Program-made: the position numbers and the translations under genes
In this document: positions 1-64,000 of the stretch, one piece after another
Position numbering within the stretch: the stretch's first letter is position 1
Layout: each line of letters begins with the position of its first letter
Assembly: GCA_016219925.1 (NCBI GenBank)
Contig: JACRJU010000003.1
Span: forward strand, 22,505 to 86,504
Length of the DNA: 64,000 bases
Reading direction: 5' to 3'
DNA from: Candidatus Uhrbacteria bacterium
Lineage (GTDB): Bacteria; Patescibacteriota; Patescibacteriia; UBA9934; GWF2-40-263
The notes under the pieces: generated by a model
The model's input: only the letters and a program-made list of their open reading frames with translations
Databases searched by the model: none
What the model was told of the DNA's origin: nothing

Positions 1-40
1 CGCAGTTGCGCCGTTATCTACCGACGAAGAAAACGTAACT

Positions 41-406
41 ATGCCTGATTCGCGGCGGGAGTGGGGAACCGATATTGAAAAAGCCATCGCCGTGCATTTG
101 GAAGGGCAGGGGTACACGATTTTAGCTCATCAATACCAAACCCCTTATGGTGAAATCGATCTGGTCTGCCGCGATGGGGACGAGATCGTTTTTGTTGAAG
201 TGAAGGCTCGACGGTCGAGAGCGTTCGGATACCCCGAAGAGAGTGTCACGACTCGCAAGCTCGGGCATCTCGTCAAATCCGCGCAGAGTTATCTTCAGCG
301 CCTCGATGCCGATCAGGCTTGGCGGATTGATGTCATTGCTGTGGAAGCTGGAACCTCCTTCGGCATCGAGCACATAAAAGCGGTTGACATCCCCAACCGG
401 TTTTGA
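41..406 (+). CDS. yraN: YraN family (UPF0102) endonuclease
   Basis: 121 aa; motif GEIDLVCRDGDEIVFVEVKARRS matches the Holliday-junction-resolvase-like YraN core. Confidence 0.8.
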   Translation: MPDSRREWGTDIEKAIAVHLEGQGYTILAHQYQTPYGEIDLVCRDGDEIVFVEVKARRSRAFGYPEESVTTRKLGHLVKSAQSYLQRLDADQAWRIDVIAVEAGTSFGIEHIKAVDIPNRF

Positions 407-474
407 TACTCTTTTAGAGTTGTTGAACCTGTCGAAAGACGGGTTCATTTAATAAAAAGGATCTGATTCCAACT

Positions 475-1704
475 ATGTCCTCTCCCATTGAACAAGCTAT
501 TCGACAAATCGTTGAAGAAAAAGGTCTCCAATATGAGGCGGTGATGGATGCGATTGAATCGGCTCTTGCCGCGGCCTATCGCAAAGATTTTGGTGACAAA
601 AATCAAAACACGGAAGTCAAATTTGATCCCTCCAACGGCACCATGCAAGTGTGGGACATCAAGACGGTTGTCGAGGATATGGACCTCGAAGAATTGGAAC
701 GGCTCGAAGAAGAGCGGCGTATGCGCGCCGAAGAGTTGGCGAAGAAAGTTGAAGAGGCGCGAAAAAGTGGCGAGGAGCTTCCGGCGATTTCGATTGAGGA
801 AGATTTGGGGCCGCGATTCAATCCAAAAACAGACCTCATGATTTCTGAGGCAAAAATTTTGAAACATGACGCGCAGATTGGTGACATCATTCGAAGCGAA
901 CTGCCGCAACCAGAAGAATTCGGTCGCATGGCCGCGATGACCGCCAAACAGGTGATCACGCAAAAATTGCGCGAAGCCGAGCGTGAGGTGGTGTTCAACG
1001 AGTACAAAGAGCACGAAGGTGAATTACTGAACGGAACCGTCCAGCGCCGAGAAGGCCGCGTTGTGCTTGTGGATCTGGGTCGAACGACCGCGATTATGCG
1101 CGCAGAGGATCAGATGCAATTTGAACGTTACAATCCAGGTGATCGGATCAAGGTCTTTGTGCGCCAGGTGGGTCTTACGACTAAAGGACCGGAGATTCTC
1201 GTTTCGCGCACCGCGGATGAAATGGTGCGTCGATTGTTTGAGATTGAAATCCCCGAAGTCGCTGATGGATTGGTCGAGATCAAGGCGATTGCCCGCGAGG
1301 CAGGCTCGCGCTCTAAAGTTGCTGTGTTTACATCTGACGATTCCATTGATCCGATCGGCGCGTGCATCGGCCAACGCGGCACACGCATCCAAACGATCAT
1401 CTCTGAAATGGGTGGAGAAAAAGTCGACATTGTCGAGTGGAGTGAGAATGCGGTTCAATACATCACCCACGCGCTCTCTCCAGCCAAAGTCGTTAAAGTT
1501 GATTTGGACGAAAAAGAGCATAACGCGGCTGTGAAAGTGCAAGAAGATCAGCTTTCGCTCGCGATTGGTAAGGGAGGACAAAATGTCCGGCTCGCCGCGC
1601 GATTGACCGGATGGAAAATCAATATTGCTGGGGCGGAAATTGAGACTCCCGTCGAGTCCGCTCCAGAACCAGCCGCTGTGACAGAAGACCCTAAGGAGGA
1701 ATAA
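475..1704 (+). CDS. nusA: Transcription termination/antitermination factor NusA
   Basis: 409 aa; S1 domain followed by two KH domains (IGACIGQRGTRIQTI and LAIGKGGQNVRLAARLTGWKINI); short Gram-positive-type form lacking the AR repeats. Confidence 0.9.
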   Translation: MSSPIEQAIRQIVEEKGLQYEAVMDAIESALAAAYRKDFGDKNQNTEVKFDPSNGTMQVWDIKTVVEDMDLEELERLEEERRMRAEELAKKVEEARKSGEELPAISIEEDLGPRFNPKTDLMISEAKILKHDAQIGDIIRSELPQPEEFGRMAAMTAKQVITQKLREAEREVVFNEYKEHEGELLNGTVQRREGRVVLVDLGRTTAIMRAEDQMQFERYNPGDRIKVFVRQVGLTTKGPEILVSRTADEMVRRLFEIEIPEVADGLVEIKAIAREAGSRSKVAVFTSDDSIDPIGACIGQRGTRIQTIISEMGGEKVDIVEWSENAVQYITHALSPAKVVKVDLDEKEHNAAVKVQEDQLSLAIGKGGQNVRLAARLTGWKINIAGAEIETPVESAPEPAAVTEDPKEE

Positions 1705-1706
1705 CT

Positions 1707-2447
1707 ATGGGATGGTTTCACACGCTCCTGATCGTTCCCATCTTTAACCTGCTCGTTTTTTTCTACGACATCATTCCTGGCAAGGACATGGGGGTCGCGA
1801 TTATTTTGCTCACGATTCTCATTAAGCTCATCTTGTGGCCGTTCATGAATTCTTCTCTCAAGTCTCAAAAAGCCTTGCAGGAGATTCAGCCGAAGATTGA
1901 AGAGTTGAAGGTGACGCACAAGGATGATAAAGAGGGACTCGCAAAGGCCATGATGGAGTTGTATAAGGTAGAAAAGGTCAGTCCGTTTGCGTCGTGTTTG
2001 CCGATGCTCGTGCAATTTCCGATTTTGATCGCTTTGTACCGTGTGCTTTTGCAAGGGTTTGATCCTTCCGCGCTTGGACAGCTCTATCCGTTCATTCCAA
2101 ATCCCGGAACAATCGAACCGCACTTTCTGGGTTTTCTTAATTTGGGAGTGCCGAATATTTGGCTGGCTTTGATTGCGGGAGTCTTCCAGTTCTTCCAAAC
2201 GCGCATGCTGACGACGGGCAAACCCCCTAAGCAAGTGCAGGGAACAGCGGGTGCCAAAGACGAAACCATGTTGGCGTCCATGAATAAATCCATGTTGTAT
2301 TTCATGCCAGCGGTGACGGTGCTCATCGGCGCACGATTGCCGGGTGGTCTCGCTTTGTACTGGGTGACGGTGACGGTGTTTTCGCTGGTGCAGCAGATCG
2401 TGGTCTTCAAACAAAAACAGAGAAGCAAAGAAGTCAAAACGATTTAA
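1707..2447 (+). CDS. yidC: Membrane protein insertase YidC/Oxa1 (short form)
   Basis: 246 aa, polytopic; conserved YidC C-terminal motifs (LPMLVQFPILIALY, GGLALYWVTVTVFSLVQQ); basic C-terminal tail. Confidence 0.8.
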   Translation: MGWFHTLLIVPIFNLLVFFYDIIPGKDMGVAIILLTILIKLILWPFMNSSLKSQKALQEIQPKIEELKVTHKDDKEGLAKAMMELYKVEKVSPFASCLPMLVQFPILIALYRVLLQGFDPSALGQLYPFIPNPGTIEPHFLGFLNLGVPNIWLALIAGVFQFFQTRMLTTGKPPKQVQGTAGAKDETMLASMNKSMLYFMPAVTVLIGARLPGGLALYWVTVTVFSLVQQIVVFKQKQRSKEVKTI

Positions 2448-2494
2448 TGGTGAGCGGAGCCTCGGGCTCCGCTTTTGTGTTAAGATGATCGGGT

Positions 2495-3421
2495 ATGCCT
2501 TCCGCAAGCGATCTTGAACTCGCCATTTTCCGAACGCTTTGTTGGTTTTCGGTTGTGGATATCCCTCTGACGTCTTTTGATGTTTGGAAGTGGCTTTTGG
2601 CTCCGTGTCGCGGGTACGAATTATTTGAAGTGGACCGTTGTCTGACAAACAGCATCTGGCTTTCGTCGCGTATGGACCATTTAGATGGATGGTATGCGCT
2701 CAAGCATAAGTCGCTTGAACAGATGCTTCAGAGTCGGCGCACTCGGCTTCTCGATGCGTCGCGCAAGTTTAAGAAACTTCGGCGCGCGGCAGCGTTTTTT
2801 CAGTTGTTGCCGGGCGTTCGCGCGGTGTTTGCGGTGAACACGCTCGCGTGGTGGCACACCCAGCGCACAAGCGATATTGATCTTTTTATTGTGACAGCAC
2901 CGGGTCAGGTGTGGTCTTCGCGGTTTTTTTTGGTCCTTCCTTTTTTGCTCGCGGGCGCTCGACCTCATCATTTTTCCCATGTCGATTCTGTTGATCCTTT
3001 TTGTTTCAGTTTTTTTTGTGCCTCTTCCGCTTTGGCTTTTGAGTCTCTCAAACGCGGAAGCCAAGATCCATATTTGGCGTATTGGATTAAATCCGTCGTT
3101 CCCATTTTCGATCGTGATGGGATTGCGGACATTTTTGATGAACACAACCGATGGGTCCATCGGTTACTTCCGCATGCGCGTGTACGCCGACCGCATCCAC
3201 AGCACCGCCCAGTGAAAGTGCCGGCCTTGCCGATTTCAGGGAAAATGTTTGAGCCGGTTTTACGATTTTTGCAACGCAAGAAATTTCCTCAAGCGATTCA
3301 GGGTTTAGCAAATTTGGATACGCGCGTCGTCATCAGCGACGAGATGCTGAAATTTCACGAGAATGATCGCCGGCAAGAGTTCGCGCAAGCCTTTGCTGAT
3401 ACGTATTCCCGTCTCGTATGA
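2495..3421 (+). CDS. Hypothetical protein (weak nucleotidyltransferase-like SDIDLFIV motif)
   Basis: 308 aa ORF with no firm family match; 4-nt overlap with the downstream membrane protein suggests co-transcription. Confidence 0.35.
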   Translation: MPSASDLELAIFRTLCWFSVVDIPLTSFDVWKWLLAPCRGYELFEVDRCLTNSIWLSSRMDHLDGWYALKHKSLEQMLQSRRTRLLDASRKFKKLRRAAAFFQLLPGVRAVFAVNTLAWWHTQRTSDIDLFIVTAPGQVWSSRFFLVLPFLLAGARPHHFSHVDSVDPFCFSFFCASSALAFESLKRGSQDPYLAYWIKSVVPIFDRDGIADIFDEHNRWVHRLLPHARVRRPHPQHRPVKVPALPISGKMFEPVLRFLQRKKFPQAIQGLANLDTRVVISDEMLKFHENDRRQEFAQAFADTYSRLV

Positions 3422-4698
3422 GGACTATGTGGTCACAACGATTGCTTCTGTTGAGTATTTTTTTGCTTCCTTGGCAAACGCTTTGGATTTTTTCCGTTGC
3501 CACGATCGGGGGAACTCCGGTTCCATACGGACGTTTTTCTCTTTATGGAACGCAGATTCTTCTTTTGTTGGCCGCGGCCCTTAGGGGTCGAGCGGAATAT
3601 CGAGTCGATTCGCGTTTTGTGATTCAAGGAGGATTTTTTATTTTGGCCGCGGAATTTTTTTCGCTGGCTTTTACGCCATTTTTCAAAATCGGCCTCGCCC
3701 ATGCCCTCCAATTAGTTTTTGCTTTTGTCTTGTTGTCGCTTCTGCTTGATATGCGCACCGACCTCAAGCGAGTTGCTTTCGCGTTTATATCAGGTCTTGT
3801 GATTTCCGCTGGCTTGGGTTTCTGGCAAGTCATCATCGGAAGCTCTTCCGCCGCGACTCTTTTTGGTTTATCAGCTCAACACGCGGCGGATCTTGGCACG
3901 GCCGTTGTCGAGACGACCAGCGGTCGAATGTTACGCGCCTATGGATCGTTTCCGCATCCGAATATTTTTGGGGGATATTTAGCCGTGAGTCTCTTGACTC
4001 TGGGATGGTTGCTTCGGTTTATGCGTACACGTTTGGCACTATGGGTTTTTGCGATCCCCGTCGTTATTTTGGTGAGCGCTTTTATTTTGACATTTTCTCG
4101 CGGGACATGGCTCGCTTTTGCCATAGCCAGCGTTGTTCTTTTCGTACAGATGGGTTTGTATCGCCGACTTCCTTCAAGGCGCGCCATAGGGATGATTGGC
4201 CTAGGAGCGATCACAGTTTTTTCTATAGCCTTTTTATTTAATGATCAGATTTTTGCGCGCTTGACCGCGCATGGCCGTATTGAAACAATCTCCATCATAG
4301 AGCGCACCTCCCAATACGCGGATTTTCGTGATCTCTTTTTATCTCACCCGATTTTCGGGGTGGGCGCGGGCGGATATGTGTTTGCGCTTTCGCGCGTTCA
4401 TCCGGGTGGGCAAGCGTTTAATTATCAACCCGTGCACAACGCTTTTGCCCTTGTGGCCGGGGAGCTTGGGCTTGTCGGCTTGGCCGCTGTGCTTTATCTA
4501 ATTTTTTGCATCGCGCGGTTATGGAGGACAAGCAAGAAAACTGCCGGTGGGATATTCAGCCTATCTTTGGGGGCTACGCTCATTGTTATCAGTCTGTTCG
4601 ATCACTATCTCTTTTCGCTGTGGCCCGGATTAGCGCTTGTTGTTCTGGTCATCGCGTTTATCGTTCAGTGGTCGCAGACGTTTATGGAACAGTCTTGA
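3418..4698 (+). CDS. O-antigen ligase/polymerase-like (Wzy_C family) polytopic membrane protein
   Basis: 426 aa, about 10-12 TM helices, FSRGTWLAFAIA motif typical of Wzy_C/O-antigen ligase proteins. Confidence 0.55.
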   Translation: MRTMWSQRLLLLSIFLLPWQTLWIFSVATIGGTPVPYGRFSLYGTQILLLLAAALRGRAEYRVDSRFVIQGGFFILAAEFFSLAFTPFFKIGLAHALQLVFAFVLLSLLLDMRTDLKRVAFAFISGLVISAGLGFWQVIIGSSSAATLFGLSAQHAADLGTAVVETTSGRMLRAYGSFPHPNIFGGYLAVSLLTLGWLLRFMRTRLALWVFAIPVVILVSAFILTFSRGTWLAFAIASVVLFVQMGLYRRLPSRRAIGMIGLGAITVFSIAFLFNDQIFARLTAHGRIETISIIERTSQYADFRDLFLSHPIFGVGAGGYVFALSRVHPGGQAFNYQPVHNAFALVAGELGLVGLAAVLYLIFCIARLWRTSKKTAGGIFSLSLGATLIVISLFDHYLFSLWPGLALVVLVIAFIVQWSQTFMEQS

Positions 4699-4722
4699 CA
4701 ATCGTTTTTTATTGAGTAAAAT
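4695..4722 (+). promoter_or_regulatory. sigma70-like promoter (TTGACA-16 nt-TAAAAT) upstream of groES
   Basis: TTGACA at 4695-4700 and TAAAAT at 4717-4722 (16-nt spacer), about 55 nt upstream of the groES start. Confidence 0.4.
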
Positions 4723-4730
4723 GATGTCGC

Positions 4731-4756
4731 TGGCACTCAAAAGAGGAGATTGCTAG
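4731..4756 (+). promoter_or_regulatory. CIRCE-like inverted repeat (putative HrcA operator) in the groES leader
   Basis: TGGCACTC-N9-GATTGCTAG against the CIRCE consensus TTAGCACTC-N9-GAGTGCTAA; 7/8 and 7/9 half-site matches with the exact 9-nt spacer, located between promoter and groES. Confidence 0.45.
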
Positions 4757-4778
4757 CGTATTTTAATCCCTCACGACT

Positions 4779-6702
<1,924 letters not shown>

Positions 6703-6704
6703 AG

Positions 6705-6830
6705 AGACCTTGCAAAACTCGCGATCTTTGCTTTCACGGGCACCCAGGCACCTCTTCAACGTCCGTTTGAGGACGTTTTCAGAGGATGCCAGCCCGTTCA
6801 AGCAAATCTCATCGAGTTTTGCAGAGGTCT
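6705..6830. repeat. MITE-like repeat element with 17-18 bp terminal inverted repeats (copy 1); second copy at 38855-38948
   Basis: The ends AGACCTTGCAAAACTCG ... CGAGTTTTGCAGAGGTCT are reverse complements. The internal GCGATCTTTGCT(T/C)TCACGGGCACCC is near-identical to the copy at 38855; copy 1 additionally contains the groEL terminator hairpin. Confidence 0.6.
6758..6780 (+). terminator. Rho-independent terminator after groEL
   Basis: AACGTCC-GTTTGA-GGACGTT stem-loop followed by TTTC. Confidence 0.5.
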
Positions 6831-6848
6831 GAAGATGCAAAGTTGAAA

Positions 6849-6875
6849 GACGGGGTCGAACGACCCCGTCTTTTG
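6849..6875 (+). terminator. Rho-independent terminator
   Basis: 10-bp GC-rich stem GACGGGGTCG/CGACCCCGTC followed by TTTT. Confidence 0.6.
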
Positions 6876-6954
6876 ATTGACATTCTCACAAAAAAATGTC
6901 ACTATTTTGCGTCGTCCTTTTCAGACGGCAGAGGGGTTCCATGTGAATCTTTCC

Positions 6955-7929
6955 ATGAGTCAAACTCAGGCTATGCGCCAGGCGCTCCGCCAAATGCTCA
7001 AGGTGGAGCTCTCCCTTGAACTGCGCCAGCTCCTTCGACAACTCCTCCAGCTCGTCGAGGAGTTGATCCAAGGGGACCTGACGATGCGATCTGTCCGCAC
7101 CTTCGAGCAGGCGATCGCCGAACATCAGGCGTGTGAGCTCGATGATGTAGCGCACGAATTGGTGCGCACTTCGCCAATCGAACGCACCCAGACCGTTTTG
7201 ACGGTGCTTGAGTACATCGTCGCGCATACTCGTGAGCCGAGCGATATGCTCGGTTTTCTCGCGCGCACGTTGCGGGAGAAGCGCTTGGAGCGCGCTTTGC
7301 CTGCCGCGCGCGTGGAGGAAGGACTGGCGCAGGGCATGCGGCTTGTTCTGCACAGGCCGTGGTCTCATTCCGGCGGTGGAAAGCCGGGGACTCCCGAGAA
7401 CCTCGTCAAACTTCTTCAAGCGATCCCGCAGTACGATGAGCATCTGGATCGTCAGCTGTGGGTATTGGCCGGCGGCTGGGCTGTTGAACTGCTCACCGGC
7501 GAGCACCTGCGCGATCATCACGATCTCGATGCACTCGTGCTCACTCGACGGCCACTCTATCTCGACTGCGACAAGGTGCACACCGACGACTACTTCGGCG
7601 TGATCTCAACCTCCAACCGCTTCATACGCGATCGGTGCATTCGTACGGTCGCATGGTCGCACGGTCGCCGCACGTTTCAGGTCGACGTACTGTGCGTCGA
7701 GTTCCTCTTCTGCTCGAAGTTTTTGCAGAAGCCCCGGCCGCAGGATTGGGAGGACGTTCAGCTTCTGACCCGCAAGTTCATCAAGACCTTCGACCTGCTC
7801 CTGCTTGAAGACATCGCCAAGCGTAACGCTTGCGGACTCTCGCGCTCCCGCGTGCGCGAACTGCTCGCGATCTTGCGCTCGCGCGATCCCGAGGCGGTCA
7901 TCGCCCAACTCTCGCGTTTCCACTCCTAG
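6955..7929 (+). CDS. Hypothetical protein with nucleotidyltransferase-like motif (GGWAVELLTG...HHDLDALV; Lnu/ANT-like)
   Basis: The ORF track starts at a TTG (6877); the first ATG in frame is 6955 (MSQTQAMRQ...). GC about 60%, above the genome background. The GGW-x-V-x-LL-x8-R-x-H-x-D-L-D pattern resembles minimal nucleotidyltransferases such as lincosamide/aminoglycoside NTases. Confidence 0.4.
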   Translation: MSQTQAMRQALRQMLKVELSLELRQLLRQLLQLVEELIQGDLTMRSVRTFEQAIAEHQACELDDVAHELVRTSPIERTQTVLTVLEYIVAHTREPSDMLGFLARTLREKRLERALPAARVEEGLAQGMRLVLHRPWSHSGGGKPGTPENLVKLLQAIPQYDEHLDRQLWVLAGGWAVELLTGEHLRDHHDLDALVLTRRPLYLDCDKVHTDDYFGVISTSNRFIRDRCIRTVAWSHGRRTFQVDVLCVEFLFCSKFLQKPRPQDWEDVQLLTRKFIKTFDLLLLEDIAKRNACGLSRSRVRELLAILRSRDPEAVIAQLSRFHS

Positions 7930-7965
7930 CCCAAACGGGCTTTTTTTGTTACTCTATGGGGTGCT

Positions 7966-8271
7966 ATGCCAACTCAAACAGAGAAGTTTGTGAGTGCGAT
8001 TGGATACTTGGGGGTTCTGTGTCTTGTTCCTTTGCTCTTGGAAAAACAAAGTGCCTTTGCCCAGCATCATGGGAAACAAGGGCTCGTGCTTCTCATTGCG
8101 TGGATCGTGTTGTGGATGGGAAACATCATTCCCGTTCTCGGCCAAATCGTCTGGGTGATTGGTTCGATTGTGTTCATCATGGTGATCATTTTGGGAATGG
8201 TGAATGCGTTTGAAGGGAAACTATGGGAGATGCCGATCCTTGGGGAGTATGCCAAGCGCGTGAAGTTATAG
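7966..8271 (+). CDS. Small membrane protein (DUF4870-like)
   Basis: 101 aa with 2-3 TM helices; FAQHHGKQGL motif typical of DUF4870-type small membrane proteins. Confidence 0.45.
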   Translation: MPTQTEKFVSAIGYLGVLCLVPLLLEKQSAFAQHHGKQGLVLLIAWIVLWMGNIIPVLGQIVWVIGSIVFIMVIILGMVNAFEGKLWEMPILGEYAKRVKL

Positions 8272-8438
8272 ATTTTGCATGCGATGCAGAACAGGACGTG
8301 AACTCTGTCGGGGAGATCGTTACGAGATATCGTGGGCGGGTGGCATGAGAAGTTCTCTGTTGTGAGGAAACGAACAATAGAGAACTTCTCATGACAGGCC
8401 CCGCCAGATGCTTCACACTAAATACTGAGTAAAAGTGT

Positions 8439-9561
8439 ATGAACGAACTCATCAATCATATCCAAGACCTCCGGGTGCGAGCACAAAACACCTGGAGGTC
8501 CCTTTGACGTCGATACCGTCAAAACGCAGCTCGCCGCGCTAGAGGCGCAAATGGAAGCCGCGGATTTTTGGTCCAACAGCGAGCAAGCAAAAAAAGTCAG
8601 CAAGCAAGCGAGTGAACTGCGCGAGGAAGTCGACCTTTGGGAAGGATTTTTGAAAGAACTCGATGAGAATCATGAGATGGCACAGCTCGCCGATCAAGAG
8701 CATGATGTTTCATTGCAAGAAGACCTCCAAAAAAAAATGAACGTTTTGGAGCGGAAGTTCGAACGGATGGAGTTCGCCATTTTGCTTGCGGGCCCGTATG
8801 ACAATCGTCCGGCTATTCTTTCTATTCACGCTGGCTCCGGCGGAACTGAAGCGCAAGATTGGACTGAGATGCTTTTGCGTATGTTCGTGCGCTTTGCCGA
8901 ACAACGGGATTGGACGGTGACGATTCTTCATGAGTCGCGCGCAGAAGATGTTGGCATCAAAAGCGTGACGATTCGTATTGAAGGTCGCTTTGCATACGGC
9001 TATCTCAAATCCGAAGCGGGAGTGCATAGGCTTGTGCGCATTTCGCCGTTCGATGCGGAAAAAATGCGCCATACCACTTTTGCGCTTGTGGAAGTCATTC
9101 CAGAACTGGATGAGGTTGATGCGATTGAGCTCGACCCCAAAGACTTGAGGATAGATACCTTTTTGGCCAGCGGCAAAGGCGGTCAAAGTGTCAATACGAC
9201 TTACTCGGCGGTGCGCATTGTGCATCTCCCCACCAATATTTCCGTTTCATGCCAAAACGAGCGTTCTCAACAGCAAAATAAGGAAACCGCGCTGAAGATT
9301 TTGAAATCGAAACTGATGCAGTTACAATTGCAAGAACAGGAAAAAGAGAAAAAACAGCTTCGCGGCGAGTATCAGTCGGCGGAATGGGGCAATCAAATTC
9401 GGTCCTACGTTTTGCATCCGTACAAGCTTGTCAAAGATCACCGGACGGATTATGAAACCACCGACACCGAAGCGGTGCTCTCCGGCGAGCTCGAGCCGTT
9501 TATGGAAGCGTATTTAAGAAAACAGCTTTCAGCATCAGATCGCTTTGCCGATCCTTCTTAG
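8439..9561 (+). CDS. prfB: Peptide chain release factor 2 with programmed +1 ribosomal frameshift
   Basis: Frame 0 reads ATG(8439) ... CTT TGA (stop at 8505-8507) after 22 codons, and the +1 frame continues into the 336-aa ORF (LDVDT...MEAADFW...). The canonical CTT TGA C shift site has an SD-like GGAGG 3 nt upstream. The downstream ORF has SPF-like and GGQ motifs (SGKGGQSVNTT). Confidence 0.9.
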
Positions 9562-9574
9562 TCCTTCTCTTATT

Positions 9575-10507
9575 ATGCCAAAATACAAAACAGCGCTTGT
9601 GACCGGAGGAGCGGGCTTCATTGGCTCGCATCTTGTGGATGCGCTCGTCCGGCGGCGCATTAAGGTCTATGTGGTTGATGATTTGTCGAGTGGGTCGTTA
9701 TCCAATCTCAATCCCAACGCTCACTTCACCAAACTATCCATCACCAATCCGCAGTTTACGACGTATTTGCGACGCCTCAAACCCGACGTCATTTTCCACT
9801 GCGCGGCGCAGATCAACGTCCGTCATTCCATCGTTGATCCTCCAAACGACGCGCAAACCAACATCATGGGGACGATTGCGCTTGCGCATACGGCCGCGCA
9901 AATCGGCGTCAAGAAAATCATTTTTTCCTCGACGGGCGGGGCGATGTATCCCGACCAAGCGCGCATGCCTGTTTCCGAACGAACGCCACCTCAACCGAGT
10001 TCGCCTTACGGTATCTCAAAGCGCGCCGCGGAAATGTATCTTTATCATGAGTATATCGTGCATGGCATGCCGTATGTCGCGTTGCGTTATGCCAACGTTT
10101 ATGGGCCGCGCCAGAACGCTAAAGGAGAGGCGGGGGTGATCACGATTTTTGCTAGTCACATGCTCGAAGGGAAACCTGTAAAGATTTTTGGTACAGGTAA
10201 GCAGACGCGCGATTATGTTTATGTGGAGGATATCGTCAAAGCCAACATGCTCGCCATGTCCCGCCATGTCGTTGGGGAATTTAATATCGGCACTGGAAAA
10301 GAGACGAACGTTAACGCGCTTTTTTCAAAACTCACGCATCTGACCGGCTATCAGATGCCAGCTCGGTATGAACCGTTTGTTTCCGGGGAGATGATGCGCA
10401 GTGCGCTGGACGCTCGTCTCGCGAAAAAAACGCTTGGGTGGGCGCCGCTTGTTTCACTTGATGAAGGTCTCAAAAAGACGGTCGCGTGGTTTTCTAAAAA
10501 AGCATGA
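9575..10507 (+). CDS. galE: NAD-dependent epimerase/dehydratase (UDP-glucose 4-epimerase-like)
   Basis: GxxGxxG Rossmann motif TGGAGFIGSHL at the N-terminus; YxxxK (YGISKRAAE) catalytic motif; about 310 aa from the MPKYK start. Confidence 0.8.
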   Translation: MPKYKTALVTGGAGFIGSHLVDALVRRRIKVYVVDDLSSGSLSNLNPNAHFTKLSITNPQFTTYLRRLKPDVIFHCAAQINVRHSIVDPPNDAQTNIMGTIALAHTAAQIGVKKIIFSSTGGAMYPDQARMPVSERTPPQPSSPYGISKRAAEMYLYHEYIVHGMPYVALRYANVYGPRQNAKGEAGVITIFASHMLEGKPVKIFGTGKQTRDYVYVEDIVKANMLAMSRHVVGEFNIGTGKETNVNALFSKLTHLTGYQMPARYEPFVSGEMMRSALDARLAKKTLGWAPLVSLDEGLKKTVAWFSKKA

Positions 10508-11124
10508 CGCCCCCTTTGTCTCATGATGATATTCAGGAGGCTGTTGCGGTTTTGAAAAACGGCGGAGTTGTGGTTTATCCGACCGAAACCGCTTATGGAC
10601 TCGCGGCAGACGCGACGAACGAACGGGCCGTAGAACGCGTAAGAGCCATCAAGGGAAGGGAAGCGTGGAAAACGCCACCGCTGATCGTTGCTGATAAGCA
10701 GATGGCCGAGCGTTATGTGATGCTTTCGTCTGTCCTGAACAAACTTGTACACGAATTGTGGCCGGGGCCGCTCACTATCGTGGCGCCAGTGAGTGATTTT
10801 GGACGACAAGAACTTGCGCAGGGGGTGATTCGTGATGGGACTGTGGCCCTGCGCGTAAGCTCGCACAAGATCGCAAGCGCGTTGAGCAGAGAACTTGGCA
10901 AACCGATCGTTGCTACTTCTGCCAACGTAGCCGGAGAGCCTACCTGTTTTGATATCGTTTGTGTACGCACACAGTTTGCCTCGCAACTTCTTCAACCGGA
11001 TTTTTTTCTTGATGAAGGTCCTTTGCCCGAGTGCAAGCCTTCGACGCTCATTGCAGAATGTGATGGGGAAGTGGTTATTCTTCGAGAAGGAGCTATCGAA
11101 ATAAAATATCCGTATGTTGCCTAG
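10504..11124 (+). CDS. tsaC: L-threonylcarbamoyladenylate synthase TsaC (YrdC/Sua5 family)
   Basis: 206 aa YrdC-domain protein: VVVYPTETAYGLAADATNERAVERVRAIKGR ... SANVAG. Confidence 0.85.
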   Translation: MTPPLSHDDIQEAVAVLKNGGVVVYPTETAYGLAADATNERAVERVRAIKGREAWKTPPLIVADKQMAERYVMLSSVLNKLVHELWPGPLTIVAPVSDFGRQELAQGVIRDGTVALRVSSHKIASALSRELGKPIVATSANVAGEPTCFDIVCVRTQFASQLLQPDFFLDEGPLPECKPSTLIAECDGEVVILREGAIEIKYPYVA

Positions 11125-11857
11125 AGCGAAAAAATCATACGGCCAAAATTTTTTGGTGGATGAAACCGTCGTTCAAAAAATTCTCGCGGCGGCTGAAATC
11201 AAACCGGGCGAAGCGGTTTTAGAAGTGGGACCGGGCACGGGGGTGCTCACGCGAGCACTTGTTGATGCGGGCGCACGCGTCGTTGCGGTTGAGGCGGATC
11301 GTGATTTGATTGCTGGTCTGAAGAAAGCATTTGGCGAAACCATCACGCTGATCGAGGGCGATGCCCTTGCCCTTCGCGCTCCTCTTCCATTCGAGAATCG
11401 AGCGTACAAGCTTGTTGCGAACATTCCCTACAACATCACCTCGCAACTTTTGGAACATTTTTTTACGACTTCTCCGCGGCCGTCACGGATGGTTCTAATG
11501 CTCCAAAAGGAAGTGGCTGATCGCCTCACAGCCGCGCCTGGAGATATGAGTCTGTTGAGCGTGGTGTGTCAGCTTTACGCGCGCGTTGAGCGCATGGCCG
11601 TTGTGAAGGCCGGGGCTTTTCGTCCCATGCCAAAGGTGGATTCTGCTATTGTCCGTTTTGATTTATATCCCAATGTCCATCCTGAAGCGGTGATTGCTCT
11701 TGCCAAGCGGGGCTTTGCCGCTCGACGCAAGCAACTCAAGTCCAATCTCGGAGCGGCTGTTGTCCCGACGCTTGAACGCATGGATTTGCCTAAAACCGCT
11801 CGAGCACAAGAACTTTCTGCCAAGCAGTGGATCGAGTTATCCCTAGGGCTTTCATAG
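11114..11857 (+). CDS. rsmA: 16S rRNA (adenine1518/1519-N6)-dimethyltransferase RsmA/KsgA
   Basis: KSYGQNFLVD start, VLEVGPGTGVLT SAM motif, NIPYNITS motif. Confidence 0.9.
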   Translation: MLPRAKKSYGQNFLVDETVVQKILAAAEIKPGEAVLEVGPGTGVLTRALVDAGARVVAVEADRDLIAGLKKAFGETITLIEGDALALRAPLPFENRAYKLVANIPYNITSQLLEHFFTTSPRPSRMVLMLQKEVADRLTAAPGDMSLLSVVCQLYARVERMAVVKAGAFRPMPKVDSAIVRFDLYPNVHPEAVIALAKRGFAARRKQLKSNLGAAVVPTLERMDLPKTARAQELSAKQWIELSLGLS

Positions 11858-11883
11858 AGCTTTTGTTATAATAGCAACAGACT

Positions 11884-12588
11884 ATGGCTATTAAGCGCGT
11901 GAGAACTTCCCAGCCTCGGGCACTCACGGCCGAGCAGAAGGTTGCTTTTGCGATCTTGTTGTTTTTGGGTTTGGGGGGTTTTGTTTTAGGCTTCCGTTCG
12001 TTTGGCAGTGCCATCAGACGGCCGTTTGATTTGCAGATTGCCAAGTATTTAAGCGGCGAAAAATTCATGACGAGCGAACAACGCCAGCAGAAGGATCTCG
12101 AAGCTTCCAAAACGCGCGACACCGATGGCGATGGCCTGAACGATTACGACGAATTATACGTTTATAAAACCAGTCCTTACCTCACCGATTCTGATTCCGA
12201 TGGATTTGACGACAAAACAGAAATTTTTTCCAACAACGATCCGAACTGTCCTCAAGAGAAGGACTGTTCCAAAGGGCCGACTCAAGAAGGAGTGGCTAAA
12301 GAGGAAATTCTTCCAGGTCTCAATAACGCTTTTGCGGATACCGCCGGCATTCTCGCTTCCGGGAAGGTTGATTTTAAGAATCCAGAGGACGTGAAGAATT
12401 TTTTCCGTCAAGCGACCATTGAAGAGATCCGCAAAGCTCTTATTCAAGCCGGCGTTCCCAAAGATCAGTTGGACCAGATTAGCGATGAGGATTTGACGAC
12501 ATTTTTTAACAGCACGCTTGATGACGCTTCCAATGCAGGAGCTTTTGATGCTCTCGTAAAGCCGCCGGACGAGTCGACTTCGCCTTAG
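11884..12588 (+). CDS. Membrane-anchored protein with thrombospondin-type-3-like Ca-binding Asp repeats
   Basis: 234 aa; N-terminal TM (FAILLFLGLGGFVLGF) followed by DTDGDGLNDYDE and TDSDSDGFDD (DxDxDGxxDxxE repeats). Its stop lies 1 nt before the ATG of the giant gene, indicating translational coupling. Confidence 0.55.
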   Translation: MAIKRVRTSQPRALTAEQKVAFAILLFLGLGGFVLGFRSFGSAIRRPFDLQIAKYLSGEKFMTSEQRQQKDLEASKTRDTDGDGLNDYDELYVYKTSPYLTDSDSDGFDDKTEIFSNNDPNCPQEKDCSKGPTQEGVAKEEILPGLNNAFADTAGILASGKVDFKNPEDVKNFFRQATIEEIRKALIQAGVPKDQLDQISDEDLTTFFNSTLDDASNAGAFDALVKPPDESTSP

Positions 12589-12589
12589 T

Positions 12590-15500
12590 ATGAATAGTGA
12601 TCGCAAACAATTTCGGCGTTGGGTGGGTGCGATAGGAGTGGTTCTTTTTGGATTCGTTCTCGTGATTCCGATTTTTTTGGCTCGTCCAGCTCTTGCGGTC
12701 GGAACAGAACAAACGGCGCTCGCGGGCGCACAGGCCGAGGTGACGTGTCATTCCGCTCCCTATGCTCCGCCTTGTATCGGCCAGCAGATTAAAGATGTCG
12801 CAACTATTCTGGGTGACCGCATTGTTCAGCCGACGTTTAAGATCGCCCTTGTCCAAGGACTTTTGAATATCTCTCAATTCGTCGTGAACCGTTTGGCTTA
12901 TGAAGCCGCACTTATCGTCGCTAACGGAGGACCGGGACAGGGCTCCTTGTTTTATAAAAAATCCGCTCTTCAAGGATTTAAAGAATTTGGACTTGAAGCG
13001 GCCGGCGAAGCTGTAGCCGACTTGAGTGACGCGCTCAATAGTAGTTTGGGGACGAAGTTTGATTTGTGTCTGCCGCCCGGTGCCGGATTCACGCTGGGTC
13101 TTCAGATCGGGATCGCGCAAAAATATCAACCACAGAAACCCCGCTGTGACATCAACGAAGTGGTGAATAATTGGTCAAGCTTTGTGTCGGATGCGTACAG
13201 CACCGTGACGGATCCTGATAAAGCCAGTCATGCTATTCTTTCAAAATTTGCCGAATCGCTTCAGCCGGGACGCAACGAGTTAAGCGCTTCGGTTAAGCTC
13301 AATATTGAATTGCAAAAAGAGGTTGCAGAGAAGAAACAGGCTGAGATCACTGAACGCACAACAGAAAAGCCCGCAGTGAAAGACGTCAAGGATCCCGTAA
13401 CCGGAAAAACGAAAACGCCGGCAAAAGTTGCCGAGAATGATTTTTTGGACAAGATCAAAAAAGCCGTGACAGGCGAGACCACCCAGCTTAAAGCGCAAGA
13501 CCTTGCGGGATTTGGGGATGCGATGAGTGGTCTAGCCCTCACAGCCGCTTCGACGTTTACCAATACCCTCCTGTCGCAACTGTTCAACAAAATTTACAAA
13601 GGATTGTTTGACGTGAAACCAGACAGCAAAACATCTTTCAATGTTGAAGCGGTAGCGGATCAAGGACAAAATCCAGAGCAATTTTCCAAACTCTTTGCGA
13701 CGACACCCATTGCCACAGGGGATTACAATGCCCTGACAGAATTTGTTGTGTGCCCTCCGCAAGGCGTTGCCAATCGCGGTCTGAATAACTGCGTGATGGA
13801 TTCGAATTTCCTTTCGGCGATCTCTCGGGGCAACTCGGGTGCGCCTCTTACCGTTCAGGAGGCGATTGATCAGGGGCTCATCAGCGGTAGTTGGCCGCTC
13901 ATCTCGCCGTCAGATTTATCCAAAAATCAAGATCCTTTGTGCTATACCTATGGATTCTGTTACGGCAACCTGGTGAAACTTCGCAAAGCGCGCGTTCTGC
14001 CGATCGGCTGGGAGCTTGCGGCTTTGAATAATAAAGTTTCCAAACCGAGCAGCTTGCAGGAGATCATCAACAACTTCAATTCCTGCAATAGCTTCGGAGC
14101 CATCGATGGCGAGCATCCGTTCTGTCACCTGGTCGACCCTAACTGGGTACTTAAATATCCTGATACCCAGTGCCGCGCGACGGTGAACGGCGAGATCAGG
14201 CTTACGGCGCTTAGTCCGGGGCGACAAAGCGTCTGTGCCGACGCGCCGAGCTGTCTGGGAGAAGACGGTTCGGGCAAGTGCGTGGAGGGCTATGGGTATT
14301 GTGTGCGCGAGAAAAACGTGTGGCGGTTTCGCGGCGATGAATGTCCGGCACAGGCCGCTGGGTGTCTTGCCCTGACGAATACCCAAACGAACGACCGCCA
14401 AGCTTACACGATCAACACGGTTGATTTTAGCGTTTGCGGACAGCAAAACGCCGGGTGTCAGTGGTACCGAACAAACAAAAATCTTTCTACAGCCGGGACG
14501 CCCACTCTTACAGATGATACTTATGAATGGTTAGTGGCGGGTGAAAATTATAACACGACAGGGCCGACAGACCGAGGGGACGATTGGAAATTTGATAAAA
14601 ACGGAACTTCTACTCCACGCGTTTCTTATGTTGTGAACACTCCCGTGCGTTACTCCTATGAAGATCGCCTGTATCTGACGCGTGCGGTTCAGAGTTGTTC
14701 GCAAAATGATGCAGGATGTTCCGAGTTGATCGCTGGAGCAGGAGGATCCATCTTGAATTTGATTCCAAATCCAAGTTTTGAGATTGACGAGAACACCGAT
14801 GGCATTCCGGATCATTGGCTTCCGCAGAATTTGGCGGCCAATAAGATTATGATTGATTCTTCAAAGCCGGCTGCTCGCGGGAAGAACGTTCTTAGGCTTA
14901 TCAACGTGCCCAATAACGCCGCTCTTGTTCAACGTTTTGATCTGCAACCGAATCAGTTTTATACCTTGAGTTATTTCTTTGCTTCAGTTGCGGCCATCAA
15001 TGCTCCAGGAACGGTTCGGATGCAGTTTTCGGGTCCAAACGGCACCCCCGTGAGTTATAGCGGACTGTCTATTTCAGGTTGTACGGTTTCAAATGTCTTT
15101 GCGGGAGAGATTGATTCATCCGTGAGCGCCACTTCGGATTGGCAGCGGACGAGCTGTACCTTCGGAGTTCCATCACCAGCCTCACAGCTCAAATTGATGA
15201 TTGAATCGCCCGGTGTACGCTACGACGGTTTTCAGCTCGAGCCGCGTGAAGTGGCCAGTGACTTTGTGGAGGGGATTCATATCGGAAACGCCCAGACGCA
15301 ATACACGAAAGTCGCGCCCGCCTATTTGAAGTGCACAGGTGCGACCACAGATTCAGCCGCCTGTAACACGTATGCACAGATGTGTCAGGCCCAGGATGTT
15401 GGCTGTAATCGCTACACGCCGGACAATGGAGATCCGTCCGTGCCCGCCATCGCAAACGATTTGGATGCGTGTCCAAGCGAATGCGTGGGATATGATACGT

Positions 15501-18500
15501 TCAAACAAGAAGCCACAACGTATGATGACGAAGCATTCCCCGTTTATTTCATTCCTGCAAAAGCCAAGGCATGTACCGCTGAACAGGTGGGCTGTGATAG
15601 CTTCACGCGTTTAAGTGCTGCACAAGAAGGCGGCGAGCGCGTAGAAACTTATACGAATTTGCGCGCATGCGTGACGCCGGCGATGGCCGATGGTTCGGCC
15701 AACAATAAGACAACCGCGACGTTCTTCACATGGGAAGGATCAGACAATGCGGGCTATCAGTTACGCTCGTGGACGCTTCTTAAATCCAACATGCCGGACA
15801 ATCAGTCCATGGCGCAGCAATTGGCGGATGTTTCACTGACAGAGACCAATATCGGCCAGGCTCCCTGTACGAAGTGGCGAGTCAATGGTCCAAGCGAATT
15901 GATTTGTGAAGATTCCGTCGGAGGACATCTGAACGAGGTGGCGCACAACACGGTCTGCGACGCGCACGAAGATATTTTCACCAATCCAAATTGCCGCGAA
16001 TTTTTCGATACACAAGGAAAAGTTCATTATCGACTTTTTTCTGACACCGTCACCGTGAATGAGGAATGTGCCCCCTATCGAAAAGATACCTCCACACTTT
16101 CCGATTGCAATAATTCCGGGGGTTTTTGGGATGTCCAGACGGGTTTCTGCCGCTACTTCGGACTCTCGAGTGAAAGCAAGAGTTGTCCGGCCGCGGTGTC
16201 TGGTTGCCGTTCTTATACGGGTGGAACAGGCAGAAATTCCGCGACTTTGCTTTCAGAAACATTTGAGAGCGGGTCGTTTGTGGGATTCAAGCCGTATAAC
16301 GTTCAAGGGAATGCCTCATTGCTTATTAGTAATGAGTCTATTGCAACCGACGGACATTCCTTGCGCGTTGCGGTGAATAACGGCACCGCGGGAGTTTCAA
16401 CCACCCAGTACTACTTAAACAACGCAAACGCAAATGTTTCCTACGATCCAACCAGCGACGCGACAAAAGCCGCGACGTGTACGGCGTTTAACAATGGAGC
16501 ATTCGCACACAAAATCTCGCCAGCGGGTTGTGAGATTGATGCCGGCAACAATGGAAGTGTCGAATGTGTGGTCGGGCCCGGGGAGCACAGTTGCGGTCCG
16601 CTCGTGAATAAACTCGTTTCCGGCAAAACGTTCCTGCTTGAGTTCTGGGCAAAGGGCGATGGGAATCTGCGCGTGCGATTTGTCGGAAACGGCGGAGCCG
16701 TCGGCGGCGTTTCGAATAATCTTTCCGATCCATTCCCGCTTACAGCCGATTGGCGCGTGTATAAGCTCGGGCCACTGGATTCAAGTTCCATGAGCGCGAT
16801 CAACAAAGATAGCGTTCTGGTGTTTGATGCCGGTCCCGGAAAAACTTTTTATCTCGATAATCTCGTGCTGAAACAAGTGGAAGAAAACGTAACTATCGTG
16901 AAGGATTCCTGGGTCATTCCATCTACGTGCGACAGCACTCCCGCAGGTATCAACTCGCCGCAATACTATTTGGGTTGCCGCGCGTACAGCGATCAGATGG
17001 GCGCGGCTCATTCGTTGTATCGCTTCTCGCGGCTGTGTTCGGACAAGGTCGTGGCCTGTCAGGCCTTCTTCCAAACTCAACAGTCCAAATCTCCTTACAG
17101 CCGCGCCTACAATGTGCGGTGCGCCAAAGGGACAAACGGCGATTTATCCAAGCCCACAGTAGTCAATCAGGCGACAGCGTGTACGGTTGATAGCGTCGAG
17201 TACTGCACGATCGCAGCCGGCCGTTCGTTCTGCACGTTTGATTACGATGGGTTGTTTGGCGAACTCCTGCCGCGTCAAGGCGATTTTGGAATCGTCTATG
17301 GTCCGGAAACCGTGTTGACGCCTTCGGACCGCATTGTGTATTTCGTAAACGACGGTTCGAAAAACTGCGACTCTGGCCAAGCCGGATGTCAGGAAATGGG
17401 TAAACCAAAATACGCGCAGGATCAAAAGAAAGTTGACGGGTTTGAGAGCGTTTATTTCATCAACAATCCCGAGCAGTACGGACAGACCCTTTGTGACAAC
17501 GATGCGCTATTCTGTCAGGAATACGGCTCAACAAAGGACGGCAATTTCTATTTCAAAGATCCGCTCAAAAAGACGTGCGATTATCGGACGAGTGTAGAAA
17601 TTAACGGAAAGAAATATAGCGGTTGGTTCCGGACAGGGACATCGGAGTCTTGTTATCCGGGGTATGTGGTCGGGGGAGATCAAGCCGGCATCTGGAAAAA
17701 TGGAGATAGCTCTTATGATGGTTGGGTTGGAAGTTGTGATCAAAGCCAGGACCGTTGTACGGAATTCATCGATATTGTGGATACGGAAGGCGGCTTGAAA
17801 AAAGACGGCACCTCTTATTACTTCATCAACAACGATAAGTTGACCGAGGCGGGAACCGCAAGTCCAACGGCGTGCAAAGGACAGATAAGTCAGAAGCAGG
17901 GATGCGCGCTATTCAATAACCGTAGCCGTTCTGAACTGAATTACAACGCGAGCGTTTCCTATGTCCTTTCCACACATGCCGATGTCTTGCTCAATAAGGC
18001 GCCCAACGCGCTTGTTGATCCGGTGAGCTGTGCGCAGTTAAACGGCGGAGTGTATACCATTTCTGATACGCAGAAGGCTCTGCTCGGGCTTGAGGATTTA
18101 AATCCTGGGCAAGACGGGACGCAAGTGCCGCTGTGCAACACGCGATGTCAATATGTCACGTCATCTGATGATTCGATTCTTTCAAACATGGGCCAGTTCT
18201 ACCAGTCTTTCTCAGACCATGTCAGCTATCTGGAGCGCGCGTGTCTCATGGATTCCGATTGCCCCGCGCTTCAAACGAAAAACGGGCAAGTGGTGAAAGG
18301 ATCCTGCACGAAAGACTATGTTGATGATAACTACAGGCTTTCCAATGATTCCAACACCGTGTTGAAGGTGAACCGCGACCGCAGTTGTAGCGCGTGGCTG
18401 GCGTGCGACAGTTCTCGCACCAGTTTCAACGCACAGAGTAATAAGTATGAACCGATTTGTGATTCGATTAGCTTGTGCGTGAAGGGCGGGAACGTCGGAC

Positions 18501-21500
18501 AGAGTTCGGCGTGTACGCAGTGGGATCCTCGCGCGCCGGAGATTTTGACGAACTACGGTTATTCCAAGCGCGACGTGAACTGGAACGGGTATGAATTATC
18601 TGGGTATGCCATTCCTAATCAACTTCCGGTTGAGTTGTACGATCAGTTTAACGTCAATCCAGCAAAAGCGTGTACAAAAAATGGCGCGTTCGTGAAAAAG
18701 GACGGTTCAGCTTTGCCGGCGAGTGAAAGTCCGGTGGCCTGTGGCGATAATACAGAATGTAAGGGGGGCGGAGTCTGTCAGATAGCTTCGCAAGATTTTC
18801 GTTTGGTTTACAACGCCGGTTCGTGTGATTCTTCTGCGGGCAACGGCGGGGCGTGTCGGGTTGGGCGCTGTTCGATCACCCAAAACGCGTGTTCAAAAAA
18901 TGCGGATTGTTCCGGGGCTGGAAATACGTGTTTGACGGGCGCCTGTCAGGCGGTTGCGACCAAGAATTGTCAGAACGCCGACTGTTCGTGCACATCCGCA
19001 GACGCCAATAACAACAAGAAGGCCAATGCTTGCGAGAATGCGAAGACCGGCGCGAATAAAGACGCCTCTGTTTGCGACCCTGTTGCTGGCGTTTGTGTGG
19101 ATCATCTGACGACGGGGGCGGGTGCCGTAACGTGCGGCCCGGAGAACGCCTGTGTGGACGGCGCCAGCTGCATTGATTCCGCGACGACCGCCCACGGAGC
19201 TTGTTTCAACAATCAGTGCCTGACCAACATTAAGGATACGGACAAGAACGGCTTTGCCGATCCGATTCAAATCTCTTCCGCGCTTGGCCAGTCGTGTCGA
19301 GGATATCCTGAGGCGGATTCGCCATTTCCGTCCAAAGTGGTTGATCAGTGGAGTACGGCCAAAGAGAAACCCGAAAAAGGACTCGATATCAACACGTCTC
19401 TTAATCAGCTCAAGTCATGGTCAACGCCCTATACGTTCAAAACGGGATACGAGGATTCCAGAACATGCGCGGTTGATGCACAGGGGCATATCACAAACTG
19501 CGATTGCAGTTACGATAAAATTTCGTACGGCAAAGGAGCGATTACGCGTTACGAAAATGTCGGGGCATCGCCTAATGCCACGCAAGGATTCTGTTTAGGC
19601 GGCCCGCATGAAGGTTTGCACTGTGCGACAGATGAGGATTGTTCCGAAGGGGATAAGGACAAGGGAACCTGTCTGCGTTTGCAAAAACAGGATACGATTT
19701 TGGGCTGGAGTGGGTTCTGCATTGAAAAAGACTCCTCCATTCAAATCAACGCCAGCACAGATCCGGAGGATCGCGCGTGTTTGACGTGGCTTCCTGTTGA
19801 TCAGCTTTCTGGAGCGACGGATTTGTACGCGAAGTATACGAGTGCGGGGTTTGCTGTCGATCAAACGTTGTATTGTGCGGATATTCAGCCTTCCTATGAC
19901 GTAAAGACGACTGCTGTCGGTTGCGGAGAAATTAAGGGACCAGGGTATTGCGGTTGGGATCATGATGATGGGGTTGGCGATGCCAAAGATAATATCGGTG
20001 ACGACGATCCCATTATATTCTGTCCAGACGGATTTTTCGGCGTCATGACGATGTGCGATGAGCTTTCAGAGTCTGGCCATACGATCGCCAATAGTTCAGA
20101 CGGCGATTGCGAAGAAGGAGATAACGATTATCCGTATTTCTGCGTCCCCTATCAATCGAAAAAAACTGAAAACAATCAAACAACGGATTGTATTCCTCCG
20201 ACAGATGCGAATTGGCAAACGAGGGATAATTCTGGACACCCGACCTATCTGTATGTTGACGGTGGCACGTTTGAAACTAAATATAATACATACAAAAATT
20301 GCGTCGTGAAGGGAATTTCTCAAGAGCACATCAGTAAATATTTGTTTAAAGAATCAAACCCATCTCAAGTATCTGAAAACGGTCCGGGGAGTATTTACTA
20401 TGGTTTGACGTATAACTTTGACCAACACGCTTCGTGCAAGTCTCTCGTAGAAACTTCTACGAGCAAGCTTCAACCCGCTGGCAGTAAGAATGTCTATAAT
20501 GTGGCGTGGACGGATCGTTTATGGAAGGCCGGATATACGATTCAGCCGGACAATTCTCCAGAGTTTAGCTATCGATACGCGACATCTCCATCGCTTTTTG
20601 GGCGCGCGGTTCCCCTTGCGACATTGACGGAGAAGCCTGACCCTTCCGCCCCTGTGCTCTCCATGTGTCGCAAAGGTCAGTCAGAAAAGTTCCAAATTCG
20701 CAATCCGCAAAATCCTGATGAGTTTATCTGCGCGCAGCAACAAGATGGCTATCAGCTTAGTGCCGGCGATGCGAGGGGGTTTTATCAGGTTGCGCTTAAT
20801 AGCACCGGTTTTGCGCCGCCAGATGAAAAGTTTTGCAAGGACGGTGGTTGTGCATGTCCGACTAAAAAAACCGTTGAATGCAACTGGCAGAAAAATCCGC
20901 AAGTTCAGAACGATCCTGGACGTCCAGTGACTTGCGGCGACCGAAGGTGTTCTAATAACAACAACGTGGCGTGTGACAGCGAAGACGATTGTCCGAACTG
21001 GGATCCAAAGAGTCCACAGGCGTGCGGAATTGGTTTTCCAGCATGTCCAGCAGGTCAGAACTGTCATTCCCAAATTTGGGGAAATTCAGGAACCTGTTCT
21101 CCTGATTGTAATCCGCAGGGTCAAAGCGTGTGTATAGGCGGACCAAAAAATGAGGAGGCATGTCAGGATGATGGCTTCTGCCGCAACAATCAATGCTTAC
21201 AGGGTGAGTGCGTATCAACGCAACTTCTTCCCGGAGGGACTCCTTTGTCGAATCTTGAACCTCCAGAAAAAGCCAAAACCCGCTTGCAGCAACTTTTCGC
21301 GCTTTCGCTTAATCTTGTGACATTTAATGATGGACTGGTAAACAATCCCGGCGAGGCTGGAAATTCAACGGGGACGTTTAGTGATCCTAGTTCCATTGAT
21401 AAAGGCGCTGCGTGGTATTGGGATGCGCGTTCGCAAGGGGACATCACGGAAAAACCAACACCACCAAAAGTTATTTCGCTCGGCGCATGCGTAGGTTCGA

Positions 21501-22219
21501 AGTGTCGGGAAGGGAAAGAAGGAACGTTTACGGTCAATGACCAGGATTCGGGAAACATTGAGGGAAAGGTTTCGAAACGCGCGACTGTGAGTTTCTTTAC
21601 CTACGCCAACTCCAACCAGATGCCTATCCGCCAGATCGTGGTTGACTGGGGAGACGGGAAGAATTTCGGGGCAATGCCATGGCCGACGGACGCACAGACG
21701 GGTTCGATAGCTAAAGACAACTTTTATAAGAACCATCGAGGGGTGAATGCGTCGGGCCAGGAAATTTGTAGTTCGGCTCCCGATGAGTTTGGCAAAACGT
21801 TTGATGCGTGCAGTTCGAGCTTTGTCGTGTTCAACCATGATTACGTGTGCACGCATGCGGATATCGCCAATAAGCTGGATGGACGCGCGTGCAAGTACGC
21901 CTCCGACGGGCGTCTGCTTAATTCGCCGTGCACGGACGGGAAGCGATGTATTTATCAGCCGCGCGTGAACGTGCAGGATAACTGGGGTTGGTGCACGGGA
22001 TTCTGCAATGCCGGCGCTGATGGGACGAATGGGTGTTTTGGGGGGGATGAACAACCAGGCCAAAATGTTTATAACAACGAGTGCAATATTGATAAGTGTC
22101 CCAGCAAAGCGGAGGATGGAGCACAGGGCACAGCACCATGTCCTGATAAAACGGCAGGGACCGTGAATAATCCTTGGGTAAATTTTGACGGAACAGTTAT
22201 CATTACTCCGGAAGAGTAG
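12590..22219 (+). CDS. Giant (3209 aa) membrane-anchored, cysteine-rich extracellular protein with CBM4/9-like jelly-roll modules
   Basis: Uninterrupted 9.6-kb ORF with an N-terminal signal anchor (VVLFGFVLVIPIFLA) and hundreds of Cys in CxnC pairs. Two segments (about nt 14764-15060, NPSFEIDENTDGIPDHW...YTLSYFF; and about nt 16230-16890, FESGSFVGFKPYN...FLLEFWAKGDG...YLDNLVLKQ) carry the hallmark pattern of CBM4_9/galactose-binding-like carbohydrate-binding modules. The C-terminal region is Cys/Gly/Asn-rich. Confidence 0.75.
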   Translation: MNSDRKQFRRWVGAIGVVLFGFVLVIPIFLARPALAVGTEQTALAGAQAEVTCHSAPYAPPCIGQQIKDVATILGDRIVQPTFKIALVQGLLNISQFVVNRLAYEAALIVANGGPGQGSLFYKKSALQGFKEFGLEAAGEAVADLSDALNSSLGTKFDLCLPPGAGFTLGLQIGIAQKYQPQKPRCDINEVVNNWSSFVSDAYSTVTDPDKASHAILSKFAESLQPGRNELSASVKLNIELQKEVAEKKQAEITERTTEKPAVKDVKDPVTGKTKTPAKVAENDFLDKIKKAVTGETTQLKAQDLAGFGDAMSGLALTAASTFTNTLLSQLFNKIYKGLFDVKPDSKTSFNVEAVADQGQNPEQFSKLFATTPIATGDYNALTEFVVCPPQGVANRGLNNCVMDSNFLSAISRGNSGAPLTVQEAIDQGLISGSWPLISPSDLSKNQDPLCYTYGFCYGNLVKLRKARVLPIGWELAALNNKVSKPSSLQEIINNFNSCNSFGAIDGEHPFCHLVDPNWVLKYPDTQCRATVNGEIRLTALSPGRQSVCADAPSCLGEDGSGKCVEGYGYCVREKNVWRFRGDECPAQAAGCLALTNTQTNDRQAYTINTVDFSVCGQQNAGCQWYRTNKNLSTAGTPTLTDDTYEWLVAGENYNTTGPTDRGDDWKFDKNGTSTPRVSYVVNTPVRYSYEDRLYLTRAVQSCSQNDAGCSELIAGAGGSILNLIPNPSFEIDENTDGIPDHWLPQNLAANKIMIDSSKPAARGKNVLRLINVPNNAALVQRFDLQPNQFYTLSYFFASVAAINAPGTVRMQFSGPNGTPVSYSGLSISGCTVSNVFAGEIDSSVSATSDWQRTSCTFGVPSPASQLKLMIESPGVRYDGFQLEPREVASDFVEGIHIGNAQTQYTKVAPAYLKCTGATTDSAACNTYAQMCQAQDVGCNRYTPDNGDPSVPAIANDLDACPSECVGYDTFKQEATTYDDEAFPVYFIPAKAKACTAEQVGCDSFTRLSAAQEGGERVETYTNLRACVTPAMADGSANNKTTATFFTWEGSDNAGYQLRSWTLLKSNMPDNQSMAQQLADVSLTETNIGQAPCTKWRVNGPSELICEDSVGGHLNEVAHNTVCDAHEDIFTNPNCREFFDTQGKVHYRLFSDTVTVNEECAPYRKDTSTLSDCNNSGGFWDVQTGFCRYFGLSSESKSCPAAVSGCRSYTGGTGRNSATLLSETFESGSFVGFKPYNVQGNASLLISNESIATDGHSLRVAVNNGTAGVSTTQYYLNNANANVSYDPTSDATKAATCTAFNNGAFAHKISPAGCEIDAGNNGSVECVVGPGEHSCGPLVNKLVSGKTFLLEFWAKGDGNLRVRFVGNGGAVGGVSNNLSDPFPLTADWRVYKLGPLDSSSMSAINKDSVLVFDAGPGKTFYLDNLVLKQVEENVTIVKDSWVIPSTCDSTPAGINSPQYYLGCRAYSDQMGAAHSLYRFSRLCSDKVVACQAFFQTQQSKSPYSRAYNVRCAKGTNGDLSKPTVVNQATACTVDSVEYCTIAAGRSFCTFDYDGLFGELLPRQGDFGIVYGPETVLTPSDRIVYFVNDGSKNCDSGQAGCQEMGKPKYAQDQKKVDGFESVYFINNPEQYGQTLCDNDALFCQEYGSTKDGNFYFKDPLKKTCDYRTSVEINGKKYSGWFRTGTSESCYPGYVVGGDQAGIWKNGDSSYDGWVGSCDQSQDRCTEFIDIVDTEGGLKKDGTSYYFINNDKLTEAGTASPTACKGQISQKQGCALFNNRSRSELNYNASVSYVLSTHADVLLNKAPNALVDPVSCAQLNGGVYTISDTQKALLGLEDLNPGQDGTQVPLCNTRCQYVTSSDDSILSNMGQFYQSFSDHVSYLERACLMDSDCPALQTKNGQVVKGSCTKDYVDDNYRLSNDSNTVLKVNRDRSCSAWLACDSSRTSFNAQSNKYEPICDSISLCVKGGNVGQSSACTQWDPRAPEILTNYGYSKRDVNWNGYELSGYAIPNQLPVELYDQFNVNPAKACTKNGAFVKKDGSALPASESPVACGDNTECKGGGVCQIASQDFRLVYNAGSCDSSAGNGGACRVGRCSITQNACSKNADCSGAGNTCLTGACQAVATKNCQNADCSCTSADANNNKKANACENAKTGANKDASVCDPVAGVCVDHLTTGAGAVTCGPENACVDGASCIDSATTAHGACFNNQCLTNIKDTDKNGFADPIQISSALGQSCRGYPEADSPFPSKVVDQWSTAKEKPEKGLDINTSLNQLKSWSTPYTFKTGYEDSRTCAVDAQGHITNCDCSYDKISYGKGAITRYENVGASPNATQGFCLGGPHEGLHCATDEDCSEGDKDKGTCLRLQKQDTILGWSGFCIEKDSSIQINASTDPEDRACLTWLPVDQLSGATDLYAKYTSAGFAVDQTLYCADIQPSYDVKTTAVGCGEIKGPGYCGWDHDDGVGDAKDNIGDDDPIIFCPDGFFGVMTMCDELSESGHTIANSSDGDCEEGDNDYPYFCVPYQSKKTENNQTTDCIPPTDANWQTRDNSGHPTYLYVDGGTFETKYNTYKNCVVKGISQEHISKYLFKESNPSQVSENGPGSIYYGLTYNFDQHASCKSLVETSTSKLQPAGSKNVYNVAWTDRLWKAGYTIQPDNSPEFSYRYATSPSLFGRAVPLATLTEKPDPSAPVLSMCRKGQSEKFQIRNPQNPDEFICAQQQDGYQLSAGDARGFYQVALNSTGFAPPDEKFCKDGGCACPTKKTVECNWQKNPQVQNDPGRPVTCGDRRCSNNNNVACDSEDDCPNWDPKSPQACGIGFPACPAGQNCHSQIWGNSGTCSPDCNPQGQSVCIGGPKNEEACQDDGFCRNNQCLQGECVSTQLLPGGTPLSNLEPPEKAKTRLQQLFALSLNLVTFNDGLVNNPGEAGNSTGTFSDPSSIDKGAAWYWDARSQGDITEKPTPPKVISLGACVGSKCREGKEGTFTVNDQDSGNIEGKVSKRATVSFFTYANSNQMPIRQIVVDWGDGKNFGAMPWPTDAQTGSIAKDNFYKNHRGVNASGQEICSSAPDEFGKTFDACSSSFVVFNHDYVCTHADIANKLDGRACKYASDGRLLNSPCTDGKRCIYQPRVNVQDNWGWCTGFCNAGADGTNGCFGGDEQPGQNVYNNECNIDKCPSKAEDGAQGTAPCPDKTAGTVNNPWVNFDGTVIITPEE

Positions 22220-22245
22220 GAAAAGTTTGTCGGCACTTCGGCCCT

Positions 22246-22322
22246 CTGTCATCCTGAAGGAGTTTGTATCGACTGAAGGATCCCGAAGTGTATGGGATCC
22301 TTCGCTTCGCTCAGGATGACAG
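22246..22322. repeat. Palindromic repeat element (family GTCATCCTGARGGAG...CGACTGAAGGATCC / GGATCCTTCG...CTCAGGATGACAG), complete copy
   Basis: About 77-bp imperfect palindrome. The left arm CTGTCATCCTGAAGGAG...CGACTGAAGGATCC, a central CGAAGTGTATG, and the right arm GGATCCTTCGCTTCGCTCAGGATGACAG. Confidence 0.7.
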
Positions 22323-22356
22323 AGCGGTGTGTCATCCTGAAGGAGTCTTCGACTCC

Positions 22357-22396
22357 CCGTCATCCTGAAGGAGATTTAATCGACTGAAGGATCTCG
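22357..22396. repeat. Left arm of a palindromic repeat element split by the GIY-YIG gene
   Basis: CGTCATCCTGAAGGAGATTTAATCGACTGAAGGATCTCGCG; the matching right arm is at 22696-22735. Confidence 0.65.
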
Positions 22397-22399
22397 CGT

Positions 22400-22690
22400 A
22401 TGCGCGAGCATACCTATTACGTTTACATTATTACCAATCTTTCCAACACGGTTTTGTATATCGGGATGACCAGTGATCTCGCGCGCAGGATGGACGCACA
22501 CCAAAGAAAAATTGTTTCTGGATTCGCGTCAAAATACAACTGCCGAAAGTTGGTTTATTATGATGCGACTGATGACGTGATGTCTGCGATTGAACGAGAA
22601 AAAGAGTTAAAGGGTTGGGTGAGAAGAAAAAAGATTGCACTGATTGAGCAGATGAATCCACAATGGAGGGATTTGTCGGAGGATTTTTAA
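22400..22690 (+). CDS. GIY-YIG nuclease family protein (short stand-alone URI-domain endonuclease)
   Basis: 96 aa; YYVYIITN...LYIGMTSDLARRMDAHQ carries GIY(YVY)-YIG and the conserved Arg and Glu (EREKELKGW). The start codon lies inside a CTCGCG-TATG-CGCGAG hairpin at the centre of the palindromic repeat. Confidence 0.85.
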   Translation: MREHTYYVYIITNLSNTVLYIGMTSDLARRMDAHQRKIVSGFASKYNCRKLVYYDATDDVMSAIEREKELKGWVRRKKIALIEQMNPQWRDLSEDF

Positions 22691-22695
22691 ACCTG

Positions 22696-22735
22696 TGATC
22701 CTTCGGTCGGCTGTCGTCTCCCTCAGGATGACAGA
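22696..22735. repeat. Right arm of the palindromic repeat element split by the GIY-YIG gene
   Basis: GATCCTTCGGTCGGCTGTCGTCTCCCTCAGGATGACAGA mirrors the left arm at 22357-22396. Confidence 0.65.
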
Positions 22736-22797
22736 CGCTTCCGTCATCCCGACCGATGTTGCAACCCCTCGTCATCCTGAAGAAGTTTTTGACCCCC

Positions 22798-22872
22798 TGT
22801 CATCCTGAGGGAGTTTATATCGACTGAAGGATCCCGAGGTGTGTGGGATCCTTCGCTTCGTTCAGGATGACA
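22798..22872. repeat. Palindromic repeat element, second complete copy, followed by degenerate GATGACA half-sites to about 22915
   Basis: CTGTCATCCTGAGGGAGTTTATATCGACTGAAGGATCCCGAGGTGTGTGGGATCCTTCGCTTCGTTCAGGATGACAGAAG is near-identical to 22246-22322. Confidence 0.7.
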
Positions 22873-23019
22873 GAAGTTTCGCTTAGGATGACAGATGAGT
22901 AAGATGACAAGAAAATGACCGGGCAATAAAAAAACGCCCGGTCGTGTCGTACGAACCGAGCAGTTGTGCTCACTTGTCGAAGGGCGAGCGAAGGATCTTC
23001 ATATCGATGAGCTTCTGCT

Positions 23020-23634
23020 CTACTCGACCAGGGTGAGGACGAAGATGTCGTTTGGGTCTAGACCGATCAAGGTGATTGTCTTGAGGTCATCCGAGATGTT
23101 CCCGGAGTCCTTGCCGTTGTAGTAGACGAGGTTGCTTCCGTGAACCAGGACACCATCGTCCCAGAGACCGTATACGACCATCTTCACGCCTTTGTCTCCG
23201 ATCTTTGTCTCGACCTCGTACGTACCGTTTCCAAAGCGGTACAACCCCTTCGGAGCAAGCCCCCAGTCGCCGGGCTGGTTCCAGACCACCGTGGTGGTCT
23301 TTTTCGGATCGCCCGTGGCCGTCTTGGGCAGGATCAGGTGCTTGGGGCACCTGATCTGCACCGTGACTACGCCGGTGACGCTCGCCTCGCACGTGCTTAC
23401 GCTCGAGCAGGCGAGGTTCTCGTCGAAGTAGAAGTCTCCGACTAATGGCTTGCCGGTCAGGTCGTTCGGGGCGGTCGCAAGAACCAGCCCCGACTGGTTG
23501 GTGTTGTCGCCAGCATCGGCTCCGCAGCCTCCCTTCTTCTGGCAGTTCGCCAGGTCGCGGGCGGCCTGATCGTCGGTGCCGCACCCCATCGCAAGCGCGA
23601 GGGGCACGCAAAGGACGAGAATGCGCTGCATCAT
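23020..23634 (-). CDS. Secreted hypothetical protein (signal peptide, Cys-containing), high-GC island
   Basis: 204 aa; MMQRILVLCVPLALAMGCG signal sequence; GGAGAG RBS 5 nt upstream; about 65% GC against a background of about 52%. Confidence 0.55.
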   Translation of the reverse strand: MMQRILVLCVPLALAMGCGTDDQAARDLANCQKKGGCGADAGDNTNQSGLVLATAPNDLTGKPLVGDFYFDENLACSSVSTCEASVTGVVTVQIRCPKHLILPKTATGDPKKTTTVVWNQPGDWGLAPKGLYRFGNGTYEVETKIGDKGVKMVVYGLWDDGVLVHGSNLVYYNGKDSGNISDDLKTITLIGLDPNDIFVLTLVE

Positions 23635-23800
23635 CGTACTCTCCTATGCTTACCCCAGTAATGGGGGTCAACTTCATTTGACCCTATTTTTGTGATTTTG
23701 TCAAGCTTTCCGGCCATATCCTAGCCGTGCTATATTGACGGTGCGGGGAAAATAAGGTAAAAAATTCCCTCGCTCTTTCCAAGCGAGCTGGGAGGTTCGG

Positions 23801-24745
23801 ATGCGTTTTTCCACCCTGTTCTGCGCTATCGCGCTGTCCTTCGCGTCCGTGCCGGCCCGCGCGCTGTGCATCAAGGACGCCACCGTCACCGAGCTGATGG
23901 ACGCTGGCCGGAAGGCCGAGCAGGCCTTTAGCCTGGGCGACCTCAAGCACCTGCACAACCAGGCCACCCTCGCACGCGAGGAGATCATCCCGTGTCTCAA
24001 GACGCCGCTTGCCCCCAAGGAAGTGGCGGCCTTTCATCGGCTGATGGCTCTGGACGCGCTCACCCGCTACAACTTCAAGCGGGTAGTCAGCGAATATCAC
24101 GCCGCGCGCCGTCTCGATCCGGGATACATCATCCCGCCCGAGGTGGCCGAAGGTGATCACCCGCTCATCGGCTACTATGCCGACTCCGCCAACGTTCCCG
24201 ACGGTATGGCCGAGCCCGTGTTCGCCCCCGAGGGCGGCTACGTGCTGGTCGGCGGGGTTCGCAACGCTCCGCGCCTGTCGGAGACGCCGGTTGTCATCCA
24301 GGTCTACGGACCGGGAAACGTCTGGGTCGAGACGCGTTACTTCCTCCCCGGGGAGAAGCTCCCCACATGGGGGAAGAACCTGTTCGGCGTTTCGGCCAAG
24401 GACCTCGGCATCGACACCACGCCTCTGTGGCAGAAGCCGACGCCGTGGTACGTCTCGGCCGGCGTATCCGCCGCGCTTGCGGCGGTATTCTATGGCCTGG
24501 CCATGAGCGAAAAGTCGAAGTTCAACAATGTGGGGACCGCGGACAGCGAACTTGCGTCGCACCGCGACCGTGCCAACGGTTTCGGCGTCACCTCGCTGAC
24601 CACCGCAGGGATCGCCGTGATCCTCACTGGTGTCGGCGTGGGCGTTCAGATCCACTTCGGCGGCCAGGACAAACCTTCCATCGCGCCGTCGGCCATGGGG
24701 CTGATGAGTCTGCGCGGACCCTTTGCCACGGGGGTGGATCAATGA
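23801..24745 (+). CDS. Secreted/membrane hypothetical protein co-transcribed with a Ser/Thr kinase
   Basis: 314 aa with an N-terminal signal peptide and C-terminal TM helices; stop overlaps the kinase ATG (ATGA). Confidence 0.5.
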   Translation: MRFSTLFCAIALSFASVPARALCIKDATVTELMDAGRKAEQAFSLGDLKHLHNQATLAREEIIPCLKTPLAPKEVAAFHRLMALDALTRYNFKRVVSEYHAARRLDPGYIIPPEVAEGDHPLIGYYADSANVPDGMAEPVFAPEGGYVLVGGVRNAPRLSETPVVIQVYGPGNVWVETRYFLPGEKLPTWGKNLFGVSAKDLGIDTTPLWQKPTPWYVSAGVSAALAAVFYGLAMSEKSKFNNVGTADSELASHRDRANGFGVTSLTTAGIAVILTGVGVGVQIHFGGQDKPSIAPSAMGLMSLRGPFATGVDQ

Positions 24746-26580
24746 GCAGTCACCCCTCGATGGACATCGAAGCGATTCGGGCCGCATTTGCCGCGCACCG
24801 CGCCGGCCGCTTCCGCATCGACCACTTTGTCGGCAAGGGCGGCATGGGTACGGTATTCTCGGGATTCGATCGCGAGTTCGACCTGCCATGTGCCATCAAG
24901 GTCGTCAACCTTGAGATGCTCGAACGGCCGGACGTCCTCGCGCGGTTCATGTCCGAGGCGAGGATCATGCGCCGCATTCGTCACGGAGCGGTTGTGCAGG
25001 TCTACGATCTGGACCGTTTGCCCGGGGATCTGCCCTTCATCGTTCAGGAATGGATTGAGGGCGGGAGCCTGTCGGGCTACGTGACAAGTCACGGTCCTCT
25101 GTCGCCGGAGATGGCAATCAACGTCATGGTGATCGTCTGCACGGGCATCGAGGAGGCTCATGCCCAAGGCGTGATCCACCGCGACATCAAGGCCGACAAC
25201 ATCTTGCTCACTCCTGAGGGGTACCCCAAGGTCACCGACTTCGGGATCGCCATGATGGAAACCGGGCGCACCCGTCTCACTCAAGATGGAGCGGGCATGG
25301 GGACGCTCGGCCACATGGCGCCTGAACAGATGCAACAGGCGAAGGATGTGGACGAACGCGCCGATGTGCATGCGCTGGGCGTCACATTGTGGGAGATTCT
25401 GACGGGGCAGAAGCCGCCGCCGGGACTCTTCTTCAGCGTTTCGCTCGACTCCGATCCCTTCTTGCTCAACGGGGTTCCCGATGAACTTGTGGTGATCATC
25501 AAGCGCGCAACAGAGATCAGGCGTGAAGCACGCTACCAGAACGTGGCGGAACTGCGCCTCGATCTCGAGACGGCCCGTCCGTCCTTCAACCGGACAGGCA
25601 GGACACAGCTCACGCACGGCTCCGCGCTGGATTCGACAGTTTCCCAGCCAGCGCTTCCGGTGCCTTCGCCATCGAGCCTGCATCCTCCGACAACCACGCA
25701 GACCCCGCCTGTCGTGAATCCTGTCGCCATTGTGGCGCGCCGGATTTCTCGACCTTCGAGCGCACCGCCCGCTTCGTCTGCTGGTCAGGATGATGACCCC
25801 ATCGCTCTGGCAGACACGCACATGGGCGGTGACGGGCATCTCGCTGATGACGTCAGTGCTCCTCTCGAAGAGGTACAGCGCGCGCGTCGTCGTTCGCAGG
25901 TGCGCTTCGTCGGGATCGTCGCGGCCGCACTGTTCATCGGTGGTCTGGCCGCGTGGGCGTTCATGGGACGTCCTTCTCCGGATTCCACCATACCGGCGGT
26001 TAGCGTGCTTGAGCCCCAGCTGGAGCCCAAAGCAAGTCCTGCAACGCCAGTTCCACACGAGCCCGAGGCCACTGCGCTCCCGAGCACGCGCGCTAGTGTT
26101 GAACCGGCACCTGTCATCCCCACTGAACTGCCGACGAGTCCGACGACTCCGGTCGTTGAAAAGGCACCCATGGTCGAGCCGGTCGCTCCGCACGCGCCGG
26201 ATCGCACGGCCAAATACCTCGACGTGTTGGCGGATCACCACGGCAAACAGGGTAAGCCGATCAAGCCGATCAAGCCGGACAAGCATCACCGCGGCGCCAG
26301 TGTGGATGCTCAAGCTACTGGTCAAGTCAAAGCCTCCGAGCCTGACAACGCGCCAGTGCGCGTGAGTGTCTTTTTCCCAGAAGGCGATTCCATCACAGTC
26401 TGGCTGGTCGGGCCGTCTGGACGCCGGACGCTTCCGACAAGCGTCCCGCCCGGCATCTATAAGGTGGTCGGCGATTTCCCAAGCGGGGAACGCACGGCCA
26501 TCTCCGCGCTCACGATCGAAGCGGGCAAGCCGGTGAAGATCACCTGCATCCCGCAAGTCGTGAAGTGCCACGTCCGCTGA
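24742..26580 (+). CDS. Hanks-type Ser/Thr protein kinase, membrane-spanning, with Pro-rich linker and extracytoplasmic C-terminal domain
   Basis: GKGGMGTVF Gly-loop, AIKVV lysine, HRDIKADNILL catalytic loop, DFG, APE motifs. A TM segment (VGIVAAALFIGGLAAWAF) follows the Pro-rich region. The ORF track's upstream start at 24367 overlaps the preceding gene and is probably spurious. Confidence 0.8.
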   Translation: MSSHPSMDIEAIRAAFAAHRAGRFRIDHFVGKGGMGTVFSGFDREFDLPCAIKVVNLEMLERPDVLARFMSEARIMRRIRHGAVVQVYDLDRLPGDLPFIVQEWIEGGSLSGYVTSHGPLSPEMAINVMVIVCTGIEEAHAQGVIHRDIKADNILLTPEGYPKVTDFGIAMMETGRTRLTQDGAGMGTLGHMAPEQMQQAKDVDERADVHALGVTLWEILTGQKPPPGLFFSVSLDSDPFLLNGVPDELVVIIKRATEIRREARYQNVAELRLDLETARPSFNRTGRTQLTHGSALDSTVSQPALPVPSPSSLHPPTTTQTPPVVNPVAIVARRISRPSSAPPASSAGQDDDPIALADTHMGGDGHLADDVSAPLEEVQRARRRSQVRFVGIVAAALFIGGLAAWAFMGRPSPDSTIPAVSVLEPQLEPKASPATPVPHEPEATALPSTRASVEPAPVIPTELPTSPTTPVVEKAPMVEPVAPHAPDRTAKYLDVLADHHGKQGKPIKPIKPDKHHRGASVDAQATGQVKASEPDNAPVRVSVFFPEGDSITVWLVGPSGRRTLPTSVPPGIYKVVGDFPSGERTAISALTIEAGKPVKITCIPQVVKCHVR

Positions 26581-26608
26581 CGAGGGTCTCATTCCCTCGT
26601 TTTTTTGT
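26580..26608 (+). terminator. Rho-independent terminator after the kinase operon
   Basis: ACGAGGG-TCTCATT-CCCTCGT followed by TTTTTTT. Confidence 0.6.
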
Positions 26609-26655
26609 TGCAAAACCTGCGGCTTTGAGGCATCATTGGGGAGAACCATTCTCCT

Positions 26656-27933
26656 ATGCTCGACATCAAAATCTTGAGAGACGATCCGGAAAAAGTAAAA
26701 CTCGCTTGCAAAAACAAAAACGCGGACGTGGATATCGACCGCGTGTTGACGCTCGACAGCGAGCGCCGTCGTTTGCGTGGAGAAATTGATGAGCTTAATC
26801 AGGAGCGAAAGAAAGCGGCGCAGGCAAAGGACATCGAAGAGGGCAAGCGTCTTAAGGGGTATGGAAGTGAACTTGAGGCGCAGTTGAACGCGATTGAGAC
26901 AGAGTTCACGACGTTGATGCTTTCTATCCCGAACCTGCCAAGCGATGATACTCCAGTTGGCAAAGATGAAGCAGAAAATGTGGTGTTGCGAAATTGGGGG
27001 GAGCCGCCAGAGTTCGATTTTGTTCCAAAAGATCATCTGACGATCGGCAGTGCGCTTGGACTCATCGACAGCGAAAAGGCTGTGCAGGTTTCCGGGGTGC
27101 GTTTTACGTATCTCAAGGGCGCGGCCGTTCTGCTTCAGTACGCGTTGGCTCAATTGGCTTTTTCCGTTTTGACGGATCAAGACGAACTTCAGGCTATCAT
27201 CAAAAAAGCGAAGCTCTCCGTAAGCGCCAAACCGTTTACTCCGGTTGCGCCACCGCTCATGATTCGGCCTGATGTGTTTCAAAAGATGGCGCGTCTGGAA
27301 CCCAAAGAGGAGCGCTATTATATCCCATCCGACGACGCCTTTTTGATCGGAAGCGCGGAACATACTCTTGGGCCGCTGCACATGGGCGAGACGCTCAAAG
27401 AGGCCGAACTTCCAGCGCGTTACGTGGCATTCACACCAGCGTTTCGTCGCGAAGCCGGATCCTACGGCAAGGACACCAAAGGGATTTTGCGTCTGCATCA
27501 ATTTGATAAAGTTGAGATGGAATCGTTTAGCACTCCAGACAATGGTCTCGCCGAGCAGGATTTTTTTGTGGCTTTGCAAGAGCACTTCATGCAAACACTC
27601 GACCTTCCGTATCAAGTCGTAATGACATGTACAGGCGATCAAGGCGACCCCGACGCGCGCCATCTCGACATTGAGACGTGGATGCCGGGGCAGGGGAAGT
27701 ATCGAGAAACGCACTCGGCGGATTATATGACGGATTATCAAGCGCGTCGGCTCAACACGAAAGTGAAGCGCGCGGATGGCTCTTTGTCGTTCGTGCACAT
27801 GAATGATGCAACAGCTTTCGCGGTTGGACGAACCCTGATTGCTATTTTGGAAAATTACCAAAACGCAGATGGCAGTGTGACGGTGCCCGAGGCTCTTGCG
27901 GAACTGGTCGGTTTTGGACTGCTGACGGCGTAG
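26656..27933 (+). CDS. serS: Seryl-tRNA synthetase
   Basis: 425 aa; N-terminal coiled-coil arm; class II motifs (FRREAGS..GKDTKGILRLHQFDKVE, motif 3 GSAFAVGRTLIAILENYQ). Confidence 0.9.
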   Translation: MLDIKILRDDPEKVKLACKNKNADVDIDRVLTLDSERRRLRGEIDELNQERKKAAQAKDIEEGKRLKGYGSELEAQLNAIETEFTTLMLSIPNLPSDDTPVGKDEAENVVLRNWGEPPEFDFVPKDHLTIGSALGLIDSEKAVQVSGVRFTYLKGAAVLLQYALAQLAFSVLTDQDELQAIIKKAKLSVSAKPFTPVAPPLMIRPDVFQKMARLEPKEERYYIPSDDAFLIGSAEHTLGPLHMGETLKEAELPARYVAFTPAFRREAGSYGKDTKGILRLHQFDKVEMESFSTPDNGLAEQDFFVALQEHFMQTLDLPYQVVMTCTGDQGDPDARHLDIETWMPGQGKYRETHSADYMTDYQARRLNTKVKRADGSLSFVHMNDATAFAVGRTLIAILENYQNADGSVTVPEALAELVGFGLLTA

Positions 27934-27971
27934 TGTTATACACATTGCGACAATCGTTTTATAGAGAAAAG

Positions 27972-28000
27972 AAAAATGCGCGTTAACCTCGCGCATTTTT
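27972..28000. terminator. Bidirectional Rho-independent terminator after serS
   Basis: Perfect palindrome AAAAATGCGCG-TTAACCT-CGCGCATTTTT. Confidence 0.65.
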
Positions 28001-28379
28001 GATAGATAAATTTTGTTTATGATTTATAACAGTTTCCAATTTTTACGCTCATTTTAGCTAAAAAATGATTGACAGATAAGCTGTTTTTTGATGTGATGAT
28101 AACAGATCGCAACACACCGAACAGTTCTGTCTTGATCGAAGACGAAGTCGCAGATTATGTGACACACCCTTCAGAAACGGCAACACGGGTCTGTCGGTGC
28201 GATCCAAAACGATGCGCTGAATTGGGAGGCAGAGCATCGGACTCACCCACACGCATGGATTGTTCATCTGTGTGACATGAGTCAACACACTCGCGTCGGT
28301 GCGCGCAGGTCCTCGCGCATCCGGCGAGGAGGTTGACTCAATCTCCTCGTGGCGTTCTTTCAAAACAAGGAGAGCGATC

Positions 28380-30362
28380 ATGAGGTCCACCGGATTTGCG
28401 TTCGTGTACTTCATCCTGATGGTCATCGCTGGTTCGTGCGTGGCCCTGGCCACGTCGTGCGGCACGATCGAAGCGCAGATGGACAGCTCGGGCGTCTATG
28501 GCGACGTCGGCGGCGGTGGCGGACAGGTGGTCATGCATCTGCCGTTCTCCCGCGAGCTCTCGACCGAGTGCGTGCAGGGCGTGAACGGGGCTCACAGCCA
28601 CCGTAGCCGCTCCACGCACTTCGATCTGGACCTCGATACCTCAAACGTGGCCGACGAGCCGGTGTTCGCTCCGGTGTCCGGCATCGCGCGCGTGCACACC
28701 GAAGACCCGTCGCGCAACTTCGGCAACCACGTGAACATCGACAACGGCGACGGAACTTACGTCGTGTGCGCGCATCTGCGCATCGCGGTCGTCAAAGATG
28801 ACCAGGAAGTCGCGCAGGGCGAGCTGATCGGCTACGAAGGATGCACGAGTAACTGTACCGGCGATCATGTGCACATCGGTCTGCATCGTGGCGATGCGGG
28901 CAAGATGGCGCAGATGGGCGAGTCCATCCCGTCGGCGTTCTTCGTCGCCCGCGCCAGCAGCCCGCGCGGGTTTGCCGTTATCGAAGGCAAAGACTTCATG
29001 TGCGGCATCCGCGCCATGGGCGACGATCGCGACGGTCTGTTCTACAGCTCCGCGCTCGACACGCCTCTGTTCCATCCCAACGGCTCGCTCGTGAAGCTTG
29101 CGCTCGACCCGCGGGTGTATCGCATCGACAACGGTCTGGTGCGCCACATCGCAAACGAAGACGTGTTCCGCAGTTACAGCTACACCTTCGAAGATGTCGC
29201 TCTGATCTCCGATGAGGAGATGACTTGTTACGGGGAGGGGAGCGAGATCAGCGAGCACGGCATGGTCAACGCGGTCAATGGTCCGGATGGTGCGCTTTGG
29301 CTCGTAGTCGGCATGTGGGACAGCCCGGCTCGTTACCGCATCCGTATCCGTCAGCAGGGTTGGGAGCAGGTCGTGCGCTCTTGGGGACTCGAGTATGACG
29401 GCATGGATGTCCCCCTTTTCATCGATGTGACTCACGGGTACTGGGTGCATTGGAACGAACGCCCGGGGTATGCGAAGTTTCGCGATGGCACGCTCGTGAA
29501 GGAACGCCGACGCTCGGACATCTACGTCATCTCCGACGGGGTGGCCGTGCCGATCCGCGACTGGGAGACCTATCTCTTGCTCGGCTTTGCCGATCGGACG
29601 TTCCTGACGGTCGGGCCCGGAGTGGTCGCGCAGGTGATGGGATCGGTGGGAAGCTGTAACGGTTCGAGCTGGTGCTTGGATCGGGAGGCGGCGTTCATCT
29701 GCGCAGGAGGATTCGATGGTGAGCCTCCGGCTGACAACACCAAGCCGGGTCCCTCTTTGGATGAAGGCACCGCGCCGCAGGCGCATAGCCCACCGGACAA
29801 CTCCGTACCTCAAAACTCCAACATCCCCGCTCAAGACGACAACCGAGGCGGGACTCAAAATGATCCGTCCGCCGACCCGTCCGAGTCGACACCTCTCGCG
29901 CAGTCCTGCGAAGGCCGTGTGGGGTGCCTCATCGATGCTCGCGGTATCGGCATGGCGCAAACCCTTGCGCTTTCGGATCAGCTCTGGCTGGATCCTGCGA
30001 GCACGAGGTGGGACGCGTACCTGTACGGCTACGGGGACTGCTTCGACAGCTACCCCGACGGCCATCAAGTGATCCACTCCATCGGCGGCTTCTACCAGAT
30101 CGACTTCTCGAGCATCAATCGTTCGTGCACGATGCTCATGACCCTCATCTCCTCGATCGGAACGGACGGCTTGCCGCCCGATGAGCAGATGTCGAACTGG
30201 AATTGGTGGCAGAGCGAGACCTTGTGTCGTCCGGGCACCCCGATCTGCAACCTCATGAACAACGGAACTTCTTGGGAAGCGTGGCTGTTGTCGCTCGCGT
30301 GGGATCCGCAAACGGGTCTGACCGCAACCGGCAACGCGCTGACCAGCAACGCGCAACTCTAG
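28380..30362 (+). CDS. M23 family (LytM-like) metallopeptidase, secreted/lipoprotein-like, with about 450-aa C-terminal extension
   Basis: Start chosen at the ATG with an AGGAG RBS (the ORF track begins 81 nt earlier). Signal sequence FILMVIAGSCVALATSCG; HxxxD (HFDLD) and HxH (GDHVHIGLH) M23 motifs; about 64% GC against a background of about 50%, and the composition switches abruptly at the stop codon. Confidence 0.7.
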   Translation: MRSTGFAFVYFILMVIAGSCVALATSCGTIEAQMDSSGVYGDVGGGGGQVVMHLPFSRELSTECVQGVNGAHSHRSRSTHFDLDLDTSNVADEPVFAPVSGIARVHTEDPSRNFGNHVNIDNGDGTYVVCAHLRIAVVKDDQEVAQGELIGYEGCTSNCTGDHVHIGLHRGDAGKMAQMGESIPSAFFVARASSPRGFAVIEGKDFMCGIRAMGDDRDGLFYSSALDTPLFHPNGSLVKLALDPRVYRIDNGLVRHIANEDVFRSYSYTFEDVALISDEEMTCYGEGSEISEHGMVNAVNGPDGALWLVVGMWDSPARYRIRIRQQGWEQVVRSWGLEYDGMDVPLFIDVTHGYWVHWNERPGYAKFRDGTLVKERRRSDIYVISDGVAVPIRDWETYLLLGFADRTFLTVGPGVVAQVMGSVGSCNGSSWCLDREAAFICAGGFDGEPPADNTKPGPSLDEGTAPQAHSPPDNSVPQNSNIPAQDDNRGGTQNDPSADPSESTPLAQSCEGRVGCLIDARGIGMAQTLALSDQLWLDPASTRWDAYLYGYGDCFDSYPDGHQVIHSIGGFYQIDFSSINRSCTMLMTLISSIGTDGLPPDEQMSNWNWWQSETLCRPGTPICNLMNNGTSWEAWLLSLAWDPQTGLTATGNALTSNAQL

Positions 30363-30410
30363 CGCATCTCCTGTGCACAACATCTGTGCGCAGGTTTTTC
30401 GTTTTTCTGT

Positions 30411-30416
30411 TATAAT
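30411..30416 (+). promoter_or_regulatory. Candidate -10 box (TATAAT) 10 nt upstream of the VirB6-like ATG (leaderless or very short leader)
   Basis: TATAAT at 30411-30416 preceded by direct repeats TCTGTGCACAA/TCTGTGCGCAG; no convincing -35. Confidence 0.25.
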
Positions 30417-30426
30417 TTGTGCAGTT

Positions 30427-33369
30427 ATGAAGCACATTTTCACGCGCATATTTTTGGCGGTACCACGATTGAAGGAGCGTCTGCGCAGTGTGTTAAGCCG
30501 TCCTAAAAACAAAACGGTTGTTTTGACATGTGCCATTCTTGCGGGGACGCTTCTCATTTTGCATCCCGCTTACGCTCTCGGTTTGCCCACAGGAGATGAC
30601 ATCGCCGGAGTCATCGCCTCTATTGCAAACCTGTTTGCCTCTTTGCTCGCTGGCCTCATCACACAGGTGATCGCTTATCTGATTCCGGTGATGCTTTACA
30701 ACAATTTTTCCAACTCGCCTGTCGTGACACAAGGCTGGGCGCTTGTGCGCGACACGGTGAACATGTTTTTTGTGATTGTTTTGATCGTGATCGCGCTTGG
30801 AACGATCTTTGGTCACAAGAAATTTCAATGGCAAACACAAGTTCCGCGCCTTCTCCTCTTTGCGATCGTCATCAATTTTTCTAAAACGCTCGCCGGTATC
30901 ATGATTGACTTCGGACAAGTGGTGATGCTCACGTTTGCCAACGCCCTGCGCGAAATTGCAGCTGGTAACATCATAGAGATGTTCGGTCTTAACAAAGTTT
31001 CCGCATTCACCCCGACAGCCGCGGCCTTCAATCCCACATCGAGCAAGCCTGGCACCAGCGCATGGGATTTGGCATTTGCAAGCCTTGCTGCGGTTTTCAT
31101 CCTGTCTTGGGTGTTGGTCATCATGTTGCTATTGTTTGCCATTTTGTTGTATCGCATTGTCGCGTTGTGGGTTCTCATCGTCCTTGCGCCACTTGCGTGG
31201 TTTGCCGGCGGCGCGGAAATTCTTGGAAGCAGTGCCTATGCTGACTGGTGGAAAAATTTTAAGTGTTTGGTAGCGATCGGCCCCATCGTGACATTTTTTC
31301 TTTGGCTCGCTCTTGCTGTAGCTGGCGCGGCAACGGAAGGATTTGAATCCAGCACCGCTGGCAATCCTGCCAGTTTCTTAACGCAAATTTTTGAATTTCA
31401 GCATTTCATGGGTTTGGTTGTGGGTTCGGCGATGCTTATGGCCGGAATGCAGACCGCTCAACAATTTTGTTCGGTACTGTCTGGAAGTGTTTTGGGCAAA
31501 GCCTTGGGCAAAGCCGCCGCTTTTGGTCCTGGGGCTTTGAGTTTTGGAAAAGGAGCCGCATTAAAAACGACAGGCTGGGGAGCGCGCAAAGTTGGTGGGG
31601 CCGTGAGGGCGGGAGGGCGTGCTGTGGCTTCCTACGGTGGCGCATGGGCGGAAAACAAGAAAGGGCTACGTTTGTTGACTACGCGCGGTCGTGCAGAAAA
31701 ATGGCGCGAGGTTGGGCAATCTTCGGGAAAAGGCGTTTGGGGCAAGACGGTCGGAGTTTTTGCACAACGCCGGGCTGAAGCGGGATACGCGCCGCGCCAT
31801 GAAGAAATTGCAAAAGCAGGGGAGAAGTACAAGAAAGACAGCACGGGCACCAAGATCGCACAGCTTCAACGCTTCGAGCAGACAGGAGCCAAAACTCTTG
31901 GCGGCAAGCGCGAGGCCCAGTCGCTCTTTAAGGATATGCTTGGCGATAAGGACATGCTCAAGAAATATGAAGAGTCTGGTGGCGATGTGAAGGCGTTGTG
32001 GGGCAAGTTTGGAAAGTCCATGGAGCAGGATTTCAAAGGAGATGCGGGGACGCTCGATAAGCTCGCGGGCTTTAAGAAAAAGTATGCCCATGTCACTGGC
32101 TCTTCGAATGATTTGAAAACGTTTGATGATTTCAATGATCTATCCAATCAGGCCGTGCTTGATAAGGACGTTCGTGCTCGCATGGCAAACGCGAAGGTAG
32201 AAATCAAACGCAAAGGCAAACCGGCCGAGGTGATGACAGCCGCAGACGCCGCAGAAAAGGGTTATTTTGGCGCAGACAAACAGGCGTTGTTTAAGGGCGG
32301 ACATGGCGCGCTCGATGATGAACAATTGCGTCGGGCGGACATCGGATCGGTTGTCCAGAATGCCCCCTTAGCCACGACCAATCGCGCGGCCAATTTGGCG
32401 TTCCAAGACAAAAATGTTGGTCGCGTTGGTGAGATTGCTTCATCGCTTCTTGAACAATACAAAAAACCAGACACCACGGATGCGAAGCGGTTTGAAATCG
32501 CGGGGGCGCTTGATAGCCTTAAAGCACAATTGGCCCAGCAACTTTCTTCGGGACAACTCAAAGGGGCTTATGCGAAACAGCTTAAGAGTTTAGACAAAAC
32601 GCTTGATGCGGATCGGGCCGGCGCGGAATCGGCGGCGGGACGCGTTGGATCGGATGGGAAGCCGGTTGGTTCGAATTTTGGCGCCATACCCAAGATCGCT
32701 CAACAAGCAGATCCTTCCGCCTTTATTAAGGCAAACTTTGCAAACGCTTCAGACGCGCGTGTGACGGATGCGAAGGCTCAACTTGGCGGAGAGCTCAATC
32801 AAAAAACAGATGAAGTCTATAAACATTTTCAGGGCATGGTTGGGGCCATTGAGGCGAAGAAAGGTTCGTTAAGCGCAGAAGCGCAAGGGATTCGCAAAGA
32901 GGTGGATGGACTTTGGGATCAATTTAAACAAGTGCGTAAAGCTTCTGAAGATCGCGCCAAAGCCGAAGCAGGCGGTTTGCGCGTGCAGGCACAATCAAAA
33001 CAGAAGGATATTGATCGCAAAGAGGATGATTTCTCGCGTGCCGCATCGCGTGGGGCTGACATTGGAGAATTGTCGAGCATTCGTCAGAGTCTTGATGCCT
33101 TGCGTGCGGATAAAGCCAATCTAGAACATCAGGCGAGTACGGTTGAAAGTTCGGTGGATAAAGATCCACAAGTTATCTCAATCAAGCAGGAGATTGAAAT
33201 CAAAGAACGACAGTTCTCTGAAACGCTTGCTCAAAAGGATGGCATCAGGGCTGATGATGACGAAGCCGCAAAAGCTTTCAAGGATGCCATGGCGCAGTCA
33301 GAGGAAGAAAAACGAAAACTCGAAGAAGCTCTTGCCGCTCTTGAAGCTCTGAAACCGCCTCATGCCTGA
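30427..33369 (+). CDS. VirB6/TrbL-like polytopic membrane protein with long charged coiled-coil C-terminal domain (T4SS-like cluster)
   Basis: About 980 aa. A signal peptide plus roughly 7 TM helices in the first 360 aa, then a K/E/A-rich hydrophilic region of about 600 aa. First gene of a co-directional, overlapping-gene cluster containing PrgI-like and VirB4 genes. An alternative start at 30373 is possible. Confidence 0.5.
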   Translation: MKHIFTRIFLAVPRLKERLRSVLSRPKNKTVVLTCAILAGTLLILHPAYALGLPTGDDIAGVIASIANLFASLLAGLITQVIAYLIPVMLYNNFSNSPVVTQGWALVRDTVNMFFVIVLIVIALGTIFGHKKFQWQTQVPRLLLFAIVINFSKTLAGIMIDFGQVVMLTFANALREIAAGNIIEMFGLNKVSAFTPTAAAFNPTSSKPGTSAWDLAFASLAAVFILSWVLVIMLLLFAILLYRIVALWVLIVLAPLAWFAGGAEILGSSAYADWWKNFKCLVAIGPIVTFFLWLALAVAGAATEGFESSTAGNPASFLTQIFEFQHFMGLVVGSAMLMAGMQTAQQFCSVLSGSVLGKALGKAAAFGPGALSFGKGAALKTTGWGARKVGGAVRAGGRAVASYGGAWAENKKGLRLLTTRGRAEKWREVGQSSGKGVWGKTVGVFAQRRAEAGYAPRHEEIAKAGEKYKKDSTGTKIAQLQRFEQTGAKTLGGKREAQSLFKDMLGDKDMLKKYEESGGDVKALWGKFGKSMEQDFKGDAGTLDKLAGFKKKYAHVTGSSNDLKTFDDFNDLSNQAVLDKDVRARMANAKVEIKRKGKPAEVMTAADAAEKGYFGADKQALFKGGHGALDDEQLRRADIGSVVQNAPLATTNRAANLAFQDKNVGRVGEIASSLLEQYKKPDTTDAKRFEIAGALDSLKAQLAQQLSSGQLKGAYAKQLKSLDKTLDADRAGAESAAGRVGSDGKPVGSNFGAIPKIAQQADPSAFIKANFANASDARVTDAKAQLGGELNQKTDEVYKHFQGMVGAIEAKKGSLSAEAQGIRKEVDGLWDQFKQVRKASEDRAKAEAGGLRVQAQSKQKDIDRKEDDFSRAASRGADIGELSSIRQSLDALRADKANLEHQASTVESSVDKDPQVISIKQEIEIKERQFSETLAQKDGIRADDDEAAKAFKDAMAQSEEEKRKLEEALAALEALKPPHA

Positions 33370-34999
33370 CGTCCCAACTCAACGGCAACTGTCAAAGGAA
33401 GTCCGAGATTATTTTCTCTCGGATGACGTTTTTGCGCAGTATGAAAGAATTGCTGGCGATTATGGATTAAATCAGGAGGAAGCTGTTTCGAGTCTTTCCG
33501 CGCTTGTGTATCAGTTTGTGGCTGGAGTTTTTCCGCTCGACACCCTGCTTAGGAAGATCCAAATGGAGTTTTTGCTCACCACGCCGCGCGCGCAGGAATT
33601 GTTGTCGGCGGTTTTTTTGTACGTCGTCTCTGCCGTCGCGGATCAAGTCAGCGGGCTTTCGCAGGCCCTTGTAGATTGGAAATCCTCTGCGCCACAGGAG
33701 GAAAAAATGACGCCACGCGCTTTCATTCGTCTTTATCTGTCTTCCATTCCAGATCGACTGGATCCGGTTGAGGAACATCGTTTGGAAAATATCTTGTCTC
33801 TTTATCTCCAAGGGGTTCGTTCACGCGAAGAGACGGTCGCTTTTCTTCAAAGACCTCATAAACTCGGCGGCATGGAGATGGAGCAAGATGATGCTATTGA
33901 AATGTTGGCGGAGTTTGAGTTGCGAAAACAGGCCGTCGTTTTTTCGGATGAGATCGAACCCCCTACACCCTCTACCGTCTCCACACCCCCTGCTGTCTCT
34001 ATACCTTCTGCTCCTGCGCTCGATGTTTTTTCCTCAGACGATGCCGAAGAAGTCGCTCATCATGCTCAAAAAGACGCATCCCCATCTTCAAACACCATCT
34101 CGTTGAGCGCCGACGAGCTTTTAGCACGTATCTGTCAAAATGATGCATTTGTTTTTTCTGATCCGCAAAAGCAAAAACGCTGTCAGGAAATTGTGTCCGC
34201 ACGCGTGCGGGATGTGCGTGACGCGTTTCAAACGCGCGCTCTTCTTGAGCAATCAATAGATCAAGGGGGTCTTGGGATTCACGGTCTTCAGCTGGCTCAG
34301 ATGGTTGAGCAAATTGAGCAGGTGGTGGATGCCCAACAACGCGAGTCACAAAAAAATCTTGAGCAAGAGCGCACGGCGTCTTCAGAGCAAAAAAAACAAA
34401 AACAACAAATACAAGATCAGCTTCGCATCAAAGAAGAGCAAGTGCTCGCAAAGCGATATGTTCAGACGACGGGACAACTGCCGACAGAGCCCGTAGCTCC
34501 AGCCGCGCCTCCCTTGGCTCGTGCATCCGCTGCGTTTTCGCCCCAAGCGCAAATCGAAAAACAAGAAGCTCGTGTGGACGCGCAGAAAGTACGCGCTATT
34601 GTGCAGAAGGCCGCTTCAGCTCAACCTCTGCCAACACCTCCCCCCGCGCCGCGCGGTCGCGTTCAGGATATTCAGATGAGTCATCGACTTTCTGGACCTT
34701 TGGAAGAACTTGGAAGCATGGATCTCACCGCTTTTCGCCGTTTATCGCATGAGCCCGCGCAAGCCGCTTCGCGGTTAATGGATTTGGTGGGGTTGCTTGA
34801 AAATCAAAGTTACGAAAAGCGTGTTGAAGGGATTAAAATGTTAAAGCGGTCGCCTTTAATGCACGTGTATGCCTCCGTGACGCAGAAGGCTCTTCTGGGT
34901 GGAAAATCTGTTGATGAGGTATTGTCACAAGATCTCCAAGGGTTGAAGCTTGCCGAGTATCAAGCGCTTATGGAGGTAAACGCATCTTTGCGATTCTGA
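33362..34999 (+). CDS. Hypothetical protein (Pro-rich segment plus Q/K-rich coiled coil), T4SS-like cluster
   Basis: 545 aa; 8-nt overlap with the upstream gene; no recognisable catalytic motif. Confidence 0.4.
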   Translation: MPDVPTQRQLSKEVRDYFLSDDVFAQYERIAGDYGLNQEEAVSSLSALVYQFVAGVFPLDTLLRKIQMEFLLTTPRAQELLSAVFLYVVSAVADQVSGLSQALVDWKSSAPQEEKMTPRAFIRLYLSSIPDRLDPVEEHRLENILSLYLQGVRSREETVAFLQRPHKLGGMEMEQDDAIEMLAEFELRKQAVVFSDEIEPPTPSTVSTPPAVSIPSAPALDVFSSDDAEEVAHHAQKDASPSSNTISLSADELLARICQNDAFVFSDPQKQKRCQEIVSARVRDVRDAFQTRALLEQSIDQGGLGIHGLQLAQMVEQIEQVVDAQQRESQKNLEQERTASSEQKKQKQQIQDQLRIKEEQVLAKRYVQTTGQLPTEPVAPAAPPLARASAAFSPQAQIEKQEARVDAQKVRAIVQKAASAQPLPTPPPAPRGRVQDIQMSHRLSGPLEELGSMDLTAFRRLSHEPAQAASRLMDLVGLLENQSYEKRVEGIKMLKRSPLMHVYASVTQKALLGGKSVDEVLSQDLQGLKLAEYQALMEVNASLRF

Positions 35000-35042
35000 T
35001 ACAATGGAGAGAAGAAAGTAGCAAAGGAGTAAAATAACAGAT

Positions 35043-35474
35043 ATGCCCGATCAGTTCGTTGTTCCACAGTTTATTGATGCCGAAGATAAAATTTTCGGGC
35101 CGATCACGGCTCGGCAGTTTATTATTCTCATGGTGACCGGGCTGATTGACTTTGCGCTTTTCAAACTATTTTCATTTGTGACGTTTCTGCTTATTGGCAT
35201 TCCGGTCATCATCATCGGCGGGACGTTTGCCTTCGGAAAAGTGAATGGACAGGTTTTTCATTACTTCATGTTGAATCTCATCCAAACCGCAAAGAAACCG
35301 AAACTCCGTGTCTGGGAGAAAGTTTACAATGATGCAATATTGCGGTCGTATATTAAAGAAGAGATTCCTCCTCCGCCACCCCCTCCGCCGCATAAAGCGC
35401 CGATCTCTACATCGCGCCTTAATGAGTTGACGTTGGTGGTGAATACGGGCGGAGTGTATCAACCGGAGGAATGA
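35043..35474 (+). CDS. PrgI/VirB3-like small membrane protein
   Basis: 143 aa; N-terminal VPQFIDAEDKIFGPITARQ (PrgI-family signature KIxGPxTxRQ) followed by two TM helices; poly-Pro tract PPPPPPPPH; overlaps the next gene by 4 nt. Confidence 0.55.
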   Translation: MPDQFVVPQFIDAEDKIFGPITARQFIILMVTGLIDFALFKLFSFVTFLLIGIPVIIIGGTFAFGKVNGQVFHYFMLNLIQTAKKPKLRVWEKVYNDAILRSYIKEEIPPPPPPPPHKAPISTSRLNELTLVVNTGGVYQPEE

Positions 35475-36169
35475 GATTTATGCCCGAAATGCAATCCAAA
35501 AAACTGGCAAAATCAAAGCCGGGTCCTGCGACCACGACCTATCTTGATATTTCGGAGATTCGTGATGACATGGTCATTCTCAAAGACGGCACCGTGCGCG
35601 CAGTCCTTTTGGTTTCAAGCATCAACTTTGCGCTCAAGTCCGAAGAGGAACAAGAGGCGATCATTCAGGCCTACATGTCTTTTCTTAACAGTCTCGAATT
35701 CTCTTTGCAGGTGGTCATTCAATCGCGCCGCATGAACATCGATGCGTATATGGCCGCTTTGGGTGAACAGCAACGCAAAACGCAAAACGAACTTCTGCGT
35801 GCGCAGATTGCAGATTATCGAACATTCGTTGAGGAATTGGTTGAACTCGGTCAAATCATGCAAAAGCGATTTTATGTGGTGATGCCCTATGATCCGCTCA
35901 CCAACAAGAAGAAGAATTTTTGGACGCGGCTTGGAGAAGCGATGTCGCCCGCGGCCTCGGCCAAACTCAACCAAAAACAGTTAGCGGATCGTATTGAACA
36001 GCTTTCGCGACGCGTGGAAATCGTGCAAGGTCAGCTCAATAGCATGGGACTCAACAGCGCGCGCTTGGATACGCAAAGTCTGATCGAGCTCTATTACAAT
36101 GCCTATAATCCAGATGTTTTTGAAACAGAAAAGATGGCGGAACTTTCGGAGTTTCAGTTCGAATCATAA
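35471..36169 (+). CDS. VirB4 N-terminal-domain protein (stand-alone)
   Basis: 232 aa; DISEIRDDMVILKDGTVRAVLLVSSINFALKSEEEQEAIIQAYMSFLNSL...RFYVVMPYDP matches the N-terminal domain pattern of Gram-positive VirB4 (TrsE/PrgJ-type). Separated from the ATPase ORF by a TAA stop and a 2-nt gap in a different frame. Confidence 0.5.
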   Translation: MRFMPEMQSKKLAKSKPGPATTTYLDISEIRDDMVILKDGTVRAVLLVSSINFALKSEEEQEAIIQAYMSFLNSLEFSLQVVIQSRRMNIDAYMAALGEQQRKTQNELLRAQIADYRTFVEELVELGQIMQKRFYVVMPYDPLTNKKKNFWTRLGEAMSPAASAKLNQKQLADRIEQLSRRVEIVQGQLNSMGLNSARLDTQSLIELYYNAYNPDVFETEKMAELSEFQFES

Positions 36170-36171
36170 GT

Positions 36172-38271
36172 ATGCCGATTGACATAGGAGCCCTCAAACA
36201 AAAAATGCCCACTCCGCCGCCGGTGAAGCCTAAACAGGTCAAACCGGAGGAGGCGCGCGTGCAGAAAGAACGCGAAGCGCTGGAGGAGGAACGCATTTAT
36301 CGCAAAGGTGTCGTGACCGTGAAAGATATTATTTCACCGGCCGCTTTTGAAGTTCTCCCACGCTCTTTGCGGCTCAACGGCATGTTTTTACGGACGCTCT
36401 TTATCATCAACTATCCGCGTCACATCGGATTGAGGTGGTCATCACCGCTCATTAATCTCAACAAGACGTTCGATGTCGCCATGTTTTTTTATCCGATCAA
36501 GGCCAACATCATCTTAAAACAGCTCCAAAAGAAGGTTGGTGTTTTGGAGGCTGGGATTTTTGCGGGCGCAGAAAAAGGCGCGCCGCGCGACCCGCTTTCC
36601 GAGACGGCCCTGCGCGATGTAGAAGCCTTGCGCGATGCGCTGACTCAAGGCATTGAGCATTTTTTCCAGTTCGCGTTTTATGTGACGATTTACGCGACGT
36701 CCGAGGAAGAGTTAGACCGTTACACCAGTGAAGTCGAAGCGATTTTTGGCAGTAAGCTTATCTACACGAAAGCCGGATTTTATCAGGCAGAGCAGGGGTT
36801 CAATTCCACCATTCCGCTTGGCAACGATGAGTTGATGATCAATTACAACATGAATACGTCGCCGATCGCGGCGTCATTTCCGTTCATTAGCTCCGATCTC
36901 ACTTCCGACAACGGTATTTTGTACGGTATCAACCGCCACAACAACTCGCTAATTTTATTTGATCGTTTCAGCTTGCAAAACGCGAACTCGGTCGTATTCG
37001 CGACCTCCGGCGCGGGAAAATCATACACGATCAAACTTGAGATTTTGCGTTCGCTCATGATGGGAGTGGACGTCATTGTGATTGACCCTGAGATGGAATA
37101 CAAACATCTTTCCGATGCGGTCGGCGGAACTTACATCAATGTCTCGCTCGCTTCAGATGCGAAAGTGAATCCCTTTGATCTTCCGCGCGCGGTCGGAGAG
37201 GGGACAAAAGTTGATGATATTATTCGAAGCGCCATTATCACCCTCAAAGGACTTTTGCGCATCATGATCGGGACGCCGATTGGTGAACAAGGGAAATTGG
37301 GATTCACGCCGGAGGAAGATTCTGTTCTTGATCGCGCGCTCATCGAGACTTACGCCAAAAAGGACATCACCCCTGACTTGATCTCGCTTGCCGACGTGGA
37401 GGCGCCGATCATGCAGGATTTTCAAGATGTGCTCGAAGGCATGGAGGGGGCCGAAGCGATCGTGGCTCGTTTGAAAAAATTTACCGAAGGGACGTTTTCG
37501 GGACTGTTAAATTCTCCGACGACAGTGCAGATGAATAACCAGCTCGTGGTGTTTTCTGTCCGCGATTTGGAAGACGAGCTCCGGCCGGTCGGCATCTATT
37601 CGATCGTGAATTACATTTGGAATGTGACGCGATCGGAGCGCAAGAAACGCGTGTTGGTGATTGATGAAGCGTGGTGGCTGATGACGAACGAAGATTCGGC
37701 GAAGTTTATTTTCGCGCTCGTGAAGCGCGCGCGAAAATACTACTTGGGGGTGACCACGATCACGCAAGATGTCAACGACTTTTTGCGTTCGCCATACGGT
37801 CAGGCGATCGTGACCAACTCCGCGATGCAGGTTCTCCTTAAACAGTCGCCGTCGGCTGTGGATAATGTTCAACAGACATTTAACCTGACGGACGGTGAAA
37901 AATATCTTTTACTGGAGTCGGGAGTAGGGGAGGGGATCTTTTTTGCCGGACAAAAACACGCCGCCATCAAAATCGTCGCTTCTTATACGGAAGATCAAAT
38001 CGTGACAACCAATCCGCAACAGTTGCTCGAAATTGAACGGGCGAAAAAAGAATTTGAAGAACAAGAGACGGCCGCGGAAGCTGGCGAGAAAACGTCGAAA
38101 CCTCCCGCGGGTGGACAGGTCGGTGGGGAACAGGCCGATCGTGCGGATGAAGCGTTCGATATCGAAAAAGAAGCCAAAGAGGCGCAAAATACCGCCGCGG
38201 CCAAGCTGTTGAATCAAGAACAAGTCGGCGAAGCGGAAGCTCAAAAAATTCGTGATTCTCTTCAAGTATGA
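36172..38271 (+). CDS. VirB4/TraC/TrsE-family type IV secretion ATPase
   Basis: 699 aa; Walker A FATSGAGKSYT, Walker B with VirB4 hallmark VLVIDEAWWLM, ITQDVNDF motif; N-terminal region FLRTLFIINYPRHIGLRW typical of Gram-positive VirB4. Confidence 0.85.
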   Translation: MPIDIGALKQKMPTPPPVKPKQVKPEEARVQKEREALEEERIYRKGVVTVKDIISPAAFEVLPRSLRLNGMFLRTLFIINYPRHIGLRWSSPLINLNKTFDVAMFFYPIKANIILKQLQKKVGVLEAGIFAGAEKGAPRDPLSETALRDVEALRDALTQGIEHFFQFAFYVTIYATSEEELDRYTSEVEAIFGSKLIYTKAGFYQAEQGFNSTIPLGNDELMINYNMNTSPIAASFPFISSDLTSDNGILYGINRHNNSLILFDRFSLQNANSVVFATSGAGKSYTIKLEILRSLMMGVDVIVIDPEMEYKHLSDAVGGTYINVSLASDAKVNPFDLPRAVGEGTKVDDIIRSAIITLKGLLRIMIGTPIGEQGKLGFTPEEDSVLDRALIETYAKKDITPDLISLADVEAPIMQDFQDVLEGMEGAEAIVARLKKFTEGTFSGLLNSPTTVQMNNQLVVFSVRDLEDELRPVGIYSIVNYIWNVTRSERKKRVLVIDEAWWLMTNEDSAKFIFALVKRARKYYLGVTTITQDVNDFLRSPYGQAIVTNSAMQVLLKQSPSAVDNVQQTFNLTDGEKYLLLESGVGEGIFFAGQKHAAIKIVASYTEDQIVTTNPQQLLEIERAKKEFEEQETAAEAGEKTSKPPAGGQVGGEQADRADEAFDIEKEAKEAQNTAAAKLLNQEQVGEAEAQKIRDSLQV

Positions 38272-38852
38272 TGGTGACTCGCAAAACACGCCTTATCGTT
38301 CTTGGTTTAATCGCGTTGGTTCTCTTGTTGTTAATCGTTTGGCTCTTCTTGTTTTTAAGAAGGCCGTCTGCCACACCAGCGTCTTCCGAGCCGGTTCTAA
38401 CGGAAGATCAAAAACACATTCCGGAGATTTCTCAACCGACGCTAAAAGATGAGGAACTGAAGAAGGAACAGCAAACGCGAGAAGTTTCCGTGGGAGCCAC
38501 GACGCTTGCTAAATTGTTTGCCGAGCGTTACGGCAGTTATTCCAATGAGGCCCACTTTCAGAATTTGTTTGATGTCATGCCTCTGATGACGGAAAGTTTT
38601 GCCCAAAAGACGAAGGCTTTTGTTGCTTCAACCACTTTACCTGATACGTATTACGGGGTATCGACGCGCGTGTTGACCGTGAAGGTTGAAGCGCTTGATG
38701 ATGCGGCAGGAACCGCAACGATTAGCATGCAAACGCAACGCGAAGTGGCACAAGGGTCTACGCAAAATGTAAACGTTATGTATCAAGAGATTCGTTTGTC
38801 GCTTGTGAAGCAGGCTGGCGTATGGAAGGTGGATTCAGCGGATTGGCAGTAA
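38268..38852 (+). CDS. Bitopic membrane protein, possible VirB8/NTF2-like T4SS component
   Basis: 194 aa; N-terminal TM (LIVLGLIALVLLLLIVWLFLFL) plus a soluble domain of about 150 aa; ATGA overlap with the VirB4 stop. The VirB8 assignment rests only on size, topology and gene position. Confidence 0.3.
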   Translation: MMVTRKTRLIVLGLIALVLLLLIVWLFLFLRRPSATPASSEPVLTEDQKHIPEISQPTLKDEELKKEQQTREVSVGATTLAKLFAERYGSYSNEAHFQNLFDVMPLMTESFAQKTKAFVASTTLPDTYYGVSTRVLTVKVEALDDAAGTATISMQTQREVAQGSTQNVNVMYQEIRLSLVKQAGVWKVDSADWQ

Positions 38853-38854
38853 CA

Positions 38855-38948
38855 AGACCTCTGCAAAACTCGCGATCTTTGCTCTCACGGGCACCCGTTG
38901 ACCCCACTTTCCCTTTTGAGCAAATTTCATCGAGTTGTGCAGAGGTCT
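38855..38948. repeat. MITE-like repeat element copy 2 (terminal inverted repeats AGACCTCTGCAAAACTCG / CGAGTTGTGCAGAGGTCT)
   Basis: Shares the terminal inverted repeats and the internal CGCGATCTTTGCTCTCACGGGCACCC with the copy at 6705-6830; located between the VirB8-like gene and comF. Confidence 0.6.
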
Positions 38949-38969
38949 TTCACGAAAGCATGGCCATGG

Positions 38970-39647
38970 ATGGTTGAAGCGCTATTCCCACGCTTTTGTT
39001 TGGGGTGCCATCGGGAAGGAACCGTGTGGTGCGAGACTTGTTCACAGACGTGGTGGCCGTTGGGGACGCCTTCGGGGTGTCCTTTTTGTAATCGATCTGG
39101 AACGGGCACAACGTGCGTTGATTGTCGGCCGTCGGTTTTTTTGGATGGGTTGAGTGTTTTTGCTTCGTATGGGAATCCGGTTGTTCGCGAAGCAATCGGA
39201 CAATGGAAGTATGTCGGTGATTCTGCGGTGCGTCCGGTGATACGCGAGTGGTTGTTGCGCGCCGCGCCGCGCATGTGTCCGCCCCGTGTGAGCGAAGCAG
39301 TCTGTGCTCCCGTGCCCCTGCATATTTCAAAACGTCGCGCTCGCGGATTTGATCAAGCGGGAGAACTTACGGATTGGTGCGCGGAGATTTTTTCCGTGCC
39401 GGCGTATGATCTGTTGGTGCGTCGGTCATCGAATGTTTCGCAAGCGCATCGTACGCAGGGTCAGCGCGCGGTAGGCGAATTGGATCATCTGTTTAAGATC
39501 CGTGCGGCGATTGATGTTCTGCCGCAAAGGGTGATTTTGTGTGATGATGTTTTTACTTCTGGAGCGACGATGGACAGCGCCGCGCGTTGTTTGAAGGAAG
39601 CAGGTGTCTCTGAAGTTTGGGGATTCGTCCTGGCCAAAGGAGGATAG
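38970..39647 (+). CDS. comF: ComF family protein (ComFC; phosphoribosyltransferase domain, DNA-uptake associated)
   Basis: N-terminal 4-Cys zinc finger (CLGCHREG...CETC; CPFC...CVDC) and PRTase motif VILCDDVFTSGATMD. The probable start is the ATG at 38970, because the ORF-track start at 38898 lies inside the repeat element. Confidence 0.85.
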   Translation: MVEALFPRFCLGCHREGTVWCETCSQTWWPLGTPSGCPFCNRSGTGTTCVDCRPSVFLDGLSVFASYGNPVVREAIGQWKYVGDSAVRPVIREWLLRAAPRMCPPRVSEAVCAPVPLHISKRRARGFDQAGELTDWCAEIFSVPAYDLLVRRSSNVSQAHRTQGQRAVGELDHLFKIRAAIDVLPQRVILCDDVFTSGATMDSAARCLKEAGVSEVWGFVLAKGG

Positions 39648-39656
39648 TAAATTCAA

Positions 39657-39881
39657 TTACGCCGCTTTGAGATGCGCGGCTTCTTCAGCGGCAGATTGCA
39701 GCTGATCCATTAGTCTCTTATAGGTTTTTGCAGTTTGTTCGTCTACTTTTCCGGCTTGCAAAGCCAAGATGAATGCCATTGTTCCAGGATATCCGTGTTG
39801 ATCTGCAAAATCATGCACGGCGCGCAACAGTTGGTCTAACGTGCTCATTTTAATTTCGGGCCGATGGGTGGGAGTCTCCAT
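39657..39881 (-). CDS. Small hypothetical protein
   Basis: About 74 aa from the METPTHRPEIK start; promoter-like TTGTAA...TTTAATAT immediately upstream; no known motif. Confidence 0.3.
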   Translation of the reverse strand: METPTHRPEIKMSTLDQLLRAVHDFADQHGYPGTMAFILALQAGKVDEQTAKTYKRLMDQLQSAAEEAAHLKAA

Positions 39882-40081
39882 AGATATTAAACTTACAAAT
39901 TGACGGTGTTTGTTTAAAAATATCCGAACGGAACTGGCTGGGCTCGGCGGGCGGAATTCCCCCCACACCCCCCCTCCGCCCGCCTCGCCTTGCTTGCCCG
40001 ACCGAAACTCGTGAGTGAAGGCGGGAACCGGAGCGGAAAGGACGATTTCAAGTTTTTCTTTGGCGGCAAATTCTAGGATAT

Positions 40082-40351
40082 TTACTTTCCTAGGGAAATT
40101 TTATTGGCTTTTACTAAAGCGTGAACTAAGGCAAAAACATAAACAATCGCAAAACCGATCCAAAAAATAGACGATCGGATGGATTCAAAATTCATTGCTT
40201 GGGAATTTTCGGCAAACAGCGCAAACCACAAAAATCCGGCGCCCAAAATGAATACGATCCCATCGGAATAATCACGCAAATATAAATGCCCCAGGCCGGG
40301 AAATAATAATGAGAGTAAACAAACAATATACTTATTTTTTGTATTTTCCAT
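40082..40351 (-). CDS. Small two-TM membrane protein
   Basis: 89 aa; LSLLFPGLGHLYL and a second hydrophobic helix. Confidence 0.4.
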   Translation of the reverse strand: MENTKNKYIVCLLSLLFPGLGHLYLRDYSDGIVFILGAGFLWFALFAENSQAMNFESIRSSIFWIGFAIVYVFALVHALVKANKISLGK

Positions 40352-40359
40352 ATTTTTTG

Positions 40360-41433
40360 TTAGAGTTCGGCTTTTGATAATTGTTTTTCAAACATTACTA
40401 CATCGCTACATTCATTACGATTCTTTTGCGCTCGTCCAGGATAAGCAAGTAATTTGTCGCCGTAACGAATAATCGATGCGTCATTTCCCGGAAACCTCGG
40501 GAAGTTGATAATCTGGAAATTCAAACCGTCTTGAGAAATCGCTTCATAAGTTCCGCCCCAAACCAGCCGCTTCCAAGGAGTCAAATCTTCCCAAGGTGAA
40601 AATCCGGCGAAAAAGAACATATGGTAGCCGTCGCTAAGTTTTAGAACTGACGGATTACTGGCGCGCTGCATTTCGTCCAAGGGTGGCTGGCCAACGTCTA
40701 TTCTTACTCCCGGATCCAACCGCCAATTATTTACTCCGTCTTCCGAAAAAATGCTCCGCTCCCTCGATAACGGCCAAGCATTAGAACCGTATTTCCCCGG
40801 ATCCGCCCGCATTCCGCTCTCGTCAAAATAAATCCGGTAGCCGCCGTCTACTTGCGCCACATTCAAATGGGCAAAGTCCTTAATATCTTCCACTCGTCCC
40901 TCGTCCGGCACCGTATAATACTCCCGTAACTTTTCCATTTCATCCGGCCGCGGTGCGCCCGCTCCCATTTCAAACCGATAACCGCTTTCTTCCTCGAATT
41001 TCCTGCCATCACTGGAAACCGCACTCATAATCCCTTTTTCTTTCGTGCGGTTGCCATATTCTCCCAAAGTTCTGATAAAGTACATCCTAATCCTGCCATC
41101 TGCCAGCCGAACCGCAGTCGGCATACTGGCATTGGCAAGCAATAAACCTTCATCTTTCCAATTTTTGCCATCTTGGGAAGAAAAACCATACGTGTTGTTT
41201 TCTAACACAAGACTGTCTTTGGTCTGACCATGCGCATACATCATCAGCGATCCGTCAGCAAGCTCCACTACTTCGGGGTTGCCCATATTACACTCTCCGG
41301 TCGCCAGGACATAGCCCTGATATTTCCAATCCCGAGAAAAGAAGAACCGACCCCATGCTCTAATATAAAGTCCAATGCCTGCCAGCACTAGAATTACCAG
41401 AACCACTGCGCCGACAATAAATAATTTTTTCAT
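40360..41433 (-). CDS. Membrane-anchored beta-propeller-like protein (GH32/43/sialidase-like repeated S/DxDG...W motifs)
   Basis: 357 aa; N-terminal TM; repeated motifs DGRIRMYF, SDGRKFEEE, DGGYRIYFDESG, SEDGVNNWRLDPG, SDGYHMFFF, SQDGLNFQ suggest a 5-bladed beta-propeller hydrolase fold. Confidence 0.4.
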   Translation of the reverse strand: MKKLFIVGAVVLVILVLAGIGLYIRAWGRFFFSRDWKYQGYVLATGECNMGNPEVVELADGSLMMYAHGQTKDSLVLENNTYGFSSQDGKNWKDEGLLLANASMPTAVRLADGRIRMYFIRTLGEYGNRTKEKGIMSAVSSDGRKFEEESGYRFEMGAGAPRPDEMEKLREYYTVPDEGRVEDIKDFAHLNVAQVDGGYRIYFDESGMRADPGKYGSNAWPLSRERSIFSEDGVNNWRLDPGVRIDVGQPPLDEMQRASNPSVLKLSDGYHMFFFAGFSPWEDLTPWKRLVWGGTYEAISQDGLNFQIINFPRFPGNDASIIRYGDKLLAYPGRAQKNRNECSDVVMFEKQLSKAEL

Positions 41434-41437
41434 GGTT

Positions 41438-41648
41438 TTATTTTACCAAATCTTCCATTGGAACACCCAATGCTTTGGCGATCTTGGCGACCGTTTGTAC
41501 ACTTGGTTTGATAACCACATTACTCTCAATTTTCGTAAGAGTAGTATGCTTAACGCCGGATTTTCTCACTAAGTCGTCTTGGGTCAAGCCAAGTTTATTC
41601 CGTGCCTTTTTGATGTTTTCACCAAAAAATCCCGCTTTTGGCCTTCAT
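41438..41648 (-). pseudogene. XRE-family HTH transcriptional regulator interrupted by a +1 frameshift in a T6 homopolymer
   Basis: ATG at 41648 reads MKAKSGIFW* but, with one T removed from the T6 run (A6 at 41614-41619 on the + strand), continues as ...GENIKKARNKLGLTQDDLVRKSGVKHTTLTKIESNVVIKPSVQTVAKIAKALGVPMEDLVK, a textbook Cro/CI-type HTH. This may be a sequencing error or genuine slippage. Confidence 0.5.
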
Positions 41649-41679
41649 AAAGTTCGAGCCAACGACTTCATTTCCTAAC

Positions 41680-41773
41680 TGGCGGAGAGGGAGGGATTCG
41701 AACCCTCGCGCCGGGAAAACCCCGACCTACAGGTTTAGCAAACCCGCCCCTTCAGCCTCTTGGGTACCTCTCC
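41680..41773 (-). tRNA. tRNA-Ser (GCT), type II with long variable arm
   Basis: The reverse complement gives GGAGAGG acceptor/CCTCTCC, anticodon loop TTTGCTAAA (GCT), a long variable arm, T-arm GGTTCGAATCC, and CCA encoded. Confidence 0.85.
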
Positions 41774-41882
41774 GTGTATAGAACATCCAAAATTTGCGCC
41801 AATTCGATGGCATCGACTTTGCATCAAATTTCGGATGTCCTTATCTTTAATTTCAATGAACTTCTAGAAAGGTGATTCTCTG

Positions 41883-41970
41883 TGGCGGAGGGGGTGGGGC
41901 TCGAACCCACAAGCCCTTGCGGGCGCTAGTTTTCAAGACTAGTTCCTTAACCAATTCGGAGCACCCCTCC
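41883..41970 (-). tRNA. tRNA-Ser (TGA), type II
   Basis: The reverse complement gives GGAGGGG...CTAGT-CTTGAAA-ACTAG (anticodon TGA), a variable arm, GGTTCGAGCCC T-arm, and CCA encoded. Confidence 0.85.
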
Positions 41971-41974
41971 GTGT

Positions 41975-42463
41975 CTATTTACCATAGTGTTCCTCGGCAT
42001 GGCAATTAGGACAGATTAATTCCAGATTTTTAAGATCATTATGTTTTCGATCTCGATTTATGTGATGCACATTTAGAATTTTTTCGTTGTCGTAACCGCA
42101 TCTTTGACATTTTTTTCCTCGTTCATCCATGAGTCTCATTTTGAGTCCCTTTTGATAAATGACTTTATCTTTTGGACGATTCAGCTTGTAAAGGAGTCCT
42201 GTCCTTTGCTTATTAGCACAACGTCGGCTACAGGTTTTTTTGTTAGCTCCCGCCAGGATCGGTGTTCCACAGATAGTGCAAGGTTTTTCCTTTCTGCATG
42301 AAATTCCATAGCAGCGGGCACTGCAAAATGCGTTTCCTTGATTTTTGTGCAACTCGACAGGTCTTCTGTATATAGATTTATTACAGATGCGACAGACCGT
42401 ATTCGGATGACGTTGGTGTACAAGCATAAGGCTAGTATACCAGGAGATGCTGTTTTTTTTCAT
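41975..42463 (-). CDS. HNH endonuclease with multiple CxxC zinc ribbons
   Basis: 162 aa; four or more CxxC pairs and a C-terminal HNH motif NVHHINRDRKHNDLKNLELICPNCHAEEH; GGAGAGG RBS; directly adjacent to the two tRNA-Ser genes. Confidence 0.7.
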   Translation of the reverse strand: MKKNSISWYTSLMLVHQRHPNTVCRICNKSIYRRPVELHKNQGNAFCSARCYGISCRKEKPCTICGTPILAGANKKTCSRRCANKQRTGLLYKLNRPKDKVIYQKGLKMRLMDERGKKCQRCGYDNEKILNVHHINRDRKHNDLKNLELICPNCHAEEHYGK

Positions 42464-42583
42464 TCTTTCGCCACCTCTCCCTGGCTGGACGTGGCCAGAG
42501 TACGTGATTTGCCGATTATCCGCAAGGGTTGTTCATGCGGTTTGTCTTGTGACCTCTTGTCGGGGATGCTAAAATAAAGCGGT

Positions 42584-43096
42584 ATGGACGAAGACATCAT
42601 GGAACCGCCGGCAGAGGATATAGATATTGGGGATCCTTTGCTTGCGTGGGAAGTGGATGAATATCCCAAACACCAACGATCCAAAACGTGGTACGTTTTG
42701 GCTTGCCTCGTTGGCGTAGCTTTGATTGTGTACGCCATTGCCACAGCAAACTTTCTTTTTGCGGTGATCATTTTGATGATCGGTGTCATCATGCTCCTAT
42801 CGAGCTTCAAAGAGCCGGATCGTATTCCTGTTGTGATTACCAATACCGGCGTGCTCATTGACGACACTTATTATGATTACGATCACGTCCGAGATTTTTC
42901 CTTGATTTATGATCCTCCGCACTCGAAACTTCTTTACATCGATTTTCATTCTCGGCTTCAGCCAATTTTGCCGATTCCTCTTGAAGACACGGATCCGAAT
43001 GAAGTCCGTCGCGCGCTCTTGCCGTTTTGCGCTGAAAACCTCAAGCGCAATGAAGAACGATTGACAGATATTGCGCGTCGGATGTATAAACTCTAA
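42584..43096 (+). CDS. Hypothetical two-TM membrane protein with cytoplasmic C-terminal domain
   Basis: 170 aa; acidic N-terminus, two TM helices (VLACLVGVALIVYAIA / FLFAVIILMIGVIMLL). Confidence 0.4.
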   Translation: MDEDIMEPPAEDIDIGDPLLAWEVDEYPKHQRSKTWYVLACLVGVALIVYAIATANFLFAVIILMIGVIMLLSSFKEPDRIPVVITNTGVLIDDTYYDYDHVRDFSLIYDPPHSKLLYIDFHSRLQPILPIPLEDTDPNEVRRALLPFCAENLKRNEERLTDIARRMYKL

Positions 43097-43112
43097 CGAA
43101 ACATTATTTTTT

Positions 43113-43133
43113 GCGCTCGTAGCTCAGTTGGAT
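43113..43133 (+). repeat. Duplicated 5' half (acceptor plus D-arm) of tRNA-Arg followed by a GATCTGAT/ATCAGATC hairpin
   Basis: GCGCTCGTAGCTCAGTTGGAT matches the first 21 nt of the intact tRNA at 43202 (one mismatch). Confidence 0.6.
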
Positions 43134-43201
43134 CTGATAGAATCAGATCACATCGCCTTGCTCGGAAGTGAAATAATGTCCATTCTCGTTTGCTCATTCT
43201 T

Positions 43202-43278
43202 GCGCTCGTAGCTCAGCTGGATAGAGCGTCAGCTTGCGGAGCTGAAGGCCGCAGGTTCAAGTCCTGCCGGGCGCACCA
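43202..43278 (+). tRNA. tRNA-Arg (anticodon GCG)
   Basis: Cloverleaf: acceptor GCGCTCG/CGGGCGC, D-arm GCTC-AGCTGGATA-GAGC, anticodon stem TCAGC/GCTGA with loop TTGCGGA (GCG), T-arm GCAGG-TTCAAGT-CCTGC, CCA encoded. Flanked by a 16-19 bp inverted repeat (43170-43185 / 43288-43303). Confidence 0.8.
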
Positions 43279-43308
43279 CAAACAAGCGAATGGACATTAT
43301 TTCATTTC

Positions 43309-43474
43309 TCTCGCTTCGTCTCGTGATAGAGCGTCAGCTTGCGGAGCTGAAGGCCGCAGGTGTTGATCTGGCTTCGCCAGATCAGGGTCGACTGCGTCGC
43401 TCGGCAAGATGTTCATTTGTTGATGACATCTTGCTCTCGCTATCCTCGCCGACCAAGTCCTGCCGGGCGCACCA
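43309..43474 (+). pseudogene. tRNA-Arg-derived copy with degenerate 5' end and a 93-nt insertion in the T-loop
   Basis: GATAGAGCGTCAGCTTGCGGAGCTGAAGGCCGCAGG (identical to the intact tRNA from the D-arm to the T-stem), then a 93-nt insert with two hairpins (GATCTGGC-TTCG-GCCAGATC and GCAAGATGT...ACATCTTGC), then AAGTCCTGCCGGGCGCACCA. Confidence 0.55.
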
Positions 43475-43535
43475 CAAAAAACCCGCTGATGGCGGCGTTT
43501 TTGTTTTGGGCATCTTTTGTTAGGATATTGTTGTT

Positions 43536-45587
43536 ATGGCGTTTCATCTTGCATCTCCCATTGGAGATCTCCCCGGCATTGGATCAAAGGCACAGAGGGA
43601 TTTCAAAGCACTCGGCCTGAAAAGCCTGCGCGATCTGTTGTTTTACGTTCCTTTTCGGTATGACGATTATTCAACCACCCGACCGCTTGCACGTGTGCGG
43701 GCAGGAGAGCCTGTGACCGTCACGGGCACCATTACCTCGATCACTTCACACCCGTCAAAAAATAAAAAGATGACGCTTGTGGAAGCAATGCTCGAAGATG
43801 AAACCGGGACTCTTCCGATTGTCTGGTTCAATCAACCCTATTTGGTTCAAACGATTCGACCCGGCACAACCCTTTCGCTCGCGGGGACTGTGGACTTTCG
43901 TTACAAACGCGCCATGGTCAATCCCCTACATGAACCCGCTGGCACTCAGGTCCTGACGGGCCGCATCGTTCCGGTATACGGACTTTCCGGATCGCTCAAA
44001 ATGCACCGGGTGCGCACCGCAATGCGTAGCGCGCTCAGCGCGGCTCATGAGCTTGTTGATTGGCTTCCAAGCGAGATCAAAGAGGAAATGCCATTGCCGG
44101 ATTTGCAAACGGCCGTAAGATCCATCCACTTCCCTGAATCAAAAGAAGCTCTTGATCGGGCGATCGAGCGGTTTAAGTTTGACGAATTGTTTTTGCACCA
44201 ACTGATGTTTGCCTGTGTGCGTCGCGAACGCAAAGCTCACTCGGCTTTTGAAATTCCCTTAAATCGTTCAACGCTTCAAACGTTTGTCGCCTCTCTGCCG
44301 TTTTCGATTACACAAGCGCAGCGTCGCGCGGCTTGGGAGATCGTTCAAGATTTGACTAAACCTCATCCGATGAATCGGCTCTTGCAGGGGGATGTGGGAT
44401 CGGGAAAAACAGTTGTCTCGGCGATTGCGGCGAGCGGGGTTATCCGCGACAAGCATCTCGTCGTGTATTTAGCGCCGACAGAACTGCTTTGCGCACAGCA
44501 GTATCAGGCTTTTTGTCGATGGTTTCCTGAGGAAAAAATTGCGTTGTTTACGCGTTCTCAAAAGGTTCTTTCTGGGGAAGCGTTGGGTAAAGAAGACCTC
44601 ATCGAGCGTTTGAGGGCCGGAGAAGTTCGTGTGGTTATAGGAACTCATGCGTTGTTTGAGCAAACCGTCGAACTCCCCCAACTAGCTCTTGTGATCATTG
44701 ATGAGCAACAACGTTTTGGAGTGGCCCAGCGCCACGCCCTTTTGGAAAAGATCCGTTCGGTTTCACCGCATCTGCTGTCCATGACCGCCACGCCTATCCC
44801 GCGTTCACTTGCCCTGACGATTTATGGTGATCTGGATGTTTCCCTTATTGATGAGATGCCTGTGGGTCGAAGACCCGTTGGCACCGCGGTCGTTCCTCAT
44901 GAACACCATGAGGCGATGTGGACGCATGTGAAGAGCCAAATCGAGCAAGGACATCAGGCCTATGTGGTGTGTCCGCTTATCGATCCTTCAGATGTTTTGG
45001 GAAGTAAATCGGTCACAGAAATGCGTGCACAATTGGGCAAAGGTTCATTGATGGGGGCGCGATTGGGCGTCCTGCACGGGAAATTAAAAAGTGAAGAGCG
45101 TTTAGAAGTCATTGAAGATTTTCGGGGAGGTCGTTTGGATGCGGTGATCTCAACAACGGTTGTCGAAGTGGGGGTGGATGTTCCTAATGCCACGGTCATG
45201 GTTATTACGGGGGCTGAACGGTTTGGTTTGGCCCAGCTTCATCAGTTGCGCGGCCGCGTGGGTCGGAGCGATCTGCCCTCATTTTGCTATCTCTTGCCGA
45301 ATCAAACGACCGCTCTCGCGTTGGAGCGGTTGCGGTGTTTGGAAAAGACCCATGATGGTTTTGCTCTTGCGCAAAAAGATTTGCAATTGCGCGGATCGGG
45401 CAATGTGTTTGGGAGCGCGCAATCAGGATTTCCAGATTTTAAACTCGCAACGGAAGCGGATATGGATCTCATGAAAAAAGCGCACGATATCTGCGCGCGG
45501 CTTTTACAAACCCAAACCGATTTTTTGGAGACCCCGCTCATCGCTGAACAACTTTCGGTTGCGTTCGAGGCCGTGCATTTGGAATAA
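43536..45587 (+). CDS. recG: ATP-dependent DNA helicase RecG
   Basis: 683 aa; wedge/OB N-terminal domain; helicase motifs GDVGSGKT (Walker A), DEQQRFGV (DExx), and RGRVGR arginine finger. Confidence 0.9.
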   Translation: MAFHLASPIGDLPGIGSKAQRDFKALGLKSLRDLLFYVPFRYDDYSTTRPLARVRAGEPVTVTGTITSITSHPSKNKKMTLVEAMLEDETGTLPIVWFNQPYLVQTIRPGTTLSLAGTVDFRYKRAMVNPLHEPAGTQVLTGRIVPVYGLSGSLKMHRVRTAMRSALSAAHELVDWLPSEIKEEMPLPDLQTAVRSIHFPESKEALDRAIERFKFDELFLHQLMFACVRRERKAHSAFEIPLNRSTLQTFVASLPFSITQAQRRAAWEIVQDLTKPHPMNRLLQGDVGSGKTVVSAIAASGVIRDKHLVVYLAPTELLCAQQYQAFCRWFPEEKIALFTRSQKVLSGEALGKEDLIERLRAGEVRVVIGTHALFEQTVELPQLALVIIDEQQRFGVAQRHALLEKIRSVSPHLLSMTATPIPRSLALTIYGDLDVSLIDEMPVGRRPVGTAVVPHEHHEAMWTHVKSQIEQGHQAYVVCPLIDPSDVLGSKSVTEMRAQLGKGSLMGARLGVLHGKLKSEERLEVIEDFRGGRLDAVISTTVVEVGVDVPNATVMVITGAERFGLAQLHQLRGRVGRSDLPSFCYLLPNQTTALALERLRCLEKTHDGFALAQKDLQLRGSGNVFGSAQSGFPDFKLATEADMDLMKKAHDICARLLQTQTDFLETPLIAEQLSVAFEAVHLE

Positions 45588-45589
45588 TG

Positions 45590-45640
45590 GTTCCTGTCAT
45601 CCTGAGGCGGTCGAATGACCGCCGAAGGATCTCGCGTTAC
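45590..45640. repeat. Solo copy of the GTCATCCTGAGG...CGAAGGATCTCGCG palindromic-repeat family, plus a GGCGGTC-GAAT-GACCGCC hairpin, between convergent recG and radA
   Basis: CCTGTCATCCTGAGGCGGTCGAATGACCGCCGAAGGATCTCGCG matches the left-arm consensus of the elements at 22.2-22.9 kb. Confidence 0.55.
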
Positions 45641-46911
45641 AGATCAGCAACCGTTTTATGTGTCTCTGGTCCGCAAACACCTTGGACGCCTAGCCGGTTG
45701 GCTTCCTGCGCTCGTTTTTCCATCATGGGTACACGGCGGATTTCACCGCCCAGTCCGACCTCGCCGAAAAATACGGTTGGTTTTTCGTACGTCTGGTTTT
45801 TGGCCGCGCTTACGATCGCGGCGCAAATAGACAAGTCGGCAGCTGGCTCGGAAAGTTTCATGCCGCCAATCACATTGACATAGACGTCCTGTTCGCCCAG
45901 CCGCAAGTTGGCGCGTTTCGATAAAATAGCAATGAGCATTTGCAGGCGATTTTGATCAAAGCCAGACGCACGTCTTACAGGAGTGGCGTAGGCGGATTTT
46001 TCGACGAGTGCCTGCACCTCGACGAGAAACACGCGCGATCCCTCGATCGTTGCGGCAATGACGGAACCGGGAACCGCGACGCGTTCCTCGAGAAATCGTG
46101 CAGAGGGGTTCACGACTGGCACAAGTCCGCCGGACGTCATCTCAAACACGCCGACTTCGTCGGTCGCCCCGAATCGATTTTTCGATGCGGACAACCATCG
46201 GAACGGATGGACGCGATCACCATCCAGATTGAGAACAACATCCACCATGTGCTCGAGCGTTTTGGGTCCGGCAATCGCTCCATCTTTCGTCACTTGGCCG
46301 ATGAGCATAATGGCGACCCCCGTGCGTTTGGCGAGCTCCATCAGCAGGGAAGTCGCATAGCGGACGAGCGTAGGACTTCCGGGACTTCCTTCGACCTGTT
46401 CGGAAAAAAGGGTCTGAACGGAATCGATAATCACGACGTCAGGTTGTTGTTTCTCGATCGTTTTGACGAGCGCTTCAATTGTTCCAGATTCCAAAAAATA
46501 AAGATGATCAAGTTTGGTGTTCAGACGGACAAATCGTGCTTTGAGTTGCCCCGCGGATTCTTCGCCAGAGATATAAAGCACGTTCAGCTCCTGTTGGATA
46601 AACCGTTTTGCCATGTCAGCAACAAGCGTTGACTTTCCAATCCCCGGTTCCCCCGACAATAAAACGAGAGATCCTTTCACGATCCCTCCTCCCATGACCC
46701 GATCCAGTTCCGGCTCTTTGGTTTCAAATCGTGCGTGTTCGTTTTGGCCGGTGATTTCGGATAGGGCAACAGGTTTGAGAGCGGTAGCCGTGGAAGGACG
46801 GCGCGTCGTCGGCGCGACTGTTTCTTCGATCAACGTTCCCCACGTCTGACATTCAAAACATTTCCCGGACCATTTTTGAAATTGCGCGTCGCAGTGCGTG
46901 CAGATAAACAT
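45637..46911 (-). CDS. radA: DNA repair protein RadA/Sms
   Basis: N-terminal C4 zinc finger (CTHCDAQF...CFEC), Walker A GEPGIGKST, KNRFG motif, and a C-terminal Lon-like domain. Start assigned to the ATG at 46909-46911 (MFICTHC). Confidence 0.9.
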   Translation of the reverse strand: MFICTHCDAQFQKWSGKCFECQTWGTLIEETVAPTTRRPSTATALKPVALSEITGQNEHARFETKEPELDRVMGGGIVKGSLVLLSGEPGIGKSTLVADMAKRFIQQELNVLYISGEESAGQLKARFVRLNTKLDHLYFLESGTIEALVKTIEKQQPDVVIIDSVQTLFSEQVEGSPGSPTLVRYATSLLMELAKRTGVAIMLIGQVTKDGAIAGPKTLEHMVDVVLNLDGDRVHPFRWLSASKNRFGATDEVGVFEMTSGGLVPVVNPSARFLEERVAVPGSVIAATIEGSRVFLVEVQALVEKSAYATPVRRASGFDQNRLQMLIAILSKRANLRLGEQDVYVNVIGGMKLSEPAADLSICAAIVSAAKNQTYEKPTVFFGEVGLGGEIRRVPMMEKRAQEANRLGVQGVCGPETHKTVADL

Positions 46912-46912
46912 A

Positions 46913-48202
46913 TCATTTCTTCTCAATCAAGTAGGCGCTGGGAATTTTTCCATTTTCAAATTCACTTTTTGGAATTTTGACGATCCCGTTCATGCGACCC
47001 ACGTCGTAAACTTCAAAAAAATCACCTGAAATGCCCGTAAGGACCATGTAATGTCCTTTGTAGGATTTATCACTTCCATCTGCAAGCTTCCCCGTGCACC
47101 CATGGCAGGAAAAGACGATCGGTTTTTTTTGTCCGAGAATTTTTGAAATAAGGCTTGTATTTTTTGGAGAAATGGATTTGCACCCTTGTCCTGGCCATGA
47201 TTTTGGGATTTCTTTACAGAGGATTCCGAGACTGGTTCCACTACTGCAAGAAAGATGGGCGCCAACTTTTGCCGCAACGTCTGCAACCGCCGGAGGAGTG
47301 ACATTTATTCCGTTATAAACCAAAACCGCTGCAACGGACGTTGGACCGCAGCCACTTTCGCACACATTGTCTTCGTGGATTTCTTTATTATGTTTATTTG
47401 GCCCGCAGGATACGGTTTTCCCATCTGGACCTTTATACGCATGTTTTTTCCATTTCGCATCGCATTGTTTAAATTTTGGCAAGGATCCCGGCGTGACCGA
47501 AACATCCGGATACGTTGTCGCTTCGTCCGTTTCATCGGTCACTTCATTATTTCCAACCCCTTCGATTCTCTCGACTTCCGTAATGACGACGGACTTCAGT
47601 CGCACAAGTTCAGGATTGACGATGAACAGAATAAGATAGGTTGAGAGGAGCAAGACAACGCCGACGACAGCATTTTTTATCTGTGTCTGGGCTTTTTTTA
47701 TGTCGCCTGATCCTGCGGCGAGAACATACCGAATGCCGGCAAACATGACCAAAGCGATCGCAATAAAAACCGAAATGTTTATAAGATATTTGTAAGTACT
47801 ATTGAGATAGTCTGCGAGAAAATTGATATGAAGATTACCGGAGATTTTTTTGACGGGAGAAAAAGTCAAACCTGGAATCTGTACACTGAGTTTTGGAGTG
47901 ACGATAGCGACTTTAGATTCTTTTGTCTTTGTCGTTACGGCCGTGGCATGAGCGATGGTACAAGAGACCTCGACGCTCGCGCCGCTGAAGGCAGTATCGG
48001 CATATTCGTGAGCCGTGAAGTCGTCCCCGTAGGTTTTTTTACACGTTGCTTCGCATTCCCCTTCAAGAGCGGAATCTTTCACGGTGACTGGCGTGCAATC
48101 GTCTTTTTCTCCGAAATAGCAAACACACACCGCGGCGGCGAAAACTGGTTTCGGCAGGAGATGGAGAAAAAGAAGGGTTAAGATGAAGACGATTTTTCGC
48201 AT
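46913..48202 (-). CDS. Membrane-anchored extracytoplasmic protein with N-terminal 6-Cys domain, TM hairpin and C-terminal C39-like (papain-fold) peptidase domain
   Basis: 429 aa; signal peptide; CxCYFGEKDDC...C...CxxxC...C domain; two TM helices; C-terminal CGPTSVAAVL (catalytic Cys) ... GHYMVLTGI (His), the Peptidase_C39_2 pattern. Confidence 0.6.
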   Translation of the reverse strand: MRKIVFILTLLFLHLLPKPVFAAAVCVCYFGEKDDCTPVTVKDSALEGECEATCKKTYGDDFTAHEYADTAFSGASVEVSCTIAHATAVTTKTKESKVAIVTPKLSVQIPGLTFSPVKKISGNLHINFLADYLNSTYKYLINISVFIAIALVMFAGIRYVLAAGSGDIKKAQTQIKNAVVGVVLLLSTYLILFIVNPELVRLKSVVITEVERIEGVGNNEVTDETDEATTYPDVSVTPGSLPKFKQCDAKWKKHAYKGPDGKTVSCGPNKHNKEIHEDNVCESGCGPTSVAAVLVYNGINVTPPAVADVAAKVGAHLSCSSGTSLGILCKEIPKSWPGQGCKSISPKNTSLISKILGQKKPIVFSCHGCTGKLADGSDKSYKGHYMVLTGISGDFFEVYDVGRMNGIVKIPKSEFENGKIPSAYLIEKK

Positions 48203-48209
48203 ACAGGAA

Positions 48210-49733
48210 TCATAACCAGAAACATTTTGATCCTCCCGTTGGGGTGTGCGTAGCCGGGTCGAGCGTGACTCCCATTTTTTGTCCGAGTTTTTTTAAATCA
48301 AAATTAGGAGGATCAACGTGGGCGCTCGGGGGTTTCGAGAACTCGCAGTGCCCCCTGACGGTGCTGTCATCAATTTTGAATCCGTATTTTTTACTCAATC
48401 CTTGGATCAATTTTGCGATGTTATCGTATTGAGCTTCCGTATAGGTATATTTTTTCCCTTCCATTCCGTAAAAAATATCAATGCCGACGGAGATATTATT
48501 TTCTTTACAGCAATGATTCATGATATGTCCGACATCTGCCAGCTGAAAAATTTTGCCATCTGTTGTAACAGCGAAATGGCTCCCGATCGGGGTTTGTCTT
48601 TTGGAGGGAGCTCGGACAACCCGTTGCCCGTCTTTGGTGCATCCCTCGTAATTGAATTCGCCGGTTTTTTTACTCTGTTTGCATTTCGCAATTTTGCCGT
48701 AGTGGTAATCAGAAAACCACATGTTGAGCATGCCTTTAACGTTCGTGCCAGGAAATCCCAAATGAAGAATCACTATTTTTACGGCCGATGGCGGCCGTTT
48801 TTTGTTCTTCGTGGCGTTGGAGATATTGCAATCAAGCAGACCGACAAATTTTGTATCAATCGTCACCCCACTGAGTGATTCAGCCACGGAGGGAACAGGA
48901 ATGGTACAAGGACGGGGCGGATCTATGTAGCCATCGCCTTCTTTTTCAAGGGGGGGTTTGACAACCGTCAATCCGCTTCGCGATCCTGGTCCAAAAGGGA
49001 GTTTGACCTGTTCTCCTGATGCCGCCACCGGAGCGGGTTCGTCTGATTCGGTCTCAACCGCATCAGAATGGTCTATCGCTTCGTCTAAGGCAATGCCTTC
49101 GATTGAGGGAATGGTAAGGGGCCGTAGGGTTCCGAGTTTGGGATTGACGATTTCAAGGATCGCGGCGGCCGTCATCACGAGGACTAAGCCAGTCAGACCG
49201 TTTTTGATGCGCTGTTTGGCTTTTTCAAGTTGAGAGGGAGCTCCCGCGGAAAGGACCCATTGCACGCCGCCGACCATGACCAACACAATCGCTAAGAAAG
49301 CCGCTATGCCGACAATGTATTGGTAGGTCCCATTAATATATTGCCCCAAAAAATCTATCTGCAGTTCTCCACCCTTTTGTAAAACAGGGGTAAAAGTGAC
49401 CGTGGGGATTTTTACTTGAAGTTTTGGCAATACGATGCCTGTTGCTGGTTTCGTGACAATGGGATTTGCGGCTTCATGAGCTTTGGAACATTCAATGTAG
49501 AGACTTGCGCCAAATTTTGTTGCCGAGTCCGTGAATTGAACACTCTTAAAAATATCTGCGTATTTGCCTTTACAAATGAGTTCGCACTGCGTTTGCGTTG
49601 CTGAATCCTCGACACCAATTGATTGACAATCATTTTTTTCTCCAAAATAGCAGTAACATGCCGGTGCCGCAAAACTCGTGGCGGGAACAAGCCACGTCAC
49701 CAAAAGTCCTGGCAGCAACAACCATTTGAGCAT
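48210..49733 (-). CDS. Paralogous membrane-anchored protein with the same N-terminal 6-Cys domain plus TM hairpin and a C-terminal N-acetylmuramoyl-L-alanine amidase (amidase_2/PGRP-like) domain
   Basis: 507 aa; the N-terminal 200 aa align with the upstream paralog (CYCYFGEKNDC..., VLPKLQVKIP..TFTPV, TM hairpin). The C-terminal region IVILHLG...GSHFAVTTDGKIFQL...NNISVGIDIFYG...TEAQYDNIAKLIQGLSKKYGF...VRGHCEF fits the amidase_2 fold. Confidence 0.6.
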   Translation of the reverse strand: MLKWLLLPGLLVTWLVPATSFAAPACYCYFGEKNDCQSIGVEDSATQTQCELICKGKYADIFKSVQFTDSATKFGASLYIECSKAHEAANPIVTKPATGIVLPKLQVKIPTVTFTPVLQKGGELQIDFLGQYINGTYQYIVGIAAFLAIVLVMVGGVQWVLSAGAPSQLEKAKQRIKNGLTGLVLVMTAAAILEIVNPKLGTLRPLTIPSIEGIALDEAIDHSDAVETESDEPAPVAASGEQVKLPFGPGSRSGLTVVKPPLEKEGDGYIDPPRPCTIPVPSVAESLSGVTIDTKFVGLLDCNISNATKNKKRPPSAVKIVILHLGFPGTNVKGMLNMWFSDYHYGKIAKCKQSKKTGEFNYEGCTKDGQRVVRAPSKRQTPIGSHFAVTTDGKIFQLADVGHIMNHCCKENNISVGIDIFYGMEGKKYTYTEAQYDNIAKLIQGLSKKYGFKIDDSTVRGHCEFSKPPSAHVDPPNFDLKKLGQKMGVTLDPATHTPTGGSKCFWL

Positions 49734-49736
49734 GGA

Positions 49737-50393
49737 TTAAGGTTGAGTGAGTTCCGTTTGAATAATTTGAAGGAGTTCTTCCGATGTGATCGAACCGACA
49801 ATTTTTTGAGAGCCGACAAATAACGTTGGTGTGGCCACGATGCCGAGCGCTCGACCTTCCTGAATATCTTTTTCAACAATGGGCATGGTGTCCTGGTCTG
49901 AAAAACAATTATTGAATCGGTCCATATCCAGTTTCAGCTCGCGGGCGATTTGTAGGTATTGATCCGTTGAGAGAATACTTTGACGAGCCATAAGCGCGTC
50001 ATGATAAGGCCAGAACAGGCCTTGGCGGTCTGCGCAGTGGGCGGCGATGGCGGCGGGAATCGCTTGTTCATGAGCCGACGGGTTTGGCAAGTCTTTCCAG
50101 ACGAGGCGAACTTCGTTTGGATAGGTGTGCAAGGCCACCTGCAAAGCGCTGTCGAGTGTCATGCAATGTTCACACTGGAAATCCGCAAACTCAATCAGGG
50201 TCAACTTCGGGTTTTCAGCGCCTCGACTTGGATTGACGAAAGTGACGCTTGGTTGTGTGATCGGTGTGGAAGTCGCTTCCTGTGCGGCTTTTGATTTTTC
50301 TAAATCAATGGGTTTAATACGCAACGCGAAAAAAACCAGCGTGATCAAGGCCAGAAAGCCGACGAGTAGAAGAGCCAACCAACGATTTCTCAT
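49737..50393 (-). CDS. DsbA-like thiol:disulfide oxidoreductase, membrane-anchored
   Basis: 218 aa; N-terminal TM; thioredoxin-fold CxxC active site (FQCEHC); cis-Pro region (VATPTLFV). Confidence 0.75.
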   Translation of the reverse strand: MRNRWLALLLVGFLALITLVFFALRIKPIDLEKSKAAQEATSTPITQPSVTFVNPSRGAENPKLTLIEFADFQCEHCMTLDSALQVALHTYPNEVRLVWKDLPNPSAHEQAIPAAIAAHCADRQGLFWPYHDALMARQSILSTDQYLQIARELKLDMDRFNNCFSDQDTMPIVEKDIQEGRALGIVATPTLFVGSQKIVGSITSEELLQIIQTELTQP

Positions 50394-50396
50394 ACC

Positions 50397-51647
50397 CTAT
50401 TTCAATTTTAGAGATTCCAGATTCCCTGTTTGTAAATTAGTGAAGTACAAAACGGACTGATCATTTGTGACGAACAATTTTGAAAGGGTTTTCTCTCCAT
50501 TAGGGATCGCGACGAGTGCGGAAGATCCGGAATCTACGTCAATGCGATAAATAGCATCGGGGAAGGTGCCGAACGCTTTTGGCTGAAGGCCGGCATTTGG
50601 CGGAAGGCCTTGCGGCACGGCGCAGTAGACCGTTGCAATACCCGCCCATGCGCATTTGTCGACCCACGTATTGATAGACAGGCTTTTTCGATGATCGCCC
50701 ATGCTTGCGCTTGTTCCGTCAACGATCCAGAGCAAAGGTCGATAATTGCTGTAAGAACCGGAAACCGAATAGAGTAATCGTTTTCCATCAGGCGACCATT
50801 GTGATTGAAACCCAAGCCCTTCAACGATCAGCCCTTTGAAATTTTCATGCTCTTTCCCAATGGGGATGATCATCTTGCGATCGATACTGCCCTGACCTTC
50901 GGCCGTGTCTGAAAAAGCCACAATCTGATCGTTTGGCGACCAATTGACTTGCACTTTTGTTTCATTGTCCCCAAGTTCTTGGATACTTCTGACATTTGAT
51001 CCATCAGCATTGGTGGTGACGAGCCAACGATTATTCGGGTCCAGACCAATACTTTTGGCAGCGATTTGATCCGAAGTCGGAGAAAATTCAAAATCTTTCC
51101 AGTGTTGCGGAAGCGTCACCTGCGTTTCGTTATCGAAATCGTAGACGACATTTGAGCCGTCGGGAAATTCAAGAACCGCTTTTTGCGCGTCTTTGTTCCA
51201 TGCGACATTTTCGACAGAAGGAAATTCTTTATTGGAAAGCGTTGTAACGTTTCCTGTGGCATCAATCCGATAAAATTTTCCATCTGAGTCATTGTAAAAA
51301 TTCACTCCGCTTCCGTCGCCCGAGAGCGTTGCATCCGCCACGGGCGCGGTTGTCAGCTCCGTCGTTTTTGTGATGCCACCTCCGGCCACTTCGGCGGCAG
51401 ATGGAAGGGCTTGTCCGCCGGGCGTAATTTCGCCAGCACCGGGCGTTCGTCCTGTTTGAGAAGGTGTAAGCGCGCCGCCTGTTGGGGCTTGGGCTTGCGG
51501 GGCTTCTGGAGCTGGTGTTTGCGGAGTGGCACGGAAAAAAGCGGCCCAGATGGCGTAGGCGATGACGATGACAGACAGAATAAAGCCGATAACGATCAGG
51601 AGGCGTTTTGTGCGCTCGGACATAGGATTAAGCAGAGATCGCCGCAA
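50397..51647 (-). CDS. TolB-like (PD40/WD40-like beta-propeller) protein with N-terminal membrane anchor
   Basis: 416 aa; TM anchor, a Pro/Gly-rich linker, then repeated PD40-like blades (WSPDGKRLLYS, WSPNDQIVAFSD, VTTNADGSNVR). Confidence 0.55.
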   Translation of the reverse strand: MRRSLLNPMSERTKRLLIVIGFILSVIVIAYAIWAAFFRATPQTPAPEAPQAQAPTGGALTPSQTGRTPGAGEITPGGQALPSAAEVAGGGITKTTELTTAPVADATLSGDGSGVNFYNDSDGKFYRIDATGNVTTLSNKEFPSVENVAWNKDAQKAVLEFPDGSNVVYDFDNETQVTLPQHWKDFEFSPTSDQIAAKSIGLDPNNRWLVTTNADGSNVRSIQELGDNETKVQVNWSPNDQIVAFSDTAEGQGSIDRKMIIPIGKEHENFKGLIVEGLGFQSQWSPDGKRLLYSVSGSYSNYRPLLWIVDGTSASMGDHRKSLSINTWVDKCAWAGIATVYCAVPQGLPPNAGLQPKAFGTFPDAIYRIDVDSGSSALVAIPNGEKTLSKLFVTNDQSVLYFTNLQTGNLESLKLK

Positions 51648-52566
51648 TAACGATGGCGATCAGGATAAAAGGAAGCATCGAGACGAGAATCATGATCAGA
51701 TCCGTTGCGAGCAGGACAATCATTGGACCAATGGCGTTCGTTCCATCATTTTTAGGGAATGGCATGGGAATGGGATCCCATGTCAATGGACCGATAATTT
51801 TGTGTTTGCCTTTTGTGACCCATCCTCCATAAACCATTTCAATATTGTACCACCCGAGAGTGATAAACCGAATAACAAACGTCACCAAGAAAGCCACGCC
51901 GCCTGTTCCGAGTTCCAAAGCTCCGGCGATGGAGTTCGCGATAAACAAGGCTGCTTTCGGAATGACTTTTTTGGCCGCGGCTTTTGCGATATCTTGGGAC
52001 GGTTTTGCTTCTTCCGGAGTGGCCGCCTGCATGGCATGGAACTGACGAAGCGCAGAAGTTGCGGCTTTGAATTTTGTGGCGGCGCTCGCTTGCTGACTTA
52101 AGGCTAGTTGTCCCGTTAGTCTTTTCATTTGATCAATGGGATCCTCTTCTTCCTCTTCTTGTTCATCGTTTTCCTGTTCTTCTTCCTTCTCATGCTCTTC
52201 TTCTTTTCTCTGCTTATCGTTTTTTTGCCTGGGATCTTTTGTATTGGTCTTATCTTGTCCGTTTCGGAATGCACGTTGTTGGAGTTGTGCGGAGTTGTTT
52301 GAACGTAATTGGAATTGTTGTCCTTGTAAACGCGCTCGTTGCAGTTCGCTACGCATGTCACCCGTTTTTCTTGCTGCTTTCTGTGTTGTTTGACTCACGG
52401 CGCGACCCGCTCTGGAACCTGCGCGTCCAACAGCGCGACCCGCTCGTGCGCCACCTCGCCCGGCCGCCCGCCCCGCGCCCACGGCCGCCCGTCCAACGCT
52501 AACAACAGCTCGTCCTGCGACAGCTGCTCCGCGAGCGGCTCCTGTTGCAATAGCGGCTAACACCAT
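51628..52566 (-). CDS. Hypothetical protein: Gly/Arg/Ala-rich low-complexity N-terminus, highly acidic E-rich segment, C-terminal TM helices
   Basis: 312 aa; GRAAGRGGARAGRAVGRAGSRAGRAV repeats; EEEHEKEEEQENDEQEEEEED; two C-terminal hydrophobic helices. Overlaps the TolB-like gene by 20 nt. Confidence 0.4.
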   Translation of the reverse strand: MVLAAIATGAARGAAVAGRAVVSVGRAAVGAGRAAGRGGARAGRAVGRAGSRAGRAVSQTTQKAARKTGDMRSELQRARLQGQQFQLRSNNSAQLQQRAFRNGQDKTNTKDPRQKNDKQRKEEEHEKEEEQENDEQEEEEEDPIDQMKRLTGQLALSQQASAATKFKAATSALRQFHAMQAATPEEAKPSQDIAKAAAKKVIPKAALFIANSIAGALELGTGGVAFLVTFVIRFITLGWYNIEMVYGGWVTKGKHKIIGPLTWDPIPMPFPKNDGTNAIGPMIVLLATDLIMILVSMLPFILIAIVIAAISA

Positions 52567-52571
52567 ACCTC

Positions 52572-55046
52572 CTACTCTTTTGTGACCTTAATAATTGTAT
52601 TGTGCACACTCACGCGCAATCGTGATGGGCGATCTTTTTTAGACAAGCGTTCCGCAATTTTTGTTTCGACCTCCTGTTGGATTTTTTGACGGACACTGCG
52701 TGCGCCGAGCTTTTTATCAAGACTCAAGGCCAGATGTTGACTCACGTTCGGTTGCCAGCGCACGCAAAGTTGATGGCTGGCATTCAAACGTTCGACCAGT
52801 TCATTCAATTCTTTTTCGACGATCCGTTGAAGCGCTTCGGTACTCAAGGCATCAAAGACGCAGATGTGGTCCATGCGGTTGATAAGTTCCGGACGGAATC
52901 GTTCCTCAAGTTCCTTTCGGATGTCCTGTGTGCGTTCACTTTTTTGTGTTTCCAACGATTGGGCAAAACCGATGCCTCCGTGTTCAAAGCGTTCCAGCCC
53001 GATGTTTGTCGTTAAAATGACGATCGTATTTTTGAAGCTGACCATTTTACCCGTTGCATCGGTAAGCTCGCCTTCCTCGAGAATTTGCAGAAGGAGATTT
53101 TGAACGTCCGGATGAGCTTTTTCTAATTCATCAAAGAGCACCACGCTGTACGGCCGCTGTTTTACGCGGTCGCTTAAGTTGGATTGATCCTTGTAGCCGA
53201 CATATCCCGCGGGAGAACCGATGAGTTTGGAGATCGTAAAACCTTCCGCATATTCGGACATGTCCAGCCGGATAAAGTTTTTTGGATTATAAAAAAACGT
53301 GCGTGCCACGGCTTTCGCGAGTTCAGTTTTGCCGACGCCTGATGGACCGATAAACAATAATGAAGAAAGAGGACGTTTGGGATGGGACAGTCCGGATTTG
53401 GCTCGCGCAAGAGCGCTGGCCACTTGGCTCACCACTTCGTCTTGACCAATGATGCCAGTTTGAAGGGCGCGGGCTAGGTCATCGGCCGAGGCACTCGTTT
53501 GGTGGGTGAGTTCATGGATCGGGATCCCGGTCATGCGCGAAATGACGCGCGCGATGTCCACGCCGTCAATGCTAAACAAAGGGGCCGTCGTTTCTTTTTT
53601 GGTATGAGAGATCGAAGAACGAACCTGCTCCTCTTTTTCTTTAAGCACAGAGGCTTCTTGGAAACGTTCTTCAACGACCGCTTGTCGTTTGGCTTCTCGC
53701 ACGCGCGCGAGTTCTTGCTCAAGGGATCGGTGCTGTTGTGCCGCGTCGTTTTGTCCCCGTTCCATTTTAGCCGCCGCCGCCGCTTCATCCATGAGATCGA
53801 TCGCTTTGTCGGGGAGCTGTCGATCTGGCACATACCGCGAGGAAAGGGCAACCGCTTGTGCAATCGCATCAGGCAAGATACGAACCTGGTGGAAATTTTC
53901 GTAATACGGAGCCAGCCCTTGCAAGATCGTCACACTGTCCGCTTGTGAAGGCTCATCGACCAGGATGGATTGAAAACGGCGTTCGAGCGCACTGTCTGAC
54001 TCGATCTGTTTTTTGCATTCTTCAGGAGTGGTGGCGCCGATACAACGAATATCGCCTCGCGCGAGGGCGGGCTTGAGAATGTTGGCGGCATCGAGCGAGC
54101 CGGAGGCGGCTCCCGCTCCAACGATCGTATGGATTTCATCAATAAACAAAATCACGTCTTCATGTTTTTTGATTTCATCAACAATTTGCCGTAATCGTCC
54201 TTCAAATTCGCCTCTGTACATCGTTCCGGCAATCAAGAGCGCGAGATCAAGCGCAAAGATTTTTTTGTCTTGAAGAATTTCAGGCACCGTTCCCTCGACG
54301 ATGCGTTTGGCTAGTCCTTCGACGATCGCGGTTTTGCCCACGCCTGGCGCACCCACCAAAAGCGGATTATTTTTGGTGCGACGGCATAAAATTTGCATCA
54401 GACGTTCGATTTCTCCGTCCCGTCCGATGACCGGGTCAATGGTTTTTTGAGAAGTGGTGCTGGTGAGTTCTCGCGCAAAGTATTCAAGGGCAGGCATTTT
54501 ATCATTCTCTTCTTCCAACATGACCGCCTGCGCGGTAGCCTCAAGATTCGTTCCATTTGAAATGGCGCCCGTAAGTTCTGGAAATTTTGAAGTGCTCTTG
54601 AGGACGATCGAGAGTTGTTGGCGGAGTTCTTTGAGATCTGTTTTTTGTTTTTCGAAAAATTGGTCGATCAGAGGCGTGTTCACTTGAAGGATACCCGAGA
54701 GCAAATGTTCGGTGCCCACAAAGCGATGACCGTAGATGTTTGCCGTCAGGACGGCTTTTTCCACGATGCGCTTGGCGTCGTTTGAGAGATGAAGCGTTGC
54801 GTTTGCGGCCTCGGTTGGGTTCATCCTGAAAGAAGCGGTTGCCCCGACAAGGACACGTAAGTCTCCTTGTTTTACGCCGACTTTTTTGAGAATCTCCCCG
54901 CCTATACATCCCTTTTGTGTGCCCAAAGCCCATAGAAGATGATGCGCTTCAATGGTTGGATCGTTTAGTTCAACCACAAAACACAACGCGCGCGTGAGGA
55001 CGTTTTTGAGATGCGTGGAAAACTTGTCGACAATATCGTGGGACAT
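52572..55046 (-). CDS. clpC: Clp/Hsp100 AAA+ chaperone ClpC (ATP-dependent Clp protease ATP-binding subunit)
   Basis: 824 aa; Clp_N repeats, two AAA+ modules (GAPGVGKT; GPSGVGKT), a short UVR-like linker ([30 protein letters not shown]) rather than the long ClpB middle domain. Confidence 0.85.
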
Positions 55047-55061
55047 GGGGGAAAGGAGATT

Positions 55062-55955
55062 CTAGCTACCAGCTTCTTTTAGTTTCCTAATTCTTTCTTC
55101 AATCGGTGGATGTGTACTGAAAAGCTGTTCGAATTTTTTGGTGACATGCGGATCAAACGGGTTTGCGAGATAGAGGTGTGCGGTTGCGTGATTGGGACGT
55201 TTGAGTGGTTGATCCATTTTTGCGATTTTTTCAAGCGCGCGCGCAAGGCCGTCTGGATATCGGGTTAACAGCACGCCGGAAGCATCCGCCAGGTATTCGC
55301 GCGAGCGAGAAACCGCGAGCTTGATGAGTTGGGCGAATAGGGGAGAGAGCAAAGCGAGAACGAGACCGATCAAGAAGAGGACACCTGCACTGGATTCGCG
55401 GTCGCTATTTTTGCGATTGCCCCCGTAAAAAACCGCGCGCGTCATCCAGTCTGAAAAGAGCAGAACGACTCCTACAAGGACGACAACGAGGGTCATCACG
55501 CGGACGTCGTAGTTTTTCACATGCGAGAGTTCATGAGCCAGCACCCCTTCAAGCTCGGCTTTCTCCATGATATGAAGCAAGCCAGTCGTCACCGCCACAG
55601 AGGCATGCTCTGGATCGCGACCAGTCGCGAAGGCGTTGGGCGATGGATCGTCGATGAGATAAACTTTTGGCGTCGGCAGACCATCTGCTATGCACAGATT
55701 TTCGATGAGGCGATACAATTCCGGGGCATCTTGTTTGTGCACTTCTTTTGCTCCCGAGACCGCGAGAGCCACTTTATCGCCGCGATAGTATCCGATGAGC
55801 GTCATGAGAGTCGCAATGATGGCCGCCAGAACAATCCCCGAAGTTTCGTTGCCCATCCAAGCCCCGAACGTCCACCCAAGCGCAAGGATAATAAGCGTAA
55901 ACAGGAAGATGAGAAACCAGGTCTTGCGTTTGTTCGCGGTGATCTGGGAGTACAT
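55062..55955 (-). CDS. htpX: Zinc metalloprotease HtpX (M48 family)
   Basis: 297 aa; HELSHV zinc-binding motif; four TM segments; heat-shock protease family. Confidence 0.9.
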   Translation of the reverse strand: MYSQITANKRKTWFLIFLFTLIILALGWTFGAWMGNETSGIVLAAIIATLMTLIGYYRGDKVALAVSGAKEVHKQDAPELYRLIENLCIADGLPTPKVYLIDDPSPNAFATGRDPEHASVAVTTGLLHIMEKAELEGVLAHELSHVKNYDVRVMTLVVVLVGVVLLFSDWMTRAVFYGGNRKNSDRESSAGVLFLIGLVLALLSPLFAQLIKLAVSRSREYLADASGVLLTRYPDGLARALEKIAKMDQPLKRPNHATAHLYLANPFDPHVTKKFEQLFSTHPPIEERIRKLKEAGS

Positions 55956-55974
55956 AAGTCACGCCCTGTTCTGT

Positions 55975-56526
55975 TTAAAACTTCACCTCCGGTTTTTCCA
56001 ATTCCACATCAGGTGCATCGAAAAACTCACGGCGCGTAAACCCAAACGTTCCGGCAATGAGATTGGTGGGGAACACTTCGAGTTTAATGTTGTAGTCGCG
56101 GGCGTTGGCATTGTAGAAGCGGCGTGCGGCCTGGATTTTATCTTCAGCGTCGGTGAGCTCATGTTGAAGTTGCAAAAAGTTTTCCGATGCTTGCAGTTGC
56201 GGATAGCTTTCCGCGACCGCGAAAAGCGACTTCAATGTTTCAGACAGTACATTTTCTGCGCGCGCATGATCTTTCATGCTGTGCGCGCCCATCGCGGCCG
56301 CACGTGCTTCGGTCACTTTGGTGAACACCCCCTCTTCATGTTTGGCGTATCCCTTTACCGTATTCACGATGTTCGGGATAAGATCGTAGCGACGCTTGAG
56401 CTGAACCTCAATATCCGACCAAGCCTCCTCGGTGTGGTTCCTTGAAGAAACCAAGCCGTTATATGTTAGAATGAGCCACAGAACAATAACGACCAGAACA
56501 ATAAGAATGATCCAGGTAGGTTCCAT
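55975..56526 (-). CDS. lemA: LemA family protein
   Basis: 183 aa; N-terminal TM followed by the LemA domain (RRYDLIPN...FNANARDYN). Confidence 0.85.
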   Translation of the reverse strand: MEPTWIILIVLVVIVLWLILTYNGLVSSRNHTEEAWSDIEVQLKRRYDLIPNIVNTVKGYAKHEEGVFTKVTEARAAAMGAHSMKDHARAENVLSETLKSLFAVAESYPQLQASENFLQLQHELTDAEDKIQAARRFYNANARDYNIKLEVFPTNLIAGTFGFTRREFFDAPDVELEKPEVKF

Positions 56527-56593
56527 ACGAGTATAAGTTTATAAGCTCAGTATAGAGAAAAATACCTCAAGAAGCAAGAAAAAAACAAAGAAT

Positions 56594-57958
56594 ATGGCCT
56601 TTCCAAAGCATATCTTCAAAAAATATGATATTCGTGGGCTTGTGGATGTTGAGATAACGGATGAACTGGCTGAGCAAATCGGCTTGGCGTTTGCCGTTTT
56701 TCGAGCTCGAGAGCTTCCACAGCCTTCTTTTGTGTGCGCCGTTGGGCGGGATATGCGCAAGAGCTCGGTTCACTTGCAAGAGGCTCTGATGCGCGGGCTT
56801 GTTGAGCAAGGGGTTCACGTGCTTGATGTTGGATTGGTTTCTACGCCGGCGTTTTATTTTTCCGTTGGCCATCTGAAAGCCGATGCGGGTATCATGGTGT
56901 CTGCGTCGCATAATCCCGCGGCGTATAATGGATTCAAACTTACGCGTGAGATGGCGGTGCCTGTCAGTGGAGATACCGGGATTTTGGAGATCGGGGAAAT
57001 GGTCGAGAAAGGACAAAAAGGGCAGAAAGGACAGAAAGGGGAGATCAAAAAAATAGATGGGATTCCGCAAGCGGCGGCGCAAGCGGAGTTTGTGTATGCG
57101 GGTAAGCACCCCATCAAACGGCTCAAGATTGTTGCGGATGCGGCAAATGGGATGGGCGCACAATATCTGGATGAGTTGTTTAAAATGATTGACGCGGATG
57201 TGACGCGGATGTTTTGGGAGTTCGATGGATCGTTTCCCAATCACGAGGCCGATCCTTTCAAAGAGGAAAATACGACGGCTTTGCAAGCGAAGGTGCGCGA
57301 GTTGGGTGCAGATCTTGGCATCGCGACTGACGGGGACGGTGATCGGATTTTTTTTGTGGATGATACGGGCGCGCGCGTTGAACCTTCTGTCGTGCGCGGA
57401 CTTCTCGCGCAGATCGTTTTGCGTACGCACCCCGGCGCGACCATCTGTTATGACGTTCGTCCAGGTAAGATTACTCCAGACATGATCGTGGAAGCTGGCG
57501 GGACACCCTCGGTGACGCGTGTAGGTCATTCGCTTATTAAAGAACAAATGCGTCGCGTGGGTGCTCCGTTTGGCGGGGAGTCGTCTGGGCATTTTTTTTA
57601 TGCCTTTCCTACCGGGGTATATGAGGGACCTGTTACGGTAGCTGCGCAGATCCTTCAAGAAATGACGCGTCGTGGTCAAACACTTTCACAGATCGTTGGG
57701 CCTCTTTGTGCGCGTTATGCTCATTCTGGAGAACTGAATTTTGAGGTCCAAGATAAAGAGGCGGTTTTAGCGCGCCTTAAAGAGCGTTACGCCGATGGGG
57801 ATCTCAATGAACTCGATGGCATCTCAATTACCTATCCCCATTTTTGGTTCAATGTTCGAGGATCAAATACGGAGCCAAAATTGCGACTGAATCTCGAAGC
57901 GATAGATAAAAAGACGATGGAGGAGAAGAGAGATGAGATTAAAAAAATAATTTTGTGA
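56594..57958 (+). CDS. Phosphomannomutase/phosphoglucomutase (alpha-D-phosphohexomutase)
   Basis: 454 aa; active-site SASHNPAAYNGFK; metal-binding DGDGDR; contains an in-frame (GQK)3 insertion. Confidence 0.85.
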   Translation: MAFPKHIFKKYDIRGLVDVEITDELAEQIGLAFAVFRARELPQPSFVCAVGRDMRKSSVHLQEALMRGLVEQGVHVLDVGLVSTPAFYFSVGHLKADAGIMVSASHNPAAYNGFKLTREMAVPVSGDTGILEIGEMVEKGQKGQKGQKGEIKKIDGIPQAAAQAEFVYAGKHPIKRLKIVADAANGMGAQYLDELFKMIDADVTRMFWEFDGSFPNHEADPFKEENTTALQAKVRELGADLGIATDGDGDRIFFVDDTGARVEPSVVRGLLAQIVLRTHPGATICYDVRPGKITPDMIVEAGGTPSVTRVGHSLIKEQMRRVGAPFGGESSGHFFYAFPTGVYEGPVTVAAQILQEMTRRGQTLSQIVGPLCARYAHSGELNFEVQDKEAVLARLKERYADGDLNELDGISITYPHFWFNVRGSNTEPKLRLNLEAIDKKTMEEKRDEIKKIIL

Positions 57959-57960
57959 GA

Positions 57961-57990
57961 TCCTTCGCTGGCGCTCAGGATGACAAAAAA
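57961..57990. repeat. Solo right-arm copy of the palindromic-repeat family (GATCCTTCGCTGGCGCTCAGGATGACA)
   Basis: Matches GGATCCTTCGCTTCGCTCAGGATGACAG of the elements at 22.2-22.9 kb; lies between the phosphohexomutase stop and the tyrS start. Confidence 0.5.
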
Positions 57991-57993
57991 TTT

Positions 57994-59208
57994 ATGAAAA
58001 TCGATACTGACCCCAAAAAAATTGAACGCGTGCTTTTCCGTGGCGTAGAAAATATTTACCCCAGTCACGAGTTTTTGGAAGCCCGTCTCAAAGAGGGGAG
58101 ACCACTTTCTTTGTATGTCGGTATTGATCCAACGGCACCAGACTTACACATTGGCCACAGCATTTTTTTGCGCAAGATGCGTGCATTTCAAGAGCTTGGC
58201 CACAAGATCATCCTTCTGATCGGAGATTTTACCGGCTTGATTGGTGATCCAACAGATAAATCGGCCACACGCGTTCGTCTCACACGCGAGCAAGTTCTTG
58301 AAAATGCGAAGACGTATAAACAGCAAGCCGAGCGGATCATTGCGTTTGACGGGGAGAATCCCGCGGAGATTCGTTATAATAGTCTGTGGCTGGCTAAGCT
58401 GACTTTTGAGGAACTCATTGAACTTTCCGCTCATTTCACCGTTCAACAAATGCTCGAGCGAGACATGTTTGAAAAGCGGATGGAAGAAGGGAAGCCGATT
58501 TATCTTCATGAGTTTTTGTATCCGCTCATGCAAGGTTATGATTGTGTCGCGATGAATGTCGACGGCGAGCTTGGGGGAAACGATCAGACGTTCAATATGC
58601 TTGCCGGGCGCACGTTGATGAAAGCGCTGAAGAACAAAGAGAAATTTGTCATGACAACAAAATTGCTCGTTGATCCAACAGGACAAAAGATGGGCAAGAG
58701 TGAGGGGAACATGATTCGCTTGAGCGACAGCGCAGACGAAATGTTTGGTAAAGTCATGAGTTGGACCGATGGTATGATGATTTCTGGATTTGAGTTGATG
58801 ACCGACGTTCCAGATGAAGAGATCGTGACCATTTCCAAGTCGCTTATTCGAGAAGAGGCCAATCCACGTGACGTGAAAGCGCGCCTCGCGCGCGAAGTGG
58901 TTGCCGGATTTTACTCGCAAGAAGAGGCCCAAAAAGCTAGCGACGCTTTTGATCAGCTTTTTAAGCAACACGAAGTTCCACAGGACGTGCCAGAATATCG
59001 GCTCAAGGCCGTGGCGTCTTTGGCGGATGTGCTCGTGCAGGTCGGGTTTGCTAAATCGAAATCCGATGCGCGCCGGCTTATCGATGGAGGGGGGGTTAAA
59101 GTGGGCGAAAAAGTGATGTCTGACCCCGAATTTTTGGTCAATCCAGACAAGGCCGGAGTATTGATTCAAAAAGGTAAAAGACATTTCATTAAAGTTGTCG
59201 AATCTTGA
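57994..59208 (+). CDS. tyrS: Tyrosyl-tRNA synthetase
   Basis: HIGH (PDLHIGHSI) and KMGKS motifs; C-terminal S4 domain (RRLIDGGGVKVGEKV). Start placed at the ATG at 57994 because the ORF-track start lies inside the repeat. Confidence 0.9.
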   Translation: MKIDTDPKKIERVLFRGVENIYPSHEFLEARLKEGRPLSLYVGIDPTAPDLHIGHSIFLRKMRAFQELGHKIILLIGDFTGLIGDPTDKSATRVRLTREQVLENAKTYKQQAERIIAFDGENPAEIRYNSLWLAKLTFEELIELSAHFTVQQMLERDMFEKRMEEGKPIYLHEFLYPLMQGYDCVAMNVDGELGGNDQTFNMLAGRTLMKALKNKEKFVMTTKLLVDPTGQKMGKSEGNMIRLSDSADEMFGKVMSWTDGMMISGFELMTDVPDEEIVTISKSLIREEANPRDVKARLAREVVAGFYSQEEAQKASDAFDQLFKQHEVPQDVPEYRLKAVASLADVLVQVGFAKSKSDARRLIDGGGVKVGEKVMSDPEFLVNPDKAGVLIQKGKRHFIKVVES

Positions 59209-59321
59209 CAAAATTCAATAAATCTGATTAAATAGGTGGAGCTTTGGATGTGGAACGCGGTGAAATTCCGCGACTATCTCTGCGTAACCGTACAGTCTGG
59301 TCTTCATCCGATGCACCCACA

Positions 59322-59350
59322 AAAATCGTGTCGCAGGGCACGATTTTTGG
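59322..59350 (+). terminator. Rho-independent terminator-like hairpin downstream of tyrS
   Basis: AAAATCGTG-TCGCAGGG-CACGATTTT followed by TGGTTTC; 114 nt downstream of the tyrS stop, inside the long region upstream of rseP. Confidence 0.45.
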
Positions 59351-59393
59351 TTTCTTGCGCTGTCCTTACCGAAACGGTATCATTCTTGAGAAT

Positions 59394-60503
59394 ATGGGCA
59401 CCATTTTGGTTTTTATTATCATTTTGTCACTGCTCGTTTTTGTCCACGAACTTGGACATTTTTTGATGGCAAAAAAAATGGGCATGAAGGTTGAGGAATT
59501 CGGGTTTGGTTTCCCACCACGGTTATTTGGCCTGACGCGCGGGGAGACGACGTATTCTATCAACAGTATTCCTCTTGGGGGATTTGTGCGCATCAAAGGC
59601 GAATCCGGTGAACATCGCGATCATCCAGACAGCTTTTCTTCCAAATCCGCCCTTGCGCGTTTTGGCGTGCTTGTCGCTGGTGTGGCGATGAACCTCCTAT
59701 TGGCCGCGGTTCTTCTTTCTGTTGGATTCATGATTGGCCTTCCTGGCATTGTAGATGAATCGCTCCCGTCGTCGGCTCATGTACGAGATCGCCATTTGAT
59801 GATCATGAACGTGCTGGCCGATTCGCCAGCGGCGAAAGCCGGTATTCAAGCTGGCGATATTTTGCTGAATATTGATGCGCAAACTTTTACCACCACTCAA
59901 CAAGCTCGGGACTACATTGCAAGCAAAGCGTCTGAACCCATGACGGTGTTGGTTGAAGATCAACAGCACGTTTCGCATCAATCCGAACTTGTTGTCCAGT
60001 CGCTTCCCAGTACAGGGACGATTGGTTTGGGTGTCGGCTTGGTTCAAACAGGTCTCATCTCTTATCCGTTTTTGGATGCCGTGATACAAGGGATTGGACA
60101 GACGATTTCTCTTACCGGCGAGATTCTCAAAGCCTTTGGTGGCATCGTGAAAAGTTTAATTGGTGGTCATGGGGTGGGGGTTGATTTGTCCGGGCCCGTG
60201 GGCATTGCCGTCATGACCGGACAGGTCGCCGCTCTCGGGTTTGTGTATCTTCTGCAATTCACCGCGCTTTTGTCTATCAACTTGGCGGTTATCAATGTTT
60301 TGCCGTTTCCCGCGTTGGATGGAGGTCGCATTTTGTTTTTGCTTATTGAAAAATGGCGCGGTCGAGCGGTTGATGAGAGAGTAGAAACCGCGGCCCACAA
60401 TCTGGGTTTCCTTTTGTTGATGGTTTTGGTTCTTTTGGTGACCTACAAAGACTTTGCAACGTACGGCGGGGAGATCATCAAAGCCTTTCAATCTCTCACC
60501 TAA
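59394..60503 (+). CDS. rseP: RIP metalloprotease RseP (site-2 protease, M50 family)
   Basis: HELGHF zinc motif in the first TM, a PDZ domain (GIQAGDILLNIDAQ), a C-terminal LDG motif (FPALDGGR). Start at the ATG at 59394 (MGTILVF...); the ORF-track start is an upstream TTG/ATG extension. Confidence 0.85.
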   Translation: MGTILVFIIILSLLVFVHELGHFLMAKKMGMKVEEFGFGFPPRLFGLTRGETTYSINSIPLGGFVRIKGESGEHRDHPDSFSSKSALARFGVLVAGVAMNLLLAAVLLSVGFMIGLPGIVDESLPSSAHVRDRHLMIMNVLADSPAAKAGIQAGDILLNIDAQTFTTTQQARDYIASKASEPMTVLVEDQQHVSHQSELVVQSLPSTGTIGLGVGLVQTGLISYPFLDAVIQGIGQTISLTGEILKAFGGIVKSLIGGHGVGVDLSGPVGIAVMTGQVAALGFVYLLQFTALLSINLAVINVLPFPALDGGRILFLLIEKWRGRAVDERVETAAHNLGFLLLMVLVLLVTYKDFATYGGEIIKAFQSLT

Positions 60504-60508
60504 CGAAT

Positions 60509-61555
60509 ATGAAATCTGAACTTGAAAAATTGAAACAGGAGTTTGAAGCGGTCATGGAGACGATTACGGATCGCGCGGCTCTTGAACAAGCCAAAAATGA
60601 ATTTTTGGGACGCAAGGGCAGACTGAAGATGCTGTTAGAACAAGTTGCCAAGCTTGCGGGCGAAGAACGCAAAACGATTGGTCAGCTCGCCAACGAGGTA
60701 AAAGAGGGGCTTGAAGCCGCTTACCGTTACAAAGAACATGCTCTGAACGAGGCGCACACAAGCACACAAGCAGAGCGCGAATGGATTGATATCACCGAAC
60801 CCGGACACGCTCCAGAAGAAGGTCATTTGCATTTGACGAGTCAAGCGATTGAAGAGATTACTGATATTTTTTCGCGCGTGGGTTTTACCAGTGTTCGCGC
60901 GCCGGAGATTGATTGGGATTATTACGTCTTCGAGTCGCTCAATATGCCAAAGGATCATCCCGCTCGGGATGATTGGGAGACGTTTTTTGTTGAAGCGCCT
61001 GAAGGAAAAAAAGGCAAGATGGTTTTGACGCCGCATACCTCCAATTCGCAAGTGCGCCAGATGGAATTGGTCAAACCCCCCATTCGGATGATTAATATCA
61101 ACCGCACGTATCGTCGCCAGATCGATATCACCCATATCCCAATGTTTCATCAGTTCGAAGGATTGATGATCGATAAAGGCGTCGCGGTGATTCATCTCAA
61201 AGGCGTGTTGGATTATTTTGCTCGGACTTTTTTTGGACCGGATCGCCGCACGCGCTTGCGTCCGCATCACTTTCGATTCACCGAACCGAGTTTCGAAGTG
61301 GATATTAGTTGTGGAGTGTGCGGGGGTGATCTTTCGAAAAATTGTCGTCTTTGTAAAAGCGGATGGTTAGAATTGGGTGGAGCTGGCATGGTGCATCCGC
61401 GCGTGCTTGAAGCCGGAGGGTTGGATCCAAAAGAGTATTCTGGATTTGCGTTTGGGTGGGGAGTCGAGCGCACGCTCATGATGCGAGAAGGGATCAAAAT
61501 TGATGATATCCGTGTGCTGTACAAAAATGACCTGCGGTTTGTCAGACAGTTCTAA
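60509..61555 (+). CDS. pheS: Phenylalanyl-tRNA synthetase alpha subunit
   Basis: 348 aa; class II motifs (FRFTEPSFEVD, GAGMVHPRVL), FGWGVERTLMM motif 3. Confidence 0.9.
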   Translation: MKSELEKLKQEFEAVMETITDRAALEQAKNEFLGRKGRLKMLLEQVAKLAGEERKTIGQLANEVKEGLEAAYRYKEHALNEAHTSTQAEREWIDITEPGHAPEEGHLHLTSQAIEEITDIFSRVGFTSVRAPEIDWDYYVFESLNMPKDHPARDDWETFFVEAPEGKKGKMVLTPHTSNSQVRQMELVKPPIRMININRTYRRQIDITHIPMFHQFEGLMIDKGVAVIHLKGVLDYFARTFFGPDRRTRLRPHHFRFTEPSFEVDISCGVCGGDLSKNCRLCKSGWLELGGAGMVHPRVLEAGGLDPKEYSGFAFGWGVERTLMMREGIKIDDIRVLYKNDLRFVRQF

Positions 61556-61573
61556 ATAATTTGAAACCAGAGA

Positions 61574-61954
61574 TTGGTTATATCGCTTCTGAATCACGGG
61601 AGGAACCCTATGGATTCAGAAGCGATATAACCAATCACTGACACACTCTTCAGTTCTGAATCACGAGAGCTCCTGGCACAAGCCCTGTGAATCACGGGAG
61701 GAACCCTATGGATTCAGAAGCGATATAACAAATCACTGATTCACTCTAACCTGTTGATCTATTTTATTTTTTTGGTGATTTAAGTGGGTGCGAGGGCATA
61801 CACATGAGTGAATCCATAGGGTTCCTCCCGTGATTCACCCATGTGTATGCCCTCGCACCATCCCTCCTTTGATCATTAATTGAGTGAAACCACATGCCTA
61901 TTTGTAAACCCATAGGGTTCCTCCCGTGGTTTACAAATAGGCATGTGGTTTCAC
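61574..61954. repeat. Array of four long hairpins (61574-61634, 61687-61744, 61787-61859, 61884-61954) with unrelated 20-27-bp stems but a shared loop motif CACGGGAGGAACCCTATGG (two forward, two reverse)
   Basis: Direct reading: each element is a near-perfect palindrome; the conserved loop core occurs at 61594-61612 and 61693-61711 (forward) and 61814-61832 and 61911-61929 (reverse complement). Confidence 0.7.
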
Positions 61955-61955
61955 G

Positions 61956-64000
61956 ATGATTATGAACATTCTTGCCTCCTACAACTGGATCAAAGAATAT
62001 CTCGACACCGATCTTTCAGCGGAAGACTTCGCACGCAAAACAACCGCGGCGGGAAATTCTGTTGAACACATGGATCGTGTTGCCGATCGATTCGCAAACA
62101 TGATTGTTGGGTTTGTCAAAGAGGTAAAGCCACATCCAAATGCGGACAAACTTCAGATTGCCCAAACCGATATTGGAAAAGAAACGGTCGAGATTGTGTG
62201 CGGAGGAGTGAATCTGACGGAAGGGATGCGCGTGATCGTGGGTCTGCCGGGCGCTCGTGTGAAATGGCATGGAGAAGGAGAACTCGTTGAACTTGTGAAA
62301 ACGAAGATCCGCGGGGTCGAAAGCCACGGGATGATTTGTGCGGTGGAGGAGATTGGTTTTGAAAAACTTGCGACCGGCAAGAAGGATATTTGGAACATTA
62401 CAGCGCTCACTGATGCCAAACCCGGAACACCCATTGTCCAAGCTCTCGAACTCGACGAAGTGATTTTTGACATTGAGGTCACGAGTAACCGTCCCGATTG
62501 TCGATCCATCATCGGTCAGGCGCGCGAAGGGGCGGCTGTCACTTCTTCTGTCTTTGTGAAACCCGCGTTGGTGGTCAAAGGATCTCGAGGCGACTGCGGG
62601 TGGAACATCGAAGTCAAAGAACCCGTGCTCTGTCCGAAGTATTCCGCCGTGCTTGTCGATAACATCAAAGTTGGACCATCCCCGTGGTGGCTTCAGAAGA
62701 AGCTTTTGCTTGCTGGCTATCGTCCCATCAACAATGTGGTTGATATTACCAATGTTGTTTTGCATGAATATGGCCAGCCACTTCATGCGTTTGATGCGGA
62801 CAAATTGTACGGAGAGAAAATCGTCGTGCGCAAGGCGAAAAAACAGGAAAAGTTTCTGGCGCTTGATGGCAAAGATTACGAACTCTCAAGCGAGATGTTG
62901 GTCATTGCGGATGCAAAAAATGCGGTCGCGGTGGCGGGAGTGATGGGCGGCGAGTTCACAGGCACGACCGAACAGACCACGCGCGTCTTGATCGAGTCGG
63001 CAACTTTTGATTCTCTCTCTGTGCGCCGCACCGCTCGCGCGCTCAATCTCTATTCCGATTCACAATTGTTGTTTGAAAAGGGACTGTCTGTGGAAGCAAC
63101 CGGCCCGGCGCTTGAACGGGCCATCGAACTGTTGGGGCAAGTTGCTGGGGGAAACCTCGTCTCAGATGTGATGGTCCAAGAAGCCAAACCGTACGAACCT
63201 CGCATGTTTCCCTTTGATCCTTCAAGCGCAAATCGGTTGATGGGTCTTGAGTTGAGCGAAGCAGAGATGCGAGAGATTTTGGAGCGTTTAGGATTTGAAG
63301 CTAAAGGTGATCAGTTTATTGTTCCGTATTGGCGCGATCGCGATATTGAAAACAGCGTTGATTTCGTTGAAGAGATTGCGCGCGTCTATGGGTATGATCG
63401 TTTCCCATCCGTCCTCCCTTCGGGGGACTTGTCGCTTAATCGACAAGTCCCTGCGCTCGTGTGGACCCTTCGGGCCAAGACTCTTTTGTCTGGCATGGGG
63501 TTGAGCGAAGTTTACAGTTATAGCTTTGTGAGTGAGTCTCAACTCGAACGCTTCGGTGTTTCTCCGAAGGGTGCCGTTTTATTACGCAATCCATTAAGTG
63601 CAGAGTTTGCCTACATGCGCCCCTCACTTATTCCAAGCTTGCTGACAACCATCGAGCAGAATCAAGCGCGTTTTCCCGTGGCAGATTTTTTCGAACTGGC
63701 TCCAGTTTATACTCCACAAAAAAATGGTCTCCCGCAGGAAACGCTTCGGCTGGTTTTTGGGGTTTATGGAAAGGATGGGCGACAAGCTTTCTTGCGGGCC
63801 AAAGGATTTGTCCAGCGGTTTTTCCGTCAAACCGGACTCGGTGAGGTGGTCCTCAAGCGATTAGAAAAATCTACGGCCTTCCATTTGGGAAGATCCGCTA
63901 CCGTTGTCCACGACAAACACGAAGTCGGAACCATCGGACAAGTCTCGCAGGCCATGGCTAAAATGTTTGGGCTTGATGTGCAGGCGGTTGTGGTCGATCT
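61956..64000 (+). CDS. pheT: Phenylalanyl-tRNA synthetase beta subunit (5' partial, continues beyond window)
   Basis: Open frame from ATG 61956 (MIMNILASYNWIKEYL...) to the window end with no stop. tRNA-binding OB domain (VGFVKEVKPHPNADKLQIAQ), B3/4 and B5 domains (SNRPDC, PSPWWLQKKLLLAGYRPINNVVDITN). Confidence 0.85.
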   Translation, partial: MIMNILASYNWIKEYLDTDLSAEDFARKTTAAGNSVEHMDRVADRFANMIVGFVKEVKPHPNADKLQIAQTDIGKETVEIVCGGVNLTEGMRVIVGLPGARVKWHGEGELVELVKTKIRGVESHGMICAVEEIGFEKLATGKKDIWNITALTDAKPGTPIVQALELDEVIFDIEVTSNRPDCRSIIGQAREGAAVTSSVFVKPALVVKGSRGDCGWNIEVKEPVLCPKYSAVLVDNIKVGPSPWWLQKKLLLAGYRPINNVVDITNVVLHEYGQPLHAFDADKLYGEKIVVRKAKKQEKFLALDGKDYELSSEMLVIADAKNAVAVAGVMGGEFTGTTEQTTRVLIESATFDSLSVRRTARALNLYSDSQLLFEKGLSVEATGPALERAIELLGQVAGGNLVSDVMVQEAKPYEPRMFPFDPSSANRLMGLELSEAEMREILERLGFEAKGDQFIVPYWRDRDIENSVDFVEEIARVYGYDRFPSVLPSGDLSLNRQVPALVWTLRAKTLLSGMGLSEVYSYSFVSESQLERFGVSPKGAVLLRNPLSAEFAYMRPSLIPSLLTTIEQNQARFPVADFFELAPVYTPQKNGLPQETLRLVFGVYGKDGRQAFLRAKGFVQRFFRQTGLGEVVLKRLEKSTAFHLGRSATVVHDKHEVGTIGQVSQAMAKMFGLDVQAVVVD

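Follow-up and report, generated by a model that had tools for sequence, protein, structure and literature searches.

In CPR bacteria of the Peribacteria, a role in attachment has been suggested for large extracellular proteins rich in Cys (Anantharaman et al. 2016, PMC4736985). The T4SSs of Patescibacteria are MPF-FATA-like and without relaxases, "no adhesins such as PrgB were detected" with them, and clusters in other Patescibacteria classes have been described without a gene of the giant type presented here (PMC12102498). In a cultivated Saccharibacterium, the T4SS together with predicted adhesins is essential (PMC11665869). Here we describe a 64,000-nucleotide stretch of a Candidatus Uhrbacteria contig (the window) that holds a giant gene, a small partner gene and a T4SS-like cluster (Table 1), and we propose the pair as a good but unproven candidate for the Uhrbacteria cell-attachment apparatus.

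Table 1. Features of the window, with residue ranges given for the protein named.
Feature	Position (nt)	Strand	Basis
rsmA/ksgA (16S rRNA dimethyladenosine transferase)	11114-11857	+	Pfam RrnaAD E=1.4e-50
Small partner gene, 234 aa	11884-12588	+	ORF without internal stops
Small protein, residues about 20-37, predicted N-terminal signal-anchor TM helix	11941-11994	+	only hydrophobic segment
Small protein, residues 79-113, two TSP3-like Ca-binding-type motifs	12118-12222	+	
Giant gene, 3209 aa, 150 Cys	12590-22219	+	ATG-initiated ORF without internal stops
Giant, residues 1-36, predicted Sec-type signal peptide	12590-12697	+	K/R n-region, ~21-residue h-region, A-L-A then V
Giant, residues 37-384, Cys-poor, predicted helical	12698-13741	+	
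Giant, residues 385-530, most conserved domain, mostly helical, 7 Cys	13742-14179	+	conservation over 116 homologues
Giant, residues 531-724, first run of predicted disulfide-stapled hairpins	14180-14761	+	C-x6-C at 564, 585, 616, 703
Giant, residues 725-897, CBM-like jelly-roll module 1 (NPSFE...W)	14762-15280	+	AF2, Foldseek, homologue Pfam
Giant, residues 898-1218, conserved Cys-rich beta-hairpin linker, 18/18 Cys conserved	15281-16243	+	
Giant, residues 1219-1440, CBM-like jelly-roll module 2 (FESGSF...FWAKG...YLDN), 4-Cys insert	16244-16909	+	AF2, Foldseek
Giant, residues 1441-2450, more conserved Cys-stapled repeats and conserved region E	16910-19939	+	alignment, motif counts
Giant, residues 2451-2945, variable to hypervariable	19940-21424	+	occupancy down to 0.26, identity to 0.06-0.11
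Giant, residues 2946-3209, conserved C-terminal domain	21425-22216	+	motifs VDWGDG, DNWGWCTG, NPWVNYDG
T4SS-like neighbourhood, co-directional	28299-39647	+	
M23 peptidase	28299-30362	+	
VirB6-like polytopic protein, 998 aa	30373-33369	+	
545-aa protein	33362-34999	+	
PrgI/VirB3-like	35043-35474	+	
TrsD/TraC-like	35471-36169	+	
VirB4 ATPase	36172-38271	+	
TM protein, 194 aa	38268-38852	+	
ComF-like	38898-39647	+	
DsbA-like thioredoxin-fold oxidoreductase	49737-50393	-	Pfam Thioredoxin_4 E=1.5e-23, DSBA E=7.6e-18

A conserved gene pair

The giant gene is the single uninterrupted ORF that the initial annotation had reported, has full-length relatives in many assemblies, and is joined to the small gene by TAG-T-ATG, so that stop and start lie 1 nt apart, again as first described. 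The small gene follows rsmA in essentially all related loci, and rsmA closes a co-directional, overlapping run of RF1, epimerase, Sua5 and RsmA genes. The order rsmA, small, giant was found in all 81 related loci having upstream sequence, with a small-giant gap of 4 nt at the median and ≤10 nt in most, which bears out the claimed tight coupling to a small Ca-motif membrane protein.

Searches for the giant protein returned no fewer than 120 full-length homologues, with identities of 29-59%, full-length relatives of about 2,900-3,500 aa in at least 573 species genomes, and 1,115 representatives of 50%-identity clusters (about 1,100 clusters), in which the domain at residues 385-530 keeps its position in giant proteins of about 2,700-3,700 aa. 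The architecture is fixed, and the 80 loci fetched came from 80 different assemblies, with one locus per assembly among those listed. Hundreds of Uhrbacteria genomes share the gene, a conservation that neither chance nor artefact would plausibly produce. The giant protein is 100% identical to the NCBI entry hypothetical protein HZA85_00510 [Candidatus Uhrbacteria bacterium], from a MAG, which confirms the CPR origin. A collapsed repeat or chimeric ORF is hardly credible: no tandem or dispersed repeats were found within the gene, and co-linear full-length orthologues occur in >100 independent assemblies, some on contigs of 0.3-1.0 Mb, a conservation that effectively refutes such an origin.

Architecture of the two proteins

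The giant protein had been credited with an N-terminal membrane anchor, but its N-terminus looks instead like a cleavable signal peptide, since 101 of 105 homologues carry an [AVSG]-x-A site after the h-region (a simple rule for signal-peptidase sites; median predicted site, residue 34). Beyond it no further TM segments were found in the giant protein. A signal-peptidase-like site occurs in only 12 of 74 homologues of the small protein, and judging from these sequences it is more likely the small protein, rather than the giant, that carries the true membrane anchor.

Cysteines make up 4.7% of the giant protein, and their number, 150, falls short of the "hundreds" first claimed. Conservation at ≥80% extends to 117 of them, against an overall identity of only 29-59%, and C-x6-C pairs are in excess (18 observed vs 6.9±2.4 expected, a count reached in 1 of 2000 shuffles), while no CC or CxxC occurs in the protein. 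The signal peptide, the conserved cysteines, the C-x6-C excess and the DsbA-like gene in the window are best read as pointing to an extracellular, disulfide-bonded protein, which supports the earlier description of a Cys-rich surface protein in a CPR bacterium. The DsbA-like gene adjoins two T4SS_pilin-hydrolase fusion genes, and its product might catalyse disulfide formation outside the cytoplasm.

Along the chain, the domain at residues 385-530 stands out, with a mean identity to the query of 62% across 116 homologues, all 7 cysteines conserved, and pLDDT of 80-95 in two independent models; Foldseek against the PDB gave no match below E=4, and no sequence relative was detected. The parts examined within residues 37-724 and the C-terminal domain likewise gave no recognisable relatives, and the latter matched no family. 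One clade (P0115/P0120) has an extra CBM-like insert in place of part of 531-724. The linker between the jelly-rolls was modelled over 989-1209 as a series of short hairpins (pLDDT mostly 60-91), further C-x6-C pairs lie at 1483, 1593, 1635 and 1716, and a Cys-knot-rich stretch occupies 2028-2240. The hypervariable part is 2701-2945, with a lineage-specific 17-Cys insert at 2749-2874. Modelling covered residues N-terminal of 1441, with low confidence at 37-384 and 527-719, so two thirds of the protein is without a confident model.

Both CBM4/9-like modules proposed at the outset were recovered by structure comparison, and the models confirm two predicted jelly-rolls of CBM4/16/22 type. The AF2 blocks reach pLDDT 74-89 (module 1, NPSFE at 727) and 70-93 (module 2); a Foldseek match to the CBM22 tandem 4xup (E=8e-8) spans both modules, and TM was 0.70 for CBM16 2zew and 0.63 for CBM4 1gui, the latter also matched by module 2 in a giant-family profile search (E=0.04). 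Pfam CBM_4_9 matches 14 of 15 homologues (in P0006 at 732-823, which corresponds to module 1); the giant's own sequence had no CBM_4_9 match at E≤1. A sub-cut-off match to NCBIfam GTA_spike_fiber (E=1e-4) extends over 760-892. In module 1 the fold is conserved and the sequence poorly so (28% identity at 93% occupancy vs 43-62% in the flanks). The fold alone is no proof of carbohydrate binding, and glycan binding is here a candidate role.

The small protein's TSP3 assignment held in part: two DxDxDGxxDxxE-type motifs are conserved across 77 sequences (DTDxDGLxDYDELYVYKTSPYLxDSDSDGxDDxTE..NDPNCPxGKxC), but Pfam TSP3_bac scores 17.8 bits (E=0.003), under the cut-off of 25. Outside these motifs the small protein has a C-x5-C pair that is conserved (C122, C128), a linker that varies, and a C-terminal domain that is helical and weakly conserved. 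A family scan for EGF, laminin-G and TSP3 returned no model at curated thresholds.

The T4SS-like neighbourhood

The T4SS-like cluster is Patescibacteria-type. Related loci, too, have its genes 3' of the giant gene: of the 30 loci with ≥9 kb of downstream sequence, 26 carry an M23 and/or VirB6-like gene on the same strand no more than 10 kb past the giant gene. The most divergent clade has the VirB6-like gene as the next gene, 4-8 nt past the giant's end, and L004 and L006 continue with 583/602-aa, PrgI, TraC-like and VirB4 genes. Here and in many loci unrelated genes intervene, including a GIY-YIG cassette, a kinase and SerRS, and in L086 also an opposite-strand ORF. The neighbourhood is syntenic clade-wide, unrelated housekeeping genes included (RF1, Sua5, RsmA, SerRS), so the proximity of giant and T4SS genes could reflect inherited gene order and not functional linkage. 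The cluster is the strongest contextual lead for the pair, and neither it nor the DsbA-like gene figured in the first interpretation.

Proposed function and alternatives

We lean, with confidence slightly past the halfway mark, towards a two-part surface structure, a tethered disulfide-stapled fibre or adhesin that would provide cell contact for a T4SS-like machine. Sec would export the giant protein, its signal peptide probably being removed, and outside the cell it would fold into an extended multi-domain scaffold, stapled by disulfides, with about a dozen "strand, C-x6-C loop, strand" hairpins and Cys-knot stretches, bearing the two inserted CBM4/16/22-type jelly-rolls and, after the hypervariable region, the conserved C-terminal domain. 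The small protein, presumably made from the shared message just ahead of the giant, would stay in the membrane by its signal-anchor helix, display its two putative Ca-binding TSP3-like motifs, and most likely tether or nucleate the giant at the surface. On the conserved scaffold, jelly-roll and C-terminal surfaces of variable sequence may then contact a ligand carried by another surface, for which a glycan on a partner or host cell is the most plausible candidate. As the pair sits in a conserved T4SS-like neighbourhood, cell-to-cell contact in cooperation with such a machine would be its most likely context. A two-component complex of giant and small protein can reasonably be inferred, and the interpretation first offered is partly upheld: extracellular Cys-rich character, CBM folds and coupling stood, anchor placement and cysteine count did not, and carbohydrate binding, host attachment and surface remodelling are candidate roles.

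A constitutive envelope component would be equally consistent with co-transcription alongside housekeeping genes and with universal occurrence (one locus in each of the 80 assemblies listed). Such a housekeeping scaffold or S-layer-like coat, its CBM-like modules binding the cell's own glycans and the small protein anchoring it, would have no part in partner recognition or the T4SS. We consider this unlikely, even with a family spread over at least 573 species genomes, and over 80 loci of 80 different assemblies, a co-directional overlapping run with RF1, Sua5 and RsmA, envelope-glycan genes nearby (epimerase, Wzy_C ligase; GT2 in L001) and strong scaffold conservation on its side. The giant far exceeds the usual S-layer protein in size and, unlike it, is rich in Cys; it has no SLH, sortase/LPXTG or other wall-binding signatures, its variable CBM1 and hypervariable C-terminal region suggest diversifying ligand recognition, and its gene directly abuts T4SS genes in one clade. 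That abutment (4-8 nt in L004 and L006), with the M23 and VirB6-like genes within 10 kb in 26/30 loci, might instead mark the giant as a dedicated structural T4SS part, an extracellular stalk or tip needed for assembly or substrate passage, and monoderm T4SSs, being without outer-membrane core components, do use surface proteins in their place (PMC12102498). We find this rather improbable, as unrelated genes intervene in most lineages (in L086 with an opposite-strand ORF among them), the giant shows no similarity to known T4SS components in Pfam, NCBIfam or the PDB, and no gene of this kind figures in the T4SS clusters described from other Patescibacteria classes (PMC12102498).

A secreted glycan-degrading or toxin-like effector, whose CBM-like modules would direct an unrecognised catalytic or pore-forming domain to substrate or prey, seems very unlikely. 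Glycoside hydrolases are the usual companions of CBMs, the domain at 385-530 is highly conserved and matches no characterised protein, and Cry toxins and binary-toxin components are among the long, low-TM Foldseek matches; the Cry and CDTb matches, however, reach a TM of about 0.1, and their jelly-roll domains account for them, no catalytic family was detected in the query or 15 homologues, and effectors are not typically encoded by a strictly conserved single-copy gene that is co-transcribed with housekeeping genes.

Comparison with known systems

The small protein resembles bacterial TSP3-repeat surface proteins (Myxococcus CglD and MtsD; Pfam TSP3_bac) in its two Asp-rich motifs, over which weak NCBIfam matches to MtsD/CglD fall; it differs in being a signal-anchor protein with only two motifs, scores far below the family cut-offs, and lacks the remainder of those proteins. 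The giant's modules share the beta-jelly-roll of CBM4, CBM9, CBM16 and CBM22 (Pfam CBM_4_9, PF02018; TM 0.6-0.75 to 2zew, 1gui and 4xuo) and the N-x-x-F-E start motif, and most homologues have Pfam matches, but there is no attached glycoside hydrolase, ligand-binding residues are not conserved, the giant's own sequence falls below Pfam detection and module 2 has its 4-Cys insert. Foldseek also aligns the layout to reelin repeats (jelly-roll, EGF, jelly-roll; 2e26 and 5b4x, E ~4e-7), a resemblance that is an analogy of layout only, with TM of 0.10-0.15 and a spacer of 320 residues of hairpins instead of one EGF.

PrgB/aggregation substance and other MPF-FATA (pCF10) adhesins are, like the giant, large surface proteins encoded co-directionally upstream of VirB6, VirB3 (PrgI) and VirB4, and the giant is likewise a candidate for cell-to-cell contact. 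It differs in having no sequence or domain similarity to them and no LPXTG anchor, in a chromosomal, housekeeping context and not a plasmid one, in a T4SS without relaxase, and in standing apart from the T4SS genes in most genomes. The Peribacteria proteins (PMC4736985) share with it large size, a signal peptide, richness in cysteine (4.7% here, about 7% there), a predicted extracellular location and a proposed attachment role without functional annotation. They belong to another lineage and presumably another family, and form a multi-gene cluster with strain variation, whereas the giant gene occupies one locus per assembly (80 listed), has a fixed 3-kaa architecture, and comes with a small partner gene, itself conserved, in a T4SS neighbourhood.

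A conserved pair of coupled genes

Among the window ORFs, the gene for the giant protein (3209 aa) runs uninterrupted from an ATG and follows the gene for its 234-aa partner so closely that the junction reads TAG-T-ATG, which bears out the initial annotation's claim that stop and start lie 1 nt apart. The NCBI entry 'hypothetical protein HZA85_00510 [Candidatus Uhrbacteria bacterium]' is 100% identical to the giant protein (lineage: Patescibacteria group, Parcubacteria group, Candidatus Uhriibacteriota). A word-indexed search revealed at least 120 relatives with 29-59% identity, mostly full-length (about 2,850-3,460 aa) with few partial, of Uhrbacteria or Patescibacteria origin and nearly all unnamed or 'hypothetical', and a scan in which each GTDB species was represented by one genome placed relatives in at least 573 genomes; the 80 loci listed come from 80 different assemblies, one each. 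Exhaustive HMMER searching with residues 385-640 against 50%-identity cluster representatives matched 1,115 of them (552 at E<=1e-30), and in the best 150 of these 1,115 the domain keeps a constant position (about residues 360-650) within proteins of about 2,700-3,700 aa, the shorter entries presumably being fragments. Because the giant protein is so widely conserved and no tandem or dispersed DNA repeats were found within its gene, an assembly artefact can be excluded for practical purposes.

The synteny anticipated for the pair was upheld as well: the small gene lies upstream of the giant gene in 81 of 81 related loci, with a median gap from stop to ATG of about 4 nt (1-10 nt in about 60 of the 81), and this kept coupling argues for probable co-translation and a fixed stoichiometry. 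Around the pair, a sigma-70 promoter scan gave no matches, and the 'terminators' predicted by a terminator scan all fell within coding sequence. A perfect TATAAT sits 12 nt 5' of the small gene's ATG (window 11858-11883), with no obvious Shine-Dalgarno and no -35 partner found by the scan; it might mark an internal start that is leaderless or has a short leader. Treating the giant gene as a possible DGR target, we found no template/variable repeat pair involving it and no reverse transcriptase among the window ORFs scanned.

Features of the window (nucleotides) and regions of the giant protein (residues; identity is the mean to the query)
Feature	Position	Strand	Remarks
Segments downstream of groEL (two, short)	6711-6830		recur at 38862-38948
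RF1	8551-9561		co-directional overlapping run upstream of pair
NAD-epimerase	9545-10507		same run
Sua5/YrdC	10504-11124		same run
RsmA	11114-11857		same run
Small partner gene	11884-12588	+
Giant gene	12590-22219	+
GIY-YIG ORF	22400-22690		within 22220-22874
Direct repeats, 87 nt	22237-22323, 22788-22874		flank GIY-YIG ORF
Opposite-strand ORF	23020-23634
Ser/Thr kinase	24367-26580	as giant gene	downstream of giant gene
Antisense ORF	24739-27996		1085 aa
SerRS	26656-27933	as giant gene	downstream of giant gene
M23 peptidase	28299-30362	as giant gene	downstream of giant gene
Polytopic protein	30373-33369	as giant gene	998 aa, VirB6-like by topology
545-aa protein		as giant gene	downstream of giant gene
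PrgI/VirB3-like	35043-35474	as giant gene	PF12666, E=2.6e-9
TraC/TrsD-like		as giant gene	downstream of giant gene
VirB4-type ATPase	36172-38271	as giant gene	P-loop_TraG, E=1.9e-28
ComF-like		as giant gene	downstream of giant gene
HNH endonuclease	41975-42463
tRNA-Arg(GCG), 3' part	43220-43256		37-nt exact copy at 43325-43361
RadA	45637-46926
T4SS_pilin/Peptidase_C39_2 fusion	46913-48202	-	PF18895
T4SS_pilin/Amidase_2 fusion	48210-49733	-	PF18895
DsbA-like oxidoreductase	49737-50393
Palindromic-unit array	61587-61945		intergenic
Core domain	residues 385-530		identity 62%; all 7 Cys conserved
Cys-rich linkers			identity 43-50%
CBM-like module 1	residues 725-897		identity 28%, occupancy 93%
CBM-like module 2	residues 1219-1440		identity 35%
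Variable region	residues 2701-2945		identity 11%, occupancy 45%; lineage-specific 17-Cys insert
C-terminal domain	residues 2946-3209		identity 40%, conserved again

Predicted export and membrane attachment

The giant protein had been described as carrying an N-terminal membrane anchor, and a hydrophobic segment is indeed present (residues 8-40, the only one), but the anchor role looks less likely than a signal peptide: an [AVSG]-x-A site follows the h-region in 101 of the 105 homologues having such an h-region (median position 34), usually as AxA then Q and in the giant protein itself as A-L-A then V at 34-36. We read this N-terminus as a probable cleavable Sec signal peptide, a call that is rule-based rather than from a trained predictor. 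Neither LPXTG nor a C-terminal TM segment was found in the giant protein, which ends in ...NPWVNFDGTVIITPEE.

The small partner has one hydrophobic helix (residues 17-42), which we take for a signal anchor because a peptidase-like site follows it in only 12 of 74 orthologues; by the positive-inside rule it would be oriented N-in with its ectodomain out. If the signal peptide of the giant protein is cleaved, the small protein would be the obvious membrane tether, and we infer that it acts as one. Its conserved core, DTDxDGLxDYDELYVYKTSPYLxDSDSDGxDDxTE..NDPNCPxGKxC, contains two Ca motifs of TSP3 type together with a Cys pair, the former being Asp-rich DxDxDGxxDxxE putative Ca-binding motifs (residues 79-90 and 102-113 of the small protein) kept in 77 orthologues. 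The TSP3 repeats proposed for this protein thus stand as two repeated motifs but not at Pfam level, where TSP3_bac (PF18884) scored 17.8 bits (E=0.003), short of its cut-off of 25, and was rated 'faint' in the homologues; NCBIfam matched MtsD and CglD weakly, at the level of the motifs.

Cysteine pattern and regional conservation

The 'hundreds' of cysteines attributed to the giant protein come down to 150 on counting (4.67%; 75 possible disulfides), 117 of which are kept in at least 80% of the sequences of a 116-sequence alignment, many of them in 100%. Their spacing is far from random, with 18 C-x6-C occurrences against 6.9+/-2.4 in shuffles (18 being reached by only 1 of 2000), 15 of C-x5-C, and none of CC or CxxC, a pattern that suits structural disulfides better than redox or metal sites. 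Within residues 585-1772, eleven C-x6-C pairs (one of them C-x9-C) sit in a common context, 'aromatic strand, C-x4-[AV]-G-C, x-x-[YFL]', and, where modelled, are flanked by two short strands, such that they form a recurrent hairpin unit. Conservation along the protein is uneven, from the core domain down to the region preceding the C-terminal domain (see table).

Predicted folds and family membership

Pfam and NCBIfam revealed nothing significant in the giant protein, the only matches being DUF6078 (E=0.11) and GTA_spike_fiber (E=1e-4, below cut-off). No match at E<=1 was found over its whole length for the Myxococcus cysteine-rich repeat, EGF-like, PKD or laminin-G families, and the EGF-like and laminin-G domains for which a scan had been suggested were accordingly not recovered. 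Pfam CBM_4_9 (PF02018) likewise had no match in the giant protein at E<=1, but it matched 14 of 15 homologues (best E=3.6e-10; 26.8 bits against a cut-off of 25.9 in one of them, P0006); the family is therefore detectable as a whole while this member alone is not. Against PDB sequences, phmmer and the family profile gave marginal CBM matches only (E=0.04-0.9), the profile matching 1gui and 2zew weakly.

Structure prediction was more telling. An AF2 model of residues 380-1460 (24 alignment rows; mean pLDDT 67.8, pTM 0.32) was confident at 400-524 (helical), 720-897, 989-1209 (hairpin-rich) and 1219-1429, with block pLDDT of about 70-93 at 720-897 and 1219-1429, and the low pTM fits a multi-domain protein that may lack fixed inter-domain contacts. 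Foldseek searching of this model against the PDB gave 147 matches at E<=1e-3, mostly carbohydrate-binding modules: the CBM22-1/CBM22-2 tandem 4xup (E=8e-8) in an alignment spanning both modules, 4xuo (TM 0.75), CBM16 (2zew/2zex/2zey, TM 0.70-0.73), CBM4 (1gui, TM 0.63) and CBM4-2, alongside a hyaluronan-binding module and jelly-roll domains of phage tailspikes. Because carbohydrate-binding modules dominate these matches, the two CBM-like jelly-roll modules of the initial annotation are confirmed at the level of the fold, and on the predicted model they fall within the CBM4/16/22 fold class. Homologues of the most divergent clade (P0115, P0120) have a third CBM-like insert at about residues 640-800.

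A second AF2 model, of residues 36-722 (35 alignment rows), was poor (mean pLDDT 48.7) and confident only at 400-530 (pLDDT 85-95), and Foldseek found no PDB neighbour for it below E=4. For the conserved helical domain we considered a lysozyme or VirB1-like identity and found no evidence for it. The C-terminal domain has no Pfam or PDB relative, its 53-member alignment giving no consistent family; that alignment also left the idea of a PKD-like domain, raised by 'VDWGDG', unsupported in Pfam and PDB. Among the parts examined, recognisable relatives are absent for residues 37-724 and the C-terminal domain.

Type IV secretion-like neighbourhood

Downstream of the giant gene, on the same strand, lies a cluster of Patescibacteria-type type IV secretion (T4SS)-like genes (see table), beyond whose ComF-like gene come RecG, RadA, two T4SS_pilin-hydrolase fusion genes and a DsbA-like oxidoreductase. 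ABY1-type Patescibacteria T4SS are reported to have ksgA, comF, recG and radA near virB4 (Quinonero-Coronel et al. 2025, PMC12102498), a neighbourhood that the window matches; these systems are described as relaxase-free and of MPF-FATA ancestry, the authors stating that 'no adhesins, such as PrgB, were detected' (PMC12102498). Both hydrolase domains of the fusions, which together occupy 46913-49733, are cell-wall hydrolases, and the DsbA-like and RadA genes adjoin the fusion genes.

The linkage recurs among related loci. Of the 30 loci whose downstream sequence extends for at least 9 kb, 26 have a co-directional M23 and/or VirB6-like gene no more than 10 kb away, and in several divergent lineages the M23 gene starts 1.6-3.5 kb past the giant gene. 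In two loci of the most divergent clade (L004 and L006) the VirB6-like gene begins 4-8 nt past the giant gene's end and is followed by a 583/602-aa protein, PrgI, TraC-like and VirB4. In the window, the distance from the giant gene to the T4SS genes is about 6 kb and is filled by other genes; the TM region of the window's 998-aa VirB6-like protein is 34% identical to the protein after the giant gene in L004. Because the whole region is syntenic in the clade, unrelated housekeeping genes included, and because another locus (L086) has an opposite-strand ORF between the giant gene and M23, this linkage is suggestive and not proof. The opposite-strand ORF of the window has no detectable homology to that of L086. 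In L004 (8001-16868) and L006 (8001-17000) the giant gene stands in one co-directional block with the VirB6-like, PrgI, TraC-like and VirB4 genes.

Other elements of the window

Directly past the giant gene's stop, a GIY-YIG ORF is flanked by direct repeats (91% identical) composed of GTCATCCTGAAGGAG / CTCAGGATGACAG palindromic units, with a related arm at 45594-45638. The GIY-YIG match falls at differing intergenic positions of the same neighbourhood in related loci and, because of this shifting position, has the look of a small mobile homing-endonuclease cassette. Over the kinase, SerRS and M23 genes (24000-30000) the GC content reaches 0.55-0.64, compared with about 0.50 elsewhere, and the long antisense ORF within this stretch is probably a by-product; in more divergent lineages these genes are missing from the interval that separates the giant gene from the T4SS genes. 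The partial tRNA-Arg(GCG) copy, with an HNH endonuclease gene nearby, could be an old integration scar. The two short segments downstream of groEL have copies (87-97% identical) immediately 5' of the ComF-like gene and overlapping its start, which may represent a duplicated regulatory or 5' region. An array of palindromic units (families D4, D5, I3) is spaced at about 96-98 nt; Rfam gave no family for it at gathering thresholds.

Proposed role and alternatives

Uhrbacteria are uncultivated, and we know of no account of how they attach to or exploit their partners. The role of the pair is most likely cell-to-cell contact, which would support the T4SS-like system encoded beside it. The giant protein would be exported by Sec, lose its signal peptide and undergo oxidative folding, perhaps with the DsbA-like enzyme encoded nearby, into a long multi-domain fibre made rigid by numerous disulfide staples of short range; the small Ca-motif protein, co-translated with it, would hold this fibre at the membrane, exposing jelly-roll modules and a C-terminal region, both of them variable, to a ligand that is most plausibly a glycan on the partner cell. 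Much more tentatively, and as a rather unlikely reading, the pair may be the missing extracellular contact module of the Uhrbacteria T4SS-like machine, a functional but non-homologous counterpart of PrgB-type adhesins: a Ca-dependent, membrane-tethered, disulfide-stapled fibre whose variable jelly-roll and C-terminal surfaces recognise host glycans and so set the docking or exchange partner.

Three rivals bear on this contact role. The pair might form a scaffold of the envelope, constitutive or S-layer-like, binding the cell's own glycans; Pfam matched no SLH or other wall-anchoring domain in the giant protein or 15 homologues. The giant protein might instead be an integral structural part of the T4SS, for which the neighbourhood would speak and against which the intervening genes of the window and the opposite-strand ORF of L086 would count; Pfam, NCBIfam and PDB gave no sequence or domain match to PrgB or any other known adhesin of a T4SS. 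As a CBM-targeted enzyme or toxin it would need a catalytic domain that goes unrecognised. By the tests run, the giant protein falls outside the PrgB-type adhesin, S-layer, EGF/PKD and Myxococcus Cys-repeat families.

This conserved surface pair beside a T4SS-like machine is a concrete, testable host-recognition candidate, and it also offers a handle for labelling or enriching Uhrbacteria cells (antibodies, glycan probes, cryo-ET landmarks). Its giant gene takes up about 1% of a roughly 1-Mb genome and is kept, unannotated, across hundreds of species, with a core domain and a recurrent disulfide-hairpin unit that have no known relatives. Should the giant protein prove to be no more than a generic envelope protein, it would still represent a new and large family of bacterial surface proteins rich in disulfides.

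Exported proteins that are large and Cys-rich have been on record for CPR bacteria since 2016 (Peribacteria; PMC4736985), and for a cultivated Saccharibacterium predicted adhesins and a T4SS are reported as essential (PMC11665869); our literature search found no paper on the Uhrbacteria giant family. We classify the giant protein as a giant CPR surface protein or adhesin that differs from others of this kind in its fixed 3-kaa architecture with a single locus per listed assembly, its obligatory small TSP3-motif partner, its novel conserved domain and hairpin repeat, and its T4SS neighbourhood.

Follow-up and report, generated by a model that had tools for sequence, protein, structure and literature searches.

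A putative Ssn-family GIY-YIG nuclease gene and its flanking hairpin repeats in Candidatus Uhrbacteria

Organization of the locus and anatomy of the repeat unit

The window analyzed here, a 64-kb stretch of DNA from the CPR bacterium Candidatus Uhrbacteria, contains one copy of a small GIY-YIG gene, ssn, embedded in a cluster of tagged hairpin repeats (Table 1). The ORF is enclosed symmetrically by two complete repeat units in inverted orientation, each 6 nt away from the coding sequence, and the cluster also holds two intact 77-bp palindromes (91% identical over 87 nt) and four truncated 5′ half-units. Two solo units lie elsewhere, so that the two dimers and the two solo units occupy three loci in 64 kb. 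An exact search with the box GTCATCCTGA returned 10 matches in the window versus 0.10 expected by chance, eight at 22248–22871, one at 45596 (+), and one at 57975 (−). Similarly, GTCATCCTGARGGAG with up to two mismatches was found 9 times, versus 0.14 expected from shuffles.

Table 1 Positions of ssn, the repeat units, and the genes next to the solo units in the window.
Feature	Position	Strand	Description
ssn	22400..22690	+	predicted 96-aa single-domain GIY-YIG nuclease gene of the Ssn family; ORF, Pfam PF01541
Gene-less dimer A	22247..22323	.	long unit 22248-22282 (+), 13-nt spacer CCGAAGTGTATGG, short unit 22296-22320 (-)
5′ half-unit	22331..22358	+	tag, 5′ stem, inner hairpin GGAGTC/GACTCC, without 3′ stem; abuts the next unit
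Long unit upstream of ssn	22359..22393	+	just upstream; tail C 6 nt from the ATG
Long unit downstream of ssn	22697..22732	-	just downstream, inverted; tail 6 nt past the stop codon
Tandem 5′ half-units	22743..22798	+	two of 28 nt (22743-22770, 22771-22798)
Gene-less dimer C	22798..22874	.	long unit 22799-22833 (+), 13-nt spacer CCGAGGTGTGTGG, short unit 22847-22871 (-)
5′ half-unit	22872..22892	-	TGTCATCCTAAGCGAAACTTC, stacked on the short unit of dimer C
recG	43536..45587		identity confirmed with Pfam
Solo complete unit	45596..45631	+	ATCCT-GA-GGCGGTC-GAAT-GACCGCC-GA-AGGAT; 49-nt gap between convergent recG and radA
radA	45637..46926		identity confirmed with Pfam
Phosphohexomutase gene	56594..57958		identity confirmed with Pfam
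Solo complete short unit	57959..57984	-	35-nt gap, phosphohexomutase gene to tyrS
tyrS	57994..59208		identity confirmed with Pfam

All eight complete units in the window read YGTC-AT...AT-C and share the form YGTC-ATCCT-GA-(inner part)-GA-AGGAT-C. Specifically, an unpaired YGTC tag precedes a 5-bp stem (ATCCT/AGGAT) that starts with AT and is followed by a C. Above the stem is a tandem G.A mismatch in the context 5′-Y-GA-R-3′, surmounted by an inner part with a helix of 1–7 bp and a loop of 3–7 nt. Units come in two types, long and short, the inner part of the short type reading GCGAAGC. Each 77-bp palindrome is a dimer whose two units face in opposite directions, one arm being long and the other short. 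We also tried a broader definition of the unit, GTC plus any 5-bp stem, which was discarded as too loose (125 matches versus 106 in shuffles); the definition used instead combines the AT-start stem and the tail C.

As ssDNA, the 77-bp dimers fold with about −22 kcal/mol (z = −6.2 for one strand and −6.7 for the other), and the solo unit between recG and radA with −12.2 kcal/mol (z −3.95). Most single units of the cluster show weak, non-significant nearest-neighbor DNA folding, between −1.2 and −3.7 kcal/mol. The nearest-neighbor model underestimates the stability of G.A pairs and of GCGAAGC mini-hairpins.

The partnership of gene and repeats was first recognized from raw sequence alone. That sequence-only reading described a small GIY-YIG gene flanked by inverted copies of a hairpin repeat, as found here, and counted three palindromes of about 77 bp, one of them split by the ORF. 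Two palindromes are indeed intact and a third inverted pair does surround the gene, but the right arm of this pair is of the long type, whereas it is of the short type in the intact dimers. The two distant sites, described as solo arms, are both complete units and not half palindromes; the genes named beside them were correctly identified. The reading also placed the start codon in a CTCGCG-TATG-CGCGAG hairpin. This sequence encloses the ssn ATG at 22394–22409, and we rejected it as a functional feature; it is probably incidental, because the syntenic orthologs (L082, L085, L087, L088) lack it.

A single-domain GIY-YIG protein at a fixed position

The ssn product is a 96-residue protein with no domain besides GIY-YIG (Pfam superfamily model PF01541, E 1.5e-16, res. 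6–78). An AlphaFold2 model consists of one compact domain of the GIY-YIG fold (pLDDT 94), whose best structural matches are GIY-YIG domains. The protein aligns without gaps to a 94-residue ORF of N. gonorrhoeae (L089:1489-1773), with 46% identity over 89 of its 96 residues (E 2e-27). The catalytic Tyr/Tyr/Glu residues, Y9/Y20/E67, align with Y6/Y17/E64 of the gonococcal ORF, and their equivalents are invariant in 34 homologs. We take the gonococcal ORF to be the SsnA ortholog because of its published length, the Y6/Y17/E64 numbering, and the canonical NTS repeats that flank it. Ssn proteins are a family of single-domain GIY-YIG nucleases that cut only ssDNA and correspond to the CDD domain cd10448, GIY-YIG_unchar_3 (Chenal et al. 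2025, Nat Commun 16:2388; PMC11893778). By the published criterion for this family (E < 1e-10, 75% coverage), the window protein qualifies as an Ssn protein.

Other assignments are less compelling. No NCBIfam model scored above its cutoff for the ssn product. Membership in UPF0213 (YhbQ/BH0048) was not found by sequence, the phmmer match to 1zg2 among the solved structures searched being marginal (E 0.19), and the likeness to 1zg2 (Foldseek E 3e-4) and to Slx1 (about 1e-2) is at the level of the fold only. We also weighed the possibility that ssn is a free-standing homing endonuclease gene inserted in the middle of a palindrome, with the repeat as its double-strand cleavage target. The ORF sits almost symmetrically between the arms of an inverted pair, in the place of a 13-nt spacer, and the closest NCBIfam model, TIGR01453, describes a group I intron endonuclease; however, this weak match scores 20.3 against a cutoff of 56.05 and spans only 30 residues. 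Moreover, the GIY-YIG homing endonucleases (I-TevI/Seg) carry a C-terminal DNA-binding domain and occur in a group I intron or phage context, whereas the window protein has neither this context nor any DNA-binding domain beyond its 96-residue catalytic domain. The two arms flanking the ORF are not the long-and-short combination of the intact dimers, so the gene does not simply interrupt one of them, and in three homolog loci (L002, L006, L079) it lies between two whole dimers, not inside one. The characterized Ssn members do not cut duplex DNA (PMC11893778). A homing origin is thus very improbable.

Homologs 71–77% identical to ssn occupy the same position, after a giant gene, in four related lineages (L082, L085, L087, L088). 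The gene that follows ssn is encoded on the minus strand and measures about 203 residues in three of these four lineages, and 258 residues, also on the minus strand, in L088. An assembly chimera at the GC-rich stretch can be dismissed, since ssn is followed by the same genes in related contigs. Compared with the L082 relative, ssn is 77% identical and the neighboring genes are 46–60% identical; dN for ssn is 0.14, and dS is saturated, which leaves only dN usable. By these sequence comparisons, ssn appears to be a resident host gene in this lineage, inherited vertically and kept at one locus, and it is the surrounding repeats that turn over. The retention of one locus across deep divergence, together with strong purifying selection, speaks for a role in the host and against a transient parasite.

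Tagged hairpins beside ssn homologs

The association of gene and repeats is real and holds generally beyond the window. The 80 homolog loci surveyed come from more than 15 phyla; a tagged hairpin unit lies beside the gene in 59 of them, and 34 have units on both sides, with about one expected by chance. A unit lies within 150 nt upstream in 45 of the 80 loci and an inverted unit within 150 nt downstream in 48. These flanked fractions are nearly identical to the 71% of homologs with a repeat and the 42% flanked on both sides in the published survey (PMC11893778). The distance from the unit tail to the start codon has a median of ~22 nt. On the other side, the stop codon and the unit tail are separated by 0–3 nt or overlap by 1 nt in 11 of the 48 loci, and are at most 8 nt apart in 16. 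The letters of the stem co-vary between lineages: in 112 of the 175 tagged sites, the complement of the site's own stem closes the hairpin, whereas the stem complement of another locus does so in only 3.5 ± 1.7 in a permutation control. The Y-GA-R context is present on both sides in about 93% of units, and the commonest inner segments are GCGAAGC and GCGCAGC. Stacking of 5′ half-units is directional, with 27 cases versus 4 on the 3′ side. The repeat recurs at the two solo sites of the window, as the sequence-only reading had noted, and the long-type unit is dispersed: at least 120 metagenome contigs carry it, only two of which have an ssn homolog within the contig stretches examined.

This breadth bears on the idea that the repeats are elements of RNA, namely terminators, mRNA stabilizers, or a cis-regulatory leader, whose proximity to a GIY-YIG gene is functionally meaningless. 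Units do follow genes, in narrow intergenic gaps that include those of convergent pairs, and the upstream unit has GAAGGA as its 3′ half, at 9 nt from the ATG, where it could serve as a ribosome-binding site. At a permissive threshold, Rfam gave a match to GA-cis (19.4 bits versus 34.7 required) plus noise, and the literature on GA-cis yielded nothing of use. At the gathering threshold, however, nothing matched in the repeat cluster, the only matches in the window being three tRNAs (41683–43275), and nothing was found in 14 repeat-rich loci. A promoter and terminator scan around ssn yielded nothing convincing, with no terminator-like site. Units occur on both strands and symmetrically about the gene, their association with the gene spans more than 15 phyla, with covarying stems, and SsnA does not bind the RNA version of its repeat (PMC11893778). 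We give an RNA-level role without the nuclease very little credence.

Proposed activity and place among known repeat systems

We consider it very likely, from sequence and predicted fold, that the ORF encodes an Ssn-family ssDNA nuclease and that the repeats around it are its cognate hairpin motifs (SRM). Family membership, flanking architecture, and stem covariation were observed directly in this analysis, and cleavage by the window protein is predicted from homology and from the conserved tag, stem start, and tail. Chenal et al. 2025 (PMC11893778) reported that Ssn genes are flanked by SRM hairpins, discussed the parallel with REP/RAYT and the IS-like architecture, and demonstrated cleavage for Neisseria and Wolbachia homologs. 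In their work, cleavage is strand-specific, falls upstream of the repeat, and depends critically on the tag and tail C; substrates with an extended loop or with split half-sites are still accepted, and SsnA does not cut duplex DNA. The association, which the sequence-only reading believed not to have been formally described, had therefore been published as Ssn/SRM, and the REP/RAYT parallel that it drew is supported here and explicit in that paper.

By analogy, the tagged strand would fold whenever the DNA becomes single-stranded, during replication, repair, or DNA uptake. Ssn would bind the hairpin and the tail C and cut the tagged strand only, a few nucleotides 5′ of the tag, and would not act on duplex DNA or RNA. 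Fragmentation of motif-bearing ssDNA may then modulate recombination with incoming DNA. That the protein mobilizes or maintains the repeat family, as the sequence-only reading suggested, is still a hypothesis; the system may generate or maintain the repeat population, as RAYTs are thought to do for REPINs.

The window locus resembles the published Ssn-SRM systems in its single-domain GIY-YIG protein of ~95 residues with aligned Tyr/Tyr/Glu and 46% identity to the Neisseria ortholog, and in its oriented hairpins on both sides, with a YGTC tag, an AT-start stem, and a C past the stem; the same repeats are likewise scattered elsewhere. It differs in its host, a CPR bacterium, a group unmentioned in the text of Chenal et al. 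2025, and in its hairpin, whose 5-bp stem is followed by a tandem G.A and an inner hairpin of variable length, whereas the NTS has a continuous stem of 8–9 bp. The published SRM pattern, HGTCWYN(0-2)YYVSBRHN(0-5)WNVSBRGN(0-2)RNCYNB, matches none of the eight complete units of the window, but it was built from 29 genomes as a search heuristic and does not define the family. Our implementation does match the canonical NTS, and its sole match in the window (53520–53547) falls within a Clp ATPase gene.

The units also resemble the CGTC-tagged REPs (Di Nocera et al. 2013, BMC Genomics 14:522), a set that includes Neisseria dRS3 and Rickettsia RPE-4/6, comprises families with continuous stems of 8–9 bp and loops of 4–5 nt, and has no dedicated enzyme reported. 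The shared traits are an unpaired CGTC/TGTC tag, A-T and T-A as the first two stem pairs, a short unpaired tail, and an intergenic location. The CGTC-tagged REPs are mostly arranged as inverted dimers, often heterodimers; the window has two inverted dimers and two solo units. The window stem differs, with 5 bp and then G.A in place of the continuous stem and short loop. Judged by these sequence features, the window units would fall within the CGTC-tagged REP superfamily but outside its four described families. The text of Chenal et al. 2025 does not cite this classification.

A third comparison is with REP/REPIN-RAYT systems (Nunvar 2010; Bertels and Rainey 2011; Ton-Hoang 2012). Here too, tagged palindromic units occur as inverted doublets and in BIME-like clusters, the gene is single-copy, inherited vertically, and set amid its own repeats, and the enzyme recognizes an ssDNA hairpin. 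However, a RAYT is an HUH Y1 (IS200-like) transposase whose repeats carry a GTAG tag, whereas the window pairs a GIY-YIG protein with YGTC-tagged repeats, and the RAYT family has proven cut-and-rejoin chemistry, whereas for Ssn cutting alone has been shown. The window system works like REP-RAYT but is not a member of it. The 'peel and paste' TnpA of IS200/IS605 likewise reads subterminal hairpins on one ssDNA strand and cuts a few nucleotides aside, but its fold and chemistry are different, and we see no sign here of circular intermediates or strand transfer.

These parallels raise the question of mobility. Chenal et al. 2025 (PMC11893778) also considered that the cassette of unit, ssn, and inverted unit could be an active autonomous element, IS-like or analogous to a REPtron, with the GIY-YIG protein as its transposase; the gene-less dimers would then be non-autonomous derivatives, like MITEs or REPINs. 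The architecture does have terminal inverted repeats. Dimers A and C have spacers that align with the leader and ATG found in ssn cassettes, as though the ORF had dropped out, and the module of half-unit and long unit is duplicated, the copy upstream of ssn being 85% identical to 22771–22836 in dimer C. Directional stacking of half-units points the same way, as do homologs of 60–68% identity in unrelated phyla, many on short contigs, second copies within 1.2 kb in three loci (L055, L059, L064), and copies on Rhizobiaceae and Sphingobium megaplasmids. Against this, the window has one copy, and its syntenic position is kept in relatives whose neighboring genes are only 46–60% identical. Neither target-site duplications nor empty-versus-filled orthologous sites were found in the data examined, a search of 50,697 phage records returned no ssn homolog, and, to our knowledge, no GIY-YIG domain has strand-transfer activity. 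We regard an autonomous transposable element as unlikely.

Returning to the Ssn-SRM reading, a broader version of it can be put forward, though we consider it less likely than not: Ssn may be the missing enzyme of the whole CGTC/TGTC-tagged REP superfamily, seeding or maintaining the repeats beyond cutting them. Under this extension, the gene-less inverted dimers would be ssn cassettes that lost their ORF, an analogue of REPINs, and copying or repair initiated by Ssn would have left the stacks of 5′ half-units on one side as its footprints. It would also take in the structurally distinct 'tandem G.A' hairpin class, invisible to the published pattern, as the main Ssn partner in CPR bacteria, Firmicutes, Chloroflexi, and Acidobacteria.

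The window locus is a new example of the published Ssn/SRM partnership, not a new kind of system. It adds a CPR host, a hairpin class with a 5-bp stem, G.A, and a variable insert, a fixed synteny across divergent relatives, and 5′ half-units stacked by complete units. The work on Ssn is now linked to the older classification of 'orphan' CGTC-REPs, and every new pair of Ssn and hairpin is a candidate reagent for site-specific cutting of ssDNA. For the family, the host range of the Ssn system extends to CPR bacteria, and the published pattern misses the hairpin class that dominates among the nearest relatives of the window protein. This pattern scores 7 of the 80 nearest homolog loci versus 59 with the structural definition, and the reach of the system has therefore probably been underestimated.

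Repeat units and their arrangement around ssn

The region 22240-22920 is bounded by the stop codons of a 3209-aa and a 204-aa ORF and contains a 96-aa GIY-YIG ORF (ssn) amid copies of a single repeat. Ten occurrences of the box GTCATCCTGA were counted in the 64-kb window where 0.10 would be expected, eight of them at 22248-22871 and one in each of two distant intergenic units; the 15-mer singled out by the sequence-only reading and its partner box are likewise enriched. These counts and coordinates confirm the dispersed repeat, with solo copies elsewhere, that this reading had proposed around the GIY-YIG ORF. It had taken a 77-bp palindrome as the basic repeat; the actual repeating unit is shorter and oriented, YGTC-ATCCT-GA-(inner segment)-GA-AGGAT-C. 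ATCCT and AGGAT form the stem, the GA dinucleotides are opposed, and the inner segment makes a small hairpin whose length varies: GCGAAGC or ACGAAGC in short units, AGGAG...CGACT in long ones. The two intact 77-bp palindromes (dimers A and C) are 91% identical to each other, each consisting of a long unit (+) followed by a short unit (-), the two separated by a 13-nt spacer, and each folds as ssDNA at approximately -22 kcal/mol (z approximately -6.5).

The ORF had been described as nested in a split palindrome with a hairpin around its ATG. Inverted units do flank the ORF, but they form an analogue of the dimers rather than an interrupted dimer, because both flanking units are long whereas the dimers combine a long with a short unit. 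The hairpin around the ATG is real in the window but absent from orthologs. Four truncated half-units carry the tag and 5' stem with no 3' stem, each stacked against the 5' side of a complete unit.

Features of the repeat cluster, its borders and the solo units
Feature	Position	Strand	Detail
3209-aa ORF	12590-22219	+	left border
Dimer A	22247-22323		intact palindrome
Half-unit	22331-22358	+	
Long unit	22359-22393	+	6 nt from ORF, upstream
ssn	22400-22690	+	96 aa
Long unit	22697-22732	-	6 nt from ORF, downstream
Half-units (two)	22743 and 22771, within 22743-22798	+	
Dimer C	22798-22874		intact palindrome
Half-unit	22872-22892	-	
204-aa ORF	23020-23634	-	right border
Solo unit	45596 (box at 45596)	+	49-nt gap, convergent recG / radA; inner segment GGCGGTC-GAAT-GACCGCC
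Solo unit	57959 (box at 57975)	-	35-nt gap, phosphohexomutase gene / tyrS; inner segment GCGCCAGC

A sub-threshold Rfam match to the GA-cis RNA (RF02987; 19.4 bits, gathering score 34.7) covers 22285-22369 (-), and the GA-cis consensus 3' hairpin shares the short-unit architecture of stem, GA, GC-GNRA-GC, GA and stem. A long perfect hairpin at 8338-8408 (CATGAGAAGTTCTCT...AGAGAACTTCTCATG inside GGGCGGG...CCCCGCC; minus strand TGTCATGAG...) was excluded from the family, its tail being G. The 3209-aa ORF is cysteine-rich, has an N-terminal hydrophobic segment and ends shortly before the cluster; in related contigs ssn follows an ortholog of this ORF that is longer than 3000 aa, and the one in the syntenic relative L085 has no recorded Pfam family. 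Directly right of the cluster (23000-30000), GC content climbs from ~0.50 to 0.57-0.65 across genes for the 204-aa ORF, a 314-aa ORF, a Ser/Thr kinase, seryl-tRNA synthetase and an M23 peptidase. An assembly chimera at this stretch was rejected because the 204-aa, 314-aa and kinase genes keep their synteny in related contigs.

Membership in the Ssn family

The 96-aa protein contains a GIY-YIG catalytic domain (Pfam, E = 1.5e-16), and its AlphaFold2 model (pLDDT 94) most closely matches the GIY-YIG domains of UPF0213 BH0048, Slx1 and the UvrC N-terminal domain. Many phyla contain homologs, with identities of 57-77%, and the identical protein is recorded from a Candidatus Uhrbacteria bacterium. 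In Neisseria, the 94-aa SsnA (CDD family cd10448) consists of a single GIY-YIG domain; it binds NTS (CGTCATTCCCGCGMAVGCGGGAATCYRG), a hairpin repeat, solely in ssDNA form and solely on that strand, cleaves a few nucleotides upstream of it, has no action on duplexes or RNA, and depends critically on the three bases preceding the palindrome and on the C that follows (Chenal et al. 2025, PMC11893778). We found a Neisseria reference by tblastn of a plasmid collection, where a 2.17-Mb N. gonorrhoeae chromosome (L089, NZ_CP119140.1) is misfiled as a plasmid; it supplied the SsnA ortholog and NTS repeats. Its ORF at 1489-1773 encodes 94 aa with Y6/Y17/E64 as published and canonical NTS repeats on its flanks. 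The window protein is 46% identical to it over 89 ungapped residues (E = 2e-27), with Y9, Y20 and E67 aligned to the catalytic residues, and counts as Ssn by the published homology criterion (Chenal et al. 2025). None of the window's units matches the published SRM search pattern, which presumes a continuous stem. Taken together, the feature is very probably an Ssn-family single-strand-specific nuclease gene within a cluster of cognate hairpin repeats. We infer the role of Ssn in this CPR bacterium, as well as any part it may have in spreading the repeats.

Gene-repeat association, hairpin class and dispersal

We read the flanks of 80 homolog loci from species-representative genomes of more than 15 phyla, defining a unit as GTC, a 5-bp stem whose first base is A or T, and the stem complement followed by C, within 75 nt. 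A plus-oriented unit lies within 150 nt upstream of the gene at 45/80 loci and a minus-oriented unit within 150 nt downstream at 48/80; 34 loci (42%) have units on both sides and 59 (74%) on either side, against a chance expectation of ~1 locus from shuffled density. Published values are a motif nearby in 71% of homolog genes and on both sides in 42% (Chenal et al. 2025). The upstream tail typically lies ~22 nt before the start codon, and at 11 of the 48 loci the downstream unit starts no more than 3 nt from the stop codon or shares 1 nt with it (no more than 8 nt at 16). Stems vary by lineage yet remain complementary (ATCCT, ATTCT, ATTCC, ATCCC, ATTGC, ATGCT, ATTTC, ATATC): their own complement plus C closes 112 of 175 GTCAT-tagged sites near genes, versus 3.5 +/- 1.7 (maximum 10, 1000 permutations) for another locus's stem complement. 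Unit density in distant flanks is 0.45 per kb versus 0.19 per kb in shuffles.

Layouts differ. At L002, L006, L010, L053 and L079 the gene lies between two complete direct-orientation dimers with tags toward the gene, in contrast to the window, where it lies inside one inverted pair with tails toward the gene. Heterodimers with incompletely complementary arms, ATCCT in one and ATTCT in the other, are frequent among inverted dimers (gene flanks of L002, L006, L058, L059 and L079; L100, L103, L105, L123-L125 and others), and were also noted without explanation by Di Nocera et al. (2013). Two Acidobacteria loci and a Rhizobium locus carry paired Ssn homolog genes within ~1.2 kb (L055, 4429-4713 and 5001-5282; L059, 5001-5285 and 6206-6490; L064, 2344-2601 and 2997-3254).

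The "GA..GA" class of the window accounts for 68 of 112 gene-proximal units (61%) at the 80 nearest homolog loci, with inner segments 5-45 nt long. The published SRM pattern fits just 11 units, in 6 of the 80 loci, and the 500-bp criterion of Chenal et al. (2025) would score only 7/80 loci. The variable insert agrees with the tolerance of the Ssn/SRM system, in which the loop position accepts extensions and split half-sites work (Chenal et al. 2025). In ~93% of units the context of the G.A dinucleotides is 5'-Y-GA-R-3' on both sides, and GCGAAGC and GCGCAGC are the most frequent inner segments. In DNA, tandem G.A pairs of the sheared type are favoured by the Y-GA-R context, and d(GCGAAGC) is a well-known mini-hairpin of unusual stability; this would account for the underrating of single units by nearest-neighbour folding.

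An exact-pattern search found the long-type unit in at least 120 metagenome contigs; among those listed, two carry an Ssn homolog within the stretch fetched. The short-type unit occurs in at least 120 IMG/VR contigs classified as viral (L210-L329), and no Ssn homolog was found among those listed. Some of them (L285, L287) hold 5-6 short-type units.

Inheritance of ssn and possible derivation of the dimers

The nearest homologs (71-77% identity) all lie directly after the orthologous giant gene, and the next gene is a minus-strand gene of ~203 aa in three of four lineages and of 258 aa in the L088 lineage. The set of units around ssn differs among these syntenic lineages. Relative to the syntenic relative L082, ssn is 77% identical (dN 0.14, dS saturated) versus 46-60% for neighbouring genes. 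From this fixed place and conservation it follows that ssn is a resident gene under strong constraint, as RAYTs are, with the surrounding repeats turning over.

The cassette minus its ORF collapses onto the dimers, and the spacer within the dimers, CCGAAGTGTATGG, is similar to the leader plus ATG of related cassettes, CCCAAGTCTGTATG. Half-units are stacked on the 5' side of 27/356 minimal units in 14 sources (the window, L003, L014, L019, L025, L027, L042, L047, L050, L053, L058, L075, L077 and L087), versus 4 with a 3'-side equivalent. Stacked half-units are in tandem, in the orientation of the complete unit, and end in a pyrimidine-rich run with no 3' stem; the text of Chenal et al. (2025) does not mention such stacking. 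Spacer likeness and one-sided stacking are suggestive of dimer derivation, short of proof.

In "CGTC-tagged REPs" the CGTC or TGTC tag is unpaired, the stem almost always starts with A-T and T-A pairs and the tail is short; these repeats form mostly inverted dimers and "apparently lack a dedicated transposase" (Di Nocera et al. 2013). Ssn may be the long-missing propagating enzyme of this superfamily and the dimers its non-autonomous derivatives, a proposal we regard as possible but less likely than not. Chenal et al. (2025), who neither cite Di Nocera nor mention CPR bacteria, likened NTS-ssnA-NTS to an insertion sequence and drew the parallel with REP/RAYT. A literature search for GIY-YIG combined with REP terminology returned nothing beyond that paper. 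The sequence-only interpretation was thus essentially right, but its view that the association was not formally described is out of date, since the Ssn-repeat system was published in March 2025. Systems of this kind were known before, and the window holds a further Ssn member from an unreported host group; what is new, besides the host group, is a hairpin class that escapes the published SRM search pattern.

Follow-up and report, generated by a model that had tools for sequence, protein, structure and literature searches.

What kind of machine is encoded by a run of seven genes that ends in comF on the chromosome of a Candidatus Uhrbacteria bacterium, and is ComF a working part of it? An earlier note had read the run as a minimal Gram-positive-type VirB4 machine, repurposed for DNA uptake or for transfer between episymbiont and host. 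We analyzed the cluster within a window of 64 kb (the whole stretch of 64,000 nucleotides) and compared it with its 80 best genomic relatives, which are species-level genomes of Uhr-, Magasanik- and Falkowbacteria whose VirB4 proteins are 69–87% identical. Two proteins encoded in the window are 100% identical to the Candidatus Uhrbacteria proteins HZA85_00550 and HZA85_00570, which belong to a 99.5-kb contig. The window is ordinary chromosome of this bacterium and also encodes NusA, YidC, GroEL, RF, KsgA, SerRS, RecG, RadA, ClpB, TyrRS and PheS. The cluster consists of the following genes:

30427-33369, plus strand: extended channel protein, putatively VirB6-like, 980 aa
33362-34999, plus strand: conserved soluble protein of 545 aa, between the VirB6-like gene and prgI
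35043-35474, plus strand: PrgI/VirB3-like protein, two-TM hairpin, 143 aa
35471-36169, plus strand: TrsD-like protein, a separately encoded VirB4 N-terminal domain, 232 aa
36172-38271, plus strand: VirB4 ATPase of MPF_FATA / CD1110 type, 699 aa
38268-38852, plus strand: VirB8-like bitopic protein, TM helix and NTF2-like domain, 194 aa
38898-39647, plus strand: ComF (ComFC-type), zinc ribbon and PRTase domain, 249 aa, last of the co-directional run

All seven genes lie on the plus strand, as had been claimed, and the six junctions between them comprise three overlaps (8, 4 and 4 nt) and three gaps (43, 2 and 45 nt). The VirB6-like ORF has an alternative, longer GTG start at 30373, inside a terminator-like hairpin (30370-30394). 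At the other end, a convergent gene begins 9 nt past the comF stop codon, and tRNA-Ser genes are found 2 kb beyond comF in the same window.

The 143-aa protein is a PrgI/VirB3 protein (PF12666, E 2.6e-9; 37.9 bits, cut-off 27) with two hydrophobic segments, and it was found in 77 of the 80 loci. The 232-aa protein matches TrsD (NF041427, E 1e-7) and aligns to N-terminal positions of VirB4 models, namely 91-233 of VirB4_plasma (E 1.7e-12) and 22-119 of CD1110. Its gene adjoins virB4 in 79 of 80 loci and is a separate ORF of 224-270 aa wherever it can be delimited; since this separate ORF is kept across loci, the split between TrsD and VirB4 is not a frameshift artefact. The 699-aa protein belongs to the CD1110 VirB4 family (NF045971, 334.5 bits, cut-off 325), matches PF19044 (E 1.9e-28) as well as the solved VirB4 C-domain (PDB 4ag5, E 7e-45), and carries Walker A GAGKS and Walker B DEAW. 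Its match to CedB (44.7 bits, cut-off 700) reflects generic VirB4 similarity only; CedD scored 21.6 bits in the NCBIfam scan.

HMM searches of Pfam and NCBIfam gave no match for the 194-aa protein. It has one N-terminal TM helix followed by an NTF2-like fold (AlphaFold pLDDT 88), and Foldseek ranked CagV first among its PDB matches (7.8e-5), followed by the VirB8 domain of PrgL (1.6e-4). TrwG/VirB8, TcpC and TraE were also among the best matches, which range from E 8e-5 to ~1e-3, and unrelated NTF2-fold enzymes match in the same range. The modelled fold identifies a VirB8-like bitopic protein, and the gene was found in 71 of the 80 loci. For PrgI, the VirB4 N-domain protein, the DEAW-bearing ATPase, the VirB8-like protein and comFC, these assignments agree with those of the earlier note.

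The 980-aa protein itself matches no Pfam or NCBIfam model. Hydropathy shows at least six hydrophobic helices in a polytopic N-domain (residues 1-355); by composition, what follows is a linker rich in Gly, Ala and Lys and then a hydrophilic, charged tail of ~510 aa. Three of 49 homologues match TrbL (PF04610, best E 3e-4), the sole Pfam family matched by more than one of them. The AlphaFold model (pLDDT 66) was paired with TrwI by Foldseek at a probability of 0.91-0.93 but with non-significant E-values (0.18-0.37), and a profile built from the N-domain did not match PrgH itself. A moderate-confidence model and a weak sequence signal thus point to a VirB6-like protein at the level of fold only. 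Its family comprises 18,650 cluster representatives; most of the best 150 are 800-1100 aa long, and relatives of the tail were not detectable by sequence outside Patescibacteria. A VirB6/TrbL-like protein fused to a charged coiled-coil domain of about 600 aa had been described here; the VirB6-like fold and the somewhat shorter charged tail hold up, but only ~100 residues, all in the last ~170, are coiled-coil-like by a crude heptad heuristic. The HMM searches proposed as a check returned PrgI and VirB4, and TrbL through the three homologues alone.

The 545-aa protein had been called a coiled-coil protein, yet the same crude heuristic finds almost nothing of the kind in it, and the label fits this protein and the VirB6-like tail only loosely. 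Searches of Pfam, NCBIfam, PHROG and PDB gave no match, and no TM segment was found. The protein is present in 76 of the 80 related loci, always between the VirB6-like gene and prgI. Two of its modules are conserved (about aa 270-320 and aa 435-545), and the C-terminal one recurs in two distant loci, L082 and L084. Taken as a parts list, the cluster is a monoderm (MPF_FATA-like) translocon, with VirB6-like, PrgI/VirB3 and VirB8-like proteins in the membrane and a two-piece VirB4 motor made of TrsD and the ATPase. VirB7, VirB9 and VirB10 were not found, nor was orthology to ComB2-10 or CedA/CedB.

Conjugative plasmids and ICEs of Firmicutes carry the same VirB4, PrgI and TrsD families, so an ordinary or decayed Gram-positive-type ICE, with relaxase and coupling protein just outside the cluster, has to be considered. 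Pfam and NCBIfam searches of the plausible ORFs of at least 200 aa in the 64-kb window revealed no relaxase, VirD4/coupling protein or VirB11, in keeping with what had been seen before, and no integrase family. In pCF10, by comparison, relaxase and coupling protein both lie within 12 kb of the VirB4 gene. Housekeeping genes occupy both flanks, and the GC content of the cluster (0.49-0.53) equals the window background. The absence of a nearby relaxase or coupling protein and the housekeeping flanks indicate that this is not a conjugative element. Furthermore, the order VirB6-X-PrgI-TrsD-VirB4-VirB8-like is colinear over the 80 species-level genomes, and the presence of the same block in the same chromosomal neighborhood reflects vertical inheritance rather than mobility. 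Within the window, which holds neither a linked relaxase and coupling protein nor any mobile-element signature, the conjugative reading is contradicted, and we regard it as highly improbable. The earlier view of a Gram-positive-type VirB4 machine that is not an ordinary ICE is borne out by this MPF_FATA-like, chromosomal and vertically conserved block.

The locus is in fact a chromosomal T4SS cluster of a type already published for ultra-small Patescibacteria, in the arrangement of class ABY1 with its terminal comF. Quinonero-Coronel 2025 described the Patescibacteria VirB4 proteins as a monophyletic clade within MPF_FATA, in systems that comprise TrsD, PrgI, VirB6 and VirB2-like proteins and few relaxases; comF, recG and radA are common in ABY1 loci, and VirB8 homologues occur almost exclusively in ABY1 (PMC12102498). 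Most of our 80 relatives bear Patescibacteria/ABY1-type names, although the titles of many records are generic or mislabelled, and the shared synteny of the locus supports the same clade; judged from these nearest relatives only, the present VirB4 would fall within the published one. Like the ABY1 system, the locus shows no relaxase in the window and has a chromosomal virB4 of MPF_FATA ancestry, separate TrsD, PrgI/VirB3, VirB6-like and VirB8-like proteins, comF, recG and radA, KsgA in the vicinity and, not far off, candidate pilin-domain (PF18895) proteins; we see no essential difference between them (PMC12102498). The locus is genuine and well preserved, but it exemplifies a system published recently rather than a new one, so that the novelty suggested earlier, for a relaxase-less Patescibacteria T4SS with TrsD, PrgI and VirB6 as for its link to comF, recG and radA, does not stand. 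Nor is the VirB6 fusion new: extended VirB6 proteins were reviewed in 2025 (PMC12857230). Like those, the present protein combines at least five hydrophobic helices with a large C-proximal hydrophilic domain, but its tail lacks a detectable relative outside Patescibacteria.

The genes around the cluster include further candidate parts:

11884-22219, plus strand: thrombospondin-type-3-repeat (TSP3) membrane protein (234 aa) and giant exported protein (3209 aa)
28299-30362, plus strand: membrane-anchored M23 peptidase (PF01551, E 1.6e-13) with an N-terminal hydrophobic segment
43536-45587, plus strand: recG (Pfam RecG_wedge/DEAD/Helicase_C)
45637-46926, minus strand: radA (Pfam AAA_25/ChlI/Zn-ribbon)
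46913-49733, minus strand: two paralogous secreted fusions of a T4SS_pilin (VirB2-like) hairpin to a hydrolase (PF18895 with PF13529 or PF01510)

Of the 53 loci with enough upstream sequence, 29 have an M23 peptidase gene immediately before the VirB6-like gene, and its product may be the cell-wall hydrolase of the system, in the role of VirB1. The two pilin fusions, of ~430-510 aa and 8.6-11.5 kb downstream, score E 1e-9 (38.7 bits, over the 26.6 cut-off) and E 8.9e-6 (26.1 bits, just under it) against PF18895; one carries a C39-like peptidase (PF13529) and the other Amidase_2 (PF01510), so these are hydrolase-fused and not free pilins. Such fusions are present in 18 of the 40 loci with at least 9 kb downstream, and recG and radA in 23 of these 40 each. 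The giant protein matches nothing in Pfam and has a TM or signal segment at its N-terminus; homologues lie immediately upstream of the VirB6-like gene in nine loci. L082 and L084 show the order KsgA-TSP3-giant-VirB6, and the TSP3 and giant proteins are probably accessory surface proteins of the system.

Among characterized systems, that of the Saccharibacterium Southlakia epibionticum ML1 bears on function, as its T4SS genes SEML1_0006-0019, which include extended TrbL/VirB6-like, NTF2-like, PrgI and VirB4 proteins, are essential for epibiotic growth (Wang 2023, PMC10633639). The likeness is one of gene order and annotation: extended VirB6-like protein (with annotated domains that reach residue 1085), NTF2-like protein, a neighbor of 998 aa, PrgI, a small protein, VirB4 and wall hydrolases, with relaxase and coupling protein absent from the cluster and comF, then tRNA-Ser, just beyond. 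In ML1, however, the NTF2-like gene precedes virB4, whereas the VirB8-like gene follows it here; six free VirB2-like pilins lie within the cluster; and comF stands outside the operon behind a divergent hsp20 instead of directly after a VirB8-like gene. The Prg/Pcf system of pCF10 and the Trs system of pGO1 share the VirB4 (CD1110 type) and PrgI families. TrsD is a separate gene in the pGO1 subclass, PrgL of pCF10 resembles the VirB8-like fold, and PrgH-PrgI-PrgJ(VirB4)-PrgK-PrgL parallels the order VirB6-like, PrgI, VirB4, VirB8-like. Those systems are plasmid-borne, with relaxase PcfG, coupling protein PcfC and surface adhesins but no pilins, whereas the present locus is chromosomal, without relaxase or coupling protein, and has a much longer VirB6 and an attached comF.

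ComF matches TIGR00201 (E 1.7e-17, below the curated cut-off of that model), with a PRTase domain (PF00156, 28.8 bits, cut-off 26.3) and a double zinc ribbon (PF18912, E 2.9e-5, 24.3 bits, just under the cut-off of 27), and CxxC motifs are visible in its translation. The neighborhood comparison suggested in the earlier note placed comF directly after the VirB8-like gene in 70 of the 70 loci with at least 1.5 kb downstream, at a spacing of -139 to +106 nt. Within this clade, VirB4 and ComF are genuinely and very strongly linked, and comF is probably co-transcribed with the T4SS genes. ComF identity across loci is merely 23-59%, so the adjacency has outlasted long divergence. Other flanks vary (M23 in 29/53, SerRS in 22/53, RecG and RadA each in 23/40 loci), and conservation of comF beyond any of them, in tightly packed form, speaks against neutral synteny alone. 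In the L082/L084 lineage (VirB4 65% identical), by contrast, a small membrane protein follows the VirB8-like gene in place of comF. We consider it probable that the linkage reflects an inherited neighborhood or co-expression, ComF not being a working part of the machine; direct participation of ComF in T4SS-mediated nucleic-acid import is the doubtful alternative.

The uptake idea can be put more fully: like H. pylori ComB and archaeal Ced, the ABY1 T4SS would have been co-opted to import DNA, either from the environment or from the host cell. On the cytoplasmic side, ComFC would take over the single strand as it enters, and its processing would fall to RadA and RecG. The invariant, closely spaced comF at the end of a cluster whose other flanks vary, its retention despite divergence, recG and radA nearby (cf. 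PMC12102498) and the lack of the proteins of DNA export among the ORFs searched all speak for it, as does the H. pylori precedent of a T4SS that feeds a ComEC/ComFC route (PMC13395361). ComB likewise relies on VirB4 and has neither relaxase nor coupling protein, and in H. pylori ComFC handles the incoming ssDNA. ComB is, however, a diderm VirB2-10 system with ComB11 that delivers DNA to the periplasm only (PMC13395361), its comFC lies outside its operons, and DNA uptake has been demonstrated for no Patescibacteria T4SS. The generic CedB match lends nothing to the archaeal comparison, and comEC, comEA and dprA were not seen in the 64-kb window. In ML1, deletion of comEC abolishes competence and leaves viability intact. 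There, comF (SEML1_0021) sits only two genes away from the essential T4SS genes but is itself non-essential at every time point, which makes a machine that works through ComF less likely. Repurposing for DNA uptake is speculation, weakened by this non-essentiality and by the absence of comF after the VirB8-like gene in L082/L084. An import role in ABY1 is possible but unlikely, and its strongest form, a contact-dependent 'reverse conjugation' from the host with ComFC as dedicated ssDNA receiver and RadA/RecG as downstream processors, is more unlikely still.

Taken as a whole, the locus is very probably best explained as the chromosomal Patescibacteria T4SS in its ABY1 arrangement, a monoderm translocon that would act at host contact. 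VirB4/TrsD hexamers would dock on a membrane platform of PrgI and the VirB6-like and VirB8-like proteins and drive the building of a VirB2-like pilus or channel across a wall opened locally by hydrolases, at contact with the host bacterium and for a host-dependent function. By analogy with the proposal for the essential Saccharibacteria homologue, this function would most likely be protein export or pilus-mediated contact. For the ABY1 clade, the present analysis adds evidence from modelled folds that backs the VirB6-like and VirB8-like assignments, the 70/70 adjacency of comF, the conserved 545-aa protein and the giant upstream protein. If the import reading were true, the T4SS would supply nucleotides or genes to organisms unable to make nucleotides.

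Seven co-directional ORFs lie where the earlier note had placed a T4SS-like gene cluster, a real observation that was accurately read:

30427-33369, + strand: VirB6-like protein, 980 aa (ORF)
33362-34999, + strand: soluble protein, 545 aa (ORF)
35043-35474, + strand: PrgI/VirB3-like protein, 143 aa (ORF, Pfam)
35471-36169, + strand: TrsD-like protein, 232 aa (ORF, HMM)
36172-38271, + strand: VirB4 ATPase, 699 aa (ORF, HMM, PDB)
38268-38852, + strand: VirB8-like protein, 194 aa (ORF, AlphaFold/Foldseek fold)
38898-39647, + strand: ComF, 249 aa (ORF, HMM)

Neighboring ORFs overlap at three of the six junctions (by 8, 4 and 4 nt) and stand 43, 2 and 45 nt apart at the other three; the GC content of the cluster is that of the window background. 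Since a convergent gene starts 9 nt past the comF stop codon, comF is the end of the run. For the first gene, the ATG at 30427 is favored over a longer GTG start at 30373 because of a terminator-like hairpin at 30370-30394, downstream of the M23 peptidase gene. This hairpin is the sole element used from a promoter and terminator scan, whose counts were no higher than those in shuffled sequence.

The core of the machine was identified by sequence profiles. The 143-aa protein, which has two hydrophobic segments, matched Pfam PrgI at 37.9 bits (cut-off 27). The 699-aa protein scored 334.5 bits against the CD1110 VirB4 family (curated cut-off 325), covering model positions 173-730; it also matched the solved VirB4 C-domain 4ag5 in a PDB sequence search (E 7e-45), and its translation carries GAGKS and DEAW motifs. 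The 232-aa protein matched the TrsD model (E 1e-7) and, at their N-terminal positions, several VirB4 models, and thus the TrsD-like and 699-aa proteins together correspond to one VirB4. We rejected a frameshift or pseudogene as the origin of this split, because 79 of the 80 related loci have TrsD next to virB4, encoded in an ORF of its own wherever its boundaries could be set. In one related locus, L077, about 7.4 kb (2299-9740) is inserted between these two genes, which elsewhere are neighbors.

The membrane components were recognized largely by fold. The 194-aa protein had no HMM match in Pfam, NCBIfam or PHROGs; its AlphaFold model, built from 40 homologues (pLDDT 88), shows a transmembrane helix and an NTF2-like domain, and its top PDB matches were the VirB8 homologue CagV and the PrgL VirB8 domain, with TrwG/VirB8, TcpC and TraE also among the best. 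In the 980-aa protein, residues 1-355 contain six or more hydrophobic helices and are followed by a Gly/Ala/Lys-rich linker. The protein had no significant match in Pfam, NCBIfam or PHROGs, and none was obtained in Pfam for the set of 14 sequences formed with its 13 close homologues. A profile search with the N-domain retrieved 18,650 cluster representatives, and lengths of 800-1100 aa prevail among the top 150. Of the Pfam families matched by 49 of these homologues, TrbL/VirB6 was the sole one with repeated matches (3 of the 49, best E 3e-4). The AlphaFold model was of moderate quality (pLDDT 66), Foldseek returned no significant E-values for it, and the N-domain profile showed no similarity to the single pCF10 PrgH sequence (probability 0.2). 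We accept the protein as VirB6-like at the level of its predicted fold. Its tail had been described as a charged coiled coil. The charge is evident (32% of residues 471-980), and a crude heptad heuristic flagged about 100 residues within the last ~170 and gave no coiled coil elsewhere in the tail. A class of extended VirB6 proteins bearing a large hydrophilic domain is already known (review, PMC12857230).

The same heuristic gave no support for the earlier description of the 545-aa product as a coiled-coil protein. It has no transmembrane segment and no significant match in Pfam, NCBIfam, PHROGs or PDB sequences, and a word-indexed homologue search returned only 10 matches and one uninformative Pfam entry. 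Two conserved modules, at residues ~270-320 and ~435-545, are joined by variable Pro/Gln-rich linkers; the C-terminal module alone is recognizable in L082 and L084, two loci of a more distant lineage. ComF combines a zinc ribbon with a PRTase domain (TIGR00201, E 1.7e-17) and had no match in the PDB sequence search.

Scanning species-representative genomes with VirB4 yielded 80 loci (69-87% identity), whose informative names were Uhr-, Magasanik- and Falkowbacteria. The order VirB6-like, 545-aa protein, PrgI, TrsD, VirB4, VirB8-like, ComF is colinear in all 80. The conserved VirB4-ComF linkage for which the earlier note proposed a test was borne out in this clade by the neighborhood comparison: ComF is present in 70 of the 70 loci with at least 1.5 kb downstream, its start estimated at -139 to +106 nt relative to the VirB8-like stop codon, and the six loci without it all stop at a contig end. 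ComF identity across the loci is only 23-59%. An M23 peptidase was found in 29 and SerRS in 22 of the 53 loci extending far enough, and RecG and RadA were each found in 23 of 40. As these other flanks vary, comF is part of the block that stays invariant within the clade. The linkage does not hold everywhere: in the L082/L084 lineage (VirB4 65% identical), a 141-aa membrane protein follows the VirB8-like gene and housekeeping genes split the cluster, so that the comF adjacency is lost.

The window is ordinary chromosome, with genes for NusA, YidC, GroEL, a release factor, KsgA, SerRS, RecG, RadA, ClpB, TyrRS, PheS and three tRNAs. Two proteins that it encodes are 100% identical to the Candidatus Uhrbacteria proteins HZA85_00550 and HZA85_00570. 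As first noticed from the sequence, relaxase, coupling protein and VirB11 are absent; neither these families nor an integrase occur among plausible ORFs of at least 200 aa in the 64-kb window. We rejected an ICE on the strength of this result within the window, the housekeeping flanks, the background-like GC content and the recurrence of the same neighborhood in 80 species-level genomes; the locus is chromosomal and not a conjugative element. GC content is 0.60-0.64 over positions 24000-30400, against about 0.50 elsewhere, in a stretch that includes a Ser/Thr protein kinase (24367-26580), SerRS and the M23 peptidase. Long antisense ORFs there (such as 24739-27996 and 28641-30557; 1085 and 638 aa) were dismissed as GC-rich artefacts, since the sense-strand ORFs carry Pfam domains. 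Downstream of comF, an HNH endonuclease gene (41975-42463, - strand) lies between two tRNA-Ser genes and a tRNA-Arg gene (41680-43278).

Two further sets of exported proteins are encoded nearby, the second followed by a DsbA gene:

11884-12588, + strand: thrombospondin-type-3-repeat (TSP3) membrane protein
12590-22219, + strand: exported protein of 3209 aa, no family match
46913-48202, - strand: exported protein, paralogue of the next
48210-49733, - strand: exported protein, paralogue of the preceding
49737-50393, - strand: DsbA

In 9 related loci, homologues of the TSP3 and 3209-aa proteins immediately precede the VirB6-like gene, and L082 and L084 show the order KsgA-TSP3-giant-VirB6. In the window, an insertion of ~8 kb (22.2-30.4 kb) therefore seems to separate the giant gene from those of the T4SS. 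Both paralogues have a signal peptide, a Cys-rich N-domain and a T4SS_pilin (PF18895) hairpin, followed by a C39-like peptidase or Amidase_2 domain, and as such fusions they differ from what is usually meant by a VirB2-like pilin. Conservation of these fusions behind radA was seen in 18 of the 40 related loci that extend far enough.

We conclude that the locus is a chromosomal Patescibacteria T4SS in the ABY1 arrangement, an identity that is secure. PMC12102498, in whose dataset Uhrbacteria belong to the class ABY1, is an exact description of the system: a monophyletic Patescibacteria VirB4 clade inside MPF_FATA, with widespread TrsD, PrgI/VirB3, VirB6 and VirB2-like proteins, rare relaxases, VirB8 homologues almost exclusively in ABY1, and comF, recG and radA as common members of the ABY1 loci. 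In Southlakia epibionticum ML1 (Saccharibacteria), a homologous cluster without relaxase and coupling proteins is essential for epibiotic growth (PMC10633639; reviewed in PMC12857230). According to the supplementary tables, ML1 encodes PrgI, VirB4, a 998-aa protein, an NTF2-like protein and a TrbL/VirB6-like protein whose annotated domains reach residue 1085; comF (SEML1_0021) lies two genes beyond, followed by tRNA-Ser, which recalls the comF and tRNA-Ser genes of the window. By analogy with solved T4SSs, VirB4/TrsD would dock on a membrane platform of PrgI and the VirB6- and VirB8-like proteins, wall hydrolases (the M23 peptidase, perhaps the pilin-domain fusions) would open the envelope, and substrate would be carried by a pilus or channel where the cell touches its host.

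The earlier note took the cluster for a minimal VirB4 machine repurposed for DNA uptake. Direct participation of ComF in such uptake has real support in its invariable and tight adjacency and in recG and radA nearby, and there is a precedent in H. pylori, where ComB feeds ComEC/ComFC (PMC13395361). We nevertheless consider it unlikely: in ML1, comF is non-essential at all three time points whereas SEML1_0006-0019, the T4SS genes, are growth-defective or essential (supplementary tables), comEC is likewise dispensable for viability there (PMC12102498, PMC12857230), and the L082/L084 lineage has given up the comF adjacency.

Before the Patescibacteria T4SS, no type IV system had been shown to be essential to its own carrier bacterium; the window offers a clean, complete ABY1 example of this T4SS. 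Our results leave the published picture of this known, recently published system unchanged. They make a modest addition: the VirB6-like and VirB8-like parts, mostly missed by sequence profiles, identified by their fold; comF quantified as the invariant terminal gene of the block in 70 species-level genomes; and two further conserved partners, the 545-aa soluble protein and the giant exported protein. These are concrete targets for tests of DNA handling by the system, whose residual interest lies in the question of the T4SS substrate and in the ABY1-specific coupling to comF.
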